Source of the DNA: a virus | Taxonomy: Duplodnaviria; Caudoviricetes | Strand: one strand, 5' to 3' | IMG/VR virus record: IMGVR_UViG_3300037264_002513 | Span: 1-61,600 of that record | Length of the DNA stretch: 61,600 nucleotides | Part shown: piece after piece, positions 1 to 61,600 of the stretch | Layout: each line of letters opens with the position of its first letter | Position numbering within the stretch: the stretch's first letter is position 1 | The notes under the pieces: model-generated | What the model was told of the DNA's origin: nothing | The model's input: the letters and a program-made list of their open reading frames with translations, nothing else | Databases searched by the model: none | Made by a program: the position numbers and the translations under genes

Positions 1-746
1 TCGTGGCCCTTTGGCAACGCGCACCGATAGGTCACCTCAAACGGTTCGTCGCGTGGCGGCGAGGTCTGCGGCACGGGATAACGACCCTCGCACCGCTGCT
101 CCCGCAGGGCGGCGAACTCTAACTCAGCAGTATCCAGTTCTTCGCGCAGCGACAGAATCGCCGTGGCGATTTCGTCGGGGAGGGATGGACCCCCAACCGT
201 ATAGCCAAACGCCGACCGTATGATCTCCAGGCCAGCTTCGCCCTCCGCACGGGCGGCGGCGAGGGCGGATTCGGCCTGCTCAGCGCGATCCACGAGGTCG
301 GGCACCTTCAGCAGCGCCGCCTTCACCGTATCAAGGCCGCAGGGTTGAGAAGTCGCTCGGGTCTGCCATCTTGAACCTTTCGGCGCACGGTACCACGCCA
401 CGTTCTCGGGCTTGAGCAGGCCGAGAGCGATGAGGTATTCGATCACGTCGTCCAGGCCGCCCGTCACGTAGTGGACGAGGAAGGGCTCCTCGCAGGCGAG
501 GCACTGGTCCCCGAACTGCTCCTGCTCGGGGCTCAGCCGGCCGCCGGGGGCCTTGACCTCGATCGCGAGCATCCCCATGCCGCGAGGCAAGAAGGCGAGC
601 ACGTCGGGCAGCCCAGGCGCCTGCATCGTGCCTTGGTAGTCGCCGCGGCGCCGGTGGGTGCCCAGCGGGTAGACCTGGCAGCCCACGGTGCAGAGCAGCT
701 TGATGATGGCGGCCTGCTCAGCTTTCTCGGGTTGCCGGCGCTTCAT
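1..746 (-). CDS. VRR-NUC (PD-(D/E)XK) nuclease with C-terminal extension; runs off window edge
   Basis: Manually translated from ATG at 746: MKRRQPEKAEQAAIIKLL...PGLPDVLAF...AIEVKAPGGRLSPEQEQF; frame stays open to position 1, hence absent from ORF track. Confidence 0.8.
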   Translation of the reverse strand, partial: MKRRQPEKAEQAAIIKLLCTVGCQVYPLGTHRRRGDYQGTMQAPGLPDVLAFLPRGMGMLAIEVKAPGGRLSPEQEQFGDQCLACEEPFLVHYVTGGLDDVIEYLIALGLLKPENVAWYRAPKGSRWQTRATSQPCGLDTVKAALLKVPDLVDRAEQAESALAAARAEGEAGLEIIRSAFGYTVGGPSLPDEIATAILSLREELDTAELEFAALREQRCEGRYPVPQTSPPRDEPFEVTYRCALPKGH

Positions 747-937
747 GTGGAGTCCCTCCTCGCCTGGGCCCGCCGATCGGCAGGCGTGTAGCCTTGAGCG
801 TCGTAGACGCCGGCTTTCACGTTCTCCTGGAAGAGCGCGCGGAGGCGGCAGGCTTCGGCCTCGCAGAGCGGGTGAGCGCCAAAGAACGGCTCCCCGAACG
901 CACAGACCAGGGCCGGCTCTGGTTGCCGGCGCTTCAT
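743..937 (-). CDS. hypothetical protein (64 aa)
   Basis: ATGA overlaps with both neighbours; GGAGG upstream. Confidence 0.6.
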   Translation of the reverse strand: MKRRQPEPALVCAFGEPFFGAHPLCEAEACRLRALFQENVKAGVYDAQGYTPADRRAQARRDST

Positions 938-1446
938 GCCTCCGACTCCTCCAGTGCCTTTTGCGCCCGCCGCACGCTGTCACAGGTCGCTAAACAACAC
1001 TCGCGAGGGAGCTCGTCCATCGGGATATACCGAAAGGACGCGCGGGCGCGGCCATTCTGATTCACATTATTCCGCCAGCACAAACGGCCCTCTTCCGTCG
1101 CGAGGACGACGCGGGGCCAATCCAGCAACACCCACGGCTCCATCGCGTCACCATCGCCATACCCGACAAAGTAGAACTGGCACGCGAGGCGGAACCAGTC
1201 GCCCGGTTCGTGGGTCGCGGGGTCTTGCCAATACTCAACCGTCACGGTTCGGAAAGAGGCGTACTGGGCGCGGAGGAACTTCTCTTGCCCCAAGATCGCC
1301 ATGCCAGAGGCGGGCAAGGTAAGCTGCACGTCAATCGCGAACGCCTGGTCGAGGATGTGCGGGGCGCCATCCTCGCGGTCAAAGCGCTGAATCTCGATGT
1401 GTTGGCCAAAGACACGCCGATAGACCTGGTCGGCAACCGGCCGCAT
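934..1446 (-). CDS. hypothetical protein, possible PD-(D/E)XK-fold nuclease (start uncertain: ATG 1446 or TTG 1509)
   Basis: LDQAFAIDVQL...GQEKF...VTVEY pattern; directly downstream of DNA MTase. Confidence 0.55.
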   Translation of the reverse strand: MRPVADQVYRRVFGQHIEIQRFDREDGAPHILDQAFAIDVQLTLPASGMAILGQEKFLRAQYASFRTVTVEYWQDPATHEPGDWFRLACQFYFVGYGDGDAMEPWVLLDWPRVVLATEEGRLCWRNNVNQNGRARASFRYIPMDELPRECCLATCDSVRRAQKALEESEA

Positions 1447-1462
1447 CCGGAGTTCTTGCTGC

Positions 1463-2638
1463 TTACGCGGGTCGGCGAGAAATCGAGAGGCGTTGTTCGA
1501 TGATGGCAAGATATTCCTCCTCTTGTTCGATGAGCACGCAGGCACGATCCGACGCCGCCTGTCCCGTCGTGCCACTACCAGCAAACGGGTCAAGCACGCG
1601 GGCGCCGGGGAGAGATCCGAACTCGACAAACCGCCGAATCAGCGCGAGCGGCTTCTGCGTCGGGTGCAACTTGGTGTCAGCGAAGTTCGTCTGCGGGACC
1701 GCGAACGTCTGAACATCGAACCGCCCGTCGTCCCACTCCGCCGGGAAGTAGAGGTCGGTGTTCCCGCTATGAAAGACCATCTCCCAGCTGTCGATGAACT
1801 TCCCGCGGGCATCGCTGCCAAGTGCCATGTTGCGGCGATGCCACACGATCCGGCTCTGGATGGGCAGCCCGCAGTCGCGGAAGATCATCTCAATGTCGGC
1901 CGCGAAGGACGGCGAACAGAACCAGAACAGATGAGACTGGGGGGCGAGCGCCGCTTGACAGGTTTCGAGCCAGCATCGACAGCGCGACAGAAAGTCGTCG
2001 CCTTGCCTGTCCCACGCCCAGTCGGTCACATTGTACGGCGGGTCGGCGATGACGAGGTCGAACGTCCCGAGGGTGGGGACGACCTTCAGCATGTCACCGT
2101 GGATGAGGCTGACGCCGGAGACGCCGTCGCCGCCGGTGCTCGTGCTAGCGATAAGGCGCGGAGCACGTCGCGCGAGAAGGGCGAACTCGAGGTCGCGTAC
2201 GCTCCACTGCTTGTCGTGCGCCTCCTCGATCGCGCGCAGAGCCTGCGCCGGGGTTTCAGTGTACGCAGCCGCCACCGCGTAGTGCTTGAACGCGATCGGT
2301 GGACCCATGCAGGTGAACCCGGGTGCACCAGCAAACGTGCGATGCGTGCGGCCCAACACCATCACCCACCGCTTCGAGCACCCAACATCGTGGGCGAATC
2401 GCTGGAGATCCGTCGTCTCCTCGCCGTGCCACTGATTCACCTGGCGCTCCAGCGAGGCCGCGACCGCCGCCTTCGCCCACAGATGCCGTTGCTCTGACAG
2501 GTCGACGACGGACCAAGCCGCCACATGGTCCTCGTAGGTCGTGCCGACAAACTCAGGTAAGCCGTCGCGGTCCACGAAGAGGGTGAGCGCGTACTGCTCA
2601 TGCGACGGAGCGGCGGACCTCTTGTTCGTGTGCTTCAC
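1463..2638 (-). CDS. DNA N6-adenine/N4-cytosine methyltransferase (beta class) with N-terminal extra domain
   Basis: Catalytic DPPY precedes HPTQKP and DPFAGSGTTG (SAM-binding motif I); GTG start at 2638 overlaps the upstream TGA. Confidence 0.9.
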   Translation of the reverse strand: MKHTNKRSAAPSHEQYALTLFVDRDGLPEFVGTTYEDHVAAWSVVDLSEQRHLWAKAAVAASLERQVNQWHGEETTDLQRFAHDVGCSKRWVMVLGRTHRTFAGAPGFTCMGPPIAFKHYAVAAAYTETPAQALRAIEEAHDKQWSVRDLEFALLARRAPRLIASTSTGGDGVSGVSLIHGDMLKVVPTLGTFDLVIADPPYNVTDWAWDRQGDDFLSRCRCWLETCQAALAPQSHLFWFCSPSFAADIEMIFRDCGLPIQSRIVWHRRNMALGSDARGKFIDSWEMVFHSGNTDLYFPAEWDDGRFDVQTFAVPQTNFADTKLHPTQKPLALIRRFVEFGSLPGARVLDPFAGSGTTGQAASDRACVLIEQEEEYLAIIEQRLSISRRPA

Positions 2639-2844
2639 TCTGCGGGCCCCTCCTTGAGCGGGGCGGTGATGCGAAGCGATGTCGGAGCGACGTGAAACTC
2701 CCTCACGCAACTGTCGCAGATGTACTGCTCGTCGTCGGTGTCGCCATCCACCACGAGCACCCAGAGCTGCGTCGCCCCGCCGCCGCAGCGATAGCAGCCC
2801 ACTTCGTGGCTGAACTCCAAGTAACCCGTGCACTCAACGGCCAC
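2635..2844 (-). CDS. small Zn-finger-like protein
   Basis: CYRC...CDSC; coupled to the MTase gene; GGAGGG upstream. Confidence 0.55.
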   Translation of the reverse strand: MAVECTGYLEFSHEVGCYRCGGGATQLWVLVVDGDTDDEQYICDSCVREFHVAPTSLRITAPLKEGPAE

Positions 2845-3076
2845 AACCCCTCCGTTCTGAGGTAGACCGACTCTATTCCCGCGATCTTCAGAAGACCGCA
2901 GCCCCCATCCCCCGGCATGACGCAGCAGGCCCGCTCGTCTCTGCTGCTCGGTTCTCAGGACACCAGCCTCTCGGCCGTCGCTACGGTCGGGGTCGTCAGT
3001 CGGCGACGTTGCCCCTAGCCCCGAACCTCGTCATGCGTTCCGCCTTCATGAACCCGGCGTAGGTATCGGCCGCGAG

Positions 3077-3493
3077 CTACAGTCCAGCCCCGGCACCGTC
3101 GCGCTCGGCGAGAATGCGCCGCACATGATCCATATCGGTGTCGCACATCGGCTCGTGGGCACACCACTGGTGCCCGTCCGGGATGCGTCCGCCGGTCGCC
3201 TGCGAGGGCCGCCAGCGATTCGCGGGGGGATCAGGGCCCGCGCCGCCCGTCGGTCCGGTTTCGTCGTCGTAGCGCCCGCCGCGCAGGTACGTCGCCGGGA
3301 GCGGGATGTATTTCTTCTCGGTCGGCCAGCGGCGCGTCTCGAGGTCCGCCAGGATGCGGGCGACGAGCGCGGCGTCGGGGCGGATCTGGGACCAGGCACG
3401 CTTCGCGTCCTGCTTGGCGTCGTGGCGCGGGTACGCAGCCCAGAAGCGGTCGAAGTCGGCCGGATCGTCGAGGCTGAACAGGGTTGGTGTCAT
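3077..3493 (-). CDS. phage replication-initiator C-terminal-like domain protein
   Basis: FDRFWAAYPRHDAKQDAKRAW...YIPLPATYLRGGRYDDE motif typical of phage replisome-organiser C-termini. Confidence 0.7.
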   Translation of the reverse strand: MTPTLFSLDDPADFDRFWAAYPRHDAKQDAKRAWSQIRPDAALVARILADLETRRWPTEKKYIPLPATYLRGGRYDDETGPTGGAGPDPPANRWRPSQATGGRIPDGHQWCAHEPMCDTDMDHVRRILAERDGAGAGL

Positions 3494-3518
3494 AGGCGCT
3501 CTACACAGCAAAGAGAGT

Positions 3519-3587
3519 GTGGCCGGCCCCGAGCGTGGTGTAGCACCCCGAGCTTGATCGGCCGCTCCGTCGAGCGACACCGACCAC
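3519..3587 (-). ncRNA. candidate structured RNA (three-way junction, C4-antisense-like architecture) in a 5' leader
   Basis: Minus strand GTGGTC-GGTGT-[CGCTC gacg GAGCG]-G-[CCGA tcaagc TCGG]-GGTGCT-ACACC-...-GGCCAC, beginning just downstream of a consensus promoter. Confidence 0.4.
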
Positions 3588-3594
3588 GCGGCGG

Positions 3595-3623
3595 ATAGTA
3601 ACGCCGGACCGGCGGGATGTCAA
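3595..3623 (-). promoter_or_regulatory. sigma70-type promoter
   Basis: TTGACA (3623-3618) - 17 bp - TACTAT (3600-3595), almost entirely within an intergenic gap. Confidence 0.75.
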
Positions 3624-3844
3624 GGCCCGCATGGTCCGCCATCCTTCCGCATCAGCTCGTCGTTGAGGTGCTTCAGCCCCTCGAGCCGGTCCTCGAGGTC
3701 GCGCACCGTGCGCTTCATGGCGGCGAGCTCGAGGCGCGGGTTCGTGAGTCTCCGCCAGAAGATGATGAGCAGGCAGGCCCACGCGAAGGCGTAGCCCGCC
3801 ATGAAGCCGATGATCGCCGACTTCCAGGAACACAGCTCGATCAT
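3620..3844 (-). CDS. small membrane protein with coiled coil
   Basis: One hydrophobic helix followed by heptad-like segment; ATGA coupling. Confidence 0.6.
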   Translation of the reverse strand: MIELCSWKSAIIGFMAGYAFAWACLLIIFWRRLTNPRLELAAMKRTVRDLEDRLEGLKHLNDELMRKDGGPCGP

Positions 3845-4110
3845 CGCAACCTCCAGACGCGCGTAGACTGACCATCCACCTTCCTAGTCGCGAATCTCCC
3901 GCGCGAGGGTGGACACGCGGTGCTGATGTGGTTCCACGTCGCGTACCGAGTTGGCAGCACAACAGACTGCCCAGGCTCGAGGCTGGCAAGCGCTGTGTGG
4001 GCCCGCACCGACTCCGAACACTTAGCCGGCAAAGCCGGTAGTGGCACGTTGTCTTCAATGACGTATGCCTCGTCGTCCATCCCTGGTGCGTCCGTTGCTT
4101 CATTGATCAT
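3841..4110 (-). CDS. hypothetical phage protein
   Basis: IEDNVPLP...LEPGQSV...FATRKVDG..RVWR pattern common in small phage proteins; ATGA coupling at both ends. Confidence 0.65.
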   Translation of the reverse strand: MINEATDAPGMDDEAYVIEDNVPLPALPAKCSESVRAHTALASLEPGQSVVLPTRYATWNHISTACPPSRGRFATRKVDGQSTRVWRLR

Positions 4111-4331
4111 CGCTTGCTCCAGTGCTTGGCCTGGGGACAGGTGGCGAAGTGGCTGTCGGCGGCGAAGAACTCGGCGACCTGGGAGAACCCCGCGACGCGC
4201 GCCACCTCGGCGGCCCCGGCATTCATCGGGATCTTCTTCCCGGCCGTCGTCTCGTACCAGTCGATGGCGGCCCCGCAGCTGCGACACACCGAGGTGTTGA
4301 GCATCGGGAGCTTGAGGTCGATGGTTCGCAT
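4107..4331 (-). CDS. small Zn-binding phage protein
   Basis: CRSCGAAIDW..T..GKKIP...SHFATCP; GAGGAGG RBS before ATG 4331. Confidence 0.7.
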   Translation of the reverse strand: MRTIDLKLPMLNTSVCRSCGAAIDWYETTAGKKIPMNAGAAEVARVAGFSQVAEFFAADSHFATCPQAKHWSKR

Positions 4332-4341
4332 GGTTGCCTCC

Positions 4342-5301
4342 TCAGCGCGCAACTGCGTACACCTCGGGCAATACCCGCAAGGGTTTATCTGCGGGCCCCT
4401 TGATGTAGGGGTGGATCCACACAGGAACATGGGCACTTCGCAGCGGGAACCACTGCTTTCGCCAGTGTCCTCGAACAATCCAACGATGGGACCATTCCAC
4501 GTCGGTTTCGCCAGGCTGGCGGGCCAAGTCACAAGACAGTTGGTGCCGCAAGGTGATGACATGACACGTCGGATCGATCTGATCACGGCTCGCCCGCTTC
4601 CCCACCTGTCCCCCAACGCGGGCTGTCGCGGTGTGTACGAGTTCCTGTTGAAGGAACATCGCGGCGGCACAGACCCATTTGATTAGGCGAAGTCGTTCAC
4701 CACTGAAGAGGTGGGCTTCATCACCAACGTCGGCAATCTTGTCTTCAGTCGCGCCATCACACCACCACGTAGGTAAATTGATCCCGCCTGGCAACCAGGT
4801 CAGCAGGCGCACGGCCAGCCGAACCTCATGCGTCGTGAGTTCGAGATAGATCCGCCATGCCAAGGCGGAGAAGTGGTGCGTCTGTCCTGCCACAGTGATC
4901 GTCGTCCAGGGACGTTCAAACACGCAGAACGCCGTCATCAGATGAGGAAGATAGGCGGGCTTGGACAGCGGAGCCTTCGTCTCAATGTCGTTCATCACCG
5001 TTGACAGACTTAGGGCCGCCTGGTGTTCGAGTGGATATGTCTCGCTCGCCTCAAGCACCATCTGGGTGGGCCCAGAGGCCCAGAAGAATATTGGCGTACC
5101 GTCAAAGAACTTCACTTCATCTAAGGGCCGTGGCCCGTACAGGCTTTTGAGATCCTTCAGCAACGAGGGATCGATCCCGGCGAGTTCCCCATTCATGTAA
5201 CGCTCAGCAACGAGCGCGATTCCCTTGCGCGCTTCGAGATACGCCTGGATGGCGTCTGCCGGTGTTTTGGCGAAGAGTAATTCCGGTGGGTTGGTTCGCA
5301 T
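4342..5301 (-). CDS. hypothetical protein with C-terminal HRWIVRGHWRKQW...WIHPYIKGP motif
   Basis: 319-aa ORF filling the gap; visibly lower GC than flanks. Confidence 0.75.
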   Translation of the reverse strand: MRTNPPELLFAKTPADAIQAYLEARKGIALVAERYMNGELAGIDPSLLKDLKSLYGPRPLDEVKFFDGTPIFFWASGPTQMVLEASETYPLEHQAALSLSTVMNDIETKAPLSKPAYLPHLMTAFCVFERPWTTITVAGQTHHFSALAWRIYLELTTHEVRLAVRLLTWLPGGINLPTWWCDGATEDKIADVGDEAHLFSGERLRLIKWVCAAAMFLQQELVHTATARVGGQVGKRASRDQIDPTCHVITLRHQLSCDLARQPGETDVEWSHRWIVRGHWRKQWFPLRSAHVPVWIHPYIKGPADKPLRVLPEVYAVAR

Positions 5302-5305
5302 CTTC

Positions 5306-5725
5306 TCACTCGATGGGATCGGGGATGACGACGCCGAGCGTGTCGGCCGCCCACTCGCGGAAGCGGTCGGTGTACTCGGCGAAGGCCGCGGGGCCGAGCG
5401 CCACCGTCGACCCGCCCACGACTACGTTGTCGACCACCTCGCCGTTCGCGTCCACGATCGCGAGCGCCTTGGGCAAGAGGATGCGCTTGGCTAGGTCGTG
5501 GACCTCTTCGGGCGTGTATCCGGTCTGCTCGGCCACCAGCTGGACGCAGCTGCCCCAGTAGTAGGCGTTCTGCGCGAGGCTACGCGCCCGGGTGGACGGC
5601 CGGATGCTGATGAGCACGTCGCCGTCGGGCCAGCCCTGGACGTACCGGCGGAGCAGGTCCACCGGCACGTCCAGGCTGCCGCCCTTGATGTGCGCCACGA
5701 TCAGAGCTGATCGCGTCGTTCCCAT
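5306..5725 (-). CDS. NinB/YbcN-like recombination protein
   Basis: RSLAQNAYYWG...EVHDLAK...STVAL...FAEYTD pattern. Confidence 0.65.
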   Translation of the reverse strand: MGTTRSALIVAHIKGGSLDVPVDLLRRYVQGWPDGDVLISIRPSTRARSLAQNAYYWGSCVQLVAEQTGYTPEEVHDLAKRILLPKALAIVDANGEVVDNVVVGGSTVALGPAAFAEYTDRFREWAADTLGVVIPDPIE

Positions 5726-5730
5726 GGCGC

Positions 5731-6207
5731 TCAGAACCCAATGTCGTCCGCCGTGAGTGGCGCATCCGGCGGGGGCTCGTCGAAGTCGCCCGCGTCGGTC
5801 GAGAACTCCGGCGGCGCGGCCGTCGCCGGCCGGGTGGGACGCACCCAGCCCGCGCGCAGCCGGCGCGCCCAGCCCCGGGCACGGGCAGCGTCTGCCCGGT
5901 TGTAGAAGGCCCTCGGCTTGCCTGACGAGGTGAGCTCCTTGTTGGCCTCCGCCTTGTCGGCCCAGTACTCGTACTGCTCAACGGCGAGGTCGAGTAGCTC
6001 GGGCGGGCAGCTCGAGAGCGGCAAGCCCTTGAAGTTGCCCCCCGTCCAGTCCCGCGGCACGTTCGTGAGCACCGGGTCGCCGTGGGGGCCGTCCAGATCG
6101 GCGTCGGTCGCCACCCGCTTGGGCAGGCCCTCCTTGGCCATCCTGACGATGGCCTTGAGGCTGTCGTCGATCGAGCGCAGCAGGACGACCGCTTCATTCT
6201 CAGCCAT
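5731..6207 (-). CDS. hypothetical protein with acidic SSB-like C-terminus
   Basis: MAENEAVVLL start with TGATG coupling; ends ...ADDIGF. Confidence 0.65.
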   Translation of the reverse strand: MAENEAVVLLRSIDDSLKAIVRMAKEGLPKRVATDADLDGPHGDPVLTNVPRDWTGGNFKGLPLSSCPPELLDLAVEQYEYWADKAEANKELTSSGKPRAFYNRADAARARGWARRLRAGWVRPTRPATAAPPEFSTDAGDFDEPPPDAPLTADDIGF

Positions 6208-7199
6208 CACGCCCTCCCCGCCAGCGCCTCGGCGGCATGTTTCATGCGGTCCACCGCCTCCGTCACGTCCGCGACGGCTTCGACGAGCACCTCCCGGAGT
6301 TCCTCGGCCTTCACCCCCGGCGCCTCGCACAGGCAGCTGAGGATGCGGAGACGGAAGGCGACCACCTTGTCGAGGTCGGGCAGCACCTCCTGCCGCGCCT
6401 TCTCCCGGCGCTCAGCGGCGAGCTTGGCCTGCTGCGCCGCTTCCTCGCGCCGCAGCCGCTCCTGGCGCTCGCGCTCGACCGCTTCGTTCAGCCGGCGCTG
6501 CTCCTCAAGAGCCTTGCGCTCGGCCTCCAGGCGCGCGGCCTCCGCCCGCTGCTCCGCCGCGATCTTGGCGAGCTCGGCCTCCTTGGCCCGCTGCTGCTCC
6601 GCCTCGAACTGCTGGCGCGCCTTCTCGGCCGCTACCCGCTCGGCCTCCCACACCCGCTGGCGCTCAGCCTCCTCCTGGCGGGCCTTCTCCTGCGCGGCTT
6701 CGAGGGCCTTGCGCTCCTCCGCCAGCTTGGCCCGCTCCTCGGCGAGGCGCTTCTCCTCCGCCTCGCGCTGGGCGCGTGCCTCCGCCTCCTGGGCGGCCCT
6801 ACGCGCGGCGATCTCCTCTTCGAGCGCCTTCACCCTCGCCGCTTCCTCCGCGGCCTTCTGGCGGGCAGCCTCGTCGTCGACCGCCTGCTTCTTAACCCGT
6901 AGCGGATCCTCGATGCCAGCCACGAGCGCGGTGAGGCGCTGGGCCTCGGAGTCGACCAGACGCCCGAACCGGAGTGCGTCCGCCTTCAGCAGCGTTCGGC
7001 GCTTCTCGATCGCCGTGCGGGTCGACCGCAGCTTGCCGATGGCCACCCGGATCTCTTCGTAGCCATCGGGGGTGTCGGCCGACATGGCCGCGCAGACCTC
7101 GCGCATCTGGGCGAGCGCCGCCTCGTTGACATCGTAGACAACGAGCGCCGCGGCGGCATCCGGCACCGGCGTGATGATGAGAGGGGTATCGGCGCTCAT
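6207..7199 (-). CDS. long coiled-coil phage protein
   Basis: E/A/R/K-rich heptads; N-terminal GYEEIRVAIGKLRSTRTAIEKRR; ATGA coupling. Confidence 0.75.
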   Translation of the reverse strand: MSADTPLIITPVPDAAAALVVYDVNEAALAQMREVCAAMSADTPDGYEEIRVAIGKLRSTRTAIEKRRTLLKADALRFGRLVDSEAQRLTALVAGIEDPLRVKKQAVDDEAARQKAAEEAARVKALEEEIAARRAAQEAEARAQREAEEKRLAEERAKLAEERKALEAAQEKARQEEAERQRVWEAERVAAEKARQQFEAEQQRAKEAELAKIAAEQRAEAARLEAERKALEEQRRLNEAVERERQERLRREEAAQQAKLAAERREKARQEVLPDLDKVVAFRLRILSCLCEAPGVKAEELREVLVEAVADVTEAVDRMKHAAEALAGRA

Positions 7200-8725
7200 C
7201 GGCCATGCTCCAGTTCCTCCGGCGCGTAGAGCCCGTGCACTACGTCCGGGTAGACCAAGCGGGCCAGCTTCGCGCTGGCGCGGGCCACGCACATATCGGC
7301 CGGGTTCTTCGCCCAGGCTGAGGCGCTCCAGGCTTTCTGCCGTGCGCCGTCTGAGGGGTTGTCTCCAAACCAGGCCTGTCGGCCCTCGGCGAGGGTGAAG
7401 GTCAGGGCGATCTCAGGATCGCCGACGCGCTTGGTCGCGAAGGTCGCGCGCTCAGCCGTGCGCTCAGTGCAGCGGAAGTACTCCGCCAGACCGGAGCGGA
7501 GCACCATCGCCCGCAGGAGGTCAGCGGACAGCGTCGCCTTGCCTTCGATGATATGCACGGCTCTCACTGACGCGAACACCGTGAGTCCGAGCTCGCGACC
7601 GGCGAGGAAGGTCATCAGAAGGGCCTGCCACGTCGTGTAGGAACCACCCCAGAGCCGCGAATCGAACGCCGCCTGTGCGAGCCAGGTCGCCTGCGTCATC
7701 GTGTTCGGCTCGAACTTACGCTCGAACTCGACATCGACGACGTTGGTCGCTACGCGCGCCAGCTCCGTCGTCGTCGGCAGCGGTGGGAGCGGCTTCAAGA
7801 CGGCTGCGTCGGACACGGGAGGGGCCTCCGGGAACGTGATCGTCAGTTCGCCCCCGTTTGGCGTCTGGACAACCGGCGGCGCGACCGGCGCGCTGGCCTC
7901 CTCCTCCGGTGGCGGCGGCGTGGGCCGGGAGGCCGGCGGCTTCTCGAGCTCCGCGATCGGGAGCTTCACATCGGTGCGAAGCGCGATGAGGGCCCGCACC
8001 AGCGGCAGCCGCAGCTTGAACCCAACCAGGGCCTGGACGATGGCCGGCGTCAGGCCGCGCGCGACGCCGCGGTCGAGGTCCACGTACATGTCGTCGAGCG
8101 ACTTCCAGGCCTTCAGGATCTGCACAGCCCGCACGGGGCCGCAGCCCTTCAGGCCCTGGATGTTGTCCGACGCGTCGCCGACGAGGGCGAGGTAGTCACG
8201 CATCTGGTACGGCATGACCCCGAACTTCTCGAAGGCCGCCGCCTCGTCATAGACTTCGCCCTGCCGCGGCGTCTTGACTTTCACGCGGTCGGTGACCAGC
8301 TGGAGGAGATCCTTGTCGCCCGACACGATGAGGACGGACGTGGTCGGCGGCAGCTGGGCCACCAACGAGGCGATGATGTCGTCCGCTTCGAAGCCGGGGA
8401 CCGCCCACACCGGCCAGCCGTCGGCCCGCAACAGATCCTGCGCGAGCTGCAGCTGGTGGAGCAGTGAGGCATCCTTGTCCCGGCGGTTCGCCTTGTAGCT
8501 GGGGTCCAGCTCGTGGCGGAACGTCTGCCCCGGGGAGTCGCAGCAGACCACCACGCGCCGCTCGCCCTCACCGAGGGCCAGCTGGTGGACCTTTGCCGCC
8601 GTCGCGTTCGCGACGTGGTTGAGCTCGGCGTTGTCCGCCGAGGTCATGTAGATGGGATACAAGATCGAGGAGAGGTCGACGGCCACCACGAGGGGCGGCG
8701 TCTCGGGTACAATAGGTTCTGGCAT
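7196..8725 (-). CDS. 5'-3' exonuclease (PolI-N/FEN-like) fused to RecT/Redbeta-like ssDNA-annealing domain
   Basis: FRHELDPSYKANR, FEADDIIASL, SGDKDLLQL, LVGDASDNIQG (5'-nuclease motifs); Pro-rich linker; C-terminal GRELGL..S...HIIEGK...MCVARA...ARLVYPD..GLYAPEEL. Confidence 0.85.
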   Translation of the reverse strand: MPEPIVPETPPLVVAVDLSSILYPIYMTSADNAELNHVANATAAKVHQLALGEGERRVVVCCDSPGQTFRHELDPSYKANRRDKDASLLHQLQLAQDLLRADGWPVWAVPGFEADDIIASLVAQLPPTTSVLIVSGDKDLLQLVTDRVKVKTPRQGEVYDEAAAFEKFGVMPYQMRDYLALVGDASDNIQGLKGCGPVRAVQILKAWKSLDDMYVDLDRGVARGLTPAIVQALVGFKLRLPLVRALIALRTDVKLPIAELEKPPASRPTPPPPEEEASAPVAPPVVQTPNGGELTITFPEAPPVSDAAVLKPLPPLPTTTELARVATNVVDVEFERKFEPNTMTQATWLAQAAFDSRLWGGSYTTWQALLMTFLAGRELGLTVFASVRAVHIIEGKATLSADLLRAMVLRSGLAEYFRCTERTAERATFATKRVGDPEIALTFTLAEGRQAWFGDNPSDGARQKAWSASAWAKNPADMCVARASAKLARLVYPDVVHGLYAPEELEHGR

Positions 8726-8832
8726 CGCGGTCCTCTGGGGCTGGGCGATCTAGGGCGCTCAGCCCCGCTTTTGTGTCTGCCTGGTGTGATGCCCTCCGCG
8801 AGCATGTCCTCGGCAGCGGTTCTGGGTCGTGG

Positions 8833-9009
8833 TCACGCGCGCGCGCGCGTCTTCCGGGTCAACGCTTCCTGCCTCTTCGCGGCGCGGACCTTCTTCCAGC
8901 GGGCGTTGATCGCCTTTCGAGCCGCCGCTGACCTCTCTTCGGGCGTGCGCTTCGCCTGGCACGCCAGCCCGCCCATGCGCGCGAATTCGCCGATGGTGAG
9001 TTCTCGCAT
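8833..9009 (-). CDS. small basic protein (58 aa), likely nucleic-acid binding
   Basis: MRELTIGEFARMGGLACQAKRTPEERSAAARKAINARWKK...; below the ORF-track cutoff; sits right after a promoter. Confidence 0.65.
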   Translation of the reverse strand: MRELTIGEFARMGGLACQAKRTPEERSAAARKAINARWKKVRAAKRQEALTRKTRARA

Positions 9010-9015
9010 GTGCGT

Positions 9016-9044
9016 AACTTACTTGCCGGCGCGAAGCCTGTCAA
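9016..9044 (-). promoter_or_regulatory. sigma70-type promoter, probably leaderless transcript
   Basis: TTGACA (9044-9039) - 17 bp - TAAGTT (9021-9016), 6 nt before ATG 9009. Confidence 0.6.
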
Positions 9045-9214
9045 GCGCCGACTTACCCGCCCGCTCGCGCGCCATGATGAGCGGCTTTTCCATGTGACCT
9101 CCTGTTGCAAGCATCTGAGGCTTAACCCGTGGACCCGCTGTCACTTCCCTCCGCCTGGCGTCCAACCCGTGTGCTCGATTGAGCCGCCCGATGCGGCTCT
9201 CGGAGCACAGGAGT

Positions 9215-9505
9215 CTACCGCTGTTCGCTAGCGTTCGGCTGGCCCAGCCCCTGCTTCACGCGGTCGTCGTCGCCCTCGTACTCGTCGCACCAGCACACCC
9301 GGCCCTGCGTGTCGTGCCAGATGGCGAAGTGGCGGTCGAGGTGGTCGTAGGCCACGCAGCCCTTGGCCTCATCGAGGGTGGCGTAGCGCCCGTGGGACTC
9401 GTCGGTCGTGAGGTTGATCACCTCGTAGGGAAGCTCAGGATTCCCCTCAATCGACTCGCGCGCCTCGATGGCGTGGAACTCGGAGAGCGTCATCGTCTTC
9501 TTCAT
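9215..9505 (-). CDS. hypothetical early protein
   Basis: MKKTMTLSEF... with AGAGGAGG RBS. Confidence 0.65.
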   Translation of the reverse strand: MKKTMTLSEFHAIEARESIEGNPELPYEVINLTTDESHGRYATLDEAKGCVAYDHLDRHFAIWHDTQGRVCWCDEYEGDDDRVKQGLGQPNASEQR

Positions 9506-9516
9506 GGTGACCTCCT

Positions 9517-9759
9517 CTAGGAAACAGAGCGACCGCATGTCTCGCAGTGGAACGAATCGCAGTCGAACCCGTTCGCGACGATCAGGTCAGCTGTGAGCTC
9601 CAAGACCTCCTGCCCGCTGATGTCGCGCCCAGTGTAGGCGGCGCTCATGCCGGCGTGCGCGCCGCAGTAGCACCGCCCGTTGTCGCCCAGGTAGAGGGCG
9701 GTGGGCTTGAGGACCGGTTCACGCCGAGCGTTCGCCGCGATGAGGCTTGCCTGTTTCAT
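9517..9759 (-). CDS. hypothetical Cys/His protein
   Basis: CYCGAH...CETC; in the early gene run. Confidence 0.6.
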   Translation of the reverse strand: MKQASLIAANARREPVLKPTALYLGDNGRCYCGAHAGMSAAYTGRDISGQEVLELTADLIVANGFDCDSFHCETCGRSVS

Positions 9760-9768
9760 CGCGGCCCC

Positions 9769-10008
9769 CTACCACTCACCGAACGTGCAGACGATGCCGC
9801 AGCCACCGCTGCGGTGCCGCTCGCTCGCGAAGTGTGCCTGGATCTCGGCCACGCGCTGGGCATCCAGCGTGCGCCAGGAGTGCGCCCAACGGCGCGGCGG
9901 GGCGCCGGCCAGGAGCTCCGCGCAACGCGGGCACCCGGTCGGCTTGGGACGACCGAACGCCATCTGGCATCGGCCGTCGTGTTTCGTGGGGATGGGCGGA
10001 AAGGACAT
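9769..10008 (-). CDS. hypothetical Zn-binding early protein
   Basis: H..RC..FGR...CPRC...H..GGCGIVCTFGEW; GGAGG RBS; first gene after promoter. Confidence 0.7.
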   Translation of the reverse strand: MSFPPIPTKHDGRCQMAFGRPKPTGCPRCAELLAGAPPRRWAHSWRTLDAQRVAEIQAHFASERHRSGGCGIVCTFGEW

Positions 10009-10025
10009 TCAGACCTCCGCCACAC

Positions 10026-10054
10026 AATATACGCGCTTGTTCCTATCTTGTCAA
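10026..10054 (-). promoter_or_regulatory. strong sigma70-type early promoter
   Basis: TTGACA (10054-10049) - 17 bp - TATATT (10031-10026) in AT-rich intergenic DNA. Confidence 0.8.
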
Positions 10055-10190
10055 TAGGGGCTGGTGCGTATTCGTAGAGAGGCCCGCCGTCAAGACGTTG
10101 ACAACCGTGCGATACTGGGCTTGGCGCCAACCTGGGGCTGAGACAAGCCCTGGCCGGGGGCCGCGGCCGGAACCCGCGAGCCCCCAGCCC

Positions 10191-10280
10191 CTACCGCATC
10201 CAACGCCAGCACGCCATCGCCAGCAACATAGCCAGCACGGTCGCGAGGATGAGGGCGGCATCCTCCTTGTCATCAGTCAC
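10191..10280 (-). CDS. small membrane peptide (29 aa)
   Basis: MTDDKEDAALILATVLAMLLAMACWRWMR; GTG start overlaps upstream TGA (GTGA). Confidence 0.45.
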   Translation of the reverse strand: MTDDKEDAALILATVLAMLLAMACWRWMR

Positions 10281-10762
10281 GCCGCATCACTCCATACGAC
10301 CGAGAAGCCCTCGGCGCGGGTGACGAAGTAGTGCGGGGGCACCAGCCCAGCGGGGAAGTCCTCGAAGAGCGGCACGCCCCCCGCCGCATAGAAGTTCGCC
10401 GCGAACTGTGAGCAGAACTGCTGGCCGACGAGCGTTACGGGGTCGGGCGTGGCGAAGCTCAGCAACGCCCAGAACGCGTACGGCTGGCCTTTTACCTTCT
10501 GGAAGTAGGCCAGTGCGTCCGACCAGGAGAACCCCGAGGGCGGGCGCAGCGCTATCCCCGGCTTCGGCCAGTCCCACCTGTACCGGTTCACCCCCCGGTC
10601 AGCCCGCGCCGTGAGCGTGCTCACCCCAGGCACCTCCACGACTTCGACGTGGCTCCATCGGTGCCCCGTCCGCAGTGAGATCGCCCAGCCCAGCAGCTCG
10701 AAGGGCCGGTAGACGACGATGTCGCCGGGACGCAGTAGCGCCGGGTCGAGGATGGGGCGCAT
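10277..10762 (-). CDS. permuted papain-like (YiiX/YebB, NlpC/P60-type) amidase/peptidase
   Basis: LRPGDIV...WSHV (His first)...GQPY...FCSQF (Cys second). Confidence 0.75.
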   Translation of the reverse strand: MRPILDPALLRPGDIVVYRPFELLGWAISLRTGHRWSHVEVVEVPGVSTLTARADRGVNRYRWDWPKPGIALRPPSGFSWSDALAYFQKVKGQPYAFWALLSFATPDPVTLVGQQFCSQFAANFYAAGGVPLFEDFPAGLVPPHYFVTRAEGFSVVWSDAA

Positions 10763-10764
10763 GG

Positions 10765-11256
10765 CTACACGCTGCTGAGTACCGCGCCCGCTTGCTGCAT
10801 CTTCGTCTCGATGCGGAGGACGCGCGTTTCGAGGTCGGCGACCCGCGCTTCGAGGTCGCCCGTGGGCGGCGGCAGCGGGTCAGGCGGGGGCGTCGTCGTG
10901 CCGGGGTTGATCGGAGCTTTCCACGGTCGCGCTGGGTCGTTCAGGACGCCCTGCGGCTGCCAGGCCGGCGTGGCGGGTCCGTACCGGTTCTCGTCTTCGT
11001 CCCACCCAGCACCGACGAGACAGTCGAAGTGTTCGAGTGTCACCTTGTGCTGGATGATGTCCGCCGCAACGTACGACCCGTCCGACAGGATGCCATAGCT
11101 GCCGGAGGTTTTCGTCGACAGACCCCACCCCTCGGCGCGGTGTATCCAGGCCGCCTCGTTGCAGATCGCCGCGCACTGGCTGGCGGTTGGCCCGAGATCG
11201 CGGTCGTGGGTGTACTTCTTTCGAACGTCCGCCACCGTCTCCTGAATCGTCGCCAT
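10765..11256 (-). CDS. hypothetical protein in lysis region (globular domain + Pro linker + coiled coil)
   Basis: ATG 11256 with AAGGAG RBS; WGLSTKTSG...ADII...FDCLVGAG; C-terminal DLEARVADLETRV. Confidence 0.65.
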   Translation of the reverse strand: MATIQETVADVRKKYTHDRDLGPTASQCAAICNEAAWIHRAEGWGLSTKTSGSYGILSDGSYVAADIIQHKVTLEHFDCLVGAGWDEDENRYGPATPAWQPQGVLNDPARPWKAPINPGTTTPPPDPLPPPTGDLEARVADLETRVLRIETKMQQAGAVLSSV

Positions 11257-11257
11257 G

Positions 11258-11374
11258 TCACTTCTCCTTCGGCGGACGACCGTTCCACCAGCGCCCGCAC
11301 GTTGCACACTCCCAGCGCCGGAGCGCCGGATCGTACTCGATCTGTGCTGTCTCGCCGCAGTGCGGGCACCTCAT
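11258..11374 (-). CDS. Zn-ribbon microprotein (38 aa)
   Basis: MRCPHCGE...WECATCGRWW; ATG abuts upstream TAG. Confidence 0.55.
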   Translation of the reverse strand: MRCPHCGETAQIEYDPALRRWECATCGRWWNGRPPKEK

Positions 11375-11716
11375 CTACTTCTCGCGGCCGATACAGCGGT
11401 TCCAGGCTTCTTCCGGGTTTGGATTCCTACGCGCGTTGTTGAGGCATTCCGCGAGCACGATGCGGTTCGTTTCCTTCGCGGCGGCTAGGATCTGCGCGTC
11501 CAGCATCTCGTCCCGCTGGTAGTGCTTCACTCCTTCGTCCCGCATCTCTTCTATGAGCTTGGCGTGCGCGTCGAGGCGCGTGATGAGGTGCGTACGGTCG
11601 GACCAGACCATGTAGCCCGCAAGGGACCACGCCGCGCCAACCGCCGCGACGAACCGCATCCATGCCGGCAGCCCGCGCGTGCCGTTCCCGCCGTTCTCGA
11701 TGTCGTTCGCCATCAT
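11375..11716 (-). CDS. holin-like single-TM protein
   Basis: GAGGAG RBS; one hydrophobic helix followed by coiled coil; position after tail genes. Confidence 0.5.
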   Translation of the reverse strand: MMANDIENGGNGTRGLPAWMRFVAAVGAAWSLAGYMVWSDRTHLITRLDAHAKLIEEMRDEGVKHYQRDEMLDAQILAAAKETNRIVLAECLNNARRNPNPEEAWNRCIGREK

Positions 11717-11777
11717 CAGACTCCTCGCCGCCAGCGCCGATCCGGTCGGAGGATCGAAACGAAACATGGGATTCTCG

Positions 11778-13055
11778 TCACCTGGTCGCTGTGATGCCGA
11801 CCGCGTGAGACGGGCTGCTCGAGAGAGTCAGCAAGGGTCGATCGAGCCCAGCCCGACGCGCGAGGCCTTCGAGGCCATCGGGCTGGAGGTTGTCGCTGTA
11901 GGCATACAACAGGAGCGTGCGCCACGGCGCGAGGCAGTGTTCGCGCACCACTGCGGCGCGCTCCGGCGGCAGCTCGAGGAGCCGCCCCGGCATCAACAGT
12001 ACTGTGTCGGGGCTCCACTCGGCCCACGGCACATGTCCGATGTCGCCCGTCATCCACTCCCCGCCAGCGAGTCGGATGATGTCAGGCTCGCGCTCCACAC
12101 CCAGCGTCTCGATGGCGCCGACATCCCGCAGGATGCGGTCGAGGAGCATCCCGTTTCCGGCCCCCAGGTCGACGACGCGAGATTGACCCGGCACGAGGCG
12201 GCCCCGCAGGGCGGCGACAATCGCGCGGTGGGCAGCCCGCATCGGCCCGGGGGCCGAAAACCCGTTCTCCGTCCACCACCTGGCATCCGCCGGTCGGTAC
12301 GCGCCATCGCGGGCCAGCCGGTCAGTGTGCAGGGTGTGGTCAGTGCGCGTCGAGATCCGCATGGCCGGCGTCGAGATCCACGCGATGCCGTGCAGCCGGC
12401 TCCACTCCATCGGCCAGGCCAGCATCTCGACCGCCTCGTCCGTTTCCCACCGATAGCCCAGTCGCCTTGCCGCCTTGAGCGCGTCAGAGGCGAGCGCCTT
12501 CGACATCATGCAGGCGGAATCGCAGGGAAGATGTGGGACGAGGCGGACGCCAGCCCATCGCAACCAGATGTTGATGAGGGGTGGCCCAGACGCGCCGGCT
12601 TCGAAGGTGCTGTCGACTTGGCCCTTGCCCCATGTCTGACAGAACGCCCCGCGACAGCACACGGGGTAGCCCAGGAGTTGCCCGACCTTGCCGTCGTCGC
12701 GCACCGCGAGGGCGTTGAGTAGGGCCCGCGCGTTCTCCGGCGCAGCGACGATGACCCGGTATTGCCAAGGCCCGCCAGGCACGAGCGCGCCCTCGCAGGA
12801 CGTGTAAGGCTGCGCTGACACGGGCACCTGGCGCGGCACCACGGCGAGCCCGTGCCGCACGCCCCACTCCGCCAGCGCCGGGAGCTCGTCGGGCGAGCAG
12901 TGCTGGTACGCCGCCTGGCGCACACCATCCACCACCAGTTGGCGCTCGACCTCGAGCCAGGCGCGCCCCCAATCCTGCCGCACCGCTTCCCACCAGGCGC
13001 GAGACGCCTGGTCGCGATACGCGATGCGCGTGAAGTCAGGCAGCTGTGGGCTCAT
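11778..13055 (-). CDS. Cys-motif (DUF483-like) domain fused to class I SAM-dependent methyltransferase
   Basis: GQLLGYPVCCRGAF...RLVPHLPCDSAC in N-domain; VVDLGAGNG..LGVE in C-domain; ATGA overlap with radical SAM gene. Confidence 0.75.
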   Translation of the reverse strand: MSPQLPDFTRIAYRDQASRAWWEAVRQDWGRAWLEVERQLVVDGVRQAAYQHCSPDELPALAEWGVRHGLAVVPRQVPVSAQPYTSCEGALVPGGPWQYRVIVAAPENARALLNALAVRDDGKVGQLLGYPVCCRGAFCQTWGKGQVDSTFEAGASGPPLINIWLRWAGVRLVPHLPCDSACMMSKALASDALKAARRLGYRWETDEAVEMLAWPMEWSRLHGIAWISTPAMRISTRTDHTLHTDRLARDGAYRPADARWWTENGFSAPGPMRAAHRAIVAALRGRLVPGQSRVVDLGAGNGMLLDRILRDVGAIETLGVEREPDIIRLAGGEWMTGDIGHVPWAEWSPDTVLLMPGRLLELPPERAAVVREHCLAPWRTLLLYAYSDNLQPDGLEGLARRAGLDRPLLTLSSSPSHAVGITATR

Positions 13056-14308
13056 CGGCCGGAATCTCCATGACTGTCACCGTGCGGCGAGTCCCCGTGC
13101 CCAGAGTCCCCGTGGCGCGGACGGGTGTGGTCGGTGTGATCGCCGTGGCCGTCGCCGTGGCCGCCATCCCGCGGTGCCCGTCGTGTGCCGCAGCTCGAGC
13201 CCAGCACCGCGTCTGATAGGCGGGGCGTGTCGCCGCGCGCCCACGCTTCGTGCATGTACCGTTCGTAGAGCGCCCGGTGCGGATGCTGAGTCACCGGCAC
13301 GATGCCGGCGCGGCGGAGCCGCCGCTCGCCCTCCGCGTAGAGGTGTTTCCACACCGCGCAGTACGCGTCTTTGTTGCGCCAGTCACCGTCGATGGCCCCG
13401 CCAGGGCACGCCCCGGTGCAACAGATCCAGTAGGGGCAGCCTTGGCAGCCGCCGTGATCTTGCGGGGTGACTTCCAGCGCGAGCTGCCGCTCGTAGGAGT
13501 GGCCGTCGGCGGGGGTCCACGGTCCACCCGTGAGGACGCGTCCGCACATCGAGGGTTCGCCGTCAGGCTCGATGCCGTTGCAGCTGGGCGTATTCCATGG
13601 GTCACAAGACCGATGGTGGCACAGCACATGATCGTCTTGACCCTGCAGGACGCGCAGCACATCGCTGAAGATCGACAGCGTGAGGTCGGGGCTCTCGTCC
13701 TGTAGGGCCCAGAGCGCGTCAAGCACCGACATCAGATCCGAGTCTGGCAAGACAAGCTCAGGGGGGCCGTGCCGCTCAAGTAGGTGCGGGTTGATATGTC
13801 GGATGCCGCGATGGCGGAGGCCACGAACCCACTCGAGGAACCGCGCCACGCGCTCGCTGGTCCCCACGTTCGCCGCAGAGAGCGTGATGATGAACGAGGG
13901 CACCACGCCAGCCTCAAGGAGCGCATCGATCGCCGCCTCGGTCTTTGCCGTCTGCTGCACGCCACATCGGGCGGCGTTGAGGTCGCCAGGGCCGTCGATG
14001 CTGACACCTACCCCGACGCAGTACCGCTGGAAGAGCACGATGTGCGCGGGCGTGATCAAGGTGCCGTTGGTCTGGATGCCGGAGTGCCCGAACTTCTGGT
14101 GACCGTACGCGAAGAACTCCTCGAGCTCAGCCAGCGACGAGAGCAACGGCTCGCCGCCAAACAGATGGAAGCTCCCGCCCAACCGGTCGATCTGCCGGAA
14201 CATCGCGGCCTTGTCGAGCGGGATGCGCTCCCGGCGGTCGTGCTGTTCATAGCAGTACGCGCAGGCGAGGTTACATCGATGCCCGACGAGTTTGATCTCG
14301 ACTGTCAT
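13052..14308 (-). CDS. radical SAM/SPASM-domain peptide/protein maturase with HGD-repeat C-terminal tail
   Basis: CNLACAYC (CxxxCxxC), FGGEPLL, IQTNGTLI, VSIDG; SPASM C..GIEPDGEPSMC and CQGCPYWICCTGAC (Cx2Cx5Cx3C)...YC. Confidence 0.92.
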   Translation of the reverse strand: MTVEIKLVGHRCNLACAYCYEQHDRRERIPLDKAAMFRQIDRLGGSFHLFGGEPLLSSLAELEEFFAYGHQKFGHSGIQTNGTLITPAHIVLFQRYCVGVGVSIDGPGDLNAARCGVQQTAKTEAAIDALLEAGVVPSFIITLSAANVGTSERVARFLEWVRGLRHRGIRHINPHLLERHGPPELVLPDSDLMSVLDALWALQDESPDLTLSIFSDVLRVLQGQDDHVLCHHRSCDPWNTPSCNGIEPDGEPSMCGRVLTGGPWTPADGHSYERQLALEVTPQDHGGCQGCPYWICCTGACPGGAIDGDWRNKDAYCAVWKHLYAEGERRLRRAGIVPVTQHPHRALYERYMHEAWARGDTPRLSDAVLGSSCGTRRAPRDGGHGDGHGDHTDHTRPRHGDSGHGDSPHGDSHGDSGR

Positions 14309-15544
14309 CTACGCTCCTATCAGGCTGGGGTTCGCTACGGCCTCGGCATCGGCGTGGTCGATGTCGGCGTGATCCGTGTCAGCGTGCGTATTCGCGTGGT
14401 CGGCATCGGAGTGGGCAGAGTCGGTGTGGGGCACAAGGTCGCCGTGCGCGTCAGAGTGGGTGTTCTGATGGTCGATATCTCCATGCGCTTCGTCCTGGTA
14501 CAGCTGGTCTTGGTGCAGCGTATCTGCGTGGGTGTTCGAATGCGCGTCGGTGTGCACGTTCAGGTGGTCGCTGTCGAGGTGCTCCTGGTCCACATGGGTC
14601 ACGTCCCCGTGCGTGTTCTGGTGCAGCGTATCAGTGTGGGTGTTGAGGTGCGGCCAGTTTTCGTGGGATACGTCGTCGTGATCAGTGTAGGTGTCGGACC
14701 AGTCATCATGGGTGTTCAGGTGGTCGCTGTCGAGGTGGCCGACGCCCTGGTTGGTATGCTCGTCCTGGTGACCGGAGTCCTCATGGGAGTCCGTCCAGTC
14801 GGTGTAGTCCGCGTAGTTCCCATGGAGGACATCCTCGTGGATGTTGGTGTGCCCATCGAGGTGATCGGTGTGGTCCGTATAGAGCTTCCCCCCGCCCAGA
14901 TCGATGTAGCCCACGTTCGCCCAGTCTCCGTACGTGTCCTGATGCTCAAACACCGGAGGCGTGTCGGTGTGCGTGTTCGTATGGGTGTCGGTGTGGTCGC
15001 GGTCAGCGTGGGGGACATTGGTGTGCACCGCATCCGTCCACGCGCTATACGTGTCAGCGTGGAGGACGTTGGCATGGCTCTGGTCCTGGTGCTGCGTGTC
15101 GACGTGTTCGGCATCCGTGTGGCTGGCATCACTATGGGCGTCGCTGTAGATGTCTCCATGTTCGATGTCAGCGTGCGCGACGTTTCCATGGGTATTCTCA
15201 TGGACGTTATCTTGATGGTCGACGTTGCCGTGCGCCACATCCTGGTGACCCCAGAACTCCTCGTGGTCGCTCTCCGCCAGCCAGTGCAGCTGCGCGCCCT
15301 CGATCCAGAGGGATCCCGCCGCGCCCGCTGGGGTGCCCAGCGAGGGGCCGTAGGCTCTGTATTCGTTTGAGGCGCTCTCGTTGATCCAGTGGAGGTAGTC
15401 GCCCTCGATCCAGAGGCTCCCCGGGGCCGCCGTCGCGACCGCCGCAGCGACCCATTCCCCAGCCAGTCGCCACTCGATGCGGGAGGCGTCGATGTAGTGG
15501 AGGTTGTTCCCCTCCACCCAAAGGGAGCCGGGGCGTTTCGCCAC
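14309..15544 (-). CDS. H/Y/W-x-D/N repeat protein; putative radical-SAM substrate and virion fibre
   Basis: Three N-terminal GSLW(V/I)EGxxLH(Y/W) repeats, then ~65 aromatic-X-Asp/Asn tripeptides; start and stop abut both neighbours with 0-bp gaps. Confidence 0.85.
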   Translation of the reverse strand: MAKRPGSLWVEGNNLHYIDASRIEWRLAGEWVAAAVATAAPGSLWIEGDYLHWINESASNEYRAYGPSLGTPAGAAGSLWIEGAQLHWLAESDHEEFWGHQDVAHGNVDHQDNVHENTHGNVAHADIEHGDIYSDAHSDASHTDAEHVDTQHQDQSHANVLHADTYSAWTDAVHTNVPHADRDHTDTHTNTHTDTPPVFEHQDTYGDWANVGYIDLGGGKLYTDHTDHLDGHTNIHEDVLHGNYADYTDWTDSHEDSGHQDEHTNQGVGHLDSDHLNTHDDWSDTYTDHDDVSHENWPHLNTHTDTLHQNTHGDVTHVDQEHLDSDHLNVHTDAHSNTHADTLHQDQLYQDEAHGDIDHQNTHSDAHGDLVPHTDSAHSDADHANTHADTDHADIDHADAEAVANPSLIGA

Positions 15545-16366
15545 TTAGATCTCCGCGTACTTGTCCGCACCAACAGGAATCACAAGGCGGTTGCCCGCGT
15601 TGGACAGCCGCACGATCGGCGACCGCGCAAACTGCGTCGCCGACGTGGCCATCAGCATGTCTCCCGCCGCTTGCCCGACCAACGCCAGGCCCCCGGCGCG
15701 CACGGCCGCGATCTCGACGTTCGTCGGCTGCACCACGAGGCTCGAACTCAAGTCCGCGACGCCCACCAGCCGCCGATACGTGGGCGCGGTCGACGTGATG
15801 GCCCCCACCGTCGCGGAGACATAATACGCCACCCCGGGACTCAGTCCAACAAACCCCGTGACACGCCCTTGGAGCCGAACGGCCCCCGTCGCTGCAGAGG
15901 CGATAGCCGTCGGCGCCAGGCCCACCATCCCCGCCTCGCTCGAGCTCGCCAGCACATCCGCATCGGCACGGTACCACCGCCCCGCCGTCGTGCCGCCCGC
16001 CCCCGCACTGAGATAGACGACATCGCGCGCGGCGATGGCCTCACCGGCAATTCCCTCGATGTCCACGTTCGCGTCCCACGAGGCCGGCGCGATCAGGTTG
16101 TCTTGCGTCCGCAACACCACATCGTTGGCGTTCGCGAAGATGAGCTTGTAGCTGGTCGGGAGCCAGAACATGACGCACCGGCCGGCGGCGTCGCAGATCA
16201 CGGGGTTCGGGTTCGGGATCGTCCCCGCCGCATCTGAGTACGTCGGCAACGCGTTGGCGGGCCAGGTGCCGCCCGCCGACAGCGTGTAGATACGCGCCCC
16301 AGCGATCGTGTTGCCGTTGCTGTCAAGCGCCGTGAACCACGGCGAGGGGGCGACCATGAGCTGCAT
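15545..16366 (-). CDS. tail spike/fibre adaptor with P22 tailspike head-binding-like N-terminal domain
   Basis: DSNGNTIAGARIYT..AG...TYSD..GT.PNPNPV.CDAAGR...YKLI...RTQDN; no catalytic spike domain follows. Confidence 0.7.
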   Translation of the reverse strand: MQLMVAPSPWFTALDSNGNTIAGARIYTLSAGGTWPANALPTYSDAAGTIPNPNPVICDAAGRCVMFWLPTSYKLIFANANDVVLRTQDNLIAPASWDANVDIEGIAGEAIAARDVVYLSAGAGGTTAGRWYRADADVLASSSEAGMVGLAPTAIASAATGAVRLQGRVTGFVGLSPGVAYYVSATVGAITSTAPTYRRLVGVADLSSSLVVQPTNVEIAAVRAGGLALVGQAAGDMLMATSATQFARSPIVRLSNAGNRLVIPVGADKYAEI

Positions 16367-19300
16367 CAGCGTCCTCCTTCAGCTGCCGGCTCCGCAGCCC
16401 GCGTAAGCCGGGGTTTCGTCACCCACCCGTGCATCGTCGAGGGCACCTTCACCAGCAACCCCGGGCTGACCGGCGGGTGCCGCTCGGGCAACGACGCCTC
16501 GCCGTTGGCGTAGCGAGCCATGTCGATCACGGCATCGTACAGGCGGTCGTAGATCTCGCGCTTCTCAGCAGGCGTGAGGTCAAACCGCTGGCGCACGAGG
16601 CGGATCTGCTGGGTCACGAGCCGAATCTGAGCATCCGCCCGACGCAGCCCGCTCAATTCCTGCGCGGCCTTGGCGTTCTTGGTGAGAAGGGCTTGTGCCT
16701 TGGGAATCTGGCCCTCCCGCACATACCGATTGACCATGCGCGAGTACTGCTCGAGCGACGCCTTCCGCTGCCGGAACCGTTCCAGGCTGGTCGCCTGTCC
16801 CGTCGCCTTCTGCCCGACAAACGCGCCGATGCCAGGCACGTCACGGAGCCCGCGCGAGGCCGACGGCGGCGCCCAGCCCGCCTTTTCCTCCGCCTTCGAG
16901 ACGAGGCTGGAGATGAATTGGCCGGTCGCCGAGGTGTAGCCGTAGATGATGTGGTCGAGCATCGCCGGCGCCAACCCGATGGCCGGTCCAACCTGCTTCG
17001 AGAATGTCGAGGTCCACTGTGAGTACTGCTGCTCCAGCGGGAGGTCGAGGTCGAACGGGCTGACAATCGGCCGCTTGCGGAACGTGTCGTAGTTCGCCGC
17101 CGCTTCCAGCACCGGCAAGACGGCTGTTGGAGCCAGCGCCAGGAACGCCTTGAGGAGGTCCGCGTCGCCGACGCCGGCAAACGGCAACCGCTGGATCGCT
17201 TCGGGGTCGTTGTCGACCGCCCAATCCAGGTAGGTTTCGAGCACGTTGCCGATATCGCCCACATCGAAGGGTCGAGGGATGCGGACCCACCCGCCTCGCC
17301 CATTCGGGATGTGCCAGAAGGCCGCGCGCTCCCATCCCGCCAGCTCGCGGTATTCGGGATCTTCGCGGTTCAGGAGCCACAACAACAGCCCCGGCAGGAG
17401 CCCATAGAGGAACGCCTTGAAGGCGTAGGCCGCGCGCTTGTCGGGGTCGCCCAACTCGGTGGCGATGCGCGTCCACCCGCCGATCCTCGCGCCGAGGAAG
17501 GCTTCGTAGCGGTTGTAGCGCCGCACGACAGACCCCATCTTGGCGAAGTCCTGCGTGGACTCACGCGCGGTAAACGCGGCGCGGGCTTCCCGCTCGGCCC
17601 CACCGATGCCCTGCGCGGCCAGCTTCTTCTCGGTTTCGCGGAAAGCCTGGAGGCGCGTGGCGTTGTCGCTCAGCTCGGCCAGGGCCCGCAGCCCCTCGAA
17701 CGGATTGAACACGGTCTTGTCGAGGGTGCGGCGGAGGCGGCCGTGCTGGAACTTCTTGATTTCGTTCTTCGCGTAGTCCCGGTCGACCGCAACGATGCTC
17801 GCCTGGGCCGCCTTTGCGGCACGGAACCGCTGCCAGGACTCATCGTTCTTGATGATCAGGCCCGCCGCCGCCAGCGTCTTCAGGAACGAGTGATGATAGG
17901 CGGCCTTCGTTTTGGCGTCGATGGTGTCGCGGATCGGGTTCCGCATCGCGAAGGACAGCGTTGAGGTCGCCGCGCGGCGCAGCAACGATGCCGCGCCCAC
18001 CGCGAACTTGGTGATCCAGTTCCGCGGCTGCTGCGGCTGCGCGTTGACGAGCAGCTCCCAGATCGCGTCATCGTGGACTTCGTACCATTCCCGCTTGCCG
18101 TCACGCAGGACCGTCACAATACGGGCGTCGCCCTGCGCGATGATAGCCGGCGTGAACACCGTGACCAGCGCATCGAACTCGATGTCGTTGGGAATCTCCT
18201 CGCCGACCGTAACCCCGTTCGCCGCGAGCACCGCGAGGATGGCCGACCGGACCCGATCCAGGTTGAACCGCGTCGCCACCTGTTTCATGCTGACCCGCTC
18301 GAGGAAGCGCGCGCCGCCCTCGTCGTGGATCAGGTCCACCAGTTTCAGCCTGGCGGTGTTTTCCTCGACCGTCCGCACGAAGGTAAACGTGTTCTTGATG
18401 GAGGTCACGATCGGGTCGACGATCCGGCGGGCGCTACCCGTGCGGGCCTTGATGGCCTGCGGCGTGTTCTGCTTCTTCGTCCCAGGCCCCCGGAAGGCCG
18501 CGTCGGCCGCGTCCATGACCCGCTCCCACGGCACGTAGCGGGTATTGCGCGCCCGCATCGCTTCCGCCGAGTCACGCGACAGGTAGTCGTGCTCCACCGC
18601 CCACTGGAGCAGCGTGTCCCAGTAGGCCGTCACCCGCTCGGCCGCGGTGACGAATCGCTCCGGCACCTCGGCCGCCATTGCAGCCTCGACCGTCGATGGT
18701 CGGATCCCCGTCTCGAGGCCCTGTTCGTGGTACTCCTGCGCACGGCGCGCCACGAGATAGGCCACGAACGGTCTGTAGTCCTTTCGGTTGAGCACCTCCC
18801 TGACGGCCGTGAGGAACCCCGGCCCCATGATGGTGCCGTCCGCGCGCCGAATATGGTCTTCGAGAAAGGTTTGCGCCTCGCCCGAAGTGCCGGCCAACGT
18901 GCGGAACGCCACGTAGGCGCTGCTGCCGTAGTCCTTGACCGGCAACCCCTTCTCCATCGCCTGTTCCACGCGCAGGATCGGCAGGTTGTCGTCGTTCAGC
19001 GCGTCGTTGAGCTTCTGGAGGGCATCCCTGGGGTCTGACGTGGTGCCCAGCACCCAGTCGCGGAAGCGGCTCCACCGGCCAGGCTCGCCGTTCCAGTCGA
19101 TGCGCTCCTCGAGCTCCTGTTCCGGCGTCATCGCCAGAAGGCCCTGAATCTGGGCCTGCTGCTCGCGGAAGAAGGCCCCGAGGGCCTTGTCCGAGTTGAG
19201 ATACGCCTCGAACAGGGCGGTAAACGCCGGGGCCTGCGTCGCCGCGGCCTCGGGCTCGGTGAACCAGAGGCGGAGGTATTCGGCCGCGCCTTCCTTCCGC

Positions 19301-22300
19301 TTGTACTGGCGGTCTTTCAGCTTGCTCGGCGGCGTCGTCACCTCGCCGAGGGCTTCGAGCTCGACGGCCACCGCCCGGTTGGCGCCCGCGGCGCGCGCCG
19401 GCCGGATCTGCATCACGGCCTTGTCGACGTGGTGTCCCAGCTCGTGCAGGATGACCTGGAGATCCTTCGACACCTTCGTACGAATCGCCCACACATCCGG
19501 CTTGTAGATGCCGCCGGCGCGCTGCTGGAACCGCCGCACGCTCATGGGCACGTCGGCAAAGAACTTCTGGAACGCGGCCAGGATCTCGTCCCGGTTCATC
19601 TGGGGCCCCGCCGGCCCGGGGGCGGAGGCACGCGTCGGCAACGCTGACCGGGCTGGCAAGGGCATCATGTGGCGCCGCGGGGCCCCGCCGCCCATCGGCA
19701 TCGCGTCCTCGTCGTCCTCGTCGCTCGGGGGTTCCTCGGCTGCTGGCTCCCGACCCGGCGTCTCAGGCGCTTCGTCCTGCCCAACCGACACGCGCAGCCG
19801 GCGCACCTCAGCCTCCAGGGCCTCGAGCTCCGCATCTTGGCCGAACTGCTTACCGAGCACTTCGAGGTGGCCCTTACGGTCCTCAGCCCACTGCGCCAGG
19901 CTCTTGCGGGAGAACCCGCCGAGCTTCTCCAGGGCCTCTCGCTTGGTGTGCGCGTCGAGGCTCCGGCGGTAGTCGGGCGGCACCTTCTCATCCCACTCGG
20001 GCAGCGAGGCGAACGGCAGCACCGTGCGGAGCGGCCCCCGGCGCTTCTCGCCGATCGTCGTGTCGTTCGAGAGGAACAGCTGCGGCGCCTGGATCTGAAT
20101 CCGGTCGGTGGTCGGTTCGCCGTTGACGACCTTGAACTCGTCGCGGCCGTAGGCCTGGATGACCAGCACATAGGGGCCGACGCGGCCCACGACCACGGGA
20201 TCGCTTCGATAGCTGGCGTAGCCGCTCTGCAGGATCGCCTCGAGCTTGGCCTGGAACGCCTTGCGCGCGTCCGTATCCTTCAGGTCGAAGGTCAGCGGCG
20301 TGTCCAGTTCCTCTAGGTAGAACCGTGACGGGTTGTGCGTGATGATGGCCGTCGGCTTCTTGGCCCACTCGTCCAGCACCGCGAGGTCCGCGTCGTTCTG
20401 CGCGATGCGCTCCTCGTCGCGCTTGGCCTCGGCGTCGCCGGAGTCGATCGCCCGACGGGCCTTGCGCTGCCGCTGCAGAAAGTTGACCCGCCGGCCGCGA
20501 AGCGACCTCAGCTCCCGGTCCTTGTGGACGAGCGTGAGGGCGTCGGGATTGCCGCTCGCCAGCGCCGCGGCCGTCTTCTGATCCATCTGCGCCGGGTCGA
20601 GGTCTTCCATGCTGTCGAGCTCGCCGCGATAGAACTTCGTCAGAAAGTCCTGTTTGGTGGCCAGAAGGCCCCAGCGGTATTCCTCGAACGAGCCCTTCGT
20701 GACGTACCGGACGATCTCGACCTCCTTGTTGGTGTTGCCCTGCCGGATGCCCCGCGCTTCCTGCTGCTCCAGCCAGTCTGGCCGCCAGGGCGCGTCGAGC
20801 TCATGCACCGCCACCACGCGGGTCTGCACGTTCATGCCCGTGCCCATCTTGGCGCCCGTGCCGATGAGCACCCGGACGCGACCTTCGCGCACCGCCCGGA
20901 AGAGCCGGATCTTGTCGCCTGGCTCGGGCGCCTGGTGAATGAACGCGATTTCCTGGGGCTTGATGCCCTTGGCGATGAGCTTCCGTTTCAGATCCTTGTA
21001 GAGGTCACGGCCGGTTTCGAGCGAGGCGACGGCGTCGAGCACGGTCTGTTCCTCTTCCTCGTCCGTCACGATCTCGCCCTGATCCTCGTCGACTACCATC
21101 TTGTCGGCGTCGTCGAACGCCTCGACTCTTTGCCCTCCGAGGTTGAGCGGTTCCACCGTGCGCGGAGCCCCGGCGTTGAGGAAGACGAGCTGCGTGCCCA
21201 GGTCGTCCTGGGACGCCCGGTAGATGTCCGCGATCTTGTCAGCCGCCGCCACCAGCCGGCCCTGCGGGTTCTCCGGCGCCTCCGGGTCAATGAGGCGCAT
21301 GTCGATCGCTTCGAGGCTGGCCTGCGTGTAGATCTTGAGGTGGTTGTCGTCCTTCGGGTCGACCTTCCCACCCTTCAGGGCCTCCAGGCGATCCCGAATC
21401 TCGGCCATGAACTCTTCGTGTCCGGGCGGCGGGGGCGTGGTGATGACCGTCGGGCGGCCGTTCTTGATCGCCGGCAGCGTCACCACGGGCGTCCCGTCGG
21501 GGTTCTTCGCCTCAATGAGTTGCTGCGTCGTGAAGACATCCGCGAAGCGCCAGAAGAGGCCCGTGAGCTCGCGCAGGTTCACCCAGTACCGCAACCGTGT
21601 CCGCTCCTTGTAGCCGCCCCCCGGCTTCGGCTCGCTCTCCGGCGCGGCCACCGCGAAGGCATTGGCCCAGGCGTCGAACCCGGCCATCCCGACATCAGCG
21701 AGCTGCGGTTGCGCGAGATAGCGGAAGACGGTGTAGACCTCGCTCATGGTGTTCGTGACCGGCGTGCCCGTCATGAACACGAGATTACGACTCTTCGACT
21801 GCTCGTTCAGGTAGCGGGCCTTCAAGAACATATCCATCGACCGTGCGGCGTCGCTGCCCTTGAGCCCGACGATGTCGTTCTTCCCGGTCGAGAAGTAGAG
21901 GTTCTTGAACATGTGGGCTTCGTCGACAATCAGCCCATCCACGCCGAGCTCCTCGAAGGTGACCGGCGAGCTCTTCTTCTGCTGGTCGAGGCGCTTCCGC
22001 AGCCGCGCCCGCAGATTCAGGATGGCGCGGACGATGTCCTTCACGCTGGCCGTCGTGCCACGCCCGAACAGCCCTTTCTTCCCAGCCTCCTTCGCGTCGA
22101 CCTGATCCTTGAAGTCCTCCCGCGACACGTCCGCCTGTTCGGCGCCGTTGGCGATGAGTTCGTCTTCCTGCTGCTGAATGAACGCCTTGAGCGTCGCCAG
22201 CTTGACGGAAATCCGCAGGTACTGTGACTGCGCCATCACGATCGCGTCCCAGTCCTGGTTGGTGATACGGGCGATGAGCTCCTGGCGCCGGTCTTTCTGG

Positions 22301-25300
22301 AAATCGCTCTCATCGGGCACCAGCACGCGGGCGCCGGGGTAGACGTACTGGAAGTCTGCCCGCCACTGTTCAACCAGGTGGTTCGGGACCACGATCATCG
22401 GCTTGCGGGCGAGCCCGAGGCGCTTCCATTCTCCGGCAATCGCGATGCCGGCGAACGTCTTGCCGGCGCCCACCGCGTGGGCGATCATCGTGTTTCCGCC
22501 CTGGAGCGTGCGCCAGACCACGTTCTTCTGCCACGGGTGCCACCGCAGCTCGGGGTTGGCCCCGACGATCAGTATCCGCGAGCCGTCGAACTTCCTGGGC
22601 ACCTCGCGATTCAGCAGGGCGTTGTAGATGTTCGTCAGCGTCTCGGCGGCCTTGTCGTTGTTCTTCCACCACAAGGCCCACTGTTCGCGGAGCTGCTTCA
22701 AGGACTCCCGGTACTGGTCGGTTTTCTCCTGGCTGAAGATCTTGATCGTCTCGCCATCGACCTTTTCCTCGTTGTAGATGCGCGGGAGCCTGTTGTTCAA
22801 CGCCTCGTAGGCCCACTCGACGAAGTTCGTCCCTTCGGGCATGAACTCATGCGTCCCCCCGAAGCCGTCGACGTGGAACTCCGTCCGATGCTCGTTGTTC
22901 GAGAGCTTCACGGTGAGGCTGCTCGTGTTTCCCACGGCACGCAAGAAGGACTCATAGATGTCGTCGGGCACCCACGTCGCCCCGAACGGCGCCTCGAAGG
23001 TTTCCGGCGTCTTCGGCGCCGGCTGGACCTTCTCTAGGGCCTCGACGTTCGGCTTGAACGCGGGGTCGAGCTCGGCCGCGAACTGCGCCTGCTCCAGCTT
23101 CGTAACCACGTCCCCGGAGAGATATTCCTCGCGCGTGACCCAGACCTTCGTTTTCGGCTCGAAGAAGAGCTCGCCGGTGAGGCCCTTGGTCACGGCATCG
23201 GGCGTGCTCTCGAGCAAGCCGGCCATGTATTCGAGGTCGACGTGCCCCTTCCAGGCCAGGCTTTGCACGAGGGCGTCTTGTGGCGAGGCGGCCTTCGTGG
23301 GCTCCTCGACCTTGTCCACGACGCGCTTCGAGAAGATGTCGGCGAGGCCGATGAAGTCGACGACGCGCTTCTTCCGCCCGCTGGCGTCCTTCTCGCTGTA
23401 GGTTTCCGTGACCTCCAGCGTGATGATGCGCGACGCGTTCGGGTCGGCCTTGATCGCCCGCTTGTTCTCGGTCAGCGCGATACGCCCGAACCCGGCCACG
23501 AACGCCTCGTAGGTCTTGCGGAGCTCGGCCTGCGCGGCCTTCAGCGTGGCATCGTCCTGTCCGGTGGTCATCGCGTCGAGGACGACCTGGTAGGCGTCGC
23601 GCAGCGGGATGAACGCCTTGACGCGCGCAGCGGTCTTGCCGGTCAGCGGCACCCGCTCGGTCGTCCCGTTGTTGTAGACGGCGATGTGCTTACCGTCCAT
23701 GACGTAGGAGCCGTTCTTCGAGTCGAGCGGAACGTCCTTCGCGAACTTCCGCCGGTCAGGCCGCAGCGTGGCCTTGTAGGTGTTCTTCGGGAAGCTGTCC
23801 ACGACGCGCGCCAGGTCGTCAGGCGTCATCACCCCGGTGACGTTGTAGCCGGTCGCGCGGTAGTTCATCTTCCCGCTGCGGTCCTCCTCGCCAAGGATGT
23901 TCTCAGGATGCGCGACGAAGTACTCGTTCGTGTGGATGAACTCGTCGCGGCCTTTGTCCTCGTTCCACTCCTTACCCAGATCCTCGCGCTTGACCGACTC
24001 GATCCACCCCGGGATGCCCTGCGCGAGCGTGGCGCCAGGCTCCTTCTTCTGGAGCACGATCACGTCCGTCACGACCTCGGTGCCCGCGGTTGTCTTGAAC
24101 GCGGACGAGGGCATCCTGAACGCGCCCAGGAAATGCGCGCGGTCAGCGATGTAGGCTCGTACGGAGTCGTTCTGGCTATCCATCGTGTAGCGCGACGTGA
24201 CGAAGATCACGAGCCCGCCAGGTCGAACGGCGTCAAGAGCCTTGCCGAAGTAGTAGTTGTGAATCGACCGCGTCATCAGCGCGCGCGCGGGCGACACGAA
24301 GGCCGGGTCGAACACCTCAACCTTGCCGAACGGCACGTTCGAGATCACGAAGTCGTAGAACTCGTCGGGCACGCGGGCCTCTTCCAGGGGGCTGGCCTGG
24401 ACGATGGCGCCCTGGTAGAGCTGCTGCGCGATGGCCGCGGCGACCGGCTCCTTGTCGACGCCGAAGAGGACCGTCCGCGGGTGTTCCACGATGGCGGGCG
24501 GCATGGTCCCGAAGAAGTGGCCGGTCCCGATGGCCGGCTCGAGGATGCGCCCGCCCTTGAACCCCAACCGCTCGGCCAGGCTCCACAGCGCCCGCGGAAT
24601 GTCGGAGAACGAGTAGTGCGCGTTGATGACCGATTCGCCGAGATCCTTGAGCTCCGCTGGCGTGAGCAGCCGTTCGAGCTCTTCGCGGGCCTTGCCGAGC
24701 CGGGGGTCTTTCCCGGCAAGGTCGGCCGCCTTCTTCGAGGCGACGACCGGGGCGAGGTTGGTGTGCCCCCAGCCGATGTACTTGGCGAGGACGGCCTGCT
24801 CGTCGGCGGTCGCGGGGCGCTTCTGCGCGTCGAGTTGCTTGAGCAACCGGAGCGCCGCCATGTTGTTTTCGAGTTTGCCGATCCAGCTTCCGCCGGTGGT
24901 CAGCTCTTCGACATCGCTGATACGGAAGTGCTTGGGCCGCTCGCCGCGCGCGTGGGCGGTGACCACGTTCGGATCGTCGACATCGTCGGCGGTGTCCACA
25001 TCGCTGGCATCACCAGCTCGCTCACCTGGGCTGGGCTGGCGCCCTCCCCCAACATCAGCGCCTCCTCGCCGAGGGCCGCGTCGACCGCCTCGCGGACGGC
25101 CTGCTCCACCTTCAGCTTGCCCTCCGGCTGCTGGTGCAGCTTCCGCAGCGGCGGGCTGTTCGCCAGCCACACCTTCAGCACCTTCAGCTCGAGGCCCTCC
25201 AGGGGGTTGACCGGTGACACCGGCTTCGACGGCTGGCCTTCCTCGTACACCCGCTCCCGTGGTAGACGCTGCATCGGTGCCTTCTTCCTGTACTGTCGGC

Positions 25301-28300
25301 TCCGCCGGCAGGGTTGTCAAGACCTGGTGCGTGGACACCTCCTCGGCCTCGGGGTGGAGCAGGCTCCAGCCGGCGTCGAGGTAGATGGCCATCCGTTCCA
25401 CGGTCGGTCGGCCCAGCTGGTCGATCGCCTGCCGAACGGCCTCCCCGAACTCGTTGATGCCCTTGCGCGCGTAGACGCCCAGCAATTGCACGGCGAGCCC
25501 CGCCATCTCGGGGTCGATGCCGACGTTGAGCTGGTTCATCTTGGCGCGGATCTTCGCCAGGATGGCGGCTTCCTCGGCGTCGAGGGCGGCCTTGGTCGCC
25601 TCGTACTTCGTCGGAGCGGCCTTCGTCTGAGCCGTGGTCGGCGGCTTGAACTCGGCCGGCTTGGCGGGTTCCTCCGCCTTCTCGAAGTCGATGCGCTGCT
25701 GCCCCGCGGCCTCGAGGGCGTCCCGGCGCAGCCTGGTGATGGCTCGGTCGAGCTCGGTGCTCGGCTCCAGCTCGACGCCGAGGTGACCCTCGAGGAGCGC
25801 CGAGGCGAAGCTGAGCTCGTCCTGCGTCATCACGTCCACCGCGGCGTGGTAGGCGCGGACGTACGAGTGCCCGAGCACGTCGATGATGATCTGGCCCTCG
25901 GCCTCAAGCAGCTCGCGGCCCTTCTGGCTGGTCGCGTCGGCGTTCTTGTCCCAGGACTCGATGTGCGTCAGGAGGTCGTGCAGGGCCTCATTGGTGGCGC
26001 TGTCGTAGACGAGCGTGTTCTCGCGCCAGCCGAGCTCGGCCTCCATGGAAGCGAGGTCGTCCTGCTCGTACTTGGTCAGCCCAACATTCGTCTGCGAGTT
26101 CAAGAGTCCCTTGATGTCATCCTCGAGGCCCTTGTCGCTCGTCTCGAAGTGCTCGAAGTTCGGTCGGGTGGAGGCGGGGGAGGGGACGTGCTTGGCCACC
26201 GGGGCCTTGGACTCTTCCTCTTCCCGGCTTACCGTCGGTTCGATGCGCTCGAGGCCCGAGAGGTTTGTCCACTTCCCGTAGGTCTTCGTCGAGTCGAGCA
26301 TGAGCCGGGCCGCTGGCGGGTCTTCGGTGCGGATCTGCGTGATGATGCCGCTTCCCTCGAACCCGGTGACATGGTCCCCGACCTTGAACCCGCCGACCTC
26401 CGTAACCTCCGTCTTCACGCCCTCGCGGGTCGGGATAATCGTCGCCTTCGTGAAGGTGACCGCTGGCGCCTCGGCCTTCGTTTCCTGGCGCGTAACGTCG
26501 CGGGCATCCACCCCCATCGCCAGCCCGTCGGCGTCCCTCAGTGTGAGCAGGTCGCCCCTTCTAGCCGGCTTACCAACCGTGTAGGGTTTCCCGTTGTAGG
26601 TGACGGCATCGCCAGGCTCGAACTGGTCAGCCGCAGCCCCCTTGCTGATGATCTGGTCGATGGCAGGGCCGCGTTCTACCGGCGCCGTCTCCGTCTTCCT
26701 CGGCCGCTGCACGCCCGTCACGTTGTAGACCGTGTCCTCCACGCCAGGGCCAGGCTTGTGATACCAGACCTTCGACGGCGGGCTCCAGCGCCAGCCGGCC
26801 TTCTTGAGGCCGTCGAGGACGTTCGGCGCCGGCTTGCCAGGGAACTTCAGCTCGTAGTTCCCGGCCACCGTGCGGCGGACGCCGGCCTTCGGCCCCTCGT
26901 ACCAGGTGCCGTCCGAGGCCAACATGCCGGTCGACGTGGGCGGAGGGGCGGAAGAAGGAGCCGAGGGGGCTACTTCTTCCGTGACAGACGCCTCCGCGTT
27001 TGTGAGCTGGCCCGGGAGCAGCTCATAGAGCGCCTGTCCACCTGGACTGTTTCTCGTGTGTACGTCGCGGACGCGGACGCGGACCCACTTCCCGGCGACA
27101 CCCACGACCTCGCCAGTGCGAGTGTAGGAGGCTTCGCCAGGCCGCTGGTCAATCACCGACTTGAACGTAACCCGCGTGCCAACTGCGAACTCAGCAGGCT
27201 TGACCGGCGCTGGCTCTTCGGCCTCGGCCACCTCCGCTGGCGCTTCGCCACCGACCACGCGGATCTGATGCGGTTTTGCCCGCATCGTTTCTCGATACGA
27301 TCTGGCCCCTGGCGGCCACATGGGCTGCATCACCAGCGACGGGTGCTGGACCTTCGTGCGGCCCTCGGCGTCGGTGTCCTCGAGCACGTCGGTTTTCTTC
27401 CACTCGCCGTCGAAGTCGAGGACTTCAACCTCCTGGCCCTTCGTGAATCTCCCGGGTTCGCCGGCAGGAGTGGTCGGCTCGGCTACTTCTTCTGCGGCGG
27501 GGCCTTCGGCTTGACGTGCTGCGGGAGGTGCTTCGGGAGCTCGTACTCCCGGTCCCACCGCGCCGCGATCTTCGGGTGCTTCGCGTGCATCAGGCGGAGC
27601 TGCGCTAGGCTCTTGTACGGCATCGGGTTTCTCCTGCGGGACGACATCGGGCGGCAGCAGCCCCGCCTCCTGCATCCGGCGCTTCATCTCGGCCTTGGCG
27701 GCGGCCTTCTCCTCGGCGGTCGGGGGCTCGGCCGCCGGTGGGCCAGGCGTAGCAGCGACGGGCGGAGCGACCGCCGCGGAGGAGGGCGGCGGGGGTGGGC
27801 TCGGCGGCGCGGCCGCGGGGCCACGCGGAGGCTGCTGCTGGCGGCCAGCGGGCGGAACGTGCAGCTCCCGGCCGACCATCGGGACCGGCTCGGGACCGGG
27901 CTCTCGCGGGGGCCGTCCAGACGTGGCGAGCTCGGCAAGCCCTCTGACGGTCCCAGGAACGGCGAACGCCGCGGCCTCCACCACAAGCTGCCGGCCGAAC
28001 TCGCGCATCGCCTGCGCCCGCGCAGACTCCCCATGGACCGTTTCTGCCGTCGGCTCGCCCGTGACCATGCGAAGCATCGCCGGCTGCGGCTGACCTGGCT
28101 CGCGCAGGTAGGGCTGGGCGGCGCGCATCACCTCGCCGACCCGCTCCTCGAACATCTCGCCGATGATGCCGTTCCAACCCGACTTCGTCCGCACCTGGTC
28201 GAAGAAGTCGCGGACGCCCCGATCCGGGTGCAGCTGCAGCCAGCGCGAGAGCACGGCCTCCTTGAGCGCCACGATGCGGTTGGCGACCGGGAGTTTGGCG

Positions 28301-29817
28301 AGCTTCCCGCCGACGCCTTCGACGAGGCCACCCGTGCGCTCCGAGAAGATTTCGACAAACTGGTCGGGGATGGCCTTCGCCAACGCCGGCACGAAGTCGT
28401 CGTCCCAGTCGCGGAGAGCGTCCGCGCCGCCGGCCGCCTCGTCCGTAGTCGGGGCCTGGCGCCGAGCCGCTTCGGCCAGGATGCGATGGGGGAGCACGGC
28501 CGTCTGCGCCAGGGCTCCCGCCGTGTAGCCGACCGCCTTGGTGGCAAACCGTTCTGCGGCCCGCTCAGCGGCCGTCGTGGCGCCAGACGTGGCGAGGCGC
28601 TTGACGACCGCCTCGGTGACGAGTGCCTTGGCGCCGGTGAAGAAGCCGCCGGTCGCCATGAACTCCACACCGAACGCCGGGATCTGGCTGGCGACGTTGG
28701 CGATATCGTAGAGGATCGACGTGCCACGCCGCCTGGCTTCCGCCTCCTTGGCGATGTAGTTGTCGAGCACCTGGTTGTCGGCTTCCGTGTTCTTTCCGTC
28801 CCGCACCCGTCGGGCTGCTCGGATGAGGTTGTAGCCCTCCGCGATCGCGGGAATGGACCCGATGAACGGCAGCTTCGACACGCCTTCCGCGCTGAGGCTG
28901 GTCCTGGGGAGTTCCACTTCGGGGTGCATCGCAAACGGCGCCTCGGAGGGCATACCGCCGGCGCCAGGCGTCGCCGTGGTAAGGCTCGCCAGGAAATCGG
29001 CCAATCCGAGCGGCCCTTCAAGGTCTGAGGGCGGCGGCGGGGCCTTCGGCTTAATCGTCGGCAGCTTGAGGGGCCCGACTCCAGGCGTCCGCTTCTCGGC
29101 AAACGACATCGGGCTCTGTTGCGCGGCGACAAGAGCCTGCTCCACGCCGGCCGCCATCGTCGGCGCGCCAACCCTCACGCCCATGATGATCGGCTCGAGC
29201 CCCGCGAACCGCGGCGGATTGAACGGCGTCGGCGTCCGCGTCGCCAACGCCGCGAGCGCCTCGTGCGTGGGCTTCCACACAGCGGGGGGCCCGACAGCGG
29301 TGGTCACCCCGTGGGCCACCATCGGCGTCGCCGGCCGCGGGGGCTCAGGCGTGGCCGCGAGCTCGGCGGCGGCCTCGGGCGACCATCCGACATCGAGAAG
29401 ATCTTGGTAGTCGCCGCGGGGCAGGGCGGGGTGGCGCTCGCGCGTGCGGGTGCTGAACCCGCCGGCAAACTCATTCGGGTGTCCGCGGAGCTTGAAGTCC
29501 GACGGCAACCGCCCCGTGACCGGATCGGGCTGCGCGCCCGATTGCACGGCCAGCTCGGACAGATAGTACTGCGGCTCATGCGAGGGGATCGGCTCCATCC
29601 TCGGGATAGCCGGCGGCGACGGGACAGGCGGGGGCGTCAGTTCATGCGAGGGCTGCGGCGGAGGGATGTCGGCCATCGCCTCCCGCTGACGCAGGAACCC
29701 CATGGCGCCCCCTCGCCAATCGTCGACGGCCGGGGGCGGGGTGATAGCGTCCAGCGAGGCCGCCGTTGGGGCCCGCTGCTCGAGGAACTTCACGATGGAG
29801 TCGCGCCAGTCGGCCAC
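16366..29817 (-). CDS. giant DarB-like polyvalent internal virion protein (N6-adenine MTase + SNF2 helicase + zincin-like + LPD38-like C-terminus), 4483 aa
   Basis: ILEPAIGTGHF and ISNVPFG (MTase), AHAVGAGKT / IVDEAH / MTGTP / QQEARGIRQGN (SF2 helicase), ILHELGHH; follows ejection genes. Confidence 0.9.
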   Translation of the reverse strand: MADWRDSIVKFLEQRAPTAASLDAITPPPAVDDWRGGAMGFLRQREAMADIPPPQPSHELTPPPVPSPPAIPRMEPIPSHEPQYYLSELAVQSGAQPDPVTGRLPSDFKLRGHPNEFAGGFSTRTRERHPALPRGDYQDLLDVGWSPEAAAELAATPEPPRPATPMVAHGVTTAVGPPAVWKPTHEALAALATRTPTPFNPPRFAGLEPIIMGVRVGAPTMAAGVEQALVAAQQSPMSFAEKRTPGVGPLKLPTIKPKAPPPPSDLEGPLGLADFLASLTTATPGAGGMPSEAPFAMHPEVELPRTSLSAEGVSKLPFIGSIPAIAEGYNLIRAARRVRDGKNTEADNQVLDNYIAKEAEARRRGTSILYDIANVASQIPAFGVEFMATGGFFTGAKALVTEAVVKRLATSGATTAAERAAERFATKAVGYTAGALAQTAVLPHRILAEAARRQAPTTDEAAGGADALRDWDDDFVPALAKAIPDQFVEIFSERTGGLVEGVGGKLAKLPVANRIVALKEAVLSRWLQLHPDRGVRDFFDQVRTKSGWNGIIGEMFEERVGEVMRAAQPYLREPGQPQPAMLRMVTGEPTAETVHGESARAQAMREFGRQLVVEAAAFAVPGTVRGLAELATSGRPPREPGPEPVPMVGRELHVPPAGRQQQPPRGPAAAPPSPPPPPSSAAVAPPVAATPGPPAAEPPTAEEKAAAKAEMKRRMQEAGLLPPDVVPQEKPDAVQEPSAAPPDAREAPEDRGAVGPGVRAPEAPPAARQAEGPAAEEVAEPTTPAGEPGRFTKGQEVEVLDFDGEWKKTDVLEDTDAEGRTKVQHPSLVMQPMWPPGARSYRETMRAKPHQIRVVGGEAPAEVAEAEEPAPVKPAEFAVGTRVTFKSVIDQRPGEASYTRTGEVVGVAGKWVRVRVRDVHTRNSPGGQALYELLPGQLTNAEASVTEEVAPSAPSSAPPPTSTGMLASDGTWYEGPKAGVRRTVAGNYELKFPGKPAPNVLDGLKKAGWRWSPPSKVWYHKPGPGVEDTVYNVTGVQRPRKTETAPVERGPAIDQIISKGAAADQFEPGDAVTYNGKPYTVGKPARRGDLLTLRDADGLAMGVDARDVTRQETKAEAPAVTFTKATIIPTREGVKTEVTEVGGFKVGDHVTGFEGSGIITQIRTEDPPAARLMLDSTKTYGKWTNLSGLERIEPTVSREEEESKAPVAKHVPSPASTRPNFEHFETSDKGLEDDIKGLLNSQTNVGLTKYEQDDLASMEAELGWRENTLVYDSATNEALHDLLTHIESWDKNADATSQKGRELLEAEGQIIIDVLGHSYVRAYHAAVDVMTQDELSFASALLEGHLGVELEPSTELDRAITRLRRDALEAAGQQRIDFEKAEEPAKPAEFKPPTTAQTKAAPTKYEATKAALDAEEAAILAKIRAKMNQLNVGIDPEMAGLAVQLLGVYARKGINEFGEAVRQAIDQLGRPTVERMAIYLDAGWSLLHPEAEEVSTHQVLTTLPAEPTVQEEGTDAASTTGAGVRGRPAVEAGVTGQPPGGPRAEGAEGVAGEQPAAAEAAPAAGGQAEGGAGRPRGGRRGPRRGGADVGGGRQPSPGERAGDASDVDTADDVDDPNVVTAHARGERPKHFRISDVEELTTGGSWIGKLENNMAALRLLKQLDAQKRPATADEQAVLAKYIGWGHTNLAPVVASKKAADLAGKDPRLGKAREELERLLTPAELKDLGESVINAHYSFSDIPRALWSLAERLGFKGGRILEPAIGTGHFFGTMPPAIVEHPRTVLFGVDKEPVAAAIAQQLYQGAIVQASPLEEARVPDEFYDFVISNVPFGKVEVFDPAFVSPARALMTRSIHNYYFGKALDAVRPGGLVIFVTSRYTMDSQNDSVRAYIADRAHFLGAFRMPSSAFKTTAGTEVVTDVIVLQKKEPGATLAQGIPGWIESVKREDLGKEWNEDKGRDEFIHTNEYFVAHPENILGEEDRSGKMNYRATGYNVTGVMTPDDLARVVDSFPKNTYKATLRPDRRKFAKDVPLDSKNGSYVMDGKHIAVYNNGTTERVPLTGKTAARVKAFIPLRDAYQVVLDAMTTGQDDATLKAAQAELRKTYEAFVAGFGRIALTENKRAIKADPNASRIITLEVTETYSEKDASGRKKRVVDFIGLADIFSKRVVDKVEEPTKAASPQDALVQSLAWKGHVDLEYMAGLLESTPDAVTKGLTGELFFEPKTKVWVTREEYLSGDVVTKLEQAQFAAELDPAFKPNVEALEKVQPAPKTPETFEAPFGATWVPDDIYESFLRAVGNTSSLTVKLSNNEHRTEFHVDGFGGTHEFMPEGTNFVEWAYEALNNRLPRIYNEEKVDGETIKIFSQEKTDQYRESLKQLREQWALWWKNNDKAAETLTNIYNALLNREVPRKFDGSRILIVGANPELRWHPWQKNVVWRTLQGGNTMIAHAVGAGKTFAGIAIAGEWKRLGLARKPMIVVPNHLVEQWRADFQYVYPGARVLVPDESDFQKDRRQELIARITNQDWDAIVMAQSQYLRISVKLATLKAFIQQQEDELIANGAEQADVSREDFKDQVDAKEAGKKGLFGRGTTASVKDIVRAILNLRARLRKRLDQQKKSSPVTFEELGVDGLIVDEAHMFKNLYFSTGKNDIVGLKGSDAARSMDMFLKARYLNEQSKSRNLVFMTGTPVTNTMSEVYTVFRYLAQPQLADVGMAGFDAWANAFAVAAPESEPKPGGGYKERTRLRYWVNLRELTGLFWRFADVFTTQQLIEAKNPDGTPVVTLPAIKNGRPTVITTPPPPGHEEFMAEIRDRLEALKGGKVDPKDDNHLKIYTQASLEAIDMRLIDPEAPENPQGRLVAAADKIADIYRASQDDLGTQLVFLNAGAPRTVEPLNLGGQRVEAFDDADKMVVDEDQGEIVTDEEEEQTVLDAVASLETGRDLYKDLKRKLIAKGIKPQEIAFIHQAPEPGDKIRLFRAVREGRVRVLIGTGAKMGTGMNVQTRVVAVHELDAPWRPDWLEQQEARGIRQGNTNKEVEIVRYVTKGSFEEYRWGLLATKQDFLTKFYRGELDSMEDLDPAQMDQKTAAALASGNPDALTLVHKDRELRSLRGRRVNFLQRQRKARRAIDSGDAEAKRDEERIAQNDADLAVLDEWAKKPTAIITHNPSRFYLEELDTPLTFDLKDTDARKAFQAKLEAILQSGYASYRSDPVVVGRVGPYVLVIQAYGRDEFKVVNGEPTTDRIQIQAPQLFLSNDTTIGEKRRGPLRTVLPFASLPEWDEKVPPDYRRSLDAHTKREALEKLGGFSRKSLAQWAEDRKGHLEVLGKQFGQDAELEALEAEVRRLRVSVGQDEAPETPGREPAAEEPPSDEDDEDAMPMGGGAPRRHMMPLPARSALPTRASAPGPAGPQMNRDEILAAFQKFFADVPMSVRRFQQRAGGIYKPDVWAIRTKVSKDLQVILHELGHHVDKAVMQIRPARAAGANRAVAVELEALGEVTTPPSKLKDRQYKRKEGAAEYLRLWFTEPEAAATQAPAFTALFEAYLNSDKALGAFFREQQAQIQGLLAMTPEQELEERIDWNGEPGRWSRFRDWVLGTTSDPRDALQKLNDALNDDNLPILRVEQAMEKGLPVKDYGSSAYVAFRTLAGTSGEAQTFLEDHIRRADGTIMGPGFLTAVREVLNRKDYRPFVAYLVARRAQEYHEQGLETGIRPSTVEAAMAAEVPERFVTAAERVTAYWDTLLQWAVEHDYLSRDSAEAMRARNTRYVPWERVMDAADAAFRGPGTKKQNTPQAIKARTGSARRIVDPIVTSIKNTFTFVRTVEENTARLKLVDLIHDEGGARFLERVSMKQVATRFNLDRVRSAILAVLAANGVTVGEEIPNDIEFDALVTVFTPAIIAQGDARIVTVLRDGKREWYEVHDDAIWELLVNAQPQQPRNWITKFAVGAASLLRRAATSTLSFAMRNPIRDTIDAKTKAAYHHSFLKTLAAAGLIIKNDESWQRFRAAKAAQASIVAVDRDYAKNEIKKFQHGRLRRTLDKTVFNPFEGLRALAELSDNATRLQAFRETEKKLAAQGIGGAEREARAAFTARESTQDFAKMGSVVRRYNRYEAFLGARIGGWTRIATELGDPDKRAAYAFKAFLYGLLPGLLLWLLNREDPEYRELAGWERAAFWHIPNGRGGWVRIPRPFDVGDIGNVLETYLDWAVDNDPEAIQRLPFAGVGDADLLKAFLALAPTAVLPVLEAAANYDTFRKRPIVSPFDLDLPLEQQYSQWTSTFSKQVGPAIGLAPAMLDHIIYGYTSATGQFISSLVSKAEEKAGWAPPSASRGLRDVPGIGAFVGQKATGQATSLERFRQRKASLEQYSRMVNRYVREGQIPKAQALLTKNAKAAQELSGLRRADAQIRLVTQQIRLVRQRFDLTPAEKREIYDRLYDAVIDMARYANGEASLPERHPPVSPGLLVKVPSTMHGWVTKPRLTRAAEPAAEGGR
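24900..25274 (-). CDS. nested alternative-frame ORF (124 aa) inside giant gene
   Basis: Purine-rich AGGAAGAAGG before ATG; helical-looking product (LKVWLANSPPLRKLHQQPEGKLKVEQAVREAV) while the host frame is low-complexity linker. Confidence 0.5.
   Translation of the reverse strand: MQRLPRERVYEEGQPSKPVSPVNPLEGLELKVLKVWLANSPPLRKLHQQPEGKLKVEQAVREAVDAALGEEALMLGEGASPAQVSELVMPAMWTPPTMSTIRTWSPPTRAASGPSTSVSAMSKS
27483..27623 (-). CDS. nested alternative-frame small phage protein (46 aa) inside giant gene
   Basis: AGGAG RBS, then MPYKSLAQLRLMHAKHPKIAARWDREYELPKHLPQHVKPKAPPQKK*; resembles the MP(F/Y)KSxAQ...HPxIAxxW small phage protein pattern. Confidence 0.65.
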   Translation of the reverse strand: MPYKSLAQLRLMHAKHPKIAARWDREYELPKHLPQHVKPKAPPQKK

Positions 29818-29820
29818 GGG

Positions 29821-31290
29821 CTACCTCGCGAGAAGGCGTCGGAGTTCTGCCACTTTCTGGGTGTGCATCGGCGACCCCTGCTGCCCTTGCCGTTCGAGGC
29901 TGACGATCTCGTTCATCAGCCGTTCCGCCTGTGCACGGACCTGTTCGTCGGCCGCGGCGGCCATTGTCGGGGCGGGCAACGGCCCAGCCGGCGCCGCAGG
30001 CGCAGCCGGTGGCATCGGACCCGCTGGTGGCGGAGGCGGCGCAGCCGGAAGCGCAGCCTGGGGCATCGCAGAACTCGGCCGAGCCAATGAGGCCAGTCCT
30101 GGCGCGGCGCCGGCAGGATTCACGGGCGGCTTGAGTTCCGTCGTGCCCTTCACCGGGTTGCCGGCGAGGTCGTAGACGGGCGGCCGGATCGGCCAGTACA
30201 CGTCCAGGGCCTTCTGGACCTCGATGCCGCTGAGATTCGGATGCGCAGCCTGCAGCTCAGGCATGGCCCGCGCGAGCTCGGATTCGGCCTGCTCCCGCGT
30301 GTAGCCGCTGTTCCTCATCTTGGTGAGGTAATGGTCGACGCCGGTGGGGAACTTCGGGTTGTCCTTGAAGGGCTCCTCGCCCTTCTCCGGCTTTTCCGGC
30401 GCCCGCTGCGAGGCGCTGAAGGCCGAAATCAACGCGGCGCTCTCCTTTGCGGTCTTCGGCGGCCCATGCTCCGCCACCCAGCCCGCGTGAAACACCGCGA
30501 ACTCGTTGATCGCGGGCTTGGCTTCGTCCATCCACTGCAATGCCGCCCTCCGCTCCGTCTCGGTATTCACGGGGTCGAACGTCGGTGAAAACGCCTGGGC
30601 GAACACATCCTGGAGGCCACCCATCTTTGCGTACGGCTCGATCGCTTTTCGCCGTGCATCGAGGTCAGCCTGGTCCCTGATGGGGGTCTTCAAGACCCGC
30701 ATCCCGGCACTAAAGACCGCCGGCAGCGAGGTCACCTGTCGGTAACCTCTGGCCTCTTTCCGCTCCTCCTCCTCTGCGCGTTCTCGGAGAAACTTGCCGG
30801 TCATCTCCGGCTCGACGGCCATGCCCTGGCGTCGCACCTCGTCAGGATCGTCCTCGCCGTAGATGCCGATGAGTGCACCGACCTGTTGCTTGTTCGACCG
30901 GTCGGTGGCGGCGTTCGTCCGTCGCGTGATCTCGTCAGCCTTGTCATCGAAGCCGTGGGTGGCGTAGACCTCCGCGCGTGCCGCGGGGGGGAGGTCGCGC
31001 GCCGTGACGGCCAGCGTATCCAGCAGCTTCGCCTTGTCCTCTTCCCGCATCAGGCGCGCTGTTTGGGCATCGGCGAGCTTGCGCCCCGACTCTCCGGCCT
31101 TGTACTTGATGAGGTCGCTCATCGTGTCCCCGGCCGTGTTAATGATGTTGCCCCACATCCAGGCGTTGGCTGCGCCCTCTTGCCGCATCCGATCTCCGGC
31201 GACAAGCCCCCGCCGCCGGATGAGGTCCGACATGCGCGCCGTCGAGGCGCTTGAGTCGTACGGGGGGCGTGCGTAAGGAATGTTGGCCAT
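29821..31290 (-). CDS. probable ejection/internal virion protein
   Basis: MANIPYARPP start with TAATG coupling; position between DNA-transfer genes and giant gene. Confidence 0.7.
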   Translation of the reverse strand: MANIPYARPPYDSSASTARMSDLIRRRGLVAGDRMRQEGAANAWMWGNIINTAGDTMSDLIKYKAGESGRKLADAQTARLMREEDKAKLLDTLAVTARDLPPAARAEVYATHGFDDKADEITRRTNAATDRSNKQQVGALIGIYGEDDPDEVRRQGMAVEPEMTGKFLRERAEEEERKEARGYRQVTSLPAVFSAGMRVLKTPIRDQADLDARRKAIEPYAKMGGLQDVFAQAFSPTFDPVNTETERRAALQWMDEAKPAINEFAVFHAGWVAEHGPPKTAKESAALISAFSASQRAPEKPEKGEEPFKDNPKFPTGVDHYLTKMRNSGYTREQAESELARAMPELQAAHPNLSGIEVQKALDVYWPIRPPVYDLAGNPVKGTTELKPPVNPAGAAPGLASLARPSSAMPQAALPAAPPPPPAGPMPPAAPAAPAGPLPAPTMAAAADEQVRAQAERLMNEIVSLERQGQQGSPMHTQKVAELRRLLAR

Positions 31291-32357
31291 TATGCCTGTG
31301 CTCCCAATTCTGCCAGCCAGCGCCGACGTTCCTCGAACATCAACTCGCGCTTCCACAGATCCGACTCAGCCTCCACCGCCTTGCGGAACGCATCGTCGGT
31401 GCCGTAGACGACCTTGCGGAAGTCGTCGTCGTTCTTGTAGACGTACTCCTGCCAGTCGCGATCGAAGTTGAGCTCGGCGGCGCGCTGGCCGGCGTTGGTC
31501 TGCGTCTGCCAGCCCAGCAACCCCGGGGCGTACTCGGCCCCGCTGCCCTCGAAGGCCCGATCCCACACGTCCTTGTCAGCGCCCCAGTTCCGCTCCCAGG
31601 CTTCGCCCTTGCGTTTGTCGGCCGCCGCCCACTCCTGCGACGCCAGGCCCTGCCCGAACGCCGTGAGGTCGGCCATGTGGCCCCCGGTTCTCACGGTGCC
31701 TTTCGCCGCCGCGCCCATGTCCGCGGCACGCACGCCCTGGCTGAGCCGCCAGTCGTAGCCGGGGTCAGCGAGCAACTCCTCCTGCGTCAGCGGCGTATAC
31801 CGCGCGGGCGGCGTCAGCGTCGGAGCCGTATAGGCTGGCGGCGCGACGTACGGCGGGGCCTGGAAGTTGCCAGCCGTGGTGGAGGGCCCCAGCGACTCTG
31901 GCAAGGACAGACCACCCCATGGCGCCGGGGTCGCCGCCGGTACTGGAGATGCTGGCGCTGGAGACGCCACAGCTGGCGCTGGAGACGCCACAGCTGCCGG
32001 TGTCGTGCCGGCGGGGACCGCAGATGCCGGCAACGTCGCGGCGACCTCCGGGGTCATCGCGGGCGCAGCCGCAGGGGCCACCCCGGGTGTCTGCAGTTGC
32101 TGGTCTGGCCCGATGTCGGTCGGATCCCAGACCAGCTGGCCCGCTCCGTTGTCCTTCCACCGGCCTGGTTGCCCCGGCACGTTCACTTGAGGGCCGGGGC
32201 CGGCGGGATGAGTACCGCCGGTCGGCAGAATACTCTGAGCCGCGTCCCCGCCAGGCGCACCGGGCGCACCGATCTTCCAGGCCTCAGCGACCTCGTCCTC
32301 GGTCAGGTCGCGGCCGAGCGCCTCGCTCAGACCGTCGTACGGATATCCGCTGGCCAT
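31290..32357 (-). CDS. DNA transfer (ejection) protein
   Basis: DPGYDWRLSQG...AAAKG...GG...L..FGQGLASQE motif characteristic of P22-like DNA-transfer proteins. Confidence 0.75.
   Translation of the reverse strand: MASGYPYDGLSEALGRDLTEDEVAEAWKIGAPGAPGGDAAQSILPTGGTHPAGPGPQVNVPGQPGRWKDNGAGQLVWDPTDIGPDQQLQTPGVAPAAAPAMTPEVAATLPASAVPAGTTPAAVASPAPAVASPAPASPVPAATPAPWGGLSLPESLGPSTTAGNFQAPPYVAPPAYTAPTLTPPARYTPLTQEELLADPGYDWRLSQGVRAADMGAAAKGTVRTGGHMADLTAFGQGLASQEWAAADKRKGEAWERNWGADKDVWDRAFEGSGAEYAPGLLGWQTQTNAGQRAAELNFDRDWQEYVYKNDDDFRKVVYGTDDAFRKAVEAESDLWKRELMFEERRRWLAELGAQA
31951..31996. repeat. 21-bp tandem repeat (2.2 copies) encoding AVASPAP
   Basis: GCTGGCGCTGGAGACGCCACA x2 + GCTG. Confidence 0.85.
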
Positions 32358-32361
32358 GGTG

Positions 32362-33234
32362 CTACCTCTTCGTCAATGAGCTCATGGGCATCTGCGTCGC
32401 CCCCTGCGCCAGGAGCCTGTAGGCTTCAGGCGACATCGTCGCGTAGGGATCCAGAGGCGCGAAGGCGGGCGGGGGGCCGTAGTCGCGCGGGGTGTAGGTC
32501 GTCGGCGGGACGTTGGCCGCCGTGAATCCCGCGAACGCTGCAGGCGGCGTCACCGTGGAAGCCGGAGGTGCCACTTCGGGCTTATACCCGGGGCCTCCCG
32601 AGGGTTGCCAGCCCCAGCCCCTCCACCCCGCGCCCGCGCCGAGGCCGACATCGAACTGGTTGATGCCTTCGAACTTGGGGTCGATCTCGGTGCCGAGGTA
32701 CAGCTGATCGCCCTTCGGACCCACCAGCGTGGCGTTCTTGAAGTAGCCCGACGGGTCCATCCGCAGCATCTGCAGCATCGCCTGTCGCTGCGCGGGGTCT
32801 GCTTGATTGAAGTTCGACGCGATCCTAGCAAACACGTACTTCGGACTCCGGTGCGACAAATCCGCGAGCTTCCCCGCATCGAAGCCCTCGAGCCGGCCTC
32901 GAGTACCCGTAGGCACATCGCGTGTGGCCATGCCCGACGACCCAGTGGCCAGCTGGTACTTGACCAGGTCAGCCCACCGCGCATCGCTGACCGCTTCGAC
33001 CTTGCCCTTGCCGGCGAGCACGTAGACCTTCGCCGCTGACACTTCAGATGGTTGCAGCCAGCGGTAGTTCCCGTCCTCGTAGAGCATCGCCCCGCCCTTC
33101 TCGTTGGTATAGAGGGCGAGCGTCGCGGGCGCGGGGCCACCGCCACCGGTGATCGGATCGGCCTGGGGCGGCGTGTAGGGATAATCCCCCTGGTACGCCG
33201 AGGGAGCCGACGCGTCGACGAACTGGGTTGCCAT
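32362..33234 (-). CDS. hypothetical virion protein
   Basis: 290-aa ORF with TAATG coupling in ejection-protein block. Confidence 0.7.
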   Translation of the reverse strand: MATQFVDASAPSAYQGDYPYTPPQADPITGGGGPAPATLALYTNEKGGAMLYEDGNYRWLQPSEVSAAKVYVLAGKGKVEAVSDARWADLVKYQLATGSSGMATRDVPTGTRGRLEGFDAGKLADLSHRSPKYVFARIASNFNQADPAQRQAMLQMLRMDPSGYFKNATLVGPKGDQLYLGTEIDPKFEGINQFDVGLGAGAGWRGWGWQPSGGPGYKPEVAPPASTVTPPAAFAGFTAANVPPTTYTPRDYGPPPAFAPLDPYATMSPEAYRLLAQGATQMPMSSLTKR

Positions 33235-33935
33235 TATGCCACCTGAGTCTTTCTCCGCCGCACGAGGGAGGCGAGCGAGGAGCCGAAGCCGGCGGACTTC
33301 ATCAGAGTAGAGATGTCCGCTGGCGTCAGCGTTGGCGGCGGCGCGGCCAGGGTGTCGTACGCCGCCGTCGTCATCGTGGGCGGCACACTTCGATCCGCAG
33401 GCGGACCCGCGGCCTGCCCAGCCGGCGCGGGAGCCAACGTCGGGGGCAGGATGTTCGGGTCGGACAAGTACGGATGCTGGGGAGCGGCCGGGGCCGGGGC
33501 CGGGGCCGCAGCCACAGGCTCAGCGGTCGTCGGTGGCGGAGCCGCCGGGGCCGCGGCAGGCGCGGAGAGGCCAGCCAAGGTAGCCAGCTGCGCGAGGGCC
33601 CCGGCACCCGCCGCTCGGTACGGGGCCATCTGTCTCTCGCGGTTGGCGTACTTCTCCCGCGCGAAGCCGATGGTGTCTTCGCGGTTGAGGTCGAAACGAC
33701 GCGTCTCTTCAGCCTGGCTTATTTCCCATTGGGTCTTGGCTTCTTCCTGCGCCCGCTCCCATTCGGCTTTACGTTCGGCCTCCTTCTCACGCTCGAACGC
33801 GAGCTGCTTGTCGAGGGCCGCTTCATCAGCTGCCGCGGCACGCTGGGACGCCCCCTTCTGGCTCTTCGAGGCAACGACCGTGGAGGCGGTCGTCGCCACC
33901 GCCGAGATGATGGCCGCCGCAACCATGTATGGCAT
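33234..33935 (-). CDS. P22 gp7-like DNA transfer protein
   Basis: Ala-rich hydrophobic N-terminus, coiled coil, APYRAAGAGALAQL motif. Confidence 0.65.
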   Translation of the reverse strand: MPYMVAAAIISAVATTASTVVASKSQKGASQRAAAADEAALDKQLAFEREKEAERKAEWERAQEEAKTQWEISQAEETRRFDLNREDTIGFAREKYANRERQMAPYRAAGAGALAQLATLAGLSAPAAAPAAPPPTTAEPVAAAPAPAPAAPQHPYLSDPNILPPTLAPAPAGQAAGPPADRSVPPTMTTAAYDTLAAPPPTLTPADISTLMKSAGFGSSLASLVRRRKTQVA

Positions 33936-33946
33936 GGGATCTTCTC

Positions 33947-34321
33947 CTAGTTCTCGCGCATCGGCAGCGCGTAACCGGTGCCAGGCACCGGGACACCACC
34001 GAGCTTGCGACAGAGCCCTTTGACCGCGTCTGTCGTGGCGGTCGTGAGCACCACGCGCACGCCCCAGTCAAACGCAATGCGTTGCATCCCGCGCACCAGG
34101 CGGCTGACCACACCGACCGCGTGCCGGTGTGATTCGGCAATCCAGACACACTCCCCGTGTACCACGCGTATCGCCACCCAGACGCCCACGATCTGCTCAT
34201 CCTCCTCGACCACCAGCACGCGCGTATTCAGCGGGTCCAGCTGCGATCGGATCGGTCCCGCCTCGGTGGCGTCCAGGCGCGGCCATTCGTCGAACGGGAG
34301 GATGCGAGAGCGATAGCTCAT
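33947..34321 (-). CDS. GNAT-fold protein (P22 gp14-like position)
   Basis: VLVVEEDEQIVG...WIAESHR...LCRKLG; between tail and ejection genes. Confidence 0.6.
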   Translation of the reverse strand: MSYRSRILPFDEWPRLDATEAGPIRSQLDPLNTRVLVVEEDEQIVGVWVAIRVVHGECVWIAESHRHAVGVVSRLVRGMQRIAFDWGVRVVLTTATTDAVKGLCRKLGGVPVPGTGYALPMREN

Positions 34322-34815
34322 GTCGCCACTCCCGGCAGCAGCTCGACGACGAGGTCGAGCGCGAACCGCATCGAGGTGCCACCCACGCTGCTGTAGGCCA
34401 CCCCGTAGGTGATCGGGCCGTCCTTGTCGACACGCATGAGGACCGTGCCCGTTTGCACCGTCGCGGGCGTGTTCCCCGTCGCCGCGGGCCAGGTCTGACT
34501 ACAGGCCACCCCGCTGTCAGTCCACCCCAGCGTCACCGCCGCGGAGCTGCTCGTCGAGGCGGCCCGCAAGATCCGCAGCGTGAACGTGACCCGGTACAGC
34601 GCCGCCGGGATGCCAGACACCGGCACAGCCGTCGGCGGGATGGCCGCTTCCGCCTGTACGCTGACGGTCTGCACACGACGCGTCGCGGCGTCTAGCTCAG
34701 ACACCACCGCCTGGAGCCACGAAATCCAAGGCCGCGTGAGGAAGCCGACGCGCTCGACCGGATTGACAGACACCATCGCGTCGCGTGGCAGCCCGGACAG
34801 ACGTTGTCGCAACAT
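34318..34815 (-). CDS. tail-associated protein
   Basis: ATG 34815 with TGATG coupling to gp10-like gene; LTRPWISWL motif. Confidence 0.6.
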   Translation of the reverse strand: MLRQRLSGLPRDAMVSVNPVERVGFLTRPWISWLQAVVSELDAATRRVQTVSVQAEAAIPPTAVPVSGIPAALYRVTFTLRILRAASTSSSAAVTLGWTDSGVACSQTWPAATGNTPATVQTGTVLMRVDKDGPITYGVAYSSVGGTSMRFALDLVVELLPGVAT

Positions 34816-36269
34816 CACCCACCTCCGCGGATCATGATATTGCAACCGATGATGCGCCACGGCACCGGATCCGTGACGACGAACTCGCCGACGATGTCCT
34901 CGCCAGACCCGCAGGCCCACCACCGGACGCGCTTCTCGTACTCCCAGATTTGTCCGATGCTGCGCGCCCGCGCCGGCCCCCAGGTTTTCCCGCCGTTCTT
35001 CGAGATCCGCATCGACATCACGGGGTCACTGCCGACCCCGCTGTAGGTCGCCACGCCGGCCTCGAGGAACACCTCGACGGAATCGAGCACGACGGTGTCG
35101 TGGTCCCGCCAGACCGAGGGCGTGACGCGGACCCGTCGGATCGGGAGTCCGTCGACATCCAGACCGAACGCCTCGGACACCTCGTAGATGGTGCCCGTCG
35201 TGCTGTCGAGCGCCAGGTGCTGGCCGAACGCGTGCACATGGTAGCGAGGCCGCCAGGCCACGAAGGTGTTGGACCCGCTGACCCAGGTGCCGCGCCGCGC
35301 CCAGGTCTGTGTGGACAAGTCGAGCGCCCACGTTACGTTCTGCGTCGGGAACGTGAGCAGATAGAACCAGTGCCCCGCCGACGCGTAGCTCGAGCCGTAG
35401 GCGTCGGTGATGACCGGGTACTGGTGCGTCGCCCACGCGAGCGCGTACGTGGAGACGACGTTGGGCGTGCCGCCGTTGACCATGACGATGCGGCCCTGGC
35501 CGTCGGCCGTCCGCTCCACCCAGAGGATGCCACCGCCGACCTCGCGCGCGGAGAACGGCGCCGCGCAGCCGAACGGCAGCAGGGCGCTGGGGATTGGCGC
35601 GAACGGGAAGGGGTAGGTGCCCGCGTTGTTCCAGACCTCAGAGGTTTCCTGGCCGAGCAGCCAGATCTCCCGCGAGGCCTTCGGGACGATCAGGCTCACC
35701 CACCGGTCTGGGGCCGTCGACCGCTGTGCGTACTGCGTCGGATCCCACGTTGTGGCGTCGCCCAGATCGCTCACGTAGAAGGTCGATGTCGCGGAGTCGA
35801 GAACGATGAAGTAGCCGTCCAGCATCGCGCACATCGTGTTGCCGATCTGCCGTTCGACCGTCAGCACGTTCGTCGTGAGGTCGTAGCTGTAGCCCACATC
35901 GCCGCTCGTGATGAAGAGCTGGCCGGCGAAGTCGCCGCCCCCGGCAATCGTGGCCGGGTTCGCGCCCACCTGGACCGTGCCGCGCGCGACGAGCGTGATC
36001 CCGCCACCCGTCACCGAGAGCGCCTCGTAGAACGTGCCGCCGATCACCGCGAAGGCGCGTCCGTTCTGCTCGAAGAACGCGCGGCCGGGTGTTTCCACTG
36101 GGGTCACGCGCGCCTCGACACCAGGCGTCGGGTACAGCGAGAACGGCGTCTTGCCGCCGATGACCTGGCGGGGCTCGGGATACCAGTTCACGCAGTCCTG
36201 CCCGTCGGCAATCACCGACTGGGACACGTTCGAGCCGCCGCAGTACATCGGCCAGGGGATAGAGGGCAT
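34815..36269 (-). CDS. P22 gp10-like tail hub / packaged DNA stabilisation protein
   Basis: CVNWYPE...LYPTPG, LDGYFI, SEVWNNAG..FPF, SKNGGKTWG..R.IG..EY..RVRW. Confidence 0.85.
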   Translation of the reverse strand: MPSIPWPMYCGGSNVSQSVIADGQDCVNWYPEPRQVIGGKTPFSLYPTPGVEARVTPVETPGRAFFEQNGRAFAVIGGTFYEALSVTGGGITLVARGTVQVGANPATIAGGGDFAGQLFITSGDVGYSYDLTTNVLTVERQIGNTMCAMLDGYFIVLDSATSTFYVSDLGDATTWDPTQYAQRSTAPDRWVSLIVPKASREIWLLGQETSEVWNNAGTYPFPFAPIPSALLPFGCAAPFSAREVGGGILWVERTADGQGRIVMVNGGTPNVVSTYALAWATHQYPVITDAYGSSYASAGHWFYLLTFPTQNVTWALDLSTQTWARRGTWVSGSNTFVAWRPRYHVHAFGQHLALDSTTGTIYEVSEAFGLDVDGLPIRRVRVTPSVWRDHDTVVLDSVEVFLEAGVATYSGVGSDPVMSMRISKNGGKTWGPARARSIGQIWEYEKRVRWWACGSGEDIVGEFVVTDPVPWRIIGCNIMIRGGG

Positions 36270-36270
36270 C

Positions 36271-37290
36271 TCAACTCCCCGAGTAAAGGTCGAAGCGTCC
36301 ACCGCCACGCAGCCCCGGCATCATCGGGTCCAGCGAGGCATCGACCGGGCGCCAGTTCGCCCGCTTGACCGCCGCCAGCGACTCCTTCGCCTTGCGCTCG
36401 ACGCGTGGTGACAGCGGGATGGCCGGGAAGTCGTCGGCCAGCTCCACCGCTAGGTTGTATCGCAACATGCGAGCCCACCCCTGCGGCAGCGCGTAGACCG
36501 TCGTGAGGTCCACGAACGTGCTGGGCGCCTCGGGCGTGTAGAGCACGAGGTCGGAGAGGTTGTTGTCGGGAACCGGGTCCAGATAGATCGTGCCCAGCCC
36601 AGCCGAGTGGGCCTGGTCATAGTAAATCTGGAACGGGTGCGACCCGGACGCGCCCTTCACTTGCAGCCCTTGCCACTGGGCAATCGTCATCGGGCGCCCG
36701 ATCGACATCTCCATCACGGGCGATGCCGAACGATTCGGCCGCACGCTGGCGCGGTCAATCCAGACCGGCCGCACCTGGTTGAAGTCGCCGCCCAGCCCGA
36801 TCGTGTAGGACGCCACGCCCGTCGAGAGCGGGTAGACGTGCCGGCCGATGGTGAAGATCGCGGCCCGCTCGAGGCCCAGGCTGTCGACGAAGTCGTCGAG
36901 CGCCACCTTGCCGGCGGCGAGATACTCGGCCTCCGGGGTGTCGATGACGCTCACCACGCCGAGCAGGCGCAGGGCCCGGGTGATGAGGTCGGTGGCGGAG
37001 GCGCCGGTCGGGCCTGGTACCGCGAGCTGCGATACGAGGATGGTGAATGACCGGTCGCCCGTGCGCCCGAGGTTCGTCACGATGTTATTCGTGCAGGTGT
37101 ACTCGATGCCGCTGGTCCCGGCGCTCAGCCACTGCGTAGTCGTGGTGTTGTCGTAGGACGCCACGCCTGCCGTGATGCCATCCGGCACGTCCCAGGTTGA
37201 GCTCGCAATCGTTTCGCCAGGCCCCAGCCACCCGGACCAGTCGAATCCGTAGTCGAGGTTGTCTGACGGGTCTTTCGTGAACAGGCTCAT
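36271..37290 (-). CDS. P22 gp4-like head-tail adaptor with N-terminal KDP..DY.FDW adaptor domain
   Basis: N-term KDPSDNLDYGFDWSGWL; C-term ATDLITRALRLLGV...LPQGWARMLRYNLAVEL. Confidence 0.75.
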   Translation of the reverse strand: MSLFTKDPSDNLDYGFDWSGWLGPGETIASSTWDVPDGITAGVASYDNTTTTQWLSAGTSGIEYTCTNNIVTNLGRTGDRSFTILVSQLAVPGPTGASATDLITRALRLLGVVSVIDTPEAEYLAAGKVALDDFVDSLGLERAAIFTIGRHVYPLSTGVASYTIGLGGDFNQVRPVWIDRASVRPNRSASPVMEMSIGRPMTIAQWQGLQVKGASGSHPFQIYYDQAHSAGLGTIYLDPVPDNNLSDLVLYTPEAPSTFVDLTTVYALPQGWARMLRYNLAVELADDFPAIPLSPRVERKAKESLAAVKRANWRPVDASLDPMMPGLRGGGRFDLYSGS

Positions 37291-39296
37291 GGCTCTTCCT
37301 CAACGATGACGATCCGGTCAGTGGGGCCGATCTCCAGCCGCCGCGAGTCCGGGGACACGACCACGATCCGCGTCGCGTCCGATACATAGGCGGAACGCAC
37401 CCCAGCCACCACGCGACCACCCGCGACCTTCCAGTGCGCGACGGCCGCGGTCGCGGTCGCGAACTGCTCGTGCGCGGAACTGGCATGACGCACCACCCAG
37501 TGTGCGACGGCCGCCGTGGCGATGCGCGTGATGTTTCCAGCCGCCGCCGTGGCGCTTGGCACGGCCCACACTGCAACCGCCGCCGTCGCGGCGCTGTCTG
37601 CCAAGTCCGCCGCGCTCGCCGCCGGCACCGTCCACGCGGCACTCACCATGGTCGCCGTGGCCGTCACGACCTGGGCGCTCAGCGTCGGCGGGTACAACTG
37701 CGCGGTGCTGGCGATCGGGGCCAGCATCGTCGTCCCGCCATGCTCGAGCGTCGGGGCGTACAGCTGCGCGCCCGAGGGGATCTGCGGCGGGAAGAGCGGG
37801 GCCTGCCCAGGAGCCTTGAACTTGATCCAGGACACTTGGACCTGTTCCCCGTTGGCAACGATGGCGACGTTCACGGCGCCCCAGTTACCGATAACGGTCC
37901 ACAGGGACTCGGGCATGACCAGGGGCAGCGAGGCAAGGTCGGGGGTCAGCCCCAGCGCCCAAGTGGCCCGCACCTCCTCCCCCTCAAGCAGCTGGGCGTA
38001 TGACCCAATCGGGGGCAGGGAGGGCGCATAGAGCACGGCCGTCGACGGCAGATGCGGCATCTCGATGATCGCCACGCCCATCGACGGGGCGAACATCTGC
38101 GCGCCCGACGCCAGGAACGGGAAGGCCAGGCCGGTGGCCGGGGCGGCCGGGGGCACCTCCACTTCGGTCCAGTCGAAATCCACCCGATCGCCGTCCGCGG
38201 TGACGCTCCCAGACAACGCGCCCCAGTCGGTAACGAGGGCCCGCTCCTCAAGCGAGAGCGTGACGGCATCAATCGCCCACGCGCTGCTCATGGGCAGCGT
38301 CCGGGCGAACACCAGTGCACCGGCGCTGTACATCTTCCCCACGTAGGCCGGCACGCTGGGCGCGAAGAGTTCGGCCAGAGACGCGATGTGCGGCAGGGTG
38401 ATGGCCTGCAGCCCAGGCCCCGCATGAGCCAGGGTGGGCGCGAAGAGTTCGGGCTGCCCGCTGATCAGAGGCAGGGCCAGCACCTGGGTCGACCCCGTCG
38501 CCGGCAACTCCACGGCAAACCAGTCCAGCTCGACCACGACCGACTCGTTGGCAATCCACGAGGCGCGGAGGACTGTCCAGTCGGTGATGCTGTCGCGCTC
38601 TGCCTGGGTGAGTTGCAGCGCCCCCAGCGTCAGCGTGTCGGCGAGGAGGACATCACGCGTGGCCCGCAACGTCGTGCTCTCGCGGAACTCGAGGACCGCT
38701 TTAGGCATCGACGGGGCGTAGACCTGTGACGCGGAGCTCAGGAACGGCAGCGAGATCCCAGCCGCCGGCTCCCCGGCTGCGGCGGAAGGAACCACCCAGT
38801 TGGCCGCTGCGGCGGTCGCTGTGGCGGTGATGGCCCCGATGACGATGCTGGCCGCGATGGTCTGCCACCACGCCACGCCCTTGCCATACGAGGGCTCGAC
38901 CGTCGCCGTGACGCCGCCAGGCGTGGCTGGGGCGGGCGGCACGACGTAGTGGGCGTCAACGGCGGTCGTCGCGCGCGTCACGCCGCCAGGCGTGGCCGTC
39001 GCCGACCGCACCACCCACGGGGCACTCGCCGCCGTGGCGCTGACCGTGATGACGTTCGCCGCCGACGCCGCCGGGACGACGTAGTGAGCGTCCACCGCCG
39101 TGGTGGACCGCGTCACTCCCCCGACCGCCGCCGACGCCGCCGGCACGACATAGTGCGAGGCGACCGCCGTCGCCGCGTGTGTCACCGCTCCTGGCGTCGC
39201 AGTCGCACTGGGCGCCACATAGGGCGCCATCGCCGCCGTCGCGGTGGCTTGCTGCGACCCCGCGCCGCTCGACTGCAGGAGGGTGAGGATACTCAT
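37287..39296 (-). CDS. repeat-rich structural protein (669 aa)
   Basis: Ala/Thr repeats (ATAV..HYVVP..SA), LP.I.S...L(Y/F)APS repeats and three ~65-aa beta-rich modules. Confidence 0.75.
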   Translation of the reverse strand: MSILTLLQSSGAGSQQATATAAMAPYVAPSATATPGAVTHAATAVASHYVVPAASAAVGGVTRSTTAVDAHYVVPAASAANVITVSATAASAPWVVRSATATPGGVTRATTAVDAHYVVPPAPATPGGVTATVEPSYGKGVAWWQTIAASIVIGAITATATAAAANWVVPSAAAGEPAAGISLPFLSSASQVYAPSMPKAVLEFRESTTLRATRDVLLADTLTLGALQLTQAERDSITDWTVLRASWIANESVVVELDWFAVELPATGSTQVLALPLISGQPELFAPTLAHAGPGLQAITLPHIASLAELFAPSVPAYVGKMYSAGALVFARTLPMSSAWAIDAVTLSLEERALVTDWGALSGSVTADGDRVDFDWTEVEVPPAAPATGLAFPFLASGAQMFAPSMGVAIIEMPHLPSTAVLYAPSLPPIGSYAQLLEGEEVRATWALGLTPDLASLPLVMPESLWTVIGNWGAVNVAIVANGEQVQVSWIKFKAPGQAPLFPPQIPSGAQLYAPTLEHGGTTMLAPIASTAQLYPPTLSAQVVTATATMVSAAWTVPAASAADLADSAATAAVAVWAVPSATAAAGNITRIATAAVAHWVVRHASSAHEQFATATAAVAHWKVAGGRVVAGVRSAYVSDATRIVVVSPDSRRLEIGPTDRIVIVEEEP

Positions 39297-39299
39297 CCG

Positions 39300-40094
39300 T
39301 TACCCCATGATCCGACGACGAGACAGGTACCGGCCGGGAGAGTGCGAGAGGGCGCAGAACGGGATGTACCCACGGATCGAGCACCGGTTCGTCTGCGAGC
39401 CCGTGGTGCTGAAGAACGTCGAGTTCGTCACGGTCTGCCCGAAATAGTTGACGGCAGCTCCAGAGGTGCTCGCGTTCCTGAACCCCGCCCAGACGTTGTA
39501 ACTGGGCGCGGCGGAGACGCCGTTGTCAAGCAGTTCGCTGTATCCGGTGGGCGCGGTCGCGGTCGGTACGGTGCCGCCGTTGGAACAGCCACACGCGATG
39601 ATCTCGACGCCTTGCGCGCCGTTGCCGCCGTTGCCCCAGCCGTTCTTCCAGGGGTCCCAGGTCATCGACCGCACATCGGTGAGGTCGACCCACATGTTGC
39701 CCGCCCCGCACCGAGCGCCCAGGTCGAACTGGATGGGCGCCTGTTGCCTGGCGGTATCGAGCCCCATCGTCAAGATGCCCGTGGCGCTGACCCAGTTCCC
39801 GGCGGTCGGGAGCGTGATGCCAACGCGGGTCGCGCCGGGACGCCGAGCGATGACAAAGTAGATCGCAAGGCCGATGTTGTTCGTCGCGTCGAACTGGCTC
39901 TCAACCTGCACCCAGCCTTCACCGGTATCGACCGCCCCCAGTTGATCGACGTTGGCATAGACCACCATCACCAGGGCCTGACCGACCGCGGTCTGTGCGG
40001 TCGTCGCAGAGGTCACTGCCGTAGACGCCGTCCCAGATTGGACGGCGCCCTCGGACAGCCTGATGCCGGGTGGGCCGTTCCAGTAGTAACTCAT
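39300..40094 (-). CDS. hypothetical structural protein
   Basis: 264-aa Gly/Thr/Ala-rich ORF tightly packed in structural operon. Confidence 0.7.
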   Translation of the reverse strand: MSYYWNGPPGIRLSEGAVQSGTASTAVTSATTAQTAVGQALVMVVYANVDQLGAVDTGEGWVQVESQFDATNNIGLAIYFVIARRPGATRVGITLPTAGNWVSATGILTMGLDTARQQAPIQFDLGARCGAGNMWVDLTDVRSMTWDPWKNGWGNGGNGAQGVEIIACGCSNGGTVPTATAPTGYSELLDNGVSAAPSYNVWAGFRNASTSGAAVNYFGQTVTNSTFFSTTGSQTNRCSIRGYIPFCALSHSPGRYLSRRRIMG

Positions 40095-40096
40095 CC

Positions 40097-40837
40097 TCAG
40101 TCCTGCAAGATACAGAGGGTCAGCGTCAGGTCACTCGAGGCGACGTACGTCGGGGTGCCGCGCGTCACCATCACCACATAGAGGCTCGTCCCGTTGCAGA
40201 CGATCGGCAACCCGACGTTCGTGAGCGTCGAGATCGAGTTGAGCGCGGTGGCGGGAAACGCGACGTTGTAGGCCCCGATGCTCACGATCCCCAGGCAGTA
40301 CGCCATGTCGGCATCGGAAATCGCCACGGGGGCCTGGTCCGCCTGGGCCGTGATCTGTCGGTCGAAGAACAGGAGGTCGAACGGCTGCCGCACCGCCGCG
40401 GTCTTGTCGAGCAGCAGGATGCTCTGGATCATGCCGCTGCCGCCGGCCACCCGCACGGCGTTGGCGAACTCGAGCGCGTTGCTACTCCCGCCGACCACGT
40501 CGCCCGACGCGTAGATGCTGGTCGAGATCGTCGGCGTGACCTGGATGCGCGTGACGACCGGCGCAGGACGCACCCAGGCGCGGCCCACGGCGTCGACCTC
40601 GAGTGGGGCGTAGTCAGCATCTGCGTCCGCGAGGGCCGCCGGGTTGTCCTTGCGGACGGCGAGCGCCATGATGCCGCCGTCGCCGGTGGTGTGCGCCACA
40701 TCTTCCGCGTGGCCGATCCCGGCCGTCGCGTCCGCGAGGGCCACGGCGAGCTTCATCCGCTGGTAGTGCGCCCCAGAGATGTCGTCGGTCGCGATGTTGG
40801 TGCCAGAACCTGCCGTGATCGGTACGTTGTCAGCCAT
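40097..40837 (-). CDS. hypothetical structural protein
   Basis: MADNVPITAGSGTNIATDD...HYQRMKL; AGGAGG RBS. Confidence 0.7.
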   Translation of the reverse strand: MADNVPITAGSGTNIATDDISGAHYQRMKLAVALADATAGIGHAEDVAHTTGDGGIMALAVRKDNPAALADADADYAPLEVDAVGRAWVRPAPVVTRIQVTPTISTSIYASGDVVGGSSNALEFANAVRVAGGSGMIQSILLLDKTAAVRQPFDLLFFDRQITAQADQAPVAISDADMAYCLGIVSIGAYNVAFPATALNSISTLTNVGLPIVCNGTSLYVVMVTRGTPTYVASSDLTLTLCILQD

Positions 40838-40893
40838 CCCTGCCTCCTACACACACCACCCAAGCGCCCGGTAGAGCCACCGCCAGGGCGGGG

Positions 40894-41295
40894 CTACTTC
40901 TTCACAACAGGGACGCCCCCCGGTGACCCCGGCACACGCACGAAAGGGTTGCTGGGCAAGCTCCACTCCGAGTAGAGCGTCCCCGCGCGCGCCCGCACCT
41001 TCGCGGTGTACTCCGCGAAGGGGAGCGGCATCACGTTGATCGACGCCTCGACACACGGGACGGGCGACGAGCAGGTCGGGACGGTATCGGGGGCCGGCTT
41101 CCCCAGGTCAGTCGTGCCGACCGGGCTGGTCGCCCCCGACAGGAACCACCCGACCTCGTAGACCGTGATGCTCTGGTGGTCGGGGCTCGCCGTGAAGTTG
41201 ATGAGACGAGGGTTCGGCACGCTCTGCGCGAACGCCGCCGCCGCGAGCAGCCCCAAGACCAGTGCCAACAGGCCGATGAACAGTGGTCGCTTCAT
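40894..41295 (-). CDS. signal-peptide-bearing FN3/Ig-like protein
   Basis: MKRPLFIGLLALVLGLLAAAAFA|Q; Y..KVRA....YSEWS FN3-like C-terminus. Confidence 0.7.
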   Translation of the reverse strand: MKRPLFIGLLALVLGLLAAAAFAQSVPNPRLINFTASPDHQSITVYEVGWFLSGATSPVGTTDLGKPAPDTVPTCSSPVPCVEASINVMPLPFAEYTAKVRARAGTLYSEWSLPSNPFVRVPGSPGGVPVVKK

Positions 41296-41304
41296 CGCGA
41301 CTCC

Positions 41305-41748
41305 CTATGGCTGCTGGTCGAGATAGAACCAGGCCGTGAACGGCGAGGTCGGACAGGTCACGGTGATGTTGCCCCCGTTGGGCGTCACCTCGGTGATCTC
41401 GACACACGCCAGGGGGAGGCAGTTCGCGTCGCCACCCGCGACGTACTTGTAGATCGCCATCCGGTTGCACGCCCCCGCCCCGATCTCCGCCGCCGTGAAG
41501 AGCGCGTCGGAGCTGGCGTACTTGATGACATCGTAGGTGTTGTCCTGCGTCGGCCCCGACTTGCCACCCAGCGTACAGGTGCAGTTGGGATAGGTGCCGA
41601 TGACCACCCCGATGCCAGACATCGTGGCCGCATCGACACTGGGCGCCCCGGCCGCGGTGGTGATGAGGCGGGCGTTGATGGTATCGCTGCCCCAGTTCGT
41701 GGAGCCGGTCAGCTGGAACGCGCCGGTGTTGAAAAGAAATCCCGCCAT
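41305..41748 (-). CDS. minor structural/tail protein (paralog of 47824-48231)
   Basis: WGSDTINARL...VTPNGGNITV. Confidence 0.7.
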   Translation of the reverse strand: MAGFLFNTGAFQLTGSTNWGSDTINARLITTAAGAPSVDAATMSGIGVVIGTYPNCTCTLGGKSGPTQDNTYDVIKYASSDALFTAAEIGAGACNRMAIYKYVAGGDANCLPLACVEITEVTPNGGNITVTCPTSPFTAWFYLDQQP

Positions 41749-41803
41749 CGCTCACTCCTTGCGCCGCCGCGGGCGCGATGTCTGGCCTCAGGCCAGCCCG
41801 TCG

Positions 41804-41998
41804 TTACCGGCCCTTCTTGGCCTTCTTCTTCGCCTCGCCGTTGTCCTCGAGCTCGTCCTCGTCCACCGCCGCGACGTAGGCGTCGGCCTCCGCCTGGTTG
41901 TCGAACCACCCCGGCCCCAGCAGTTGCGCCTCGACCTCATCGACGACTTTGGCCGGCTCCGTCTTGTGATACCGCCAACTCGGGAACTTCACCACCAT
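41804..41998 (-). CDS. small hypothetical protein
   Basis: FPSWRYH...LGPGWFD; GGAGG RBS. Confidence 0.6.
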   Translation of the reverse strand: MVVKFPSWRYHKTEPAKVVDEVEAQLLGPGWFDNQAEADAYVAAVDEDELEDNGEAKKKAKKGR

Positions 41999-42007
41999 GA
42001 CATCCTC

Positions 42008-45000
42008 CTACACTGTGATCGTCTGATTCGTCGCCTGCGCCAGCGCGGTTTCGACCGTGCCGCTGGGATAGATGACCTTCACGTCGACCGATGTCGCCGG
42101 CCCCAGGCCGACATGGATCGGCAGCTTGCCGCCGACCGACGTGCCCTCGCCGCCCACGGACATGTGAACCGGTGAACCCGGGGTGTTGTTGACCGTGACG
42201 CCGAGCAAATACGCGGCCTCCCCGATGTGCCCCGCCGTGTAGACCTCGACACGCGCGTCGATGCCGACCTTGTTCTGCGTGTCGCCCGACAGGTGGACGT
42301 TGATCCAGTTCCCCGCCGCGGGCGTCTTGTTGAGCCAGACCTTGATGATGCCGAGCGTGCCGGTGTCCAGGCCGATGAGGTCGAGGCGCCCATCGCCGTC
42401 GACATCGACCGGCACCCAGCACTCGATGTAGCCGGGGCCAGAGGGGCGCAGCGCCCTGACGTACTGGTCGTTCTGGTTCTGATAGAGGCAGGAGTTGTAC
42501 CCGAACCTTCCGCCCTTGAGCAGGATCTCAACCTTGCCGTCCTCATCGAAGTCGGCCACATCTGAGAGCGTGTCTTCCGGCCGCACCTGTGCAGCCAGGT
42601 CGTTCGCGAGCTGGTCGACCTGGCGGGTCAGGGCCGCGGCGCCCGTGTTGCGGTAGATGCCTCCGGTTGGGCAGTCGGTCAGCAAGAGGTCGGGGTAGCC
42701 GTTGCGGTTGAAGTCGTACACGCCCGCCAAGTACCAGCGGTAGGTCGGCAACCCGAGTTCCGCCGTGACATCCGACCACAGGCCACCCACAAGGCGCAGC
42801 GCATAACTCAGCTGGGGGTGCTCATGGAACGTGTAGCCCTCGCCAAAGGAGACGAAGACGATCTCCCCGATGGCGCCGCCCATGGCGACCTTGCGACAGG
42901 TCGGGTAGGTCAGCTGGCCGTAGCACAGTATGTCCTGGGTGCCCGCCTCAACGAAGGCGATAGCAGAACCGCCTTGGGTGAGCGCCAGCCGGAACGTCCC
43001 GAGCCCGTACGCGTTCTTGTCCCGCACCCAGTAGTCGGTCCCGGCGCTGATGTTCGAGGGAAGCGCCCCCCCGCCGCCCGCGCGGAACCGGACCTTCTTG
43101 TTGTTCGCCATCTGGGTACCGGGCCAGGTGACGAGCAGGGTGCCCGCTTGGTCGGAGAACGTCACCATGCCGACGTACTCCATGACCGAGAGCCGCATCG
43201 CTTCGGTGAAGGGAATCCACTCTCCCGACCCCGGACTGGTCGACTCGGTGAACGTGCCGTCCTGGTCGTTCTGGTAGACACTGAAGCTGTCGCCAAGGGT
43301 CAGCAGCCCCACGATGTCGATCCACCCGTCGCTCGTGGTGTCATGCTGGCGGATCTGGGAGTAGCCGATGTCGAGGGCCTGGATGTTGAACCGGCCGGTC
43401 CCGTCATTCAGCGCCACCCTGGCCGTGCCCTCGTCGGTCGGCGAGATGATGTCCGGGTACCCGTCGTTGTTGACATCACCAACGTGGGGCGACCCGTCCG
43501 CGATGATGTCGAGGAAGCTCCCGACGAGCTCGCGCGTGGGCGTCTCGTTGGCCCAGCGAGGGAAACCGAGTCCGTCGAGGCCCTGATGGATGAGCACGGC
43601 CGACCCCGGCACGCCGTGGTGCGCCACCACGAGGTCGGCACGGCCGCTGCCGGTGAGATCCGCCGCGCAGACCGCCGCCGGCCACCAACGGTACGGGCGC
43701 GTCGGGTCACCCGGGTAGGGGTCCACCAACGCCCTGGCGTCGTACCACGCCTGCATGATCTCGGTCAGCCCCGTCAGGCCGGTGATCTCTTCGAAGACGA
43801 GCGGACCCGGGGGCAGCGGCGTCGTCGTCCGCGCGCGTACCGTGAGGACGCAGTCGCCGGGAAGCGGGCGGTTGAGGCCCGGGAGCGTCATCACCACCGC
43901 TTCGCCCACCGGGTAAGCCGGCGAGGTGATGAAGTCCGCGTCTGATGGGGTGTCTGGCTCATCGACGAGCGCCGACAGGTCGCCGCCCACGCTGCCCGTC
44001 CAGCCGCCGTCAGACACATCGTCGCCGGGATAGACCACCTGGTCGTTCGCGGGAGTTGGCACCTCGACCCAGCCGCGGATGATCGTGGGCAGCGAGAAGT
44101 TCGCCGCCTGCATCAACCCGAACTGGTACATCGAGTGGTTGAACATCCAGCTGACGCGGCGCGAGTTCAAGCCGTGCGCCGCCGCCTTGGAGTGACCCAC
44201 GGTGGTGCTGGCGATGTAGGAGTCGATGGACGCCTGTCCGCCCGCGTATGCCACCGCCAATCGAGATTGGATATGGTAGGTGCCGGGAGGGCGCGACGGG
44301 TCAGTGTAGATCCAGTCGTCGGTGAAGGTGGTCATGAAGCTCTTCGACACGTACGACAGCTCATGGTGCATCGCCTCGACGCACTCACGCTCTGTATCGA
44401 AGGGCGTCATCGCCCCCTCGTCGAGCTCCGGCCGACGCACGAGGCTCCGCTGGGCCGCGGCGGTCAACGCGCTGTTGTCCGGGGCGTGCTGATCCTCCGC
44501 CCCGTCGGGCGCCCGGTTGAACCCGCTGGCCTTCGCCGCCTCGTAGGCGGCGGTCCTCGCCGCCCCAAACGCAGCGAGGTACCAGTCCGGGGTCGGTTGC
44601 ACGGTGACGGCGTTGTCGATGAACTTCCCCACCCCATAGAGCCCCACGGCGATGCGTCCCACCGGAGGGGCATCGGGCTCGAGCTTCGGCGCGAGGAAGG
44701 TGTCGTTCCCCCAGGTGGTGTACGCCTTGTACGTGAGGCCGGAATCGCGCATCCCCCGTCCGAGCCTGATGAAGATCTCGTCGACGCGCGGATCGTTGCT
44801 CTGCTCTTGGTACGACAGCAGCGGCGCGACGACCAGAGAACTCATCCAGGGCGACCAGTGCGGGTGCATCGCGTTGGACTCGGCAGCCTGGGCTCCGTTC
44901 TTGATCCATGCGTTCTGGGGCGGATGCCGATATGTCACCCCGTTGTACACGTAGGGCACGGTGATCGCGTCGAGCGTCGCCTGGTCTTGGGTGCTGATGT

Positions 45001-46132
45001 GTGTGTACGCGGTGCTGAGCAGGGCGAGAAACGCCTGGAGATAGGAGTCGTTGCCCGTCGCCATGAAGCCGTAGAGCGTGCCGCACCAGGCCGCCGCGAG
45101 GAGGCGCTCCGTCCACACCTTGTCGTACCCGCGCATCTTGCCCTGGCCGAGCGGCGGGGCCATGTAGGGGACCGCGAAGAGCGTGTCGGCCTTCCACCCG
45201 TCAGCCAGAGCTGTAATCGCCGCGAGCCCGCCCTCGTCCCCCGTCAACGCGTAGTAGTAGTAGAGGCCCCTCGTCTGGTTGTACTTGCCGTCCCACACGA
45301 AGGCCCCTGCGTCGTAGTCCCACTTCCCCTTCCACCACCCGCGGTACAGGCCGGACATCTCGATGCCGTGGCCCACCCCTTGGCCCCCGTCCATGTACCA
45401 CCACGCGTACTGATAGGCGGCGCGCAGGAAGTCGGGTTCGTTCGTGTGAACGTAGGCCAGGAAGTAGGTGGCGTGCCGGTCGTACAACCAGGACTCCACG
45501 CCGTTCGCTCCACCGTACGGCAGCTCGGGGCTCGCGTACGCCTTCTCGACCGCCCAGGTGTCGGCGTAGATTGAGGCACGCGCCACAACGCGAAACGCAT
45601 CGCTGAGGAACTTCACCCCAGCCAGGTCGGGATCCGCCGCCACATCGGTCGCGCTCAGCATCGGGCCGAACACGTTGGTTGAGGCCAGATACCCGTCCTC
45701 GAAGTGCGCGAGCACGTTGGGCTCGCGAGTGGGGGTGTCGAAGACCTGAAGATCCTCGGGGTTAATCGCTGCGAACTCGTAGACGGATCCGTTCTGAACG
45801 ATGGTGTAGTCCGCAGACGGGATGGTTGGCGTGACCGAGTGGCTGACGCTCGAGAAGGGCGTGTCCGCCAGGGGCCAATCGACCGGCATGGGGATCGAGG
45901 TGCTCAGGACCAGCGTGAGGGCGTCCTCGGGCATCGCGAACTGGAGCCGCACCGCCTTGATGCTCGTCGGCACACCCAGCGCGTCGTACCAGTACAGGGT
46001 CGGGGTAACGAACAGCGAGAGCCCTCCGGCGGTGAGTTGCCGCGTCTCCGTCAGCACCCCGCGCGCGAACGGCACCCCGATCGAGGCCAGACTCCCCGGG
46101 GCGATACGCGTGAGGGTGATGGTGATCGCCAT
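42008..46132 (-). CDS. large multidomain protein: polysaccharide-lyase-like N-region + FG-GAP repeats + ASPIC/UnbV-like C-terminus
   Basis: IGVPFARG..W.D..SIK N-terminus, YYYALTGD and HWSPWM helical-barrel motifs; DVNNDGYPDI, DFNRNGYPDL, DFDEDGKVEI, DVDGDGRLDL; GNWINV..IDARVEV..HVGLG..VIYPSG. Confidence 0.75.
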   Translation of the reverse strand: MAITITLTRIAPGSLASIGVPFARGVLTETRQLTAGGLSLFVTPTLYWYDALGVPTSIKAVRLQFAMPEDALTLVLSTSIPMPVDWPLADTPFSSVSHSVTPTIPSADYTIVQNGSVYEFAAINPEDLQVFDTPTREPNVLAHFEDGYLASTNVFGPMLSATDVAADPDLAGVKFLSDAFRVVARASIYADTWAVEKAYASPELPYGGANGVESWLYDRHATYFLAYVHTNEPDFLRAAYQYAWWYMDGGQGVGHGIEMSGLYRGWWKGKWDYDAGAFVWDGKYNQTRGLYYYYALTGDEGGLAAITALADGWKADTLFAVPYMAPPLGQGKMRGYDKVWTERLLAAAWCGTLYGFMATGNDSYLQAFLALLSTAYTHISTQDQATLDAITVPYVYNGVTYRHPPQNAWIKNGAQAAESNAMHPHWSPWMSSLVVAPLLSYQEQSNDPRVDEIFIRLGRGMRDSGLTYKAYTTWGNDTFLAPKLEPDAPPVGRIAVGLYGVGKFIDNAVTVQPTPDWYLAAFGAARTAAYEAAKASGFNRAPDGAEDQHAPDNSALTAAAQRSLVRRPELDEGAMTPFDTERECVEAMHHELSYVSKSFMTTFTDDWIYTDPSRPPGTYHIQSRLAVAYAGGQASIDSYIASTTVGHSKAAAHGLNSRRVSWMFNHSMYQFGLMQAANFSLPTIIRGWVEVPTPANDQVVYPGDDVSDGGWTGSVGGDLSALVDEPDTPSDADFITSPAYPVGEAVVMTLPGLNRPLPGDCVLTVRARTTTPLPPGPLVFEEITGLTGLTEIMQAWYDARALVDPYPGDPTRPYRWWPAAVCAADLTGSGRADLVVAHHGVPGSAVLIHQGLDGLGFPRWANETPTRELVGSFLDIIADGSPHVGDVNNDGYPDIISPTDEGTARVALNDGTGRFNIQALDIGYSQIRQHDTTSDGWIDIVGLLTLGDSFSVYQNDQDGTFTESTSPGSGEWIPFTEAMRLSVMEYVGMVTFSDQAGTLLVTWPGTQMANNKKVRFRAGGGGALPSNISAGTDYWVRDKNAYGLGTFRLALTQGGSAIAFVEAGTQDILCYGQLTYPTCRKVAMGGAIGEIVFVSFGEGYTFHEHPQLSYALRLVGGLWSDVTAELGLPTYRWYLAGVYDFNRNGYPDLLLTDCPTGGIYRNTGAAALTRQVDQLANDLAAQVRPEDTLSDVADFDEDGKVEILLKGGRFGYNSCLYQNQNDQYVRALRPSGPGYIECWVPVDVDGDGRLDLIGLDTGTLGIIKVWLNKTPAAGNWINVHLSGDTQNKVGIDARVEVYTAGHIGEAAYLLGVTVNNTPGSPVHMSVGGEGTSVGGKLPIHVGLGPATSVDVKVIYPSGTVETALAQATNQTITV

Positions 46133-47334
46133 CAGGGCACCCGACGCACCTTGAACCGCATCACGACGGGGCCGGCGGCCGGGGGGTTCACGGCTGACAG
46201 CCCAAACGTCAGCGTGTCGTTGACCGGCTGCGCTCCACTGCGGGCCACCTCGGCGCCATCGGGCGTCGTTTCATCGAGCGCGGTATAGATCCCGACGTTG
46301 TCCTGTTCGGTGAGTGGGTTGCCCGTCCAGCGTTTCCAGTTGCCATCCGCGATGTCGCTGGTGGGCCTGGCGAACTGCGAGGTGAGCGCGTACTCAAAGG
46401 GTCCGATGTCCCAGACGCCGGTGCGCTGCGCGCCCGTTACGTCGTGGGTGAATCCCGCCAGCGTGTTCGCGACATCGCGAAGCGCGGAGGCGCCCGTGAT
46501 GGTGAAGTCCTCGCTATCGACCGTGAGGTCGGTGAAGCACGCCCCAGAGCCAACCGCCGCGGCGATGTTCCGCAGCGTGGCGTCCGCCGATGAGTCGTCA
46601 GAGGTTGCGACCTTGGTCTGCGTGAGGGAGGCGCCGGTGCCACGGAGCACCGCCGCGGGTGAGGCGCAGTAGCAGTTGGTGACCACGATCGTCCCGCCGG
46701 CACGGTTCACGGCGCCCTGCGTGGCGTTCGGCATGTAGATGAGGCAGTTCTCGAGCACCATCGTCGTGCTGGTGAGCGTCGAGACGCCGCTGTTGTAGCC
46801 CTTGCCGTAGATGACACAGTTCCGCAGGGTCAGGTGCGCCCCGGCGGCGCTACAGCGCGCGGCGCCCGAAAAGCCCGTGTTCCCCGTGTCGCATCGCAAG
46901 ATACAGCGGTCGACGACGACGCCGGGGACGGACGCCGCGAGGGCCGAGTACCCGGTGGTTCCGGTGTAGAGCGAGGCGATCTGGATGCCAGTGACCCGCG
47001 TGTAGGGCACGTTGATAGCCATCGGGGCCTGGTAGCCGACAGTCCGCACGATGCGGAAGCGCCCAGTGTTCCAAACGCCCGTGGCAAGTCCGTTCCCAAC
47101 ACCGTAGATGTCGATGTACCGGTCGATATCCGTCCCGGTGAAGCTGCTGATGAGCGAGTTGAGGTTCTCTTCTGTCCCGATGGAAACCGGGAACCTGAGT
47201 CGCCCGTCAAAGCCCGTGGCGGCACTCAGGTCTGCGTGGTTCGCGAGGCCATGCGCGAGGGCGGCGTTCAACGAGACGAACCGGTGGTTGCCCGCGTCGT
47301 TGACGCCGTCGACGCTCAGCGTGATGTCGGCCAT
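46132..47334 (-). CDS. beta-helix (pectin-lyase-like) virion protein
   Basis: Repeated VDRC/LRNC/LENC/VTNC rungs; DVTGAQR...WDIGPFEY. Confidence 0.7.
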   Translation of the reverse strand: MADITLSVDGVNDAGNHRFVSLNAALAHGLANHADLSAATGFDGRLRFPVSIGTEENLNSLISSFTGTDIDRYIDIYGVGNGLATGVWNTGRFRIVRTVGYQAPMAINVPYTRVTGIQIASLYTGTTGYSALAASVPGVVVDRCILRCDTGNTGFSGAARCSAAGAHLTLRNCVIYGKGYNSGVSTLTSTTMVLENCLIYMPNATQGAVNRAGGTIVVTNCYCASPAAVLRGTGASLTQTKVATSDDSSADATLRNIAAAVGSGACFTDLTVDSEDFTITGASALRDVANTLAGFTHDVTGAQRTGVWDIGPFEYALTSQFARPTSDIADGNWKRWTGNPLTEQDNVGIYTALDETTPDGAEVARSGAQPVNDTLTFGLSAVNPPAAGPVVMRFKVRRVP

Positions 47335-47358
47335 GTCCGCCCGCCTCCCCCACGATCG

Positions 47359-47817
47359 TTACTGCCCCCAGACCCGTGCCGTGCTCCCGATCGCCGGCAT
47401 CCCGAGCTCCTGCGCCAACGGCTTCCCCTGCAACGTGGTCCCGACCGGGAGAGCCGGGATGTCAATCCACTGCGAGCGCGGCTGGCCGTTTTCCGGGTTG
47501 CCGGCGAGCAGCCGCGGCGGGAACCAGACCAGACTCTGGAATCCCTTGAGCCAGATCGCCCGCACCGCCTTCAGGAGCTCGAGCTGAACATGCCGGCACC
47601 AGGCCGGGTCCAGCACCGAGCGCCCGCTCGTCTCAGCCTGGATCTCCACCTCGAAGAAGGCCTGGGTCACACGGGCGCGCATCCGCCCGTGCGACCCGAA
47701 CTCGGCCAGTGTGGCGCGTCGTAGATGATCGAGCGCCACGCGAAACGGTGGATGCTCCGCAGCGACGACGCGGAACTTCCACTCCGACCACTCCTGGTGC
47801 TGAGAGTTGGGGTCCAT
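47359..47817 (-). CDS. hypothetical protein
   Basis: 152-aa ORF with AGGAG RBS. Confidence 0.6.
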   Translation of the reverse strand: MDPNSQHQEWSEWKFRVVAAEHPPFRVALDHLRRATLAEFGSHGRMRARVTQAFFEVEIQAETSGRSVLDPAWCRHVQLELLKAVRAIWLKGFQSLVWFPPRLLAGNPENGQPRSQWIDIPALPVGTTLQGKPLAQELGMPAIGSTARVWGQ

Positions 47818-47823
47818 GATCTC

Positions 47824-48231
47824 CTACAGCGCGAACCAGCCGCTGGAGTGAACTGTGTAGTTTATGTCTCCACCGTTTGGCGTGATCGGGACACCCGTGA
47901 TGCCCTGGTCGAGCCAAGCGATCAGCGCATCGCTGGCGTGCGTGTCGTTCCAGAGGATGACGCCGTCGCACGGGTCGCCCGCCGGCACGGCCGCGAAGGT
48001 GCCGTTGTCACTGTCGAACACGCCCAGCGCGATCGTGGTGTTCGCCAGCGTCGCCACCGCCTTCTTCGCGGTGTCGTTGATGCCGTACGTCCCCTGCACG
48101 TACGTGTTGTCGGTCGCGGAGTACGACTCGTAGGCCCCGTCGAACAGCGTGATCTTGATCGTGTCGGTGTCCAGGTTGTGCTCTTTGCCGAGCAGCGCCT
48201 GCTTGAACGTCGGGTAGAGGGCGTTCGCCAT
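47824..48231 (-). CDS. minor structural/tail protein
   Basis: MANALYPTFKQALL...DTDTIK...PITPNGGDI. Confidence 0.75.
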   Translation of the reverse strand: MANALYPTFKQALLGKEHNLDTDTIKITLFDGAYESYSATDNTYVQGTYGINDTAKKAVATLANTTIALGVFDSDNGTFAAVPAGDPCDGVILWNDTHASDALIAWLDQGITGVPITPNGGDINYTVHSSGWFAL

Positions 48232-48261
48232 GATGGCTCCTTCGCAGAAGGCCCGCGCCCT

Positions 48262-49392
48262 CTACTGCCTGGTGATCTCCCACCAGTTGATGCGGATGTT
48301 GGCGTCCGTCGTGCCTGCGGCCAGGTAGCTGATGAACGGGTTCATCCCGATGTCGGCGGTCTTCGCCACGCCACTGTTCGTCATCGTGATCGGGTTCCCG
48401 TTGAGGAACGCCGTGGGCACCCGCGTGACTGAGATGCAGGACTTCAAGGTGTAGGTGCCGGCGTTCGCCGTGTTCACCCCGCTGTCGTCGCTCAGGGTGC
48501 CGCCCCCGGCCACCTCGCCCAGGCTGAAGATGCTGCCATCCGCGTTGTTCTGGCCGACGACGGACCAGTCGGCATACCCGGTGTAGACGTTGCCGGCCTG
48601 AAACGCCTCGTGCTTCCGCCAGCCGATGACAAACTGCGCGGTGCCGGCGATCAGGCCGATGGTGTAGTTCACCGTGAAGCAGCCGCCGTGCTTGCCCGTC
48701 GTGATCCACGAGGTGGCATCGGTCACGATGCCGTCGCCGATGTAGATCTCGACACCCTCAGAGATGATCGTGTTATCGGCGGTGATGTCGAGCTTATTGT
48801 CGGCCACGATCCAGCTCGAGGCGGACTTGACGAGTTCCTCGCGATAGGTGATCAGGCCAACCGGGCTGCCCCAGACGTAGTTCGTGCCCGTCGCCGCCAG
48901 CGTCTTCGCGCCGGCCGCGGTGGTCGCGAGCACGAGCCGGGGACTCGAGAAGTCCTCGCGCGCGATCGTCGTCCACATGTTCGCCGGGGCGCCGGCCACG
49001 CTGCCAGGCGGGACCACGGCGGAGCCGCCCTTGATGGCGATCCGCGCCTGCCCGCTGGTGTAGGCCGACATGCGCGCCCGCAGCTGCGTGTAGCCCACGT
49101 TCGCGAGGAAGAACGCGTCGTTCGATGTCGTCGTGGCTGCGAGCCCGTACGTGGACTGGCGCACCAGGGGTACGGCCGTCCACTCGCCAGCGATGCTGGC
49201 CTCGAAGGTAATCGTCCCGCTCCAGGTGCCGGTAACCTGAATCACGGTGCTGGGGTCCACCCCGACGGCGGCGCTGACCACGGCATCGGCCGCGCCCAGG
49301 CTCCCCTGCGTGGTCGGCTGCGCCGACACCGAGATCACCGCCAGCAGGGTGATGAGGAGCGCCACCAAGCTGACTCGAATCGTTGTACGCAT
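48262..49392 (-). CDS. signal-peptide-bearing beta-rich protein
   Basis: AGGAG RBS; MRTTIRVSLVALLITLLAVISVSA|Q; IQVTGTWSGTITFEAS...RARMSAYTSG domain. Confidence 0.7.
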   Translation of the reverse strand: MRTTIRVSLVALLITLLAVISVSAQPTTQGSLGAADAVVSAAVGVDPSTVIQVTGTWSGTITFEASIAGEWTAVPLVRQSTYGLAATTTSNDAFFLANVGYTQLRARMSAYTSGQARIAIKGGSAVVPPGSVAGAPANMWTTIAREDFSSPRLVLATTAAGAKTLAATGTNYVWGSPVGLITYREELVKSASSWIVADNKLDITADNTIISEGVEIYIGDGIVTDATSWITTGKHGGCFTVNYTIGLIAGTAQFVIGWRKHEAFQAGNVYTGYADWSVVGQNNADGSIFSLGEVAGGGTLSDDSGVNTANAGTYTLKSCISVTRVPTAFLNGNPITMTNSGVAKTADIGMNPFISYLAAGTTDANIRINWWEITRQ

Positions 49393-49416
49393 CGGTCTTA
49401 CTCCTGCATCACGAGG

Positions 49417-49455
49417 AAAAGGGCTGACCGCCCGCGTCGCCTGCGGGCGGCCAGC
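49417..49455 (-). terminator. possible intrinsic terminator
   Basis: Minus strand GCTGGCCGCCCGC-aggcgac-GCGGGCGGTCAGC followed by CCTTTT. Confidence 0.5.
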
Positions 49456-49466
49456 ACATCCACGGT

Positions 49467-50069
49467 CTAGGTGATGGTGAACCCGTTGTTCGCCAGCACG
49501 GACCACTTGCCGCCCAACGCGATCAGCATGAGGCAGTTGCCGCGGAACGCCCCCGCGGAGGTGACGGTTGTGTGCGCGCCCGTCGTGCCATCGTGCAGGT
49601 TGACGGTGGTGAGAACGTGCAGGGCGTCTGTGGTCGTCACGAACTGCACCACCAGCCCGTCCTGGTCGGCCCTCGGGTCAGCGAAGGTCGAGCTCCCCAG
49701 AGCGGTGGCCTTGTTGATGTTGAAGATCGTGTTCTTCGCTGGGCAGGCGATGGCCCCGTCCGCGCCGACGTTCTTGATGTCCCACGCAAACCCGGGGACC
49801 GGGATGTCCATCCCCTCGCCGAGCGTCTGCATGTCCTCCGCCAGGCCGAACGTGACCGGCGCGAGGACGCCGTGCGCGGCAGCGGTGCCGCCCCGGTCGC
49901 CGCGCGAGCGCACATCGATGTAGCCGCTCTGCGGGATCGCGACGATCTGGCAGTACTCCTTGTCGATCCGCATGAACCCGCCGACGGTGGCGCCGGTCGA
50001 GCTCGTGACGTTGAACCGCAGCGTGTCCCTGGTGGCCGCAGCCGCGAGGGTAGTGACTGTGAGAGCCAT
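49467..50069 (-). CDS. probable capsid decoration protein
   Basis: Directly downstream of coat gene; IDKEY..I...VRSRG.RGG.AAAH motif. Confidence 0.6.
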   Translation of the reverse strand: MALTVTTLAAAATRDTLRFNVTSSTGATVGGFMRIDKEYCQIVAIPQSGYIDVRSRGDRGGTAAAHGVLAPVTFGLAEDMQTLGEGMDIPVPGFAWDIKNVGADGAIACPAKNTIFNINKATALGSSTFADPRADQDGLVVQFVTTTDALHVLTTVNLHDGTTGAHTTVTSAGAFRGNCLMLIALGGKWSVLANNGFTIT

Positions 50070-50109
50070 AGCTCTACCTTCCTTTGAAGCAAGCGCCTGT
50101 GTGGACTAG

Positions 50110-50145
50110 ACGGCGAGCGTGCCGGCGCGAACGCACGCTCGCCGT
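50110..50145. other. perfect 13-bp stem hairpin after coat gene (mRNA stabiliser/attenuator)
   Basis: ACGGCGAGCGTGC-10 nt-GCACGCTCGCCGT; no U-tract. Confidence 0.55.
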
Positions 50146-50164
50146 GACAACGACGCGTGCGCTG

Positions 50165-51424
50165 CTACGAGCAGATGCGAACGCCGAGCTCCTGCCGGGG
50201 GGTCGCCCAGCCGTACATGATGTCGACCCGAGCGGGGCTCTGGTCGGTCATGATCGAGTAGTCCTTCAGGAACCGCACGGCGATCCCGAGCGCCTTGTTC
50301 GAGATGCGCTCCGAGATCCAGAGGCCTCCGGGCTTCTCCAGGTCGGCGAAGACCAAGGCGTAGGCCCCCATCACGTAGATCAGGCCCTGCGGACTCACCT
50401 TGTTCGCGTGGCTGGAAGCGTGTCCAAAGATCGTGACGACCGCGGAGTCCGCAGGCGCGTTGCTGCAGTTCTGATCCGCCCCAGAGGTGACGATCGGCGG
50501 CGAGATCGGAATCGTGGCCGCGCCGCCAGACGTCGAGTACACATCCGCCGTGGCGACGAAGTCCTTGAGCGCCCCGGTGCTCGCGTACGTCATCGGGTTG
50601 ATCTCATAGCACCCGTCGAACTGGACCACATCGCCTTCGCTCAGGCGCTTCGCAGCGGCGGACGTCCAACTCTTCGTCAGAATCGCGGCCGACCCGTTCG
50701 CCGGCACACCATCGATGGCCGGCGCACCGCCCAGCGGCCCCACCGTGTGGGTGTAGGTGTTCTGGGTCTGGTACCACTCGCTGACCCCAAGAGCTTCACC
50801 GCTGAACTGCCCCGACCGGAAGATCTTTCCGACGAAGTTGGCCGGGTTGAACAGGGTGAAGTTGTTCGCGGTCAGGTAGGCGTGCATGTTCGCTTCCAGC
50901 ATCGCCTTCCGGCCTTCCTGGGGCACACCGATCTTGGTGAGCTTCACCCCGGCCAGCTGGTAGATGATGTTGGAGTTGTACGGCGACGGCGTACCCGTTG
51001 CCCCCGGAATCGTGCCCGGGGTGCCGACAACCATCGGTGTCTTCTTCGTACACCGCTGGAGCCCGTCGTAGTCGCACTGGTTGATGAGCGAGTCCACCGC
51101 GGGCTCGAGATACCGCTCGCGGTAGTTGTCGACTTCCATCGTGAGCGAAGCCATCGAGAACTCGAGCCCGATGTTGGCCTGATCCGTCAAGCTGATGGGC
51201 ACAACGGCGTCCTTCACCGGCTGCGGATTGAGGGCCTGGCCCTTGTTCACGATGTACCTTTGCGGCAACCTGCAGTTCACGGTGTAGCCGACCTTCGCGC
51301 CGGCCTGCTTGAACTCGTCGCTGTAGCTGCGGTCCACGTTGTTGGCGAACCGCATGTTGTTGACGAGACGGAGTCCGATCTGCTTCATGACCCACGACGG
51401 GGTCACAAGAACGTTTGCAGCCAT
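50165..51424 (-). CDS. major capsid protein, P22 coat (gp5) family
   Basis: MAANVLVT..LVNNM.F...VDR.Y..EF...GAKVG.TVN.RLP; C-terminal RVDIMYGW...RQE. Confidence 0.92.
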   Translation of the reverse strand: MAANVLVTPSWVMKQIGLRLVNNMRFANNVDRSYSDEFKQAGAKVGYTVNCRLPQRYIVNKGQALNPQPVKDAVVPISLTDQANIGLEFSMASLTMEVDNYRERYLEPAVDSLINQCDYDGLQRCTKKTPMVVGTPGTIPGATGTPSPYNSNIIYQLAGVKLTKIGVPQEGRKAMLEANMHAYLTANNFTLFNPANFVGKIFRSGQFSGEALGVSEWYQTQNTYTHTVGPLGGAPAIDGVPANGSAAILTKSWTSAAAKRLSEGDVVQFDGCYEINPMTYASTGALKDFVATADVYSTSGGAATIPISPPIVTSGADQNCSNAPADSAVVTIFGHASSHANKVSPQGLIYVMGAYALVFADLEKPGGLWISERISNKALGIAVRFLKDYSIMTDQSPARVDIMYGWATPRQELGVRICS

Positions 51425-51455
51425 AGCACCACCCCCTGGTGGTTGTGCCGGCTAG

Positions 51456-52625
51456 CTAGCGTCGTTGGCGTGAGGCTCGAGCTGCGTTTTCAGCCGCGAC
51501 GTACTCGGGGCCAAAGTCCAGCTCGTCTGGATCACGCGTGCCACTACCAGCCGCTCGCGTTCCCCCGACTGGCCGGATCGGAGGCTTCGCCTGTGTAACC
51601 GGTGGTGTCACGCCAGAAGAGCCGTTCTTCGCATCTGGCTGAGACAGTGTGGCAGAGAGACGACCGAGCGCCATGAGTTGGCGGGGCGGATCGAGATGCG
51701 CGATGCGCGCGTGCTCCTTGGGATGATGCGCGAAGTAGAGGAGGAGCGGCGCGGGGTCAGTAGCTTCCTTTACAGCATCCATGATCGGACGCGTCATCTG
51801 GAGGGTCGCGAGAATCTTCGATTCCACCGGATGCTGCGCGAGCGTGTAGAGCAGCTCCATGCCGGCGGGATGGCGGCGCACCACCGTCTCCACGAAGGGC
51901 GTCAGCGGAACGTCCTCCAGGTTCTCCTTGATCGTCGCTTCCCAGTCTGGGTACTTCGCCATCGCGGCTTCGCGTCGGGCATCCTCACGCGCCACCTCAG
52001 CGATGGCGAGCTCGCGCTCACGCGCAGTAGACACAACTTCACTGGCCGTGCGCGAGGCCCGCGCGTCCGCCTCAGCCGCGATCACCTTCCGCAGCCAGGC
52101 TGCATGGTCGTGCTGGTACTCCTTGAACGTCTTGCCGGACGCCTCGTAGGCGTCCCAGTCCGGTTCCTCGCTGTCGACCGCGGCGGCGGCCTCGGGCGCC
52201 TTCTCGTCCTTGACGGGCGCGGCGGCTGCGGGGACCGGCTCGGGCACAGGCTTCTTCGGCGCCCGCTCAGCCTCGAGGGCTCGGCGCGTCTCTTCGCGCT
52301 CGCGCACCAGGGCGTTGATCTCCGCCCGCAGGACCGCCTTCCGTTCGGCCGCCGTCTCACGCTTCTTGGGCTTCGCCTCGTCACCCTTCGCCTCGGGCGC
52401 CTTGTCGTCGTCGTCGAGGTCGTCGTCCTCGGCCTTGGGTTCCACAACCGGCTTCGGCTCGTCGCCGGCCGACGGAGCCTCGCCGCGGATGCGCTCCTCG
52501 AGCTGCTCCTTCGTCGGCTGGTCGTGCGACGAGGACTCGGCGACCCATCCGTCGACCTCGGCCACCGTCGGCAATGCCGGGGCTCCCGAGCTGTCGTGCG
52601 TTTCGTTATCGGCCGAGACGGACAT
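51456..52625 (-). CDS. scaffolding protein
   Basis: Acidic/coiled-coil, between portal and coat; C-terminal VTQAKPPIRPV. Confidence 0.8.
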   Translation of the reverse strand: MSVSADNETHDSSGAPALPTVAEVDGWVAESSSHDQPTKEQLEERIRGEAPSAGDEPKPVVEPKAEDDDLDDDDKAPEAKGDEAKPKKRETAAERKAVLRAEINALVREREETRRALEAERAPKKPVPEPVPAAAAPVKDEKAPEAAAAVDSEEPDWDAYEASGKTFKEYQHDHAAWLRKVIAAEADARASRTASEVVSTARERELAIAEVAREDARREAAMAKYPDWEATIKENLEDVPLTPFVETVVRRHPAGMELLYTLAQHPVESKILATLQMTRPIMDAVKEATDPAPLLLYFAHHPKEHARIAHLDPPRQLMALGRLSATLSQPDAKNGSSGVTPPVTQAKPPIRPVGGTRAAGSGTRDPDELDFGPEYVAAENAARASRQRR

Positions 52626-52633
52626 ACACGCTC

Positions 52634-55021
52634 CTACGTCAGCGAGGTCGCGGGCGGGGTGAACTCTGCGGGCGCCGCCACCGGAGGATACGGGGGCTGA
52701 AGCACCGCATCGCGCACCGCCGCGTGATCGTCTTGCGCGGCCTCTTTCTTCTTCATGTCGCGGTCGTGGGCCCGCTCCTCAAGGCTGTCGGCGCGCTTCG
52801 TCTGCGCGTTGAGGACCGCGATCCCTTCCTTCGAACCGAGCTCGGCACTCGTCTCTGTCGCACTCGCGCGAATCTTCGCCGCCTCGATGCGTTCGCGGCT
52901 CTCGATCTCCAACCGCTTGATCCGTTCGTTGGAGGCGACGCGGAGTTCCTCGGCCGGCAGGCCACTCTTCGCCTTCGCGAGCTCCTGCTGGAGCACGGTG
53001 ATCTGCTGGGCCTGCATCTGCAGCTGCTGCTGCACCTGGGGCGGGATCTCCTGCTCGCTTTCCTCTTCCTCGTCGCGCAGCTGCGGGTTGACCTTCTGCA
53101 GGCGCTTCGCGACTCGGTCGCCGATGGTCCCGCCCGTGAGCTCGGCGTAGATGTCGAGCAGGTAGGGCACCAAGCTCGGCGCCGCCTTCATCGCGCCTTC
53201 CACGAACGCCGCGTCGGCCTCCTGCTGCGTCGCGAAGGCCTGGCCGACGTTCACGCTCACCGTGTAGTCGCCCTCGCGGAGGTCGTACAGGATGGGCTTG
53301 ACCGGCTTCTTCCCACGCAGCTTCTTCATGACCGTGGGAATCAGACCCTCAGTGCCAGGCTCGGTGAGCAGCGGCCCATCGGGCCCGGGGATAAATGGCC
53401 GTTGGAGAACGACCTGGCGCTCGTCCTTCGGGTCATCGCCGAGCAGCCTCACCACCCGGCCTGGTCGGTCGTAAACGATGGGCAGCAAGTCGAGCAGGAT
53501 GCGGCCCTCATGCACCATTGAGATGTACGCGAGGTTCTCGAGGTAGTTGCTGGCGCTTTGCTGGCCCTGCTCCTGGAGCTTCTGCACCGCCTTGCCCGAC
53601 CTATTCGTCGAGTCCTGCTTGCCCAAGCTGGGGTTGAACCGGTGCGTCGTGGCCTGGATGTCCATGTCGGCTTCGCGCGCGAGCAGGACCGAGGCGCTTA
53701 GGTTCGTCGAGCTCAGGTCGTTACGCTGCGGGGGCGGCACCAGGTGGCCTTCGAACGTCGTCGGTTTGTACTTGAGGCGGGTGAAGGCCCTGGTATTCGC
53801 TTCGTCCCACATGGCCTCATAGCCTTCGTCTTGACCTTCGGCCATGACCCAGGGCGCCAGGCTCTCGAGGCCGGAGCGGAGCGCCTGCGAGCTGCGCGCG
53901 TAGTTGTAGAGGCGCTGCGCGTCCTTCGCGTTCGAGACGATACCCTTCCAGCAGGACTCGCCGTCGACGTTGTATTCCTTGCCGACGACCGGCACGAGCG
54001 GAATGTACCGCCCCTCCCAATCTTCCTCGTCGAGCACCTCGACGGCGTTGATCACCGCCCACTTGATCTGGCGCTTCTGAACCGTGCGGCGAACCTCCAC
54101 GCCAGCCGGCTCCTGCTCGCCCTTCTTGAGCAGCCTCGATTCGCCGGAGGCCGGGTCCAGGATGAGCGTGCGCGCTTCGTACTCCGCCCAGAAGTACTCC
54201 GCAATCCTGATCGTGCCGGTGCCGTCGTCACCGCTGCCGGTCGTGACCCAGCCGGGTGACACATCGCAGACGCTTTGCAGCTCCTCCGCGCTCATCGCCG
54301 CCATCGCCGACTTGCCGTACTCGCGCCGATACTCGTCGGTCGGCATGTCGCTGGTGATGATCGCGAACTCGGCGTCGCTCCAGTCGGGCTCCTGCGCGTT
54401 CGGGTCCGCGTACACCGAACCCTGGTTCTTGATGCGGGCAACCACCAGGTCGAGGTCGAAGTCCCCGTCGTTCGCGTAGGTCTTCAGGATGCGGTACCAC
54501 CCCCTGCCGCACTTCGAGGCGCGCTCGAGCGCCCAGATCCGCGCGAGGTTGGCGCGGCTGTCGTGCTCGATCGTGCGGATCATGCCCTGCCGCACCTCCG
54601 CGCCGGCCTTGTTGGCCTTCGCCCCCCGCGGCTTGATGACGACGCCCAGCCGCGCCTTGCGGGCCTCATTGATGGTCTGCTGGACAGGCTGGTCGAGCTT
54701 GGGGATGACGAGGCAGGGGCGCTCGGGAATCACGCTGCCATCGGGCGCGATGCCCTTGGCCCGCGCCTTCCGCATGTCCTCCGGCCACTGGTCTTCCGGC
54801 AGGGCCCGGTCGAACCTGAGATCCTCGACCTCGCGGTCGCGTTGGTCGCCCTCGATCTCAACGACCATACGAAACCGGGCGAGCGCCCGCTTCACGATCG
54901 CGTCGCTTCTGGAGGTGTCTTTCTTCTCGGTGGGATCGGGCGGGTTGGCGAGGGCGGCGTCGTAATCCGCCGCCTCGTCGCGCGTCAGCTGACTGCTGAA
55001 GGGCCCCAGCTTCTTAGCCAT
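52634..55021 (-). CDS. portal protein, P22-like
   Basis: EDLRF...DQWP..RPCL.I..L, CGRGWYRI, GIVSNAKDAQRLYNY, SGKAV; ATG 55021 with GGAGG RBS. Confidence 0.92.
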   Translation of the reverse strand: MAKKLGPFSSQLTRDEAADYDAALANPPDPTEKKDTSRSDAIVKRALARFRMVVEIEGDQRDREVEDLRFDRALPEDQWPEDMRKARAKGIAPDGSVIPERPCLVIPKLDQPVQQTINEARKARLGVVIKPRGAKANKAGAEVRQGMIRTIEHDSRANLARIWALERASKCGRGWYRILKTYANDGDFDLDLVVARIKNQGSVYADPNAQEPDWSDAEFAIITSDMPTDEYRREYGKSAMAAMSAEELQSVCDVSPGWVTTGSGDDGTGTIRIAEYFWAEYEARTLILDPASGESRLLKKGEQEPAGVEVRRTVQKRQIKWAVINAVEVLDEEDWEGRYIPLVPVVGKEYNVDGESCWKGIVSNAKDAQRLYNYARSSQALRSGLESLAPWVMAEGQDEGYEAMWDEANTRAFTRLKYKPTTFEGHLVPPPQRNDLSSTNLSASVLLAREADMDIQATTHRFNPSLGKQDSTNRSGKAVQKLQEQGQQSASNYLENLAYISMVHEGRILLDLLPIVYDRPGRVVRLLGDDPKDERQVVLQRPFIPGPDGPLLTEPGTEGLIPTVMKKLRGKKPVKPILYDLREGDYTVSVNVGQAFATQQEADAAFVEGAMKAAPSLVPYLLDIYAELTGGTIGDRVAKRLQKVNPQLRDEEEESEQEIPPQVQQQLQMQAQQITVLQQELAKAKSGLPAEELRVASNERIKRLEIESRERIEAAKIRASATETSAELGSKEGIAVLNAQTKRADSLEERAHDRDMKKKEAAQDDHAAVRDAVLQPPYPPVAAPAEFTPPATSLT

Positions 55022-55271
55022 GGCTGGCCTCCGCCGGGGGTGCCGTGTCCCGATCGGTATAGATGGGACGGCCGAACTGGTCGAGTAGGCGGGAGCCTGC
55101 CAACATGGCGTTCGCCGTCTTGAGCTGCGCCTGGATACGCTTGAGCCCATCCTGGACCAGCCAGCTCGCCAGCGCCGACACCGGCGACGCCCGCAGCCGT
55201 GCCCGCTCGACCTCGCCGGCCGGCTTCCAGCCGTCAGGGGAGCGCGGGTTGAGGCGGGCGAGGCGGCCCAT
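55014..55271 (-). CDS. hypothetical protein
   Basis: TGATG-coupled small ORF. Confidence 0.5.
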   Translation of the reverse strand: MGRLARLNPRSPDGWKPAGEVERARLRASPVSALASWLVQDGLKRIQAQLKTANAMLAGSRLLDQFGRPIYTDRDTAPPAEASHG

Positions 55272-55684
55272 CAGTGTATCCTCTTGATGAGCTCTTCCGG
55301 GTGGCCGTCGACGCCGTAGAAGAACCGGCGCCCTTCCTCGCTCGAGCTGCTGTCCACTTCCCAGGACTCGTCGATCTCGCGCTGTGTGGGCGGGCTCTTC
55401 ACCTCGAGCTTGTCGAGCACCGCGCCGGCCTGCTGCCCGCCGAACTCGTGGCGCACCTTCTGACGGAAGAACGCGAACATGCGATCGGCGATGTCGGCGT
55501 CGATCGCGAGCCCGCGAGTCTGAGAGAGGACGTAGTTGCGGAACTGCTGGGGACCGTTGGCGACCACCGTCAGTAAGGTCGGGGTGTGTGAGGCGACCTC
55601 AAGCATGATCGACCGGCAGGCGACCAGGCTGTCGTTCTTCAGCGTTTCGGCCTTCGTGCGCCTGTCGAACTTCAGCAGCATCAA
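55271..55684 (-). CDS. hypothetical protein
   Basis: Coupled ORF between terminase and portal. Confidence 0.6.
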   Translation of the reverse strand: MMLLKFDRRTKAETLKNDSLVACRSIMLEVASHTPTLLTVVANGPQQFRNYVLSQTRGLAIDADIADRMFAFFRQKVRHEFGGQQAGAVLDKLEVKSPPTQREIDESWEVDSSSSEEGRRFFYGVDGHPEELIKRIH

Positions 55685-55929
55685 CGTCCCCGGGCCAGCT
55701 GGCGCGTGTAGAAGTCCATGTATTCCGCGTGCGTGGGCTTGGTGTCGAGCGCCCAGGCCGGGTCAGCATGGGCCGGGTCGAGCTCGTGGGCCCGCACCCG
55801 GAGGTCGCGCGCGATCTCGAGCGAGGCGCGAGCGCCAACCGCGAGGCCCTGATGGCGTGCCTCGCGTGCGCGGTTATGCTGCGCGCGAGACGCCTCAAGC
55901 AGTTGGCTGACGCTCAACGCCTCGGTCAT
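55681..55929 (-). CDS. hypothetical protein
   Basis: MTEALSVSQLL...; preceded by extended -10-like TGATACAAT. Confidence 0.55.
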   Translation of the reverse strand: MTEALSVSQLLEASRAQHNRAREARHQGLAVGARASLEIARDLRVRAHELDPAHADPAWALDTKPTHAEYMDFYTRQLARGR

Positions 55930-55965
55930 CGCCGGAGATTGTATCATCCCCGTCAAGCAGAGCGC

Positions 55966-57471
55966 CTACCCCATCCACCCGGTGCCTGGCTTCGCCTGCC
56001 CCTGGAACGGCAGCCGCAGCTTCGGTTTCTGGATGCCGTCCTTGCCCCGCACCACCGCCGCGTGGGTCAGGGCGAGCGCGTCGCCGTCGTCAGGAGACGC
56101 CACGCCCCGCTTCTTCATGTGTTCCTTCGACTCGAGGAGCAGCTGGTCCCGCTTGTTGTGGTTATAGCCAGGGCCGGTGAGGTCGCTCTCGAGGCGCACG
56201 TCGGCGTCGACCGCGGCGCGCGGAAGCCAGTCCCGCATCTTGCCCCACATGTACGACCGCATGTTCGCGAACTTCGGGTCTGGACTGTCGGCCCCGAACT
56301 GGACCTCAGTGATGTTCTTGTGGCCGAGCTGCTTCAGCCGGTCCACGATGGGCCCGCCAACGCCCGTGCCGTCGACGAACAGCATCGCGACTTTGCGTGT
56401 GTCGTAGGTGCGACCCAGTACGTCAGCCGCCATGGTGACCAGGCGCATCGAGTCACGCGCCTCCGCTCCCGGCACCCGCAGCGGCGGGATGGACCGGGCG
56501 TCCGCCCCGCGACGGAACCGGAACACACAGCTGTCCTCTCCGCCCCTCGCGATGTCGAGGCCGCACACCAGCGGCTCGTCGGGCAGCACGATGGGCTCGC
56601 GCTTCTGCGCCTCGTAGACGAGCTCGGTCGAGATGTACTGGAGGTCGGACGCGCGAGGCGCGAGGCCGCGGACCCGGACCCGGAAGAAGTCGCTATCCTC
56701 GCCGTAGTCCTGCTCCCACTCCGCGATCTGCGCCTTGTTGGTGAACCGCGAGGTCCGGGAGTCGACGATCACCTGGTGCCACCGCTCGCGTTCACTCCCG
56801 AAACACACGCGATGGAACTTGCCCTGCGTGCGTGTCGGGTTGCCGAACAGGAAGATCATGGGCTCGCCGTCAGTCAGCCCACCCTCGGCCACCTCGTGGA
56901 TGGCATCCGGCACCGCAGAGTCCTCGTCGCAGATGTAGAAGCTCGTCGAGGTCGCCGCGTGCTGGCCGGCGAAGGCCTCGCTGTTGTCCTCTTTGCTCGA
57001 CTGGGGGGCGCAAAACCAGGACTCCTTGTGGGCCGGGTGATAGAGCCGGTTCGACGTGCAGACGAACCAATGCCCGGTGAGGCAGAGCTTGATCCACTTC
57101 TGGATCGACGCCCACGTCTTCGTCTCGAGCTGGGTGAAGGTGTTGGCCGTCACCGTGCCCTGGCAGTGCGGGCGCGTCGACATGATCCAGCAGACGAGCC
57201 AGCCGACCAACGTAGACTTCCCGACGCCGTGGCCGGAGCTCACCGCGCCCCGAATCGGCGCCACCGGCTGGATGCCGTCGAAGCCGCGCTCGCGGACCTC
57301 GGCCCCCAGCCACTCAAGGAACTCCCGCTGCCACTCATCGGGGCCGTCGTAAGGCTCGAGCGGACCCGGCTCGACCCACGGAAACATGTGCAGGACGAAT
57401 CCCAGCGGGTCATCGTAGTAGCTGGCGACATCGTCGTGCAGCTGGGCCTCGACGGTGGCGATGGCAGACAT
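55966..57471 (-). CDS. terL: terminase large subunit
   Basis: Walker A SGHGVGKS, Walker B YICDE, GNPTR, nuclease GLDIARGG.D, VDGTGVG, SPDDGDAL. Confidence 0.95.
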   Translation of the reverse strand: MSAIATVEAQLHDDVASYYDDPLGFVLHMFPWVEPGPLEPYDGPDEWQREFLEWLGAEVRERGFDGIQPVAPIRGAVSSGHGVGKSTLVGWLVCWIMSTRPHCQGTVTANTFTQLETKTWASIQKWIKLCLTGHWFVCTSNRLYHPAHKESWFCAPQSSKEDNSEAFAGQHAATSTSFYICDEDSAVPDAIHEVAEGGLTDGEPMIFLFGNPTRTQGKFHRVCFGSERERWHQVIVDSRTSRFTNKAQIAEWEQDYGEDSDFFRVRVRGLAPRASDLQYISTELVYEAQKREPIVLPDEPLVCGLDIARGGEDSCVFRFRRGADARSIPPLRVPGAEARDSMRLVTMAADVLGRTYDTRKVAMLFVDGTGVGGPIVDRLKQLGHKNITEVQFGADSPDPKFANMRSYMWGKMRDWLPRAAVDADVRLESDLTGPGYNHNKRDQLLLESKEHMKKRGVASPDDGDALALTHAAVVRGKDGIQKPKLRLPFQGQAKPGTGWMG

Positions 57472-57476
57472 GGCGG

Positions 57477-57809
57477 TCAGCAGGACGCCGGCGGCTGGCT
57501 CAACGCCTCCAGCTGGCGCAGCTGGATCGCTTCCTTCTCAGCCACATCCATGGCCGCCTGGAGTTCACGCTCAGCTGACTCATCAATCCGTTCGATGAAT
57601 TCCGAGGTGTCGAGGCCGGCCTGCACGAAGAATTCGCCTAAGACCTTGGTGAAATACTCGTTCTTGTCCGCCGCTGCCCGCATTTCGTCGAGGTCGACCG
57701 ATACGTGCCTATCGATCGTCTCGAGCAGCGCCGCCTGCATCACCGGCCGCTTCTCCTCGTCGCGATAGATGACTTGCACCACCAGCCTCACGCTCACCTT
57801 GCCGGCCAT
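57477..57809 (-). CDS. hypothetical protein
   Basis: MAGKVSVRL; TGATG coupling. Confidence 0.55.
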   Translation of the reverse strand: MAGKVSVRLVVQVIYRDEEKRPVMQAALLETIDRHVSVDLDEMRAAADKNEYFTKVLGEFFVQAGLDTSEFIERIDESAERELQAAMDVAEKEAIQLRQLEALSQPPASC

Positions 57810-58012
57810 CAGTCCTCGCTTTCTTCGCCGACCGGCACCGCCCTGACCTCGACGAGCTCTTTCCCGCAGTAGGGGCAGTGCTCGAACCCATGCGCGCATG
57901 GCCCCTCATCGTCGGGCGTCTCGAACGTGAACAGCCGGCCAGGCCGACACTCAGCTGCCCAGGCGTTCCAGTCGTCCATCTCGAGCGTCCACTCACAGGT
58001 GCTGCCTAGCAT
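57809..58012 (-). CDS. Zn-binding small protein (paralog of 60797-60991)
   Basis: CEW...W..EC..F...P...FEHCPYCGKEL. Confidence 0.6.
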   Translation of the reverse strand: MLGSTCEWTLEMDDWNAWAAECRPGRLFTFETPDDEGPCAHGFEHCPYCGKELVEVRAVPVGEESED

Positions 58013-58584
58013 CAGGCCTTCTCCCTCGCCTTCCGCGCCTCGGCCACCCGCTGCCGGCCAGCCAGGAGCCGCTGCTCGAGGCTCGCCTGCTCCTCCACGC
58101 GCACCACCTCGGTCAGCAAGGCGAAGTGCTTCGCGGCCATCTCGACGTACCGTTCGCGGGGCGCCAGCTTCACCTTCAGCACCTCGGCCGCGGGGCCCCG
58201 CTCGCCAGGCGTCACGTCAGCCTGGGTCACATCGAAGCCCCCGATGAGCGCCGCGTCCTCGGCCGACAGCTTATGAATCGGCCGGAACCGCCCCCGCTTG
58301 TCGAACAGCCGACGCACGTCGCCATGGACCTGGCGGCGAATGGCCTCGAGGACGCTGGCGGCGGTGAGCTCGGCCGTCTGCAGCTGCTTCGCCTTGCCGG
58401 CGGCCACAGCGCGGGCAACCTTATGGAACCTTAAAAGCTGCGAAGCGCCCACTTCGGCATGGTTCGGCGAATACCCAGCCCTGATGTAGGCCTGCTTGCC
58501 GTTGAGGTCGACGAGGTATTCCGCGATGAACCGCCGCTGCCTCGGGGACAGCGGGCGCGGCTTCTTCGCGGGCTGCGGCGTCAT
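58012..58584 (-). CDS. terS: terminase small subunit
   Basis: LSPRQRRFIAEYLVDLNGKQAYIRAGYS..A...ASQLL; ATG 58584. Confidence 0.9.
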   Translation of the reverse strand: MTPQPAKKPRPLSPRQRRFIAEYLVDLNGKQAYIRAGYSPNHAEVGASQLLRFHKVARAVAAGKAKQLQTAELTAASVLEAIRRQVHGDVRRLFDKRGRFRPIHKLSAEDAALIGGFDVTQADVTPGERGPAAEVLKVKLAPRERYVEMAAKHFALLTEVVRVEEQASLEQRLLAGRQRVAEARKAREKA

Positions 58585-58763
58585 GCTTGCGCTCTCCTTC
58601 TCGCCTGGAGAACGACATCGCGGCTGAACGAGAGGTCGTCCCAGGCGTCTGGCGGGACAGCCCGGTCGCCACGAATCTTGGCCTGCTTGGCCCCGCGAGG
58701 CCGGCGTATCCACAGGCGTCGAGGACACAGCCGCAGGAGGTCAGCGCGCTCTGTTCGGGCCAT
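58581..58763 (-). CDS. small basic hypothetical protein
   Basis: MART...VPPDAWDDL; ATGA coupling with terS. Confidence 0.55.
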   Translation of the reverse strand: MARTERADLLRLCPRRLWIRRPRGAKQAKIRGDRAVPPDAWDDLSFSRDVVLQARRRAQA

Positions 58764-58872
58764 GGCCTTCTGACTGGTGGCCTCAGCCCTACCACCCTCG
58801 CCTGCCCTCCCTTAACCACGAGTTGCAGGTTCCGCCCTGTGCCGCTGAGTATACCGCCGCTGTCCAGCCGCG

Positions 58873-59091
58873 CTAGCCCTTGGCCCGAGACAGGTACTCG
58901 GCCTCGACCTCGGCTGGGCTGGAGAGATAGCGCCCGAGTTCGCTGAGCATGACCGACATGTCAACGAACACGACCTGCTGGCAGCCGACCTCGAGGATCC
59001 AGCCGTTCAGGACCGTCCAGATCGTAACTCTCCGCGATTGTGTGGGCCACGGCGGCCCCGGCGGGTCGTCAGGCCCGCGGGGAGTCGGCAC
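58873..59091 (-). CDS. hypothetical protein (start uncertain)
   Basis: VLNGWILEVGCQQVVF...YLSSPAEVE pattern. Confidence 0.5.
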   Translation of the reverse strand: MPTPRGPDDPPGPPWPTQSRRVTIWTVLNGWILEVGCQQVVFVDMSVMLSELGRYLSSPAEVEAEYLSRAKG

Positions 59092-59134
59092 CGGGCCGTC
59101 CTCGGCGCGTTGCGCCGCCCGCGTCTACCCGTAC

Positions 59135-59353
59135 TCACGCCGTCCTCCGCTTGACCATCTTCAGCGTCGGCACCTTGGGCTTGGGGAGCTTCCGGCTCCG
59201 CACCACCGGGGCCACCGAGGGCGAGATGGGGCCGCGCAACCCTACCGACCGGCGCCCGCAGACCTGGCACTGGCAGAACACGCGGCCGGGTTCCCAGGCC
59301 CTCATGTCATCATGTCCCCAGAGCGCACAGTGCAGGCGGGTGAGGAGGCTCAT
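59135..59353 (-). CDS. small prophage protein (DUF1660-like)
   Basis: LHCALWGHD...CQVCG; ATGA coupling. Confidence 0.55.
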   Translation of the reverse strand: MSLLTRLHCALWGHDDMRAWEPGRVFCQCQVCGRRSVGLRGPISPSVAPVVRSRKLPKPKVPTLKMVKRRTA

Positions 59354-60702
59354 CGCTCCTGCTCCATCATCCAGTGTCCGATGAGGTACGGGACGTGCGG
59401 CGGATTCGCGTTCCCCAGAGCTTTAAGAGCGTGTCGTCGGGCAGATCTAACCAACCGTCGGGCAGTCCTTGCAGTTGCGTCACCCACGCCGGATTCAGTT
59501 GGCCCTTGGCCTGAGTCACAAGGCTGTGCTGTCCTGCTTTCGCGTCCGGACATGGATGCACGCCTCGCTCCATCGCTTCTGGGGTACGCCAGTCGCGGCG
59601 CTTCCCACTCGTGCTGCTCCTCGCCGGGGCGGGCGGGCCAGCGCAGCGATGGGCCTGCACCATCCCAGTGAGCAGCAACTCGTCCTTCCGTGCTCCACCC
59701 CGGCTTGTCTTGCCCCCGGCCATCCCTTCCGGTGTCGGCCAATCCAACCGCGCCTTGCTGGTCAGCGTGTCCGCCACCCCCGCGTGCGCCCCCGTCTGCT
59801 CGCTGTCCTCGCTGCGCGGCGTCGGCCAACTCTCGGGCGTGCCACAATCGGAGTCGGTCGGCCAGGGTTTCTGGCCCTTCCTCCTCCGCTCCTGAATCGC
59901 CGCCGGCATCTCGGGCCGCACCGCCAAGTCCAGCGGCGTCAGCCCAGGCTCGTGGTTCTTCTCGTCGCCCTTCGCGTAGTTCTGCGGCGTCGGCCAACTC
60001 GCCTGCACCGCCAGCGGCGGCATCAGTTGGTTGCCCTTCGCTAGACTCCCCGCGCCTCGCGTCACCTTCGCCAGCGACTCCGCATCCCGGCAGGTTGGAG
60101 AGGTCCACGCGGCTACATGATCCGGCAGGTTCCTCCCGCCGTGTTTCGTCCCGTACCGCCCATGCCTCGCCGCATCCGGCGTCCCCTGCGCGTCGTGACT
60201 CTGTGGACTCGTCCATCCGTCTGCCGACGATCCACACCCGGTCCCGCTTGTGCGGCGCCCCGACCGCCCAAGCACCCACCACGCACGGCCACCGGGCGTA
60301 CCCGAGTCCGTCCAGTTCAGCGAGAACCCGGTCAGCCCCTCGGCTGCGGAGCGCAGGGACGTTCTCAAGGAGGCACCAAGCCGGTCGGACTTCATCAAGC
60401 AGTCGGGCGAGTTCAAAGAAGAGCGCCGAGCGGTCACCGTGGAGTCCGTCTCCCTTCCCCGCCGCTGATATGTTTTGGCAGGGGAAGCCGCCAGTGATGA
60501 GGTCGATGCGTCCGCATCGTCGGGAAACATCGTCCCCTGTAACAACTCGGACATCAGTCCACCTCGGCACATCCGGCCAGTGCTTCTCCAGCACGGCCGC
60601 GCAGTAAGGATCGATCTCGATCTGGCCCGCGATGGTGATCCCCGCCCTCTGGAGGCCCAGGTCGTGCGCCCCGATCCCCGAGAAGACGGAGAGGCATCTC
60701 AT
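59350..60702 (-). CDS. C5-cytosine DNA methyltransferase, catalytic (alpha) chain
   Basis: SVFSGIG (I), GGFPCQ (IV), LENV (VI), HKRDRVW (VIII), LKALGNA (X); low-complexity middle; no clear motif IX in this frame. Confidence 0.88.
   Translation of the reverse strand: MRCLSVFSGIGAHDLGLQRAGITIAGQIEIDPYCAAVLEKHWPDVPRWTDVRVVTGDDVSRRCGRIDLITGGFPCQNISAAGKGDGLHGDRSALFFELARLLDEVRPAWCLLENVPALRSRGADRVLAELDGLGYARWPCVVGAWAVGAPHKRDRVWIVGRRMDESTESRRAGDAGCGEAWAVRDETRREEPAGSCSRVDLSNLPGCGVAGEGDARRGESSEGQPTDAAAGGAGELADAAELREGRREEPRAWADAAGLGGAARDAGGDSGAEEEGPETLADRLRLWHARELADAAQRGQRADGGARGGGGHADQQGAVGLADTGRDGRGQDKPGWSTEGRVAAHWDGAGPSLRWPARPGEEQHEWEAPRLAYPRSDGARRASMSGRESRTAQPCDSGQGPTESGVGDATARTARRLVRSARRHALKALGNANPPHVPYLIGHWMMEQER
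59367..60554 (-). CDS. overlapping-frame C5-MTase beta chain with W(P/T/R)(T/S)P repeats and motif IX-like end
   Basis: GAGGTGG RBS before MSELLQG; ~7 WxTP-like repeats; GQLNPAWVTQLQGLPDGW. Confidence 0.7.
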   Translation of the reverse strand: MSELLQGTMFPDDADASTSSLAASPAKTYQRRGRETDSTVTARRSSLNSPDCLMKSDRLGASLRTSLRSAAEGLTGFSLNWTDSGTPGGRAWWVLGRSGRRTSGTGCGSSADGWTSPQSHDAQGTPDAARHGRYGTKHGGRNLPDHVAAWTSPTCRDAESLAKVTRGAGSLAKGNQLMPPLAVQASWPTPQNYAKGDEKNHEPGLTPLDLAVRPEMPAAIQERRRKGQKPWPTDSDCGTPESWPTPRSEDSEQTGAHAGVADTLTSKARLDWPTPEGMAGGKTSRGGARKDELLLTGMVQAHRCAGPPAPARSSTSGKRRDWRTPEAMERGVHPCPDAKAGQHSLVTQAKGQLNPAWVTQLQGLPDGWLDLPDDTLLKLWGTRIRRTSRTSSDTG

Positions 60703-60800
60703 CGCTCCCCCGTGGCGGCCATCGCGCACAGGGCCGCGAGCAGCCAGCCGAGCAGCGCGCCGAGCCAGACGCCGGCTACGAACGCCAGCCAGGGGGTCAT
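60699..60800 (-). CDS. small membrane protein (33 aa)
   Basis: MTPWLAFVAGVWLGALLGWLLAALCAMAA; ATGA coupling at both ends. Confidence 0.6.
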   Translation of the reverse strand: MTPWLAFVAGVWLGALLGWLLAALCAMAATGER

Positions 60801-60991
60801 GGCTCCCTCCGCTTCGCCTTCACCTCCGTGAGTGGCTTCCCGCAGTAACAGCAGAACTGCATCAGGTTGTCGGTCGGCCCGCCCTCGATGAAGCAGAACA
60901 TCTGCTCGCAGTCCGTCTCCCAGTTGCCGTTCTCGTCCTCGGTCCACCGGCACGGATGCTGTTCGTCTGGTTTGTTCTTACGGCGGCTCAT
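60797..60991 (-). CDS. Zn-binding small protein
   Basis: CRW...WETDC..F...P...FCCYCGKPL. Confidence 0.65.
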   Translation of the reverse strand: MSRRKNKPDEQHPCRWTEDENGNWETDCEQMFCFIEGGPTDNLMQFCCYCGKPLTEVKAKRREP

Positions 60992-61031
60992 GGCTCCCTC
61001 CGCTCCTGCTGGTAGCGGGTCCAGGCGGCGG

Positions 61032-61600
61032 TCATGCGATGCCCTCCAAGGCCAACCCTGCTTGCCCCTTCAATCGATTCACCGCCAGCCCGACATACGC
61101 CGGGTTCAGTTCCACGCCCACAAACCGCCGTGCAAACCGGCGGCACACCACGCCCACCGTCCCGCTCCCCGCAAACGGATCCAACACCAGATCCCCCGGG
61201 CGGCTCCCCGCGAGGATGCACGGCTCCACCAGCTTCTCGGGGAAGGTCGCAAAGTGCGCCTCGGGATACGGCTGCGTGTTCACCGTCCAGACGGACCGGC
61301 GGTTGCGGGTGTCAGCCGCGCCCATCGTTCTCACGCCGCCCTTGCCACAGGACGTTTCTCCGTTGCCGCTGTTGTTGCGCGTCAGCCCATCTCGGTATGC
61401 TTTCGCCCACCCGCTGTCGCCGGCCCGCGACTCGCTCGGCTCCGCAATCGCCTCCGCGTCGTAGTAGTACCGCGCCGCCTTCGTCAGCAGGAACACATAC
61501 TCATGCGCCTTCGTACACCGATCCCGCACCGACTCCGGCATCGGGTTCGGCTTCGCCCAGATGATGTCCTGCCGCAGATACCACCCGTCCCCTTGCAGCG
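61032..61600 (-). CDS. DNA N6-A/N4-C methyltransferase (beta class), 5'-truncated by window edge
   Basis: WYLRQDIIWAKPNPMPESV.DR...HEYVF, HFATFP, VLDPFAGSGT. Confidence 0.9.
   Translation of the reverse strand, partial: LQGDGWYLRQDIIWAKPNPMPESVRDRCTKAHEYVFLLTKAARYYYDAEAIAEPSESRAGDSGWAKAYRDGLTRNNSGNGETSCGKGGVRTMGAADTRNRRSVWTVNTQPYPEAHFATFPEKLVEPCILAGSRPGDLVLDPFAGSGTVGVVCRRFARRFVGVELNPAYVGLAVNRLKGQAGLALEGIA

Follow-up and report, generated by a model that had tools for sequence, protein, structure and literature searches.

A candidate protein-maturation cassette with putative RiPP-like chemistry among the tail-fibre genes of a P22-like phage

Triceptide synthases are radical SAM (rSAM)/SPASM enzymes that link the C2 of histidine to the C-beta of the third residue on HAA, HNR and HTK motifs; those described in PMC11499958 include HaaB (HAA), YhhB (HNR), HtkB (HTK) and ChlB (YDR). 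Repeats of a related kind occur in the HXS antiphage system, in which HxsA, a protein with five His-x-Ser repeats, is matured by the rSAM enzymes HxsB and HxsC in a set that also contains HxsD; the maturation steps reported there are a +8 Da change and N-terminal processing (Nat Commun 2026, PMC13128918). In phages, Kolesnik et al. (Viruses 2024, PMC11437467, section 3.4) described an 'rSAM module' in Thermus phages Cumys and phiMa, proposed a role in DNA modification and reported that homologues adjoin deazapurine DNA-modification genes in cyanobacteria. This is the only paper we found that names the module.

Here we analyse a cassette from a complete P22-like viral genome, which makes up the whole 61.6-kb stretch of DNA under study (hereafter the window). 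Four translationally coupled minus-strand genes encode, in order, a 273-aa adaptor, a 411-aa repeat protein, an rSAM/SPASM enzyme and a DUF483-like/methyltransferase fusion (Table 1). A preliminary description of the window had placed four ORFs here with 0-bp gaps or ATGA overlap, and the sequence bears this out: the stop of a giant upstream gene and the start of the adaptor share TGATG, the next two junctions are TAA|GTG (adaptor/repeat gene) and TAG|ATG (repeat gene/rSAM gene), each with a gap of 0, and the rSAM and fusion genes overlap by ATGA. The same description set the cassette between the ejection genes and a lysis block. The ejection side holds, with PHROG 'DNA ejection' matches at 31290-32357 and 33234-33935 (head closure matches at 34815-36308 and portal at 52634-55150) and the cassette lying past the ejection genes in P22-like gene order; the lysis side is not confirmed, a Pfam search of the three small proteins downstream of the cassette having found no family match.

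Table 1 Features of the cassette, with positions in the 61.6-kb window.
Feature	Position	Strand	Basis or remarks
273-aa adaptor	15545..16366	-	N-terminal ~125 residues tailspike head-binding-like; C-terminal half without known family
N-terminal beta-domain of repeat protein, residues 1-98	15251..15544	-	three GS-x-W-[VI]-E-G-x-x-L-H-[YW]-[IL] units
Array of 65 aromatic-x-Asp/Asn triplets, residues 99-405, proposed substrate	14330..15250	-	motif counts, shuffles
C-terminal cap A-N-P-S-L-I-G-A and stop codon	14309..14329	-	conserved D-x-P-x-[LYF]-[IV]-G ending of phage homologues
Radical SAM/SPASM enzyme, 418 aa	13052..14308	-	PF04055, cluster motifs
CX3CX2C of rSAM, residues 12-19 (C12/C16/C19)	14252-14275	-	
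SPASM CX2CX5CX3C of rSAM, residues 288-301 (C288-C301)	13406-13447	-	
C-terminal tail of rSAM, seven H-G/T-D triplets	13055..13159	-	
DUF483-like Cys-motif domain, residues 1-262 of fusion	12270..13055	-	homologue DUF483 matches, invariant residues
Class I SAM-dependent methyltransferase domain, residues ~263-425 of fusion, and stop codon	11778..12269	-	accessory module

The cassette of the window belongs to the rSAM module of Cumys and phiMa. Its last three proteins are homologous to and collinear with phiMa_29/28/27 and Cumys_13/12/11, the rSAM enzymes being 39.5-39.8% identical and the repeat proteins 33% identical, with DUF483 proteins scoring 122-128 bits. Both Thermus phages share this gene order (a 343-aa repeat protein with 61-62 motifs, then the rSAM, then the DUF483 protein), with the trio closing the run of tail genes directly past the baseplate and tail-collar-fibre genes; section 3.4 of PMC11437467 makes no mention of His-x-Asp repeats. 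The window differs in its fused methyltransferase, a domain that the Thermus phage versions of the fusion gene do not have, and in belonging to a podovirus with a head-binding adaptor, where Cumys and phiMa have a myovirus baseplate.

The repeat protein had been described as carrying about 65 aromatic-x-Asp/Asn motifs, and our counts agree. The whole protein contains 67 [HYW]-x-[DN] motifs, 53 being of the H-x-[DN] form, and the array contains 65, far above the 17.3 +/- 3.3 found in 5000 composition-preserving shuffles of the 411-aa protein (maximum 29; z = 15, or 14.7 for the array by itself). The excess extends to Y/W-x-D/N, with 14 observed against 5.8 +/- 2.1 expected. Nearly all histidines (53/57) fall within H-x-D/N, the exceptions being residues 16, 52, 87 and 94, in or just past the N-terminal domain, and 65 of the 77 D/N residues of the array are preceded by an aromatic residue two positions earlier. 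Position 3 of H-x-[DN] is Asp in 36 cases and Asn in 17, and consecutive histidines are spaced by five residues 27 times and by four residues 15 times. At the DNA level, Tandem Repeats Finder detected no more than six repeats, all short and with low scores (48 at best), so the periodicity of the array is kept at the protein level rather than reflecting recent DNA expansion.

The array is flanked by two conserved ends. The N-terminal beta-domain recurs in 44 ORFs of related loci, with S7, W9, G42, G77, S78 and W80 invariant in our alignment, and AlphaFold2 predicted residues 1-100 as all beta (block-mean pLDDT 89-98). As an unmodified monomer the array was predicted without secondary structure (38-49), and block-mean pLDDT climbs again to 77-89 in the C-terminal cap, where P406 is nearly invariant and residues 407-410 form a beta-strand; because the array is unstructured in the model, this strand would have to pair with the N-terminal domain. 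A fold search of the repeat protein against the PDB gave no match at E <= 0.001, and searches with Pfam and NCBIfam models gave no family match. With no predicted structure for the array and no fold match for the protein, these analyses lend no structural support to a fibre.

The assignment of the adjacent enzyme to the rSAM/SPASM proteins is sound. It scores 51.6 bits against Pfam Radical_SAM (PF04055; cut-off 29.5), matches phrog_1802 (E 2.9e-26) and contains both CX3CX2C and CX2CX5CX3C. The Pfam SPASM model gave no match at E <= 0.01; the SPASM motif is present in 120 of the 120 homologues listed, and the cysteines of the C288-C301 motif, together with C230, C235, C255 and C317, are invariant across 30 homologues. 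With its radical SAM motif beginning as early as residue 12, the enzyme cannot accommodate an N-terminal RRE domain. The enzyme's own C-terminal H-x-D tail, a conserved feature that the preliminary description does not mention, has equivalents in the phiMa, Cumys and phiLo enzymes, and 28 of the 120 listed homologues have a tail with at least three H-x-D/N, some with 20-36 triplets.

Placement of this enzyme among the XncB/GrrM/FxsB-type families, as first suggested, could not be maintained: the enzyme scored far below the cut-off of every curated NCBIfam rSAM model, and anSME is about equally close (bits/cut-off: AmcB 63.2/425, the best; anSME TIGR03942 60.1/349.45; DynA 57.3/450; YhhB 45.5/445; GrrM/OscB 44.8/310; XyeB 33.6/450). 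The FxsB model was absent among the 25 NCBIfam matches listed for the window's enzyme and scored 50.3/370 bits against a bacterial fusion homologue. These weak matches are mostly to peptide maturases, and four of the top eight (AmcB, DynA, YhhB, GrrM/OscB) are cyclophane or C-C cross-link formers. Most of the sub-cut-off matches span the N-terminal radical SAM core only, and such scores therefore do not bring the enzyme family closer to cyclophane synthases than it is to a Ser/Cys oxidase. In a search of the PDB with the enzyme-family profile, anSME 4k36 was the best solved relative over nearly the full length, SPASM included (E 9.7e-19, positions 3-346), and the rSAM domain of ChlB (9gm3; E 9.5e-16, positions 8-151) came third after two anSME chains. 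The TIGR03942 score speaks against membership of anSME itself. Substrates of anSME carry a Cys/Ser-x-P-x-R sulfatase motif; the window's repeat protein has no such conserved motif, and among the annotated genes nearby none is a sulfatase gene.

Pfam, alignment and predicted-structure results agree with the earlier description of the last gene as a fusion of a Cys-motif domain to a Rossmann methyltransferase (whole-protein mean pLDDT 90). The fusion protein scores 17 bits against Pfam DUF483 (PF04467), under the cut-off of 25; among the 36 homologues aligned, 24 match DUF483 at E <= 0.01 (the best at 3e-6), and the ESM Atlas neighbours are DUF483-bearing clusters (score 0.76, a lead only by the tool's rating). 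Within the DUF483-like domain, C133, C134, D148, R171, P177, C182 and P230 are invariant and H175 and C178 nearly so. The methyltransferase domain has a MetW-like match (19.9 bits), Foldseek aligned it with SAM methyltransferases (best PrmA 2nxj, E 4.5e-6, with a TM by query of only 0.27), and Methyltransf_25 was found in 21 of the 36 homologues. The obligatory partner of the rSAM is the DUF483-like Cys-motif domain, which is fused to the rSAM in some bacteria, and not the methyltransferase, a point missed earlier.

A neighbourhood comparison identified the repeat protein and the rSAM as a conserved pair in phages and bacteria, which supports the pairing first suggested from this one locus. 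Family loci (n = 80; 76 fetched, three from Thermus phages and the window) contain an rSAM scoring at least 150 bits against the window's enzyme, and control loci (n = 78) contain other rSAMs scoring below 100 bits. By a strict test (an ORF with at least nine H-x-D/N on the same strand, no more than 3 kb from the rSAM), arrays occurred in 60/80 family loci, DUF483-like ORFs in 75/80 and both in 58/80, compared with 4/78, 0/78 and 0/78 in controls; a looser test (a run of at least six aromatic-x-D/N anywhere in the locus) gave 65/80 versus 8/78. No array of five or more motifs was found in the fetched flanks of 15/80 family loci, and by the strict test 13 of 24 bacterial family loci had none. 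Some array-less family loci are cyanobacterial. Where present, arrays sit on unrelated carriers, including peptides of ~64-77 aa that in Bryobacterales adjoin rSAM-DUF483 fusions, small proteins carrying twin-arginine-like signals, proteins of 875-1179 aa with terminal P-H-x-D runs, and phage proteins with the N-terminal beta-domain; the array therefore behaves as a part that travels with the enzyme. Because array, rSAM and partner are nearly always found together, the phage very probably modifies its repeat protein chemically, and we regard the triplet array as the likely site at which the rSAM acts.

The same counts bear on the proposal that phage DNA or nucleotides are the target of the rSAM/DUF483/methyltransferase set, the repeat protein next to this set being an unrelated fibre. 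That reading follows PMC11437467 and its cyanobacterial homologues beside deazapurine genes, and agrees with a cyanobacterial locus (L007) that encodes an rSAM and a DUF483-methyltransferase and has no array. It appears very improbable given the presence of arrays in 60-65 of 80 family loci versus 4-8 of 78 controls, the protein- or peptide-modifying SPASM enzymes that are the nearest solved and curated relatives, and the location of the cassette amid late fibre genes, not replication genes.

Across 3122 motifs in 84 proteins, position 1 was occupied by H (2642), F (252), Y (204) or W (24). Two residues ahead of array D/N, H, F, Y and W were enriched 4.2-, 2.8-, 1.9- and 1.2-fold and all other residues stood at 0.51 or less; these statistics have a degree of circularity, since the motif itself was used to delimit the arrays. 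In one homologue with 47 aromatic-x-D/N motifs, His occupies position 1 in only six and almost all are Phe. This exchange of H/F/Y/W upholds the earlier reading of the motif as aromatic-x-Asp/Asn, following the Omega1-X2-X3 logic of triceptides. Phe and Trp cannot ligate metals, and ring chemistry thus fits the array better than metal binding does. An unmodified, metal-binding fibre segment, with the rSAM, DUF483 protein and methyltransferase acting elsewhere or as assembly factors, has a precedent in the metal-stacked His motifs of the phage T4 long-tail-fibre tip. It would account for the content of His (57) and Asp (60), classic metal ligands that form 117 of the 411 residues, and for the lack of predicted structure in a metal-free monomer, as would be seen if the fold required ions or trimer formation. 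The substitution of Phe, Tyr and Trp for His (almost throughout in one homologue), the association of arrays and enzyme on unrelated carriers down to the small bacterial peptides, and the motif in the enzyme's own tail all make this explanation improbable.

The window resembles the triceptide systems of PMC11499958 in that an rSAM/SPASM enzyme adjoins a proposed substrate with several Omega1-X2-X3 motifs, with all four aromatics found at position 1; the enzyme has CX3CX2C and the SPASM cysteines, and the gene for the 67-motif protein lies directly upstream. It differs from those described there in having no N-terminal RRE, leader, protease or exporter, in an obligatory DUF483-like partner that is sometimes fused, in the many enzymes with the motif in their own tails, in an X3 that is almost always Asp/Asn, and in a proposed substrate of 411 aa and 65 motifs, encoded in a phage fibre module, rather than a short secreted peptide. 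The preliminary observation that no transporter is present extends to the conserved gene set, which has neither transporter nor leader peptidase. We tentatively suggest that the modification may be a cyclophane cross-link.

Other radical chemistry on the array is conceivable, such as epimerisation, a C-O or C-N cross-link, Asp/Asn C-beta oxidation or an HxsA-like change, with the DUF483-like domain performing a second catalytic step. The enzyme is as close to anSME, a C-beta oxidase, as to cyclophane synthases; the DUF483-like partner, with its invariant Cys, Asp and Arg and near-invariant His, has no counterpart in the triceptide pathways characterised in PMC11499958; and HxsB/HxsC produce +8 Da on a His-x-Ser protein, not -2 Da per motif (PMC13128918). 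We nonetheless find such chemistry unlikely, if clearly worth considering, since epimerisation or simple Asp oxidation would not need both the aromatic and the residue two later to be conserved, with H/F/Y/W freely exchanged, as a ring-to-side-chain cross-link would. Like HXS as reported in PMC13128918, the cassette pairs a whole protein bearing His-x-X repeats, not a short peptide, with a putative maturase of SPASM type; HXS has two rSAMs plus HxsD where the window has one rSAM and a DUF483-like protein, five repeats rather than 65, and a bacterial defence effector rather than a phage late gene. Identity with HXS was rejected (HxsB model TIGR03978 19.9/370 bits; no match to HxsC model TIGR03977 at E <= 10 in the 61.6-kb genome), as was an effector of HxsA type, which joins His-x-Ser repeats to a peptidoglycan-binding domain, position 3 here being Asp/Asn, not Ser, and the repeat protein having no Pfam or NCBIfam family.

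In this phage and in others, gene context assigns the cassette to the tail-fibre module, in line with the earlier description: a head-binding-type adaptor lies upstream, and PHROG context and the Thermus phage tail genes concur. Over 61 ORFs (the window's adaptor and 60 upstream neighbours drawn from 33/52 viral family loci), the 25 most widely shared PHROG families comprise 16 annotated as tail fiber, tail, collagen-like minor tail or virion structural and nine without a name. The 'head-binding adaptor' label is backed by PDB sequence matches to tailspike chains 9vyg (residues 9-129, E 3.7e-6) and to the tailspike head-binding domain 7eeq (residues 12-81, E 6.8e-4), alongside a weak phrog_26190 match. 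No adaptor homologue was found among 21 upstream-neighbour ORFs of related loci, and a single one was seen in another locus. From this context the modified product is fairly likely to be a virion component. The repeat gene occupies the spot expected for a tailspike gene. That its product replaces a conventional tailspike, as suggested, is uncertain, because the adaptor and a 1374-aa FG-GAP protein encoded elsewhere in the same genome could also serve in adsorption.

Taken as a whole, we give about even odds (a probability of roughly 0.5) to the reading that this P22-like phage has, within its tail-fibre module, a protein-maturation system whose array is cross-linked by the rSAM. In the infected cell, the rSAM/SPASM enzyme would act on each triplet jointly with the DUF483-like Cys-motif domain, most likely abstracting hydrogen from the Asp/Asn C-beta and joining that carbon to the aromatic ring two positions earlier. 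The resulting bond would be a three-residue cyclophane, as formed by triceptide synthases on HAA, HNR and HTK, and the fused methyltransferase may add an optional second modification. Mounted on the virion via the adaptor, the modified protein would form a stiff, densely cross-linked distal fibre, conceivably with the rigidity, protease resistance and metal binding envisaged in the preliminary description. The cassette would then belong to a real and widespread, if still putative, protein-maturation system that applies RiPP-like chemistry to a protein of the phage fibre module.

With a profile built from 30 relatives of the window's radical SAM (rSAM)/SPASM enzyme, 80 loci each were retrieved from species-representative genomes and viral contigs, and all ORFs of these loci were searched with phmmer and scored for motif counts; one locus without a phmmer rSAM match was left out. 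An array ORF (at least nine H-x-D/N motifs, same strand, within 3 kb) accompanied the enzyme in 60 of 80 family loci (at least 150 bits against the window's enzyme: 24 genomic, 52 viral, three from Thermus phages, and the window), compared to 4 of 78 control loci (other rSAMs, below 100 bits). A looser test, accepting a run of at least six aromatic-x-D/N motifs in any ORF of at least 30 aa, gave 65/80 versus 8/78. Homologues of the enzyme therefore mostly do have a repeat gene nearby, the reverse of what the preliminary description had named as evidence against its proposal of triceptide-type cross-linking of the repeat protein. Array ORFs occurred in 46 of 52 viral and 11 of 24 genomic family loci, and an array of at least five motifs was absent from the fetched flanks in 15 of the 80. 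A DUF483-like gene was present in 75 family loci (58 had both genes) and in none of the 78 controls; five intermediate loci (100–150 bits), which were kept apart, contained five arrays and four DUF483-like genes. Control loci L138, L139, and L142 place a different rSAM, more like DynA or anSME (anaerobic sulfatase maturase), near an array protein with runs of 30–43 aromatic-x-D/N motifs, and the rSAM of L138 scores 152 bits against DynA and 138 against anSME, but only about 50 against the window's enzyme. These loci hint that more than one rSAM lineage has taken up such arrays.

When 50,697 phage records were searched at the protein level, four contained the enzyme: three Thermus phages (39.5–40.8% identity over 86–88% of its length) and, as a weak match, a Salmonella genome record (22.8% identity, E 3e-6). 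Two of the Thermus phages, phiMa and Cumys, also encode the repeat protein, and in them the order repeat protein, rSAM, DUF483 protein recurs. In both, baseplate genes, a tail-collar fibre gene, and a small ORF precede the repeat protein (343 aa, 61–62 motifs, N-terminal triple unit as in the window's); the rSAM has an H-G-D tail, and the DUF483 gene is followed by one opposite-strand gene and then an M23 peptidase. Jumbo phage phiLo has its rSAM and DUF483 genes behind a pair of transposase fragments; 4.4 kb away, on the other strand, lies an array protein with 75 H-x-D/N motifs, read from stop to stop and truncated by the end of the locus. For the rSAM module of Thermus phages, section 3.4 of Kolesnik et al. 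(PMC11437467) proposed DNA modification, a role that we consider very improbable.

The 411-aa repeat protein of the window opens with a GS-x-W-[VI]-E-G-x-x-L-H-[YW]-[IL] unit present in three copies. In the array, all 53 His after residue 99 lie within H-x-D/N, and 12 Tyr or Trp occupy the same motif position; the whole protein contains 67 aromatic-x-D/N motifs versus 17.3 ± 3.3 in 5000 shuffles, and the DNA of the array shows no strong tandem repeat. AlphaFold2, given the protein aligned to 34 of the 44 homologues identified, returned a confident all-beta N-terminal domain (block-mean pLDDT 89–98, residues 1–100), an array without structure (38–49), and a C-terminal strand at residues 407–410 (77–89). 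This strand falls in a conserved ending, D-x-P-x-[LYF]-[IV]-G, in which P406 is nearly invariant among homologues. Because nothing else in the model is ordered, the strand probably docks on the N-terminal domain, in which case the array would form a closed loop. A PDB fold search with the model found nothing at E ≤ 0.001, and its weak top rows (choline-binding repeats, BamB, designed propellers, and clostridial toxin repeat domains) were rejected as chance-level.

Among family loci, arrays were found on unrelated carrier proteins (see table), of which the phage type is the protein with the N-terminal beta-domain. In three Bryobacterales genomes, peptides of about 64–77 aa, almost wholly P-H-x-D, lie directly before rSAM-DUF483 fusions of 658–686 aa, and each pair looks like a compact bacterial version resembling a classical RiPP precursor and maturase. 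Other bacterial loci encode small array proteins whose twin-arginine-like signals suggest modification in the cytoplasm followed by export. Carriers of 875–1179 aa end in runs of P-H-x-D. Pfam searches of seven large array proteins recovered only beta/gamma-crystallin domains, in one of the carriers of that size range, and neither the short H-x-D peptides nor the remaining array proteins have an NCBIfam model.

Features of the window and of fetched loci around rSAM relatives (L numbers; coordinates are those of each sequence)
Sequence	Coordinates	Strand	Feature	Remarks
Window	7196-8725	-	Exonuclease domain fused to RecT-like annealing protein	phrog_107, E 8e-35; phrog_4171/561
Window	16366-29817	-	4483-aa "large polyvalent protein", single ORF	After ejection genes, directly upstream of cassette
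Window	31290-32357; 33234-33935		DNA-ejection proteins	PHROG matches
Window	34815-36308		Head-closure protein	PHROG match
Window	42008-46132	-	1374-aa protein	FG-GAP repeats (E 2.2e-20), ASPIC/UnbV domain (E 1.3e-6)
Window	52634-55150		Portal	PHROG match
L004	7758-7949		P-H-x-D peptide, 9-11 triplets	Bryobacterales
L005	7719-7949		P-H-x-D peptide, 9-11 triplets	Bryobacterales
L006	7764-7970		P-H-x-D peptide, 9-11 triplets	Bryobacterales
L012	10811-11203		Twin-arginine-like signal, 3-19 H-x-D triplets	Bacterial family locus
L015	10216-10497; 10501-11019		As L012	Bacterial family locus
L019	7210-7893	-	As L012	Bacterial family locus
L021	7109-7690	-	As L012	Bacterial family locus
L027	10244-10537		As L012	Bacterial family locus
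L024	5482-8001		840-aa protein before rSAM, four C-terminal P-Y-I-K repeats	Spirosomataceae
L110	2908-3942		Phage repeat-protein homologue, Phe array	N-terminal domain and C-terminal cap as in window's
L085	8001-11448		Two tandem rSAM paralogues	Viral locus
L089	8001-10913		Two tandem rSAM paralogues	Viral locus
L090	8001-11387		Two tandem rSAM paralogues	Viral locus
L138	4137-5675; 7968-9095		Different rSAM near array protein of 474-513 aa	Control locus; also L139, L142

The triplet itself varies at its first position. The phage homologue at L110 has 47 aromatic-x-D/N motifs, only six of them with His and the remainder mostly P-F-x-N/D, and at viral loci L085 and L090 H-x-D alternates with F-x-N. 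The P-Y-I-K repeats of the Spirosomataceae protein represent a Tyr-x-Lys variant. Across 3122 motifs (105 arrays in 84 proteins), position 1 was His in 2642, Phe in 252, Tyr in 204, and Trp in 24, and position 3 was Asp in 2502 and Asn in 620. Inside arrays, the residue two before D/N was enriched 4.2-fold for His, 2.8-fold for Phe, 1.9-fold for Tyr, and 1.2-fold for Trp (all others at most 0.51), figures that are partly circular since arrays were delimited with the same motif. An unmodified, metal-binding fibre is a rival explanation given so many His, but it is improbable: position 1 accepts Phe and Trp, so it is not a metal ligand and suits a ring-forming reaction.

The 418-aa enzyme carries CX3CX2C at residues 12–19, a SPASM motif (CX2CX5CX3C) at 288–301, and a C-terminal tail of its own with seven H-G/T-D triplets. 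In a large protein database, 733 relatives were found at E ≤ 1e-10 among 8000 candidates scored, the closest being 63% identical. Among the 120 relatives listed, all have the SPASM motif and 28 have a C-terminal tail with at least three (up to 36) H-x-D/N; several relatives of 650–700 aa are rSAM-DUF483 fusions. The viral loci with tandem rSAM paralogues (L085, L089, L090) have one rSAM with a long H-x-D tail (12–24 triplets) and several array proteins. The window's enzyme matches 60 NCBIfam models, each far below its cut-off (bits/cut-off: AmcB 63.2/425, anSME 60.1/349, DynA 57.3/450, TIGR04083 53.5/300, PapB 48.5/340, YhhB 45.5/445, GrrM/OscB 44.8/310), and a bacterial rSAM-DUF483 fusion gave the same picture. 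By HMM score the family is equally distant from all named rSAM families; among ten labelled control rSAMs, only one was a curated member (QhpD-type). Judged from these sequence scores, the family therefore forms a branch of its own, very divergent, among the anSME-like SPASM maturases of peptides and proteins, and falls within no named family. Among solved structures, its profile comes closest to 4k36, an anaerobic sulfatase maturase (E 9.7e-19 over nearly the full length), and then to the triceptide synthase ChlB, in its radical SAM domain (9gm3, E 9.5e-16, only the N-terminal 150 residues).

The constant partner, the DUF483-like Cys-motif domain, is joined in the window's 425-aa protein to a Rossmann methyltransferase. 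Among 36 homologues, C133, C134, D148, R171, P177, C182, and P230 of the Cys-motif domain are invariant and H175 and C178 nearly so. Pfam DUF483 scores 17 bits on the window's protein, below its cut-off of 25, and matches 24 of the 36 aligned homologues. The AlphaFold2 model (mean pLDDT 90) had Foldseek matches to SAM methyltransferases from E 4.5e-6 that cover the methyltransferase half only; the whole-protein fold search, dominated by that half, found no structural relative of the DUF483-like domain. An ESM Atlas look-up of residues 1–262 returned solely DUF483-type and unnamed clusters.

The viral record is complete (CheckV completeness 100, 61,600 bases), with a G+C content of about 67%, and no tRNA genes were found in the window. 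Its portal, head-closure, ejection, and polyvalent genes lie in the gene order of P22-like podoviruses. The exonuclease/RecT-like fusion constitutes a single-chain recombination module. The 4483-aa polyvalent protein has an LPD38 domain (residues 4153–4314, E 4.9e-28), SNF2/ResIII helicase motifs at about residues 2387–2639 and, by eye, the motifs HExxH and N-V-P-F, the latter methyltransferase-like; given that its gene follows those for ejection, the protein is probably internal to the virion and ejected. The four cassette genes follow directly behind it on the minus strand, and their successive junctions (TGATG, TAA/GTG, TAG/ATG, and ATGA) mean that they read as a single translationally coupled unit. 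The FG-GAP and ASPIC/UnbV protein, unusual for a phage, could serve the particle as a surface or adhesion protein, so adsorption need not depend on the repeat protein alone.

Attachment to the tail is suggested by the first cassette gene, whose 273-aa product matches tailspike chains of 9vyg (residues 9–129, E 3.7e-6) and the tailspike head-binding domain 7eeq (residues 12–81, E 6.8e-4). This adaptor matched none of 21 upstream neighbours from related loci and was rejected as a conserved fourth cassette member. We also took the one or two nearest same-strand upstream ORFs of at least 150 aa in the 52 viral family loci; 33 loci had such ORFs, giving 64 (60 after removing four duplicates), which were compared with PHROGs together with the window's adaptor. 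The 25 PHROG families most widely shared among these 61 ORFs, each matched by only 4–6 of them, comprised 11 "tail fiber protein", two "tail protein", two "collagen like minor tail", one "virion structural protein", and nine unnamed families. The protein directly upstream varies by lineage, with one small partner in 10 loci and another in four, and none of these upstream proteins is similar to the window's adaptor. Fibre modules are typically mosaic, and this variation matches that pattern.

The most economical explanation has three steps. First, the enzyme and its constant partner, the DUF483-like domain, would modify every triplet of the repeat protein, and we regard such modification of the triplets as very likely. 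Second, the modification would be a three-residue cyclophane, for which we put the chances slightly short of even; some other radical chemistry on the same array substrate is an unlikely, though not negligible, alternative. Third, the product would be attached to the tail through the adaptor, which is rather probable. According to PMC11499958, the defining feature of triceptides is an aromatic-to-C-beta cross-link on Omega1-X2-X3; HaaB (HAA), YhhB (HNR), and HtkB (HTK) form such links from His-C2 to C-beta, the ChlB motif is YDR, and about 3900 putative pathways are known. For the HXS system, PMC13128918 describes HxsB and HxsC maturing a protein with five His-x-Ser repeats (N-terminal processing, +8 Da); the window's enzyme differs, scoring 19.9/370 bits against the HxsB model, with no match to HxsC. 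In full-text searches for a published link between these repeats, cyclophanes, and phages, PMC11437467 was the only paper found to name the module, in passages that leave its His-x-Asp repeats unmentioned; a phage N4 paper was rejected as a published link since it merely cites a cyclophane paper. The supplements of the Sugiyama et al. 2022 landscape and of PMC11437467 may bear on prior cataloguing; no literature link was otherwise found. Our analysis adds the pairing controls, the Phe-array and Tyr-x-Lys variants, the enzyme's triplet tail, and the conserved C-terminal cap, and the window provides a podovirus version of the module with a head-binding adaptor.

Taken together, these data allow the reading, to which we assign a probability of about 0.35, that in some bacteria, and in hundreds of tailed phages that are not related, surface proteins are built from three-residue macrocycles in long arrays, made by a divergent rSAM/SPASM enzyme and a DUF483-type partner that staple every aromatic-x-Asp/Asn triplet. 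The system is testable in the culturable Thermus phages phiMa and Cumys and by co-expression in E. coli, and the Bryobacterales pair would be the easiest version to test. If the reading is true, the window's protein would be a fibre of 65 rings, its two ends both fixed to a small beta-domain, and the triplets in the enzyme's tail would provide it with an in-built substrate or a docking element. A module hitherto guessed to be DNA-modifying would need reannotation, DUF483 would gain a function, and the enzymes would constitute a new, very large family and a natural supply of catalysts able to process dozens of motifs per polypeptide. For phage structural biology, it would mean a new class of post-translational modification: the RiPP-type radical SAM cross-links found in small secreted peptides would then serve not only in diffusible natural products but also in structural parts of virus particles.

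Follow-up and report, generated by a model that had tools for sequence, protein, structure and literature searches.

A radical SAM/SPASM enzyme of phages carries a C-terminal array of the H-x-D motif found in its presumed tail-fiber substrates

Results

The locus and the enzyme core

The window analyzed here, the whole 61,600-nucleotide stretch of DNA, is a phage genome containing terminase, portal and scaffold genes. Its minus strand encodes a 418-residue radical SAM/SPASM enzyme (13052–14308), which lies between a 425-residue partner (11778–13055, minus strand) and a 411-residue H-x-D/N repeat protein (14309–15544, minus strand), the presumed substrate. Directly upstream of the repeat protein, a 273-residue protein (15545–16366, minus strand) may, as judged by gene order, be a tail-fiber or structural component. 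Its sole match was weak (phrog_26190, 5.9e-4, function unknown), and the equivalent upstream genes in Thermus phage Cumys are annotated as baseplate and tail collar fiber.

The catalytic core of the enzyme (13223–14308, minus strand; residues 1–362) is supported by PF04055, phrog_1802, the cysteine pattern, an AF2 model and Foldseek. The core matched PF04055 (Radical_SAM) at 1.6e-13, with 51.6 bits against a cut-off of 29.5, and phrog_1802 at 2.9e-26. Radical_SAM and Fer4_12 were the only Pfam families reported for the enzyme at E ≤ 0.01. Besides the Radical_SAM domain, the enzyme has the CxxxCxxC motif of the radical SAM superfamily, which starts at residue 12, directly at the beginning of the protein and without an N-terminal recognition domain; alignments A1 and A2 both retain its cysteines (C12, C16 and C19) in ≥90% of rows. 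No RRE or PqqD family was reported for the enzyme in the Pfam search.

SPASM enzymes are marked by a C-terminal cysteine-rich domain with a Cx2Cx5Cx3C pattern, further cysteines and two auxiliary clusters. Eight C-terminal cysteines of the window enzyme (C230, C235, C255, C288, C291, C297, C301 and C317) are invariant in both A1 and A2, and we take C288-x2-C291-x5-C297-x3-C301 to fit the SPASM pattern. The AF2 model of the core (pLDDT ~95) found its best Foldseek matches in the SPASM enzymes ChlB (9gm3, 4e-14) and anSMEcpe (4k39, 1.5e-13) and aligned with both across the whole core. The invariant cysteines together with this whole-core fold match place the enzyme in the SPASM class, and the sequence-only reading, in which the tail follows a SPASM domain, was right in substance, even though the Pfam SPASM model gave no report for the enzyme at E ≤ 0.01.

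The H-x-D tail

Behind the core lie a variable linker (13166–13222, minus strand; residues 363–381), which has no conserved columns in A1 or A2, and an HGD/HTD tail (13055–13165, minus strand; residues 382–418), which is kept in homologs. Translation of the ORF confirmed seven H-x-D motifs at the C terminus, starting at residues 384, 388, 391, 399, 404, 409 and 413. Six are HGD and one is HTD; an additional HTR is not a motif. All seven HxD motifs of the enzyme fall inside the tail. The interval 13052–13159 on the minus strand, to which the array had originally been assigned, corresponds to the stop codon plus residues 384–418 and holds all seven motifs, while the GG with which that description began lies outside it, at 13160–13165.

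When the 37 residues of the tail were shuffled, 1.47 HxD motifs arose on average, and seven were reached in none of 200,000 shuffles; a chance origin of the motif count is excluded. Of the ORFs in all six frames of the window, the upstream protein and the tail alone reach a density of at least four H-x-[D/N] in any stretch of 40 amino acids. Along the linker, the AF2 pLDDT falls from 94 to 55 to 43; it stays below 50 throughout the tail, whose position is unplaced in the full-enzyme model. The tail is predicted by this model to be intrinsically disordered. A complex prediction of the core (residues 1–362; A2) with residues 363–418, SAM and three 4Fe-4S clusters, run without controls, scored 0.03 and 0.02, far from the required 0.32. 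Neither model speaks for or against docking of the tail on the core.

Presumed substrates and the DUF483-methyltransferase partner

Residues ~100–400 of the repeat protein hold 53 H-x-[D/N] motifs. It has 57 histidines, with Asp at the +2 position in 36 cases and Asn in 17; the other residues at this position are Ile, Leu or Glu, never Ser. Residues 1–98 comprise three 'SLWIEG..LH.I' repeats. No Pfam, NCBIfam or PHROG family was found for the protein. Most viral loci share its N-terminal domain, which is also present in loci L020 and L025 and whose Atlas matches were hypothetical viral clusters only, with scores ≤0.79. Cumys_13 matches the repeat protein with an E value of 3.7e-23.

In 47 of 51 loci from viruses and 11 of 26 from bacteria, the enzyme gene has an H-x-D/N-rich ORF as its neighbor, which strongly supports the earlier proposal that the motif links the two genes. 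The scaffolds that bear the arrays differ. Phage arrays sit on tail-fiber proteins of several hundred to 1200 amino acids, with up to 112 motifs, and the scaffolds include a J-like central tail fiber (phrog_5616, 6e-57), a collagen-like fiber and Laminin_G_3 virion proteins; bacterial arrays are peptides of 70–90 amino acids encoded beside PatG-like peptidase and MacB exporter genes. The H-x-D/N repeats are thus carried by tail-fiber proteins in phages and by small peptides in RiPP-like clusters in bacteria. We infer that the upstream 411-residue protein is the substrate of the radical SAM enzyme and is probably modified by it.

The conserved cassette consists of the H-x-D/N repeat protein, the radical SAM enzyme and a DUF483(-methyltransferase) protein. 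In the window, the partner is DUF483-like over residues 1–260 and SAM-methyltransferase-like over residues ~260–425. Its Pfam matches, MetW and DUF483, were weak, and its Atlas neighbors have DUF483 and methyltransferase domains; look-up of the DUF483 part alone returned hypothetical viral clusters only (scores ≤0.79). The partner gene, kept beside the enzyme gene in most loci, overlaps the enzyme stop codon with its start codon (ATGA). The DUF483 domain was modeled confidently by AF2 (pLDDT 92.6), and Foldseek returned nothing for the model at E ≤ 0.001. With VIA-align, the top match was 2guk (Z 7.0), itself without a known function, and the next was the methyltransferase NleE (Z 4.7); both are too weak to name a function. 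Some bacteria have DUF483 fused to the C terminus of the enzyme, and enzyme fusions to peptide beta-hydroxylase domains were also seen. Tail and DUF483 fusion occurred together in none of 104 representatives, 44 of which are tailed and 10 fused. No DUF483 fusion had more than three motifs after residue 360, and the 28 longer forms never had more than eight.

Separate H-x-D/N proteins occur together with 25 of the 26 tailed enzymes examined in context. Thermus phage phiLo has a tailed enzyme and three ORFs of 58–104 motifs located 5–10 kb from the enzyme gene, and the tail as sole substrate in phiLo was accordingly rejected. These three ORFs were absent from the protein-search matches. Because the tailed enzymes examined in context, bar one, also have separate presumed substrates, the tail supplements the substrate and does not replace it.

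Distribution and signature of the tail

The enzyme family comprises ~250 clusters at 50% identity. Two or more motifs after the core were present in 55 of 119 homologs among the matches listed and in 44 of 104 representatives (50% identity, complete core end). Counted by origin, the proportion was 27 of 35 for enzyme ORFs of viral contigs versus 1 of 21 for those of bacterial genomes; the tail belongs largely to phage enzymes. It is present in the cultured Thermus phages Cumys and phiLo, and it is missing from seven viral enzyme ORFs and from nearly all bacterial enzymes. The sequence-only reading had named absence of the tail from close homologs as an outcome that would count against it; the nearest relative of the window enzyme (63% identity) is tailed, as is ~40–46% of the family.

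On a FastTree phylogeny of 173 cores, the tail trait required 16 changes, compared to 57.9 with shuffled labels, and none of 500 shuffles gave a value as low. The tail was lost several times, and at least six changes are forced by starred branches. The starred clade of the window enzyme contains 26 tailed and three tail-less rows. Comparison within clades revealed that the motif-bearing segment is kept while the linker varies, and the tail is kept among enzymes of only 35–45% identity. Through long-tail forms with 22–34 motifs (P0014, P0018, P0021, P0032, P0117 and the enzymes of L082 and L084), the tails grade towards full enzyme–substrate fusions; reduced tails have a single motif (P0008 and P0068) or are degenerate (L015). 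The tail recurs in about four of ten related enzymes and is therefore regarded as a functional part of the enzyme-and-substrate system.

The tails have a signature of their own, consisting of (P)HGD and HGDHTD doublets. The doublet H[GA]DHx[D/N] was found in 64 of 84 tails having at least two motifs. HGDHTD itself occurs 82 times in tails and was not found in the substrates of 25 loci. Gly occupies X2 in 82 of 168 tail motifs versus 105 of 1212 substrate motifs (Fisher odds ratio 10, p 7e-34). At X3, the 581 tail motifs have 567 Asp versus 14 Asn, whereas Asn accounts for 341 of 2345 (15%) in substrates. The modal motif spacing is 3 in tails versus 5 in substrates. HGD makes up 12% of the 2,345 substrate motifs and is a natural substrate motif. 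A recent duplication of the substrate gene as the source of the tail was rejected, as blastn-short of the tail DNA against the substrate gene returned matches of no more than 14 bases. The earlier interpretation thus stands with respect to gene linkage; its suggestion of a fused ancestral precursor, taken as a recent copy, is not supported, given the lack of DNA likeness and a motif composition unlike that of the local substrates. Self-modification, a pseudo-substrate and metal binding, which it also proposed, are candidate roles. It had not noticed the signature specific to tails, their prevalence among phage enzymes or the tail-fiber nature of the presumed substrate.

Comparison with known systems

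The best NCBIfam matches to the enzyme were cyclophane-forming maturases, all far below their cut-offs in bits (AmcB, 63.2 versus 425; YhhB, 45.5 versus 445; GrrM/OscB, 44.8 versus 310; XyeB, 33.6 versus 450), and the scores do not place the enzyme in a triceptide family. Triceptide synthases are described in PMC11499958 as ~370-residue SPASM enzymes without an RRE that act on aromatic-x-x motifs, often repeated; the His motifs documented there are HAA, HNR and HTK, with a link from His-C2 to C-beta. The window enzyme resembles these synthases (ChlB, HaaB, YhhB and HtkB) in its SPASM domain, the lack of an RRE and the repeated aromatic-x-x motifs of its presumed substrates, and ChlB is its best fold match. 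A presumed cognate substrate with aromatic-X-X motifs is also at hand, with 53 H-x-[D/N] in the adjacent protein and conserved adjacency. Unlike in triceptide systems, the presumed substrates of this family string up to 112 H-x-D/N motifs along large tail-fiber proteins, and the part of PMC11499958 consulted does not mention an enzyme-borne motif.

A second parallel is HXS, in which, according to PMC13128918, the radical SAM enzymes HxsB and HxsC together with HxsD mature HxsA, an antiphage effector with His-Xaa-Ser repeats, and a site-specific covalent modification was localized to a motif that contains His. Radical SAM maturation of a protein with H-x-small-polar repeats is the shared element, and HXS, as reported there, has a role in phage–host conflict. 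HXS, however, is a bacterial defense that relies on HxsD and two radical SAM enzymes and whose effector combines five HxS repeats with a peptidoglycan-binding domain, whereas the window cassette has one enzyme, a DUF483-methyltransferase partner, dozens of H-x-D/N and a phage tail-fiber setting. The HxsB and HxsC models were outside the best 25 of 50 NCBIfam matches to the enzyme and therefore had E values above 3e-6, the HxsA family was not found with NCBIfam, and the repeat protein lacks Ser at +2; the window cassette does not belong to HxsABCD.

The same three-gene cassette also makes up the 'rSAM module' described in the Thermus phages Cumys and phiMa. An rSAM enzyme, a DUF483 protein and a third protein lie in the phage structural region in the same order and are homologs of the window proteins, the enzymes being 39.5–40.8% identical to that of the window. 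All 54 histidines of Cumys_13 are in H-x-D/N, and the tail of Cumys_12 has four motifs. A preprint (10.1101/2024.08.14.607894) treats the rSAM, the DUF483 protein and the unknown gene as functionally linked and proposes an unknown DNA modification; the word 'histidine' occurs 0 times in its main text. We judge a DNA-modification role unlikely because of the RiPP-type neighbors in bacteria, the peptide beta-hydroxylase fusions and the fold matches to peptide-modifying enzymes. This evidence points to a module that modifies the tail-fiber protein rather than DNA.

Enzymes with a fused substrate have a precedent in the borosins, OphMA-type N-methyltransferases whose substrate peptide is a C-terminal extension and which exist in fused and split forms in nature. 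The likeness is that the enzyme bears its own substrate-type sequence at the C terminus. Borosins differ in enzyme class and chemistry, and their fused tail is the only precursor, whereas a separate and far larger substrate is nearly always present here, with 25 of 26 tailed enzymes and in phiLo. Periodic His-x-X motifs in a phage fiber are likewise known from the distal tip of the T4 long tail fiber, although the T4 motif is HxH with few sites and, to our knowledge, the T4 fiber has no dedicated modifying enzyme.

Discussion

Our leading explanation, to which we assign a probability of roughly 45%, is that the tail mimics the substrate and, disordered and tethered to the core, acts on the catalytic domain as a cis- or pseudo-substrate. 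The substrates of the family, phage and bacterial, would be the H-x-D/N arrays, and the enzyme would recognize the three-residue motif itself in a leader-independent manner, because scaffolds of many unrelated kinds bear the arrays and the enzyme is without an N-terminal leader-binding domain. The flexible H-G-D array, ~20 residues from the core, could then enter the active site of the same enzyme molecule or of a neighboring one. There, it may serve as a cis-substrate that is itself modified, or as a pseudo-substrate that fills the active site until the multivalent fiber substrate displaces it. By analogy with triceptides, the chemistry at each motif would most likely be a three-residue cross-link between the side chains of His and Asp/Asn, which would then be methylated by the DUF483-methyltransferase partner. 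Several findings weigh against this reading: tail motifs differ sharply from those of the local substrates at X2 and X3, in spacing and in the HGDHTD doublet; seven viral enzymes and nearly all bacterial ones do without a tail; the AF2 model does not place the tail; and the NCBIfam scores are too low for a triceptide family.

The tail could alternatively be a metal-binding or metal-bridged docking module, in which HGD and HGDHTD would chelate a divalent metal through His imidazole and Asp carboxylate. Such a module might dock on a metal-loaded H-x-D fiber array by ion sharing, like a built-in His-tag, or retain iron for the three Fe-S clusters. Near-obligatory Asp at X3, where substrates tolerate Asn, and Gly-rich HGDHTD doublets that put two His and two Asp back to back within six residues are the expected look of a chelating element. 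The tail is also found mainly in phages, whose substrates are large fiber proteins and not short peptides; moreover, the T4 long tail-fiber tip binds iron through HxH motifs, and HypB and UreE deliver metals with His-rich tails. However, metal binding alone does not account for a tail in precisely the H-x-D register of the substrate, relatives in bacteria lack a tail although they have the same three clusters, and we know of no need for such tails in other phage radical SAM enzymes; overall, we consider a metal module a serious but less probable alternative.

We find it improbable that the tail is a recruitment handle, presenting H-x-D to the substrate site of the DUF483-methyltransferase and replacing non-covalently what bacteria achieve by fusion. 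The tail does take the very position of the DUF483 domain in fused bacterial enzymes, tail and fusion never coincide, the fusions have few motifs beyond residue 360, and the ATGA overlap couples the partner gene translationally to that of the enzyme. Many unfused bacterial enzymes nevertheless have neither tail nor fusion, and no clear relative of DUF483 emerged from the fold comparison (best Z, 7.0). That the tail is a neutrally drifting low-complexity leftover without function, derived for instance from an ancient read-through into, or fusion with, a substrate gene, is very improbable: although the single-motif and degenerate tails look decayed and the tail was lost several times, its conservation within clades and at 35–45% enzyme identity, the prevalence of the doublet, the lack of DNA likeness to the substrate gene and a composition distinct from that of substrates argue against it.

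A search of the literature found no paper joining radical SAM enzymes, phage tail fibers and a histidine-rich protein, and none on HxD repeats with radical SAM/SPASM. Nothing related to radical SAM cross-linking of bacteriophage tail fibers was found by title and abstract, and nothing obviously relevant to triceptides in phages among the titles listed. The enzyme-and-substrate system is largely unstudied. As Thermus phage Cumys is cultured, the system is directly testable.

We tentatively suggest that a phage radical SAM enzyme staples tail fibers covalently at dozens to more than 100 H-x-D/N sites and uses its own copy of the motif either to load itself onto its giant repetitive substrate or to gate itself against it. 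If true, this would give a testable function to a cassette that is found in at least 47 viral contigs and that until now was known merely from Thermus phages, as an 'rSAM module' lacking an explanation. By bearing the motif itself, a radical SAM maturase would have a new means of dealing with substrates that are leaderless and highly repetitive. RiPP-type radical chemistry would extend from small secreted peptides to large virion proteins, and the enzymatic, RiPP-style maturation of a virion structural protein would be a phage-side counterpart of the bacterial HXS defense.

Gene cassette and enzyme core

The radical SAM enzyme (418 aa, 13052-14308, minus strand) is encoded by the third of four consecutive minus-strand genes, preceded by those for a 273-aa protein (15545-16366) and the 411-aa repeat protein that is its presumed substrate (14309-15544), and followed by that for a 425-aa DUF483-like partner (11778-13055), which starts with an ATG overlapping the enzyme's TGA. 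In the repeat protein, 53 of the 57 His residues have Asp (36) or Asn (17) at +2, and no Pfam, NCBIfam or PHROG family was matched. The window, with a G+C content of 67%, is a phage genome containing small terminase, portal, scaffold and RecT/exonuclease genes. Between its structural genes and the tail-fibre and radical SAM cassette lies the gene for a 4483-aa DarB-like antirestriction/methyltransferase/helicase protein (16366-29817, minus strand; phrog_10089 at E 0). Downstream of the cassette, small genes at 10277-11767 (minus strand) encode proteins of 130, 38, 180 and 161 aa, the 38-aa one with a zinc-ribbon-like Cys-x2-Cys ... Cys-x2-Cys pattern and the 161-aa one matching phrog_1128 at 1e-14; a lysis or accessory role for this stretch is possible.

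A Radical_SAM domain was detected in the enzyme. At least 90% of aligned rows retain C12, C16 and C19, and eight C-terminal cysteines, invariant in the alignments, match the SPASM pattern. Since CxxxCxxC begins at residue 12, there is no space for an N-terminal peptide-recognition domain. The core was modeled confidently by AF2 (pLDDT about 95), the closest solved structures to the model being the triceptide synthase ChlB (E 4e-14) and anSMEcpe (E 1.5e-13); the enzyme scored below every curated triceptide family cut-off.

A conserved H-x-D tail

The seven H-x-D motifs that the sequence-only reading placed at the enzyme's end were confirmed: 13052-13159 comprises the stop codon and residues 384-418, with six HGD, one HTD and one HTR. 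Shuffling the tail's own residues gave seven HxD in 0 of 200,000 trials (mean 1.47), and a density of at least four H-x-[D/N] per 40 residues was reached nowhere in the window's six frames except in the repeat protein and the enzyme tail. Residues 382-418 are predicted to be disordered in the AF2 model.

The tail also proved to be conserved in homologs, a point singled out for checking by the same reading. Among the best 120 of 1,182 proteins at E ≤ 0.001 (119 non-self), 55 carry at least two H-x-D/N motifs beyond the conserved core and 48 at least three; the closest relative among the matches listed (63% identity) has seven. When 1.84 billion representatives were searched exhaustively, 252 clusters were returned at E ≤ 1e-30, of which 149 non-self were listed and 104 had a complete core end. 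Within these 104, a tail of at least two motifs was found in 44, an H[G/A]DHx[D/N] doublet in 35 and a DUF483 domain fused at the tail's position in 10, while none combined tail and fusion. On an unrooted tree of 173 distinct cores built with FastTree, the least careful of the available tree methods, tail presence shows strong clustering (16 changes versus 57.9 with shuffled labels; 0 of 500 shuffles as low), starred branches still force at least six changes, and 26 of the 29 rows in the window enzyme's clade are tailed. Inside individual clades, conservation is good across the motif-bearing segment but not across the linker (residues 363-381).

Presumed substrates and partners in phages and bacteria

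GTDB genomes and IMG/VR were scanned with the enzyme alignment, and 26 bacterial (L001-L026) and 51 viral (L081-L131) loci were kept as family-level matches; L027-L080 and L132-L157, distant or partial radical SAM matches, were excluded. A separate H-x-D/N-rich ORF was counted if it lay on the same strand, had nine or more motifs and had over 60% of its His within them; 47 of the 51 viral loci and 11 of the 26 bacterial ones contain one. Among bacterial loci, L019 has such an ORF on the opposite strand, and L005 and L018 encode larger H-x-D/N proteins below the 60% rule. The DUF483-type partner is usually directly downstream of the enzyme and was not found by tblastn in eight of the 77 kept loci. 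Tandem pairs of family enzymes occur in three viral loci (L082 5992-9448, L084 5971-9387 and L115 5989-8913), one copy in each with 12-24 motifs and, in L082 and L084, tails on both. Four homologs (P0136, P0144, P0147 and P0148) are split by LAGLIDADG-type intein domains (PF14528, precomputed Pfam).

The phage repeats make up the C-terminal portion of tail-fibre proteins, on scaffolds that include a J-like central fibre (phrog_5616 at 6e-57; Phage-tail_3), a collagen-like fibre and Laminin_G_3 virion proteins. In the cultured Thermus phage Cumys, the repeat-protein homolog follows the baseplate and tail-collar-fibre genes; all 54 His of Cumys_13 are in motifs, and the enzyme Cumys_12 has four at its end. 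The phage phiLo enzyme has nine tail motifs, and 5-10 kb away three adjacent ORFs (L168 8502-14364; 678, 802 and 478 aa) contain 58, 104 and 75 H-x-D/N motifs; their annotation in the region examined goes no further than hypothetical.

Bacterial substrates include 70-90-aa peptides. The RiPP-like cluster of a Bryobacterales locus (L004 3056-11834) encodes an 88-aa H-x-D peptide and a radical SAM-DUF483 fusion, flanked by S8 and PatG-domain peptidase genes and by a MacB/FtsX-type exporter. In longer bacterial forms, enzyme and DUF483 are fused to aKG-HExxH peptide beta-hydroxylase, 2OG-oxygenase or methyltransferase domains. Eight homologs (P0121, P0127 and P0128 of Myxococcota, P0133, P0138, P0139, P0142 and P0143) carry the beta-hydroxylase (TIGR04267, up to 5e-24) or a 2OG-Fe(II) oxygenase, a domain arrangement that suggests further oxidation of the same peptides. 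A Firmicutes locus (L025 4282-5977, partly masked) has repeat ORFs with long H-E-N runs instead of H-x-D.

Tail and substrate motifs differ in make-up

Tail motifs had been described as identical in kind to those of the upstream protein, which holds for the H-x-D register but not for their make-up. Gly occupies the second position in 59% of tail motifs (343/581) versus 12% of substrate motifs (289/2,345, 75 ORFs), and within the same 25 loci in 82/168 versus 105/1,212 (Fisher odds ratio 10, p = 7e-34). Thr (17% versus 27%) and Ser (2% versus 21%) are rarer there in tails, Asp at the third position is more frequent (98% versus 85%), and modal spacing is 3 rather than 5. The HGDHTD doublet occurs 82 times in tails and never in substrates of the 25 loci. 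Tail-coding DNA shares matches of at most 14 bases with the substrate gene. The tail is not a plain copy of the substrate but a specialised element, marked by a signature of its own: (P)HGD and HGDHTD.

Proposed role of the tail

Given arrays on unrelated scaffolds and an enzyme lacking a leader-binding domain, the simplest inference is that the enzyme recognises the three-residue motif itself. On that view the catalytic domain would bind the disordered H-G-D array, held on a tether of about 20 residues, as either a cis-substrate or a pseudo-substrate, a reading to which we assign a probability of roughly 45%. The near-obligatory Asp and doublet architecture would be equally expected of a metal-chelating element, and metal-bridged docking or metal delivery is a weaker candidate. 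Mutual exclusion of tail and DUF483 fusion suggests a recruitment handle for the DUF483 partner, which we consider unlikely; a neutral remnant is less probable still, given the tail's conservation.

The enzyme might form a three-residue His-to-Asp/Asn cross-link on each motif, a purely analogical proposal modeled on the HAA, HNR and HTK cyclophanes (PMC11499958). Searches of the literature for a radical SAM enzyme with H-x-D/N repeats or phage tail fibres returned no report. The closest functional analog in print is HXS defence, whose His-Xaa-Ser repeat effector undergoes maturation by radical SAM enzymes (PMC13128918); the cassette falls outside HXS. The only paper found on the cassette, a Thermus phage preprint, put forward DNA modification (10.1101/2024.08.14.607894). 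The tail-fibre repeats, RiPP-like bacterial loci and fusions to peptide beta-hydroxylase, 2OG-oxygenase and methyltransferase domains instead point to a cassette that modifies a protein or peptide.

Follow-up and report, generated by a model that had tools for sequence, protein, structure and literature searches.

A DUF483-like/methyltransferase fusion protein as a candidate accessory subunit of a radical SAM enzyme in a three-gene phage module

The locus described here lies in a window of 61,600 nucleotides (i.e. the whole stretch of DNA that was analysed; Caudoviricetes, IMG/VR record IMGVR_UViG_3300037264_002513), in which three genes abut or overlap on the minus strand: a 411-aa repeat protein (14309-15544), a 418-aa radical SAM (rSAM)/SPASM-like enzyme (13052-14308) and a 425-aa protein (11778-13055; ATG start, stop codon at 11780-11778) that fuses a DUF483-like domain to a class I methyltransferase. 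As the last of these open reading frames is matched by 118 proteins (E<=1e-3, out of 8000 scored candidates) and by 1286 cluster representatives (E<=1e-3, 328 of those at E<=1e-30), and as its AlphaFold2 model is confident (mean pLDDT 94.5, pTM 0.91), it is a real gene and no chance reading frame in DNA of 67-69% G+C. The stop codon of the rSAM gene overlaps the start codon of the fusion gene in an ATGA, read directly from the sequence (13052-13055, minus strand), and a GGAG is found ~11 nt 5' of the fusion-gene ATG; this arrangement therefore fits the translational coupling to the rSAM gene that had been claimed in the initial annotation. The motifs listed in that annotation were all recovered (LGYPVCC at residues 128-134, PHLPCDSAC at 174-182 and VVDLGAGNG at 293-301), and its estimate of ~270 aa for the N-terminal part agrees with a domain boundary at residues ~262-266. 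Searches of NCBIfam and PHROGs with the fusion protein returned no specific family, and every one of its Pfam and NCBIfam matches falls under the curated cut-offs.

The N-terminal domain (residues 1-262; 12270-13055, minus strand; domain model pLDDT 94.5) stayed below the cut-off of Pfam DUF483 (PF04467, 25 bits), with 17.0 bits as part of the full-length protein, 17.9 bits by itself and 18.6 bits when the genome was searched; 42 of 69 aligned relatives match the same family at E<=0.01 (best 2e-6). On these scores the fusion protein is a distant relative of DUF483 and not a scoring member, so that 'reminiscent of DUF483', as it had first been put, was wording of the right strength. The resemblance includes the Cys-rich core of the family, as residues 120-142 (encompassing the LGYPVCC motif; 12654-12674, minus strand) align with positions 34-56 of the DUF483 profile. 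C133 and C134 of this motif are invariant in two alignments (A1 and A2), as are C182, D148, R171, P131 and G223; within the second Cys motif (HLPCDSAC, residues 175-182; 12510-12533, minus strand) the conservation is 0.99 for H175, 0.97 for C178 and 1.0 for C182 (i.e. at least 97% of the alignment rows for H175 and C178). The four-Cys site C133/C134/C178/C182 (with H175 and D148 near in sequence) probably binds metal.

Structure searches with Foldseek and VIA-align, using both whole and domain models, yielded no solved-structure match above Z 7.0 for the N-terminal domain; the lists obtained with the whole model were filled by methyltransferase rows. The best match was PG1857 (2guk: Z 7.0, rmsd 3.1, 104 aligned residues in VIA-align; Foldseek E 0.087), which superposes on residues 27-146 and has an LGY-x-x-C stretch in common with the domain, but spans less than half of it, the printed alignment stopping before the second Cys motif. 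A row for NleE (Z 4.6) and rows for inositol phosphatases (Z 4-5) were too weak to be taken as meaningful, and a single-sequence search of solved structures stayed at chance level (RING finger E 0.097, 2guk E 0.51). No NCBIfam model matched the domain at E<=1, and the ESM Atlas returned only unnamed or DUF483-labelled clusters with scores of 0.76, under the lead level of the tool. Both DUF483 (PF04467) and PG1857 are themselves of unknown function, and since none of the solved structures related to the domain has an established function, its biochemical role can only be inferred.

One role that its conserved residues bring to mind is that of a processing peptidase, in which an invariant Cys would combine with His175 and Asp148 in a triad of the cysteine-peptidase type, the repeat protein being trimmed in the manner of RiPP leader peptidases. 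The invariance of D148, the near-invariance of H175 and the location of Cys133/134 where a predicted helix (132-140) begins are compatible with such a site, and HxsA of the HXS system is described as depending on the rSAM enzymes and HxsD for the processing of its N terminus (PMC13128918). Four invariant Cys, however, are more readily explained by metal binding than by a triad, the presumed substrates range from 67 to more than 1500 aa without a common leader, and the structure matches listed contained no peptidase fold, papain-like or otherwise (which is weak evidence), so that we regard a peptidase as very unlikely.

The C-terminal domain (residues 266-425; 11781-12260, minus strand) has the seven-stranded fold of class I SAM-dependent methyltransferases. 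VIA-align, run on the model range 256-425, placed it closest to 3dtn_B (Z 14.3, rmsd 3.2, 159 aligned residues) and 9fce_A (Z 14.1), with many further rows at Z 12-14, and Foldseek retrieved 458 matches at E<=0.001, PrmA among them (2nxj_A, E 7.5e-7). The comparison of each domain by Foldseek, which the initial annotation had proposed, thus identified the C-terminal half as a methyltransferase fold and left the N-terminal half without a strong solved-structure match. Motif I (VVDLGAGNG, residues 293-301; 12153-12179, minus strand) is kept across the family (D296, G298, G300 and G302 in at least 90% of the rows of alignment A1), the G-V-E at 319-321, with its acidic residue after strand 2, consists of majority residues, and the blocks PGRLLE and YAYGD are conserved family-wide (R358, E361, Y384 and Y386 in at least 90% of rows). 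The family scores are all sub-cut-off (Pfam MetW 19.9 bits versus 21, Methyltransf_25 15.6 versus 27; NCBIfam metW 22.3 versus 189.5). Of the 69 relatives, 49 have a match to Methyltransf_25 at E<=0.01. In a pattern search neither of the DNA-methyltransferase motifs [DNS]PP[YFWH] and ENV was present in the protein, and P-x-C or PC occurred only within the N-terminal Cys motifs; the domain is thus, as originally proposed, a class I enzyme devoid of DNA-methyltransferase patterns. When its profile was compared with the PDB, the best sequence relatives were BpumL/BamL (E 1.9e-9 to 9.1e-9) and CgnL (E 8.4e-8), i.e. the RiPP methyltransferases of plantazolicin and crocagin, which have the fold in common with the C-terminal domain (CgnL 7pd7_A, Z 13.1). 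BamL/BpumL and CgnL methylate peptide amines; they differ from the present protein in being stand-alone enzymes, and the profile match is confined to the generic SAM-binding core (~94 residues).

The genomic surroundings of the family were surveyed in 162 loci with a match to the N-terminal domain (79 viral, 80 from genomes and 3 from Thermus phages; phage, bacterial and archaeal), which were fetched with patterns drawn solely from the fusion-protein family. An rSAM homologue is encoded on the same strand in 155 of them (134 upstream, 13 downstream and 8 as fusions within the same ORF), the weakest match having an E-value of 1e-31, and the remaining 7 offer at most 157 bases upstream of the N-domain gene. 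The link to rSAM and repeat genes that had been claimed is borne out by these counts (and by those for the repeat protein, below); homologues unlinked to such genes, which had been named as evidence against a joint role, are clearly not the pattern, every locus with more than 157 upstream bases carrying the rSAM gene. In Cumys, phiMa and phiLo (Thermus phages) the N-domain homologue lies directly 3' of the rSAM gene, and Pfam revealed rSAM-DUF483-methyltransferase triple fusions in three loci (L020, L025 and L053). The methyltransferase domain was called by a family profile, as single-sequence phmmer under-called it and Pfam revealed divergent methyltransferases in long tails; by this measure it is present in 76 of 79 viral loci, 47 of 80 genome loci and none of the 3 Thermus-phage loci. 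It is therefore dispensable for the module (absent from 3/3 Thermus phages and 33/80 genome loci). Some members of the family (P0022, P0072) are fused to a PqqD domain (PF05402). PqqD is a peptide-recognition element, and its presence in these relatives argues that the DUF483 domain is not itself one.

The third gene encodes the presumed substrate (14309-15544, minus strand), in which residues 96-411 contain 65 [HYWF]-x-[DN] triplets, as compared to 16.9 +/- 3.3 (maximum 28) in 2000 shuffles. Aromatic-X-X motifs adjoining an rSAM/SPASM enzyme, the arrangement of triceptide-type systems, are thus present in the module, and homologues of the repeat protein adjoin the rSAM gene in other loci. A dense repeat protein (defined by 9 or more [HYWF]x[DN] triplets in 60 residues, on the module strand) was found in 117 of the 162 loci (70/79 viral, 44/80 genome and 3/3 Thermus-phage), a density reached by only 150 of all 10,616 six-frame ORFs. 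The repeat proteins vary from 67-aa peptides to more than 1500 aa; some carry secretion signals, and no leader is common to them. The conserved module is, on these observations, a repeat protein, an rSAM/SPASM enzyme and a DUF483 domain with or without a methyltransferase. A comparison of the repeats between loci with and without the methyltransferase gave weak differences (p 0.011 for the share of His, 1.4e-4 for Thr at position 2 and 0.23 for the share of Asn) that point to no methyl acceptor, as the rows are related and the tests are not independent.

These associations bear on the possibility that the rSAM enzyme, the DUF483 domain and the methyltransferase act together on phage DNA, as the authors who described the module in Thermus phages suggested. 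Their preprint proposes unknown DNA modifications, and cyanobacterial homologues adjoin deazapurine DNA-modification genes (10.1101/2024.08.14.607894); the phage of our window is, moreover, rich in DNA methyltransferases elsewhere. The methyltransferase of the module nevertheless has none of the DNA-methyltransferase motifs searched, the module occurs together with aromatic-x-Asp/Asn repeat proteins (117/162 loci), the rSAM partner has a Cys-rich SPASM-like half and finds its best family matches among peptide and protein maturases, and the family includes PqqD fusions. A function in DNA modification is thus not favoured by the evidence gathered here, and we consider it the least probable of the explanations weighed.

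The partner enzyme (13052-14308, minus strand; PF04055, 51.6 bits) has its CX3CX2C motif at C12, C16 and C19, together with 8 further conserved Cys (alignment A3), lacks an N-terminal recognition domain and ends in a His-Gly-Asp tail. Its NCBIfam scores reach none of the cut-offs (AmcB 63.2/425, YhhB 45.5/445, GrrM/OscB 44.8/310, XyeB 33.6/450); the best matches are cyclophane synthases and a sulfatase maturase, the similarity to cyclophane synthases being weak and confined to the rSAM core. When rSAM residues 1-378 were modelled together with residues 1-265 of the fusion protein, the three runs scored 0.83, 0.83 and 0.84 (best of 3 controls 0.23), with at least 88% of contacts in agreement and a partner pLDDT of at least 86. 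The prediction passes the mark of the tool, which 58/80 solved complexes and 2/110 mismatched pairs attained; these rates are only a rough guide here, as our own alignments were used, and the score itself expresses model confidence and is not a measurement of binding. The predicted complex has the DUF483 domain seated on the rSAM SPASM half, with contacts through its first strand (residues 3-19, with the conserved LPDFTR..W; 12999-13049, minus strand) and through the LHGIAEI and TRTD strands (residues 221-244; 12324-12395, minus strand), the latter predicted to contact rSAM residues 262-312; the residue pairs with the lowest error include rSAM R311 with residues 221-224 of the DUF483 domain. 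In both partners conservation is higher at the predicted interface than elsewhere (0.63 versus 0.50, permutation p 0.014, in the N-terminal domain; 0.78 versus 0.64, p 0.004, in the rSAM enzyme), and the four-Cys site is absent from the predicted interface residues.

A pairing as constant as this one could also be that of a non-catalytic helper, in which the DUF483 domain would be an Fe-S, zinc or electron-transfer scaffold or a chaperone, and the methyltransferase-like domain would bind SAM/SAH for regulation or supply and methylate nothing. Besides the universal pairing with rSAM, such a helper would agree with the four Cys and the His being invariant or nearly so, with the optional nature of the methyltransferase, with its sub-cut-off Pfam scores and with a repeat composition that pointed to no acceptor. 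We nonetheless hold it to be unlikely: the SAM-binding motifs and the blocks on the side of the acceptor pocket (PGRLLE, YAYGD; R358, E361, Y384 and Y386) are kept in distant relatives, as expected of a working methyltransferase, the Cys site is outside the predicted rSAM interface, and a standard cubane cluster is not usually ligated by adjacent Cys-Cys.

The reading that we favour, and regard as moderately probable, is that the DUF483/methyltransferase protein is an accessory subunit of the rSAM enzyme in a three-gene protein-maturation module, and that it takes part in the tailoring of the same repeat protein. The DUF483 domain (residues 1-262) would be a partner on which this rSAM clade depends, and would dock onto the SPASM half (rSAM 238-312) by way of a conserved beta-sheet (residues 3-19 and 221-244). 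Since the rSAM enzyme starts at its CX3CX2C motif without an N-terminal recognition domain, we infer that the DUF483 domain completes it, in that it helps to keep the repeat substrate in place, stabilises the enzyme, or does both. The methyltransferase (residues 266-425) would thereby be tethered to the rSAM enzyme, and would most likely methylate the same His/Tyr/Trp-x-Asp/Asn array; as to the acceptor we would guess first at the His ring nitrogen and second at the Asp carboxylate. By analogy with the triceptide synthases, the rSAM step itself may be an aromatic-to-C-beta crosslink within each triplet. The two activities might alternatively be consecutive, with a methyl group placed on His or Asp/Asn and then oxidised by the rSAM enzyme to a methylene-type bridge, so that a carbon is inserted in the crosslink. 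The natural triple fusions, which hold two activities in one chain, could be read in this way, as could the +8 Da shift of the S-H-R-S-S motif in HXS, taken by its authors as +C/-4H (PMC13128918). HXS, however, is without such a methyltransferase, and modules devoid of it are common (3/3 Thermus phages, 33/80 genome loci), so that carbon insertion cannot be the general chemistry and is, in our judgement, highly improbable.

Within the favoured reading (i.e. that of an rSAM accessory subunit) we advance, tentatively and as a possibility that falls well short of probable, a more specific picture: that the repeat protein, in the tail-fibre/tailspike slot, belongs to the phage particle, and that a complex with three activities staples as many as 65 of its triplets. 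The DUF483 domain would serve this complex as a new kind of metal-bearing docking subunit for rSAM/SPASM enzymes, which replaces the recognition domain and brings the methyltransferase to the same sites. If accurate, this would be the first peptide-antibiotic-type maturation machinery acting on a structural protein of a virus, and would give DUF483 a function. More broadly, if the module does modify a virion fibre protein, the chemistry of peptide natural products would extend to whole viral structural proteins, and the modification may bear on the stability, metal binding or host recognition of the fibre. DUF483 is a large family without known function (1286 cluster representatives at E<=1e-3; phages, bacteria and archaea), and our analysis links its domain firmly to one rSAM clade and to proteins of His-x-Asp/Asn triplets. 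The predicted docking on the SPASM half, with the methyltransferase brought along in 76 of the 79 viral copies sampled, provides a testable picture.

Our search of the literature found no function assigned to DUF483 or to the module, and only one paper that describes the latter: an 'rSAM module', presented without an assigned function, in the Thermus phages Cumys and phiMa (10.1101/2024.08.14.607894, PMC11437467), whose authors also mention that InterPro holds DUF483 fusions with methyltransferase or rSAM domains. A paper on aminomalonate (PMC12186529) was set aside as unrelated to the module. In Cumys and phiMa (Cumys_13/12/11) all three genes are homologous to ours and follow the same order (repeat protein-rSAM-DUF483), after tail genes and before lysis-type genes; their N-terminal domains are 32-35% identical to ours over query residues 1-280 and 1-238 (E 7e-25 and 9e-26), and their repeat protein, likewise of the His-x-Asp type, shares the three N-terminal repeats. 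The DUF483 proteins of the Thermus phages differ in their length (312 aa) and in being without a methyltransferase domain.

An organisational parallel is offered by the HXS antiphage system, in which the rSAM enzyme HxsC matures a His-x-Ser repeat protein and, to do so, requires a small partner, HxsD, to which it binds (PMC13128918, Nat Commun 2026), much as the predicted rSAM-DUF483 pair would act on His-x-Asp/Asn repeats; the likeness is organisational only. HXS as described there comprises two rSAM enzymes, five repeats and no methyltransferase, and serves in bacterial defence, whereas the present module has 65 triplets in a phage protein. The module is, furthermore, not a member of HXS, as its N-terminal domain matches no Hxs NCBIfam model and its repeats end in Asp/Asn instead of Ser. 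With regard to chemistry, a comparison can be made with the triceptide synthases HaaB, HtkB and YhhB, rSAM/SPASM enzymes that install His C2-to-C-beta links in HAA, HTK and HNR (PMC11499958, RSC Chem Biol 2024). These systems, in the form in which they are described, have neither a DUF483 partner nor a fused methyltransferase and act on short, leader-bearing substrates with one to few motifs; the rSAM enzyme of the present module differs, in turn, in having no N-terminal recognition domain (CX3CX2C from residue 12) and in its low family score (63 bits versus a cut-off of 425). What the two have in common is an rSAM/SPASM enzyme paired with aromatic-X-X triplets, and it is among cyclophane synthases that the rSAM enzyme of the module finds its best NCBIfam matches.

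The 425-aa ORF at 11778..13055 (-) is a real gene, despite the frequency of long chance ORFs in DNA of 67-69% G+C (an overlapping 347-aa ORF lies on the opposite strand), since its product is similar to 118 proteins at E<=1e-3 (8000 candidates scored) and, at the same threshold, to 1286 cluster representatives (E<=1e-30 in 328 cases), and has a confident AlphaFold2 model (mean pLDDT 94.5, pTM 0.91). The preceding radical SAM (rSAM) gene (13052..14308, -) ends in a TGA that shares the bases ATGA with the start codon ATG of the studied gene, and the two ORFs ahead of the rSAM ORF abut their neighbours with zero gap, so that the four genes constitute a tight operon. The studied gene belongs to a catalogued family of rSAM partners, in which it represents a variant that carries a methyltransferase. 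Other products of the window, a complete 61,600-base virus record, include a P22-like portal, a terminase, a major head protein and a DarB-like protein of 4483 aa. The ORF of the latter (16366-29817, -; PHROG matches to DarB-like antirestriction, DNA methyltransferase and helicase proteins) possibly specifies an ejected giant protein, because a DNA-ejection-type gene precedes it and the phage has a P22-like portal. Elsewhere, a single 509-aa ORF (7196-8725, -) joins an exonuclease-type part (residues 8-214) to a RecT-like annealing part (residues 374-506).

The strongest of all lines of evidence is the locus context, which we surveyed in 80 prokaryotic-genome loci, 80 viral-contig loci and three Thermus phage regions (the genome and viral loci being fetched by peptide patterns drawn solely from the protein's own family). 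Among the 162 loci with an N-domain match, an rSAM homologue lies upstream on the same strand in 134, is fused to the N-domain in one reading frame in 8 and lies downstream on the same strand in 13; in the other 7 the sequence extends no more than 157 bases beyond the start of the N-domain gene on the upstream side. The least significant rSAM match in these loci has an E-value of 1e-31, and triple rSAM-DUF483-methyltransferase fusions (L020, L025 and L053) were confirmed with Pfam. The initial annotation is supported in part: the link to the rSAM enzyme and its presumed substrate, which it had drawn from translational coupling, is now strong (same strand or fused in 155/162 loci). Extra genes inside the module are indicated in viral loci (among L096-L154) by gaps of ~560-610 bases between the rSAM and DUF483-methyltransferase genes in one group (e.g. 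L097, L104 and L109), and by an rSAM gene placed 1.1-2.5 kb downstream in 13 loci.

The motifs quoted in that annotation are located at residues 128-134 (LGYPVCC), 174-182 (PHLPCDSAC) and 293-301 (VVDLGAGNG), and the DUF483-type character it saw in the N-terminus is borne out as a distant relationship by profile comparison (a score of 17-18.6 bits where 25 is the cut-off, and DUF483 matches at E<=0.01 for 42 of the 69 relatives in the alignment). Modelled alone, residues 1-262 adopt a confident fold (pLDDT 94.5), for which structure searches with Foldseek and VIA-align found no functionally understood relative among solved structures. PG1857 (2guk), whose own function is unknown, matched best (Z 7.0, rmsd 3.1, 104 positions aligned to model residues 27-146; Foldseek E 0.087) and has the LGY-x-x-C stretch in common with the N-domain. 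No relation to any NCBIfam model, those of the HXS defence system included, was detectable. P131, C133, C134, D148, R171, P177, C182 and G223 are invariant or nearly so in both alignments, C178 (0.97) and H175 (0.99) are near-invariant, and the four conserved cysteines suggest a putative metal site. That the domain is a Cys-His-Asp processing peptidase we regard as quite improbable. In some relatives it is also fused to PqqD (P0022 and P0072), PF03692 (P0095) and DUF364 (L082). In three bacterial genome contigs (L077, L078 and L082) a C-terminal extension of ~320-340 aa replaces the methyltransferase, and that of L082 matches DUF364 ('putative heavy-metal chelation', E 6.4e-14).

The rSAM protein carries its cluster motif (CX3CX2C) at C12, C16 and C19 together with eight more conserved cysteines, and its sequence has no domain N-terminal to this motif. 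Its best NCBIfam matches, all far under cut-offs and confined to the rSAM core, are the cyclophane synthases AmcB, DynA, YhhB, GrrM/OscB and XyeB and an anaerobic sulfatase maturase. Binding of the N-domain is supported by a passing complex prediction (rSAM 1-378 with N-domain 1-265, each partner with a separate alignment), in which the score, an expression of model confidence, was 0.83, 0.83 and 0.84, against 0.23 for the best of 3 controls; of 80 solved complexes 58 reach the tool's pass mark, as do 2 of 110 mismatched pairs, counts that apply only roughly here because our own alignments were used. The runs share at least 88% of contacts, with partner pLDDT of at least 86. On the rSAM side the predicted interface is formed by residues 238-312, in the Cys-rich SPASM-like half (R274, L278, G287 and R311 among them), and on the N-domain side by residues 3-19 and 221-244, where the conserved stretches LPDFTR..W, LHGIAEI and TRTD lie. 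Interface residues of both partners are more conserved than the rest (N-domain 0.63 vs 0.50, p 0.014; rSAM 0.78 vs 0.64, p 0.004). The prediction agrees with the natural rSAM-DUF483 fusions, which are independent evidence. We infer that the DUF483 domain would be an obligate subunit, completing an rSAM enzyme that has no recognition domain of its own. The four-cysteine site is absent from the listed interface residues; a purely structural or redox helper, paired with a non-catalytic SAM-binding domain, appears unlikely.

The C-terminal part (residues 256-425) is a class I methyltransferase, as initially annotated, by fold (VIA-align: 3dtn_B, Z 14.3, rmsd 3.2, 159 aligned; BelI 9fce_A, Z 14.1; top Foldseek match PrmA 2nxj_A, E 7.5e-7) and by an intact motif I, of which D296, G298, G300 and G302 are kept in 90% or more of the 62 relatives aligned. 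The same holds for R358, E361, Y384 and Y386, within the PGRLLE and YAYGD blocks behind strands 4 and 5. The 425-aa protein itself scores under the curated cut-off in every Pfam and NCBIfam match; the best solved relatives of the family profile are the peptide methyltransferases BpumL/BamL (1.9e-9 to 9.1e-9) and CgnL (8.4e-8), in matches spanning only the generic SAM-binding core. By family profile the domain is present in 76/79 viral, 47/80 genome and 0/3 Thermus-phage copies, shares biased towards the fused form since the loci retained were those most similar to the query. A role as methyl donor, its carbon being built into the bridge by the rSAM enzyme, finds a comparison in the +8 Da change in HXS and is very improbable. 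The Thermus phage paper's suggestion that the module modifies DNA we consider highly improbable, given that the module is tied to repeat proteins, the rSAM enzyme is of maturase type, the family includes PqqD fusions and, as the initial annotation also held, a pattern search of the protein found no DNA-methyltransferase motifs.

The repeat protein encoded ahead of the rSAM gene (14309-15544, -; 411 aa) contains 65 [HYWF]-x-[DN] triplets in residues 96-411 (shuffles: 16.9 +/- 3.3, maximum 28, n=2000), mainly His-x-Asp or His-x-Asn at a spacing of 4-5 residues. Dense triplet proteins (at least 9 triplets per 60 residues, a density reached by only 150 of 10,616 six-frame ORFs in these loci) occur on the module strand in 70/79 viral, 44/80 genome and 3/3 Thermus-phage loci, and short triplet peptides escape this count owing to the ORF calling floor of 50 aa. 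Partner size runs from 67 aa (the peptide of L004) up to 1000-1584 aa in proteins whose triplet array is C-terminal; others (L012 and L031) have, judged by eye, an apparent N-terminal twin-arginine export signal. A comparison of repeat composition, split by whether a locus has the methyltransferase, showed weak differences in non-independent rows and singled out no methyl acceptor. The rSAM C-terminus (residues ~381-418; 13055-13170, -) is itself a His-Gly-Asp tail with seven H-x-D triplets, so that the enzyme carries substrate-like motifs directly ahead of the DUF483 gene; at least 2 H-x-D/N triplets occur in the post-catalytic tail of 62/118 distinct rSAM homologues from the fetched loci, and self-modification, tethering and metal binding are possibilities. 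The module lies downstream of particle genes and ahead of small lysis-type genes, in the window as in the Thermus phages Cumys and phiMa, from which the repeat protein is likely a virion fibre component. Its residues 1-95 (15260-15544, -) hold three PGSLWIEG..LHYID-type repeats, each ~35 aa long, found also in the Cumys repeat protein (Cumys_13), a Limnochordales genome locus (L022) and a viral locus (L088); these repeats may be an attachment or trimerisation module of a fibre. After the module (10277-11767, -), three small ORFs of 130, 180 and 161 aa, the first with a hydrophobic stretch, occupy the position of lysis-type genes in Cumys, and the 161-aa protein matches phrog_1128 (E 1e-14).

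Starting from the established genes, domains, conserved residues, linkage, fusions and passing complex prediction, we propose that the rSAM enzyme would modify the [HYWF]-x-[DN] triplets, by analogy with the triceptide synthases HaaB, HtkB and YhhB, which form His C2 to C-beta links on HAA, HTK and HNR motifs (PMC11499958), and that the tethered methyltransferase would methylate the same array. A virion protein stapled and methylated at many sites by an rSAM-DUF483-methyltransferase complex is a tentative reading, possible rather than probable.

Within the main texts of the literature searched, the module appears only in the Thermus phage study, which names an 'rSAM module' whose three members are an rSAM protein, a DUF483 protein and one other, and which points out InterPro fusions of DUF483 with methyltransferase or rSAM domains and settles on no function (10.1101/2024.08.14.607894). 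Partner-dependent rSAM action on a repeat protein has a precedent in HXS, where HxsC requires the small partner HxsD to mature a His-x-Ser repeat protein (PMC13128918); the N-domain described here is not detectably related to that system's NCBIfam models.
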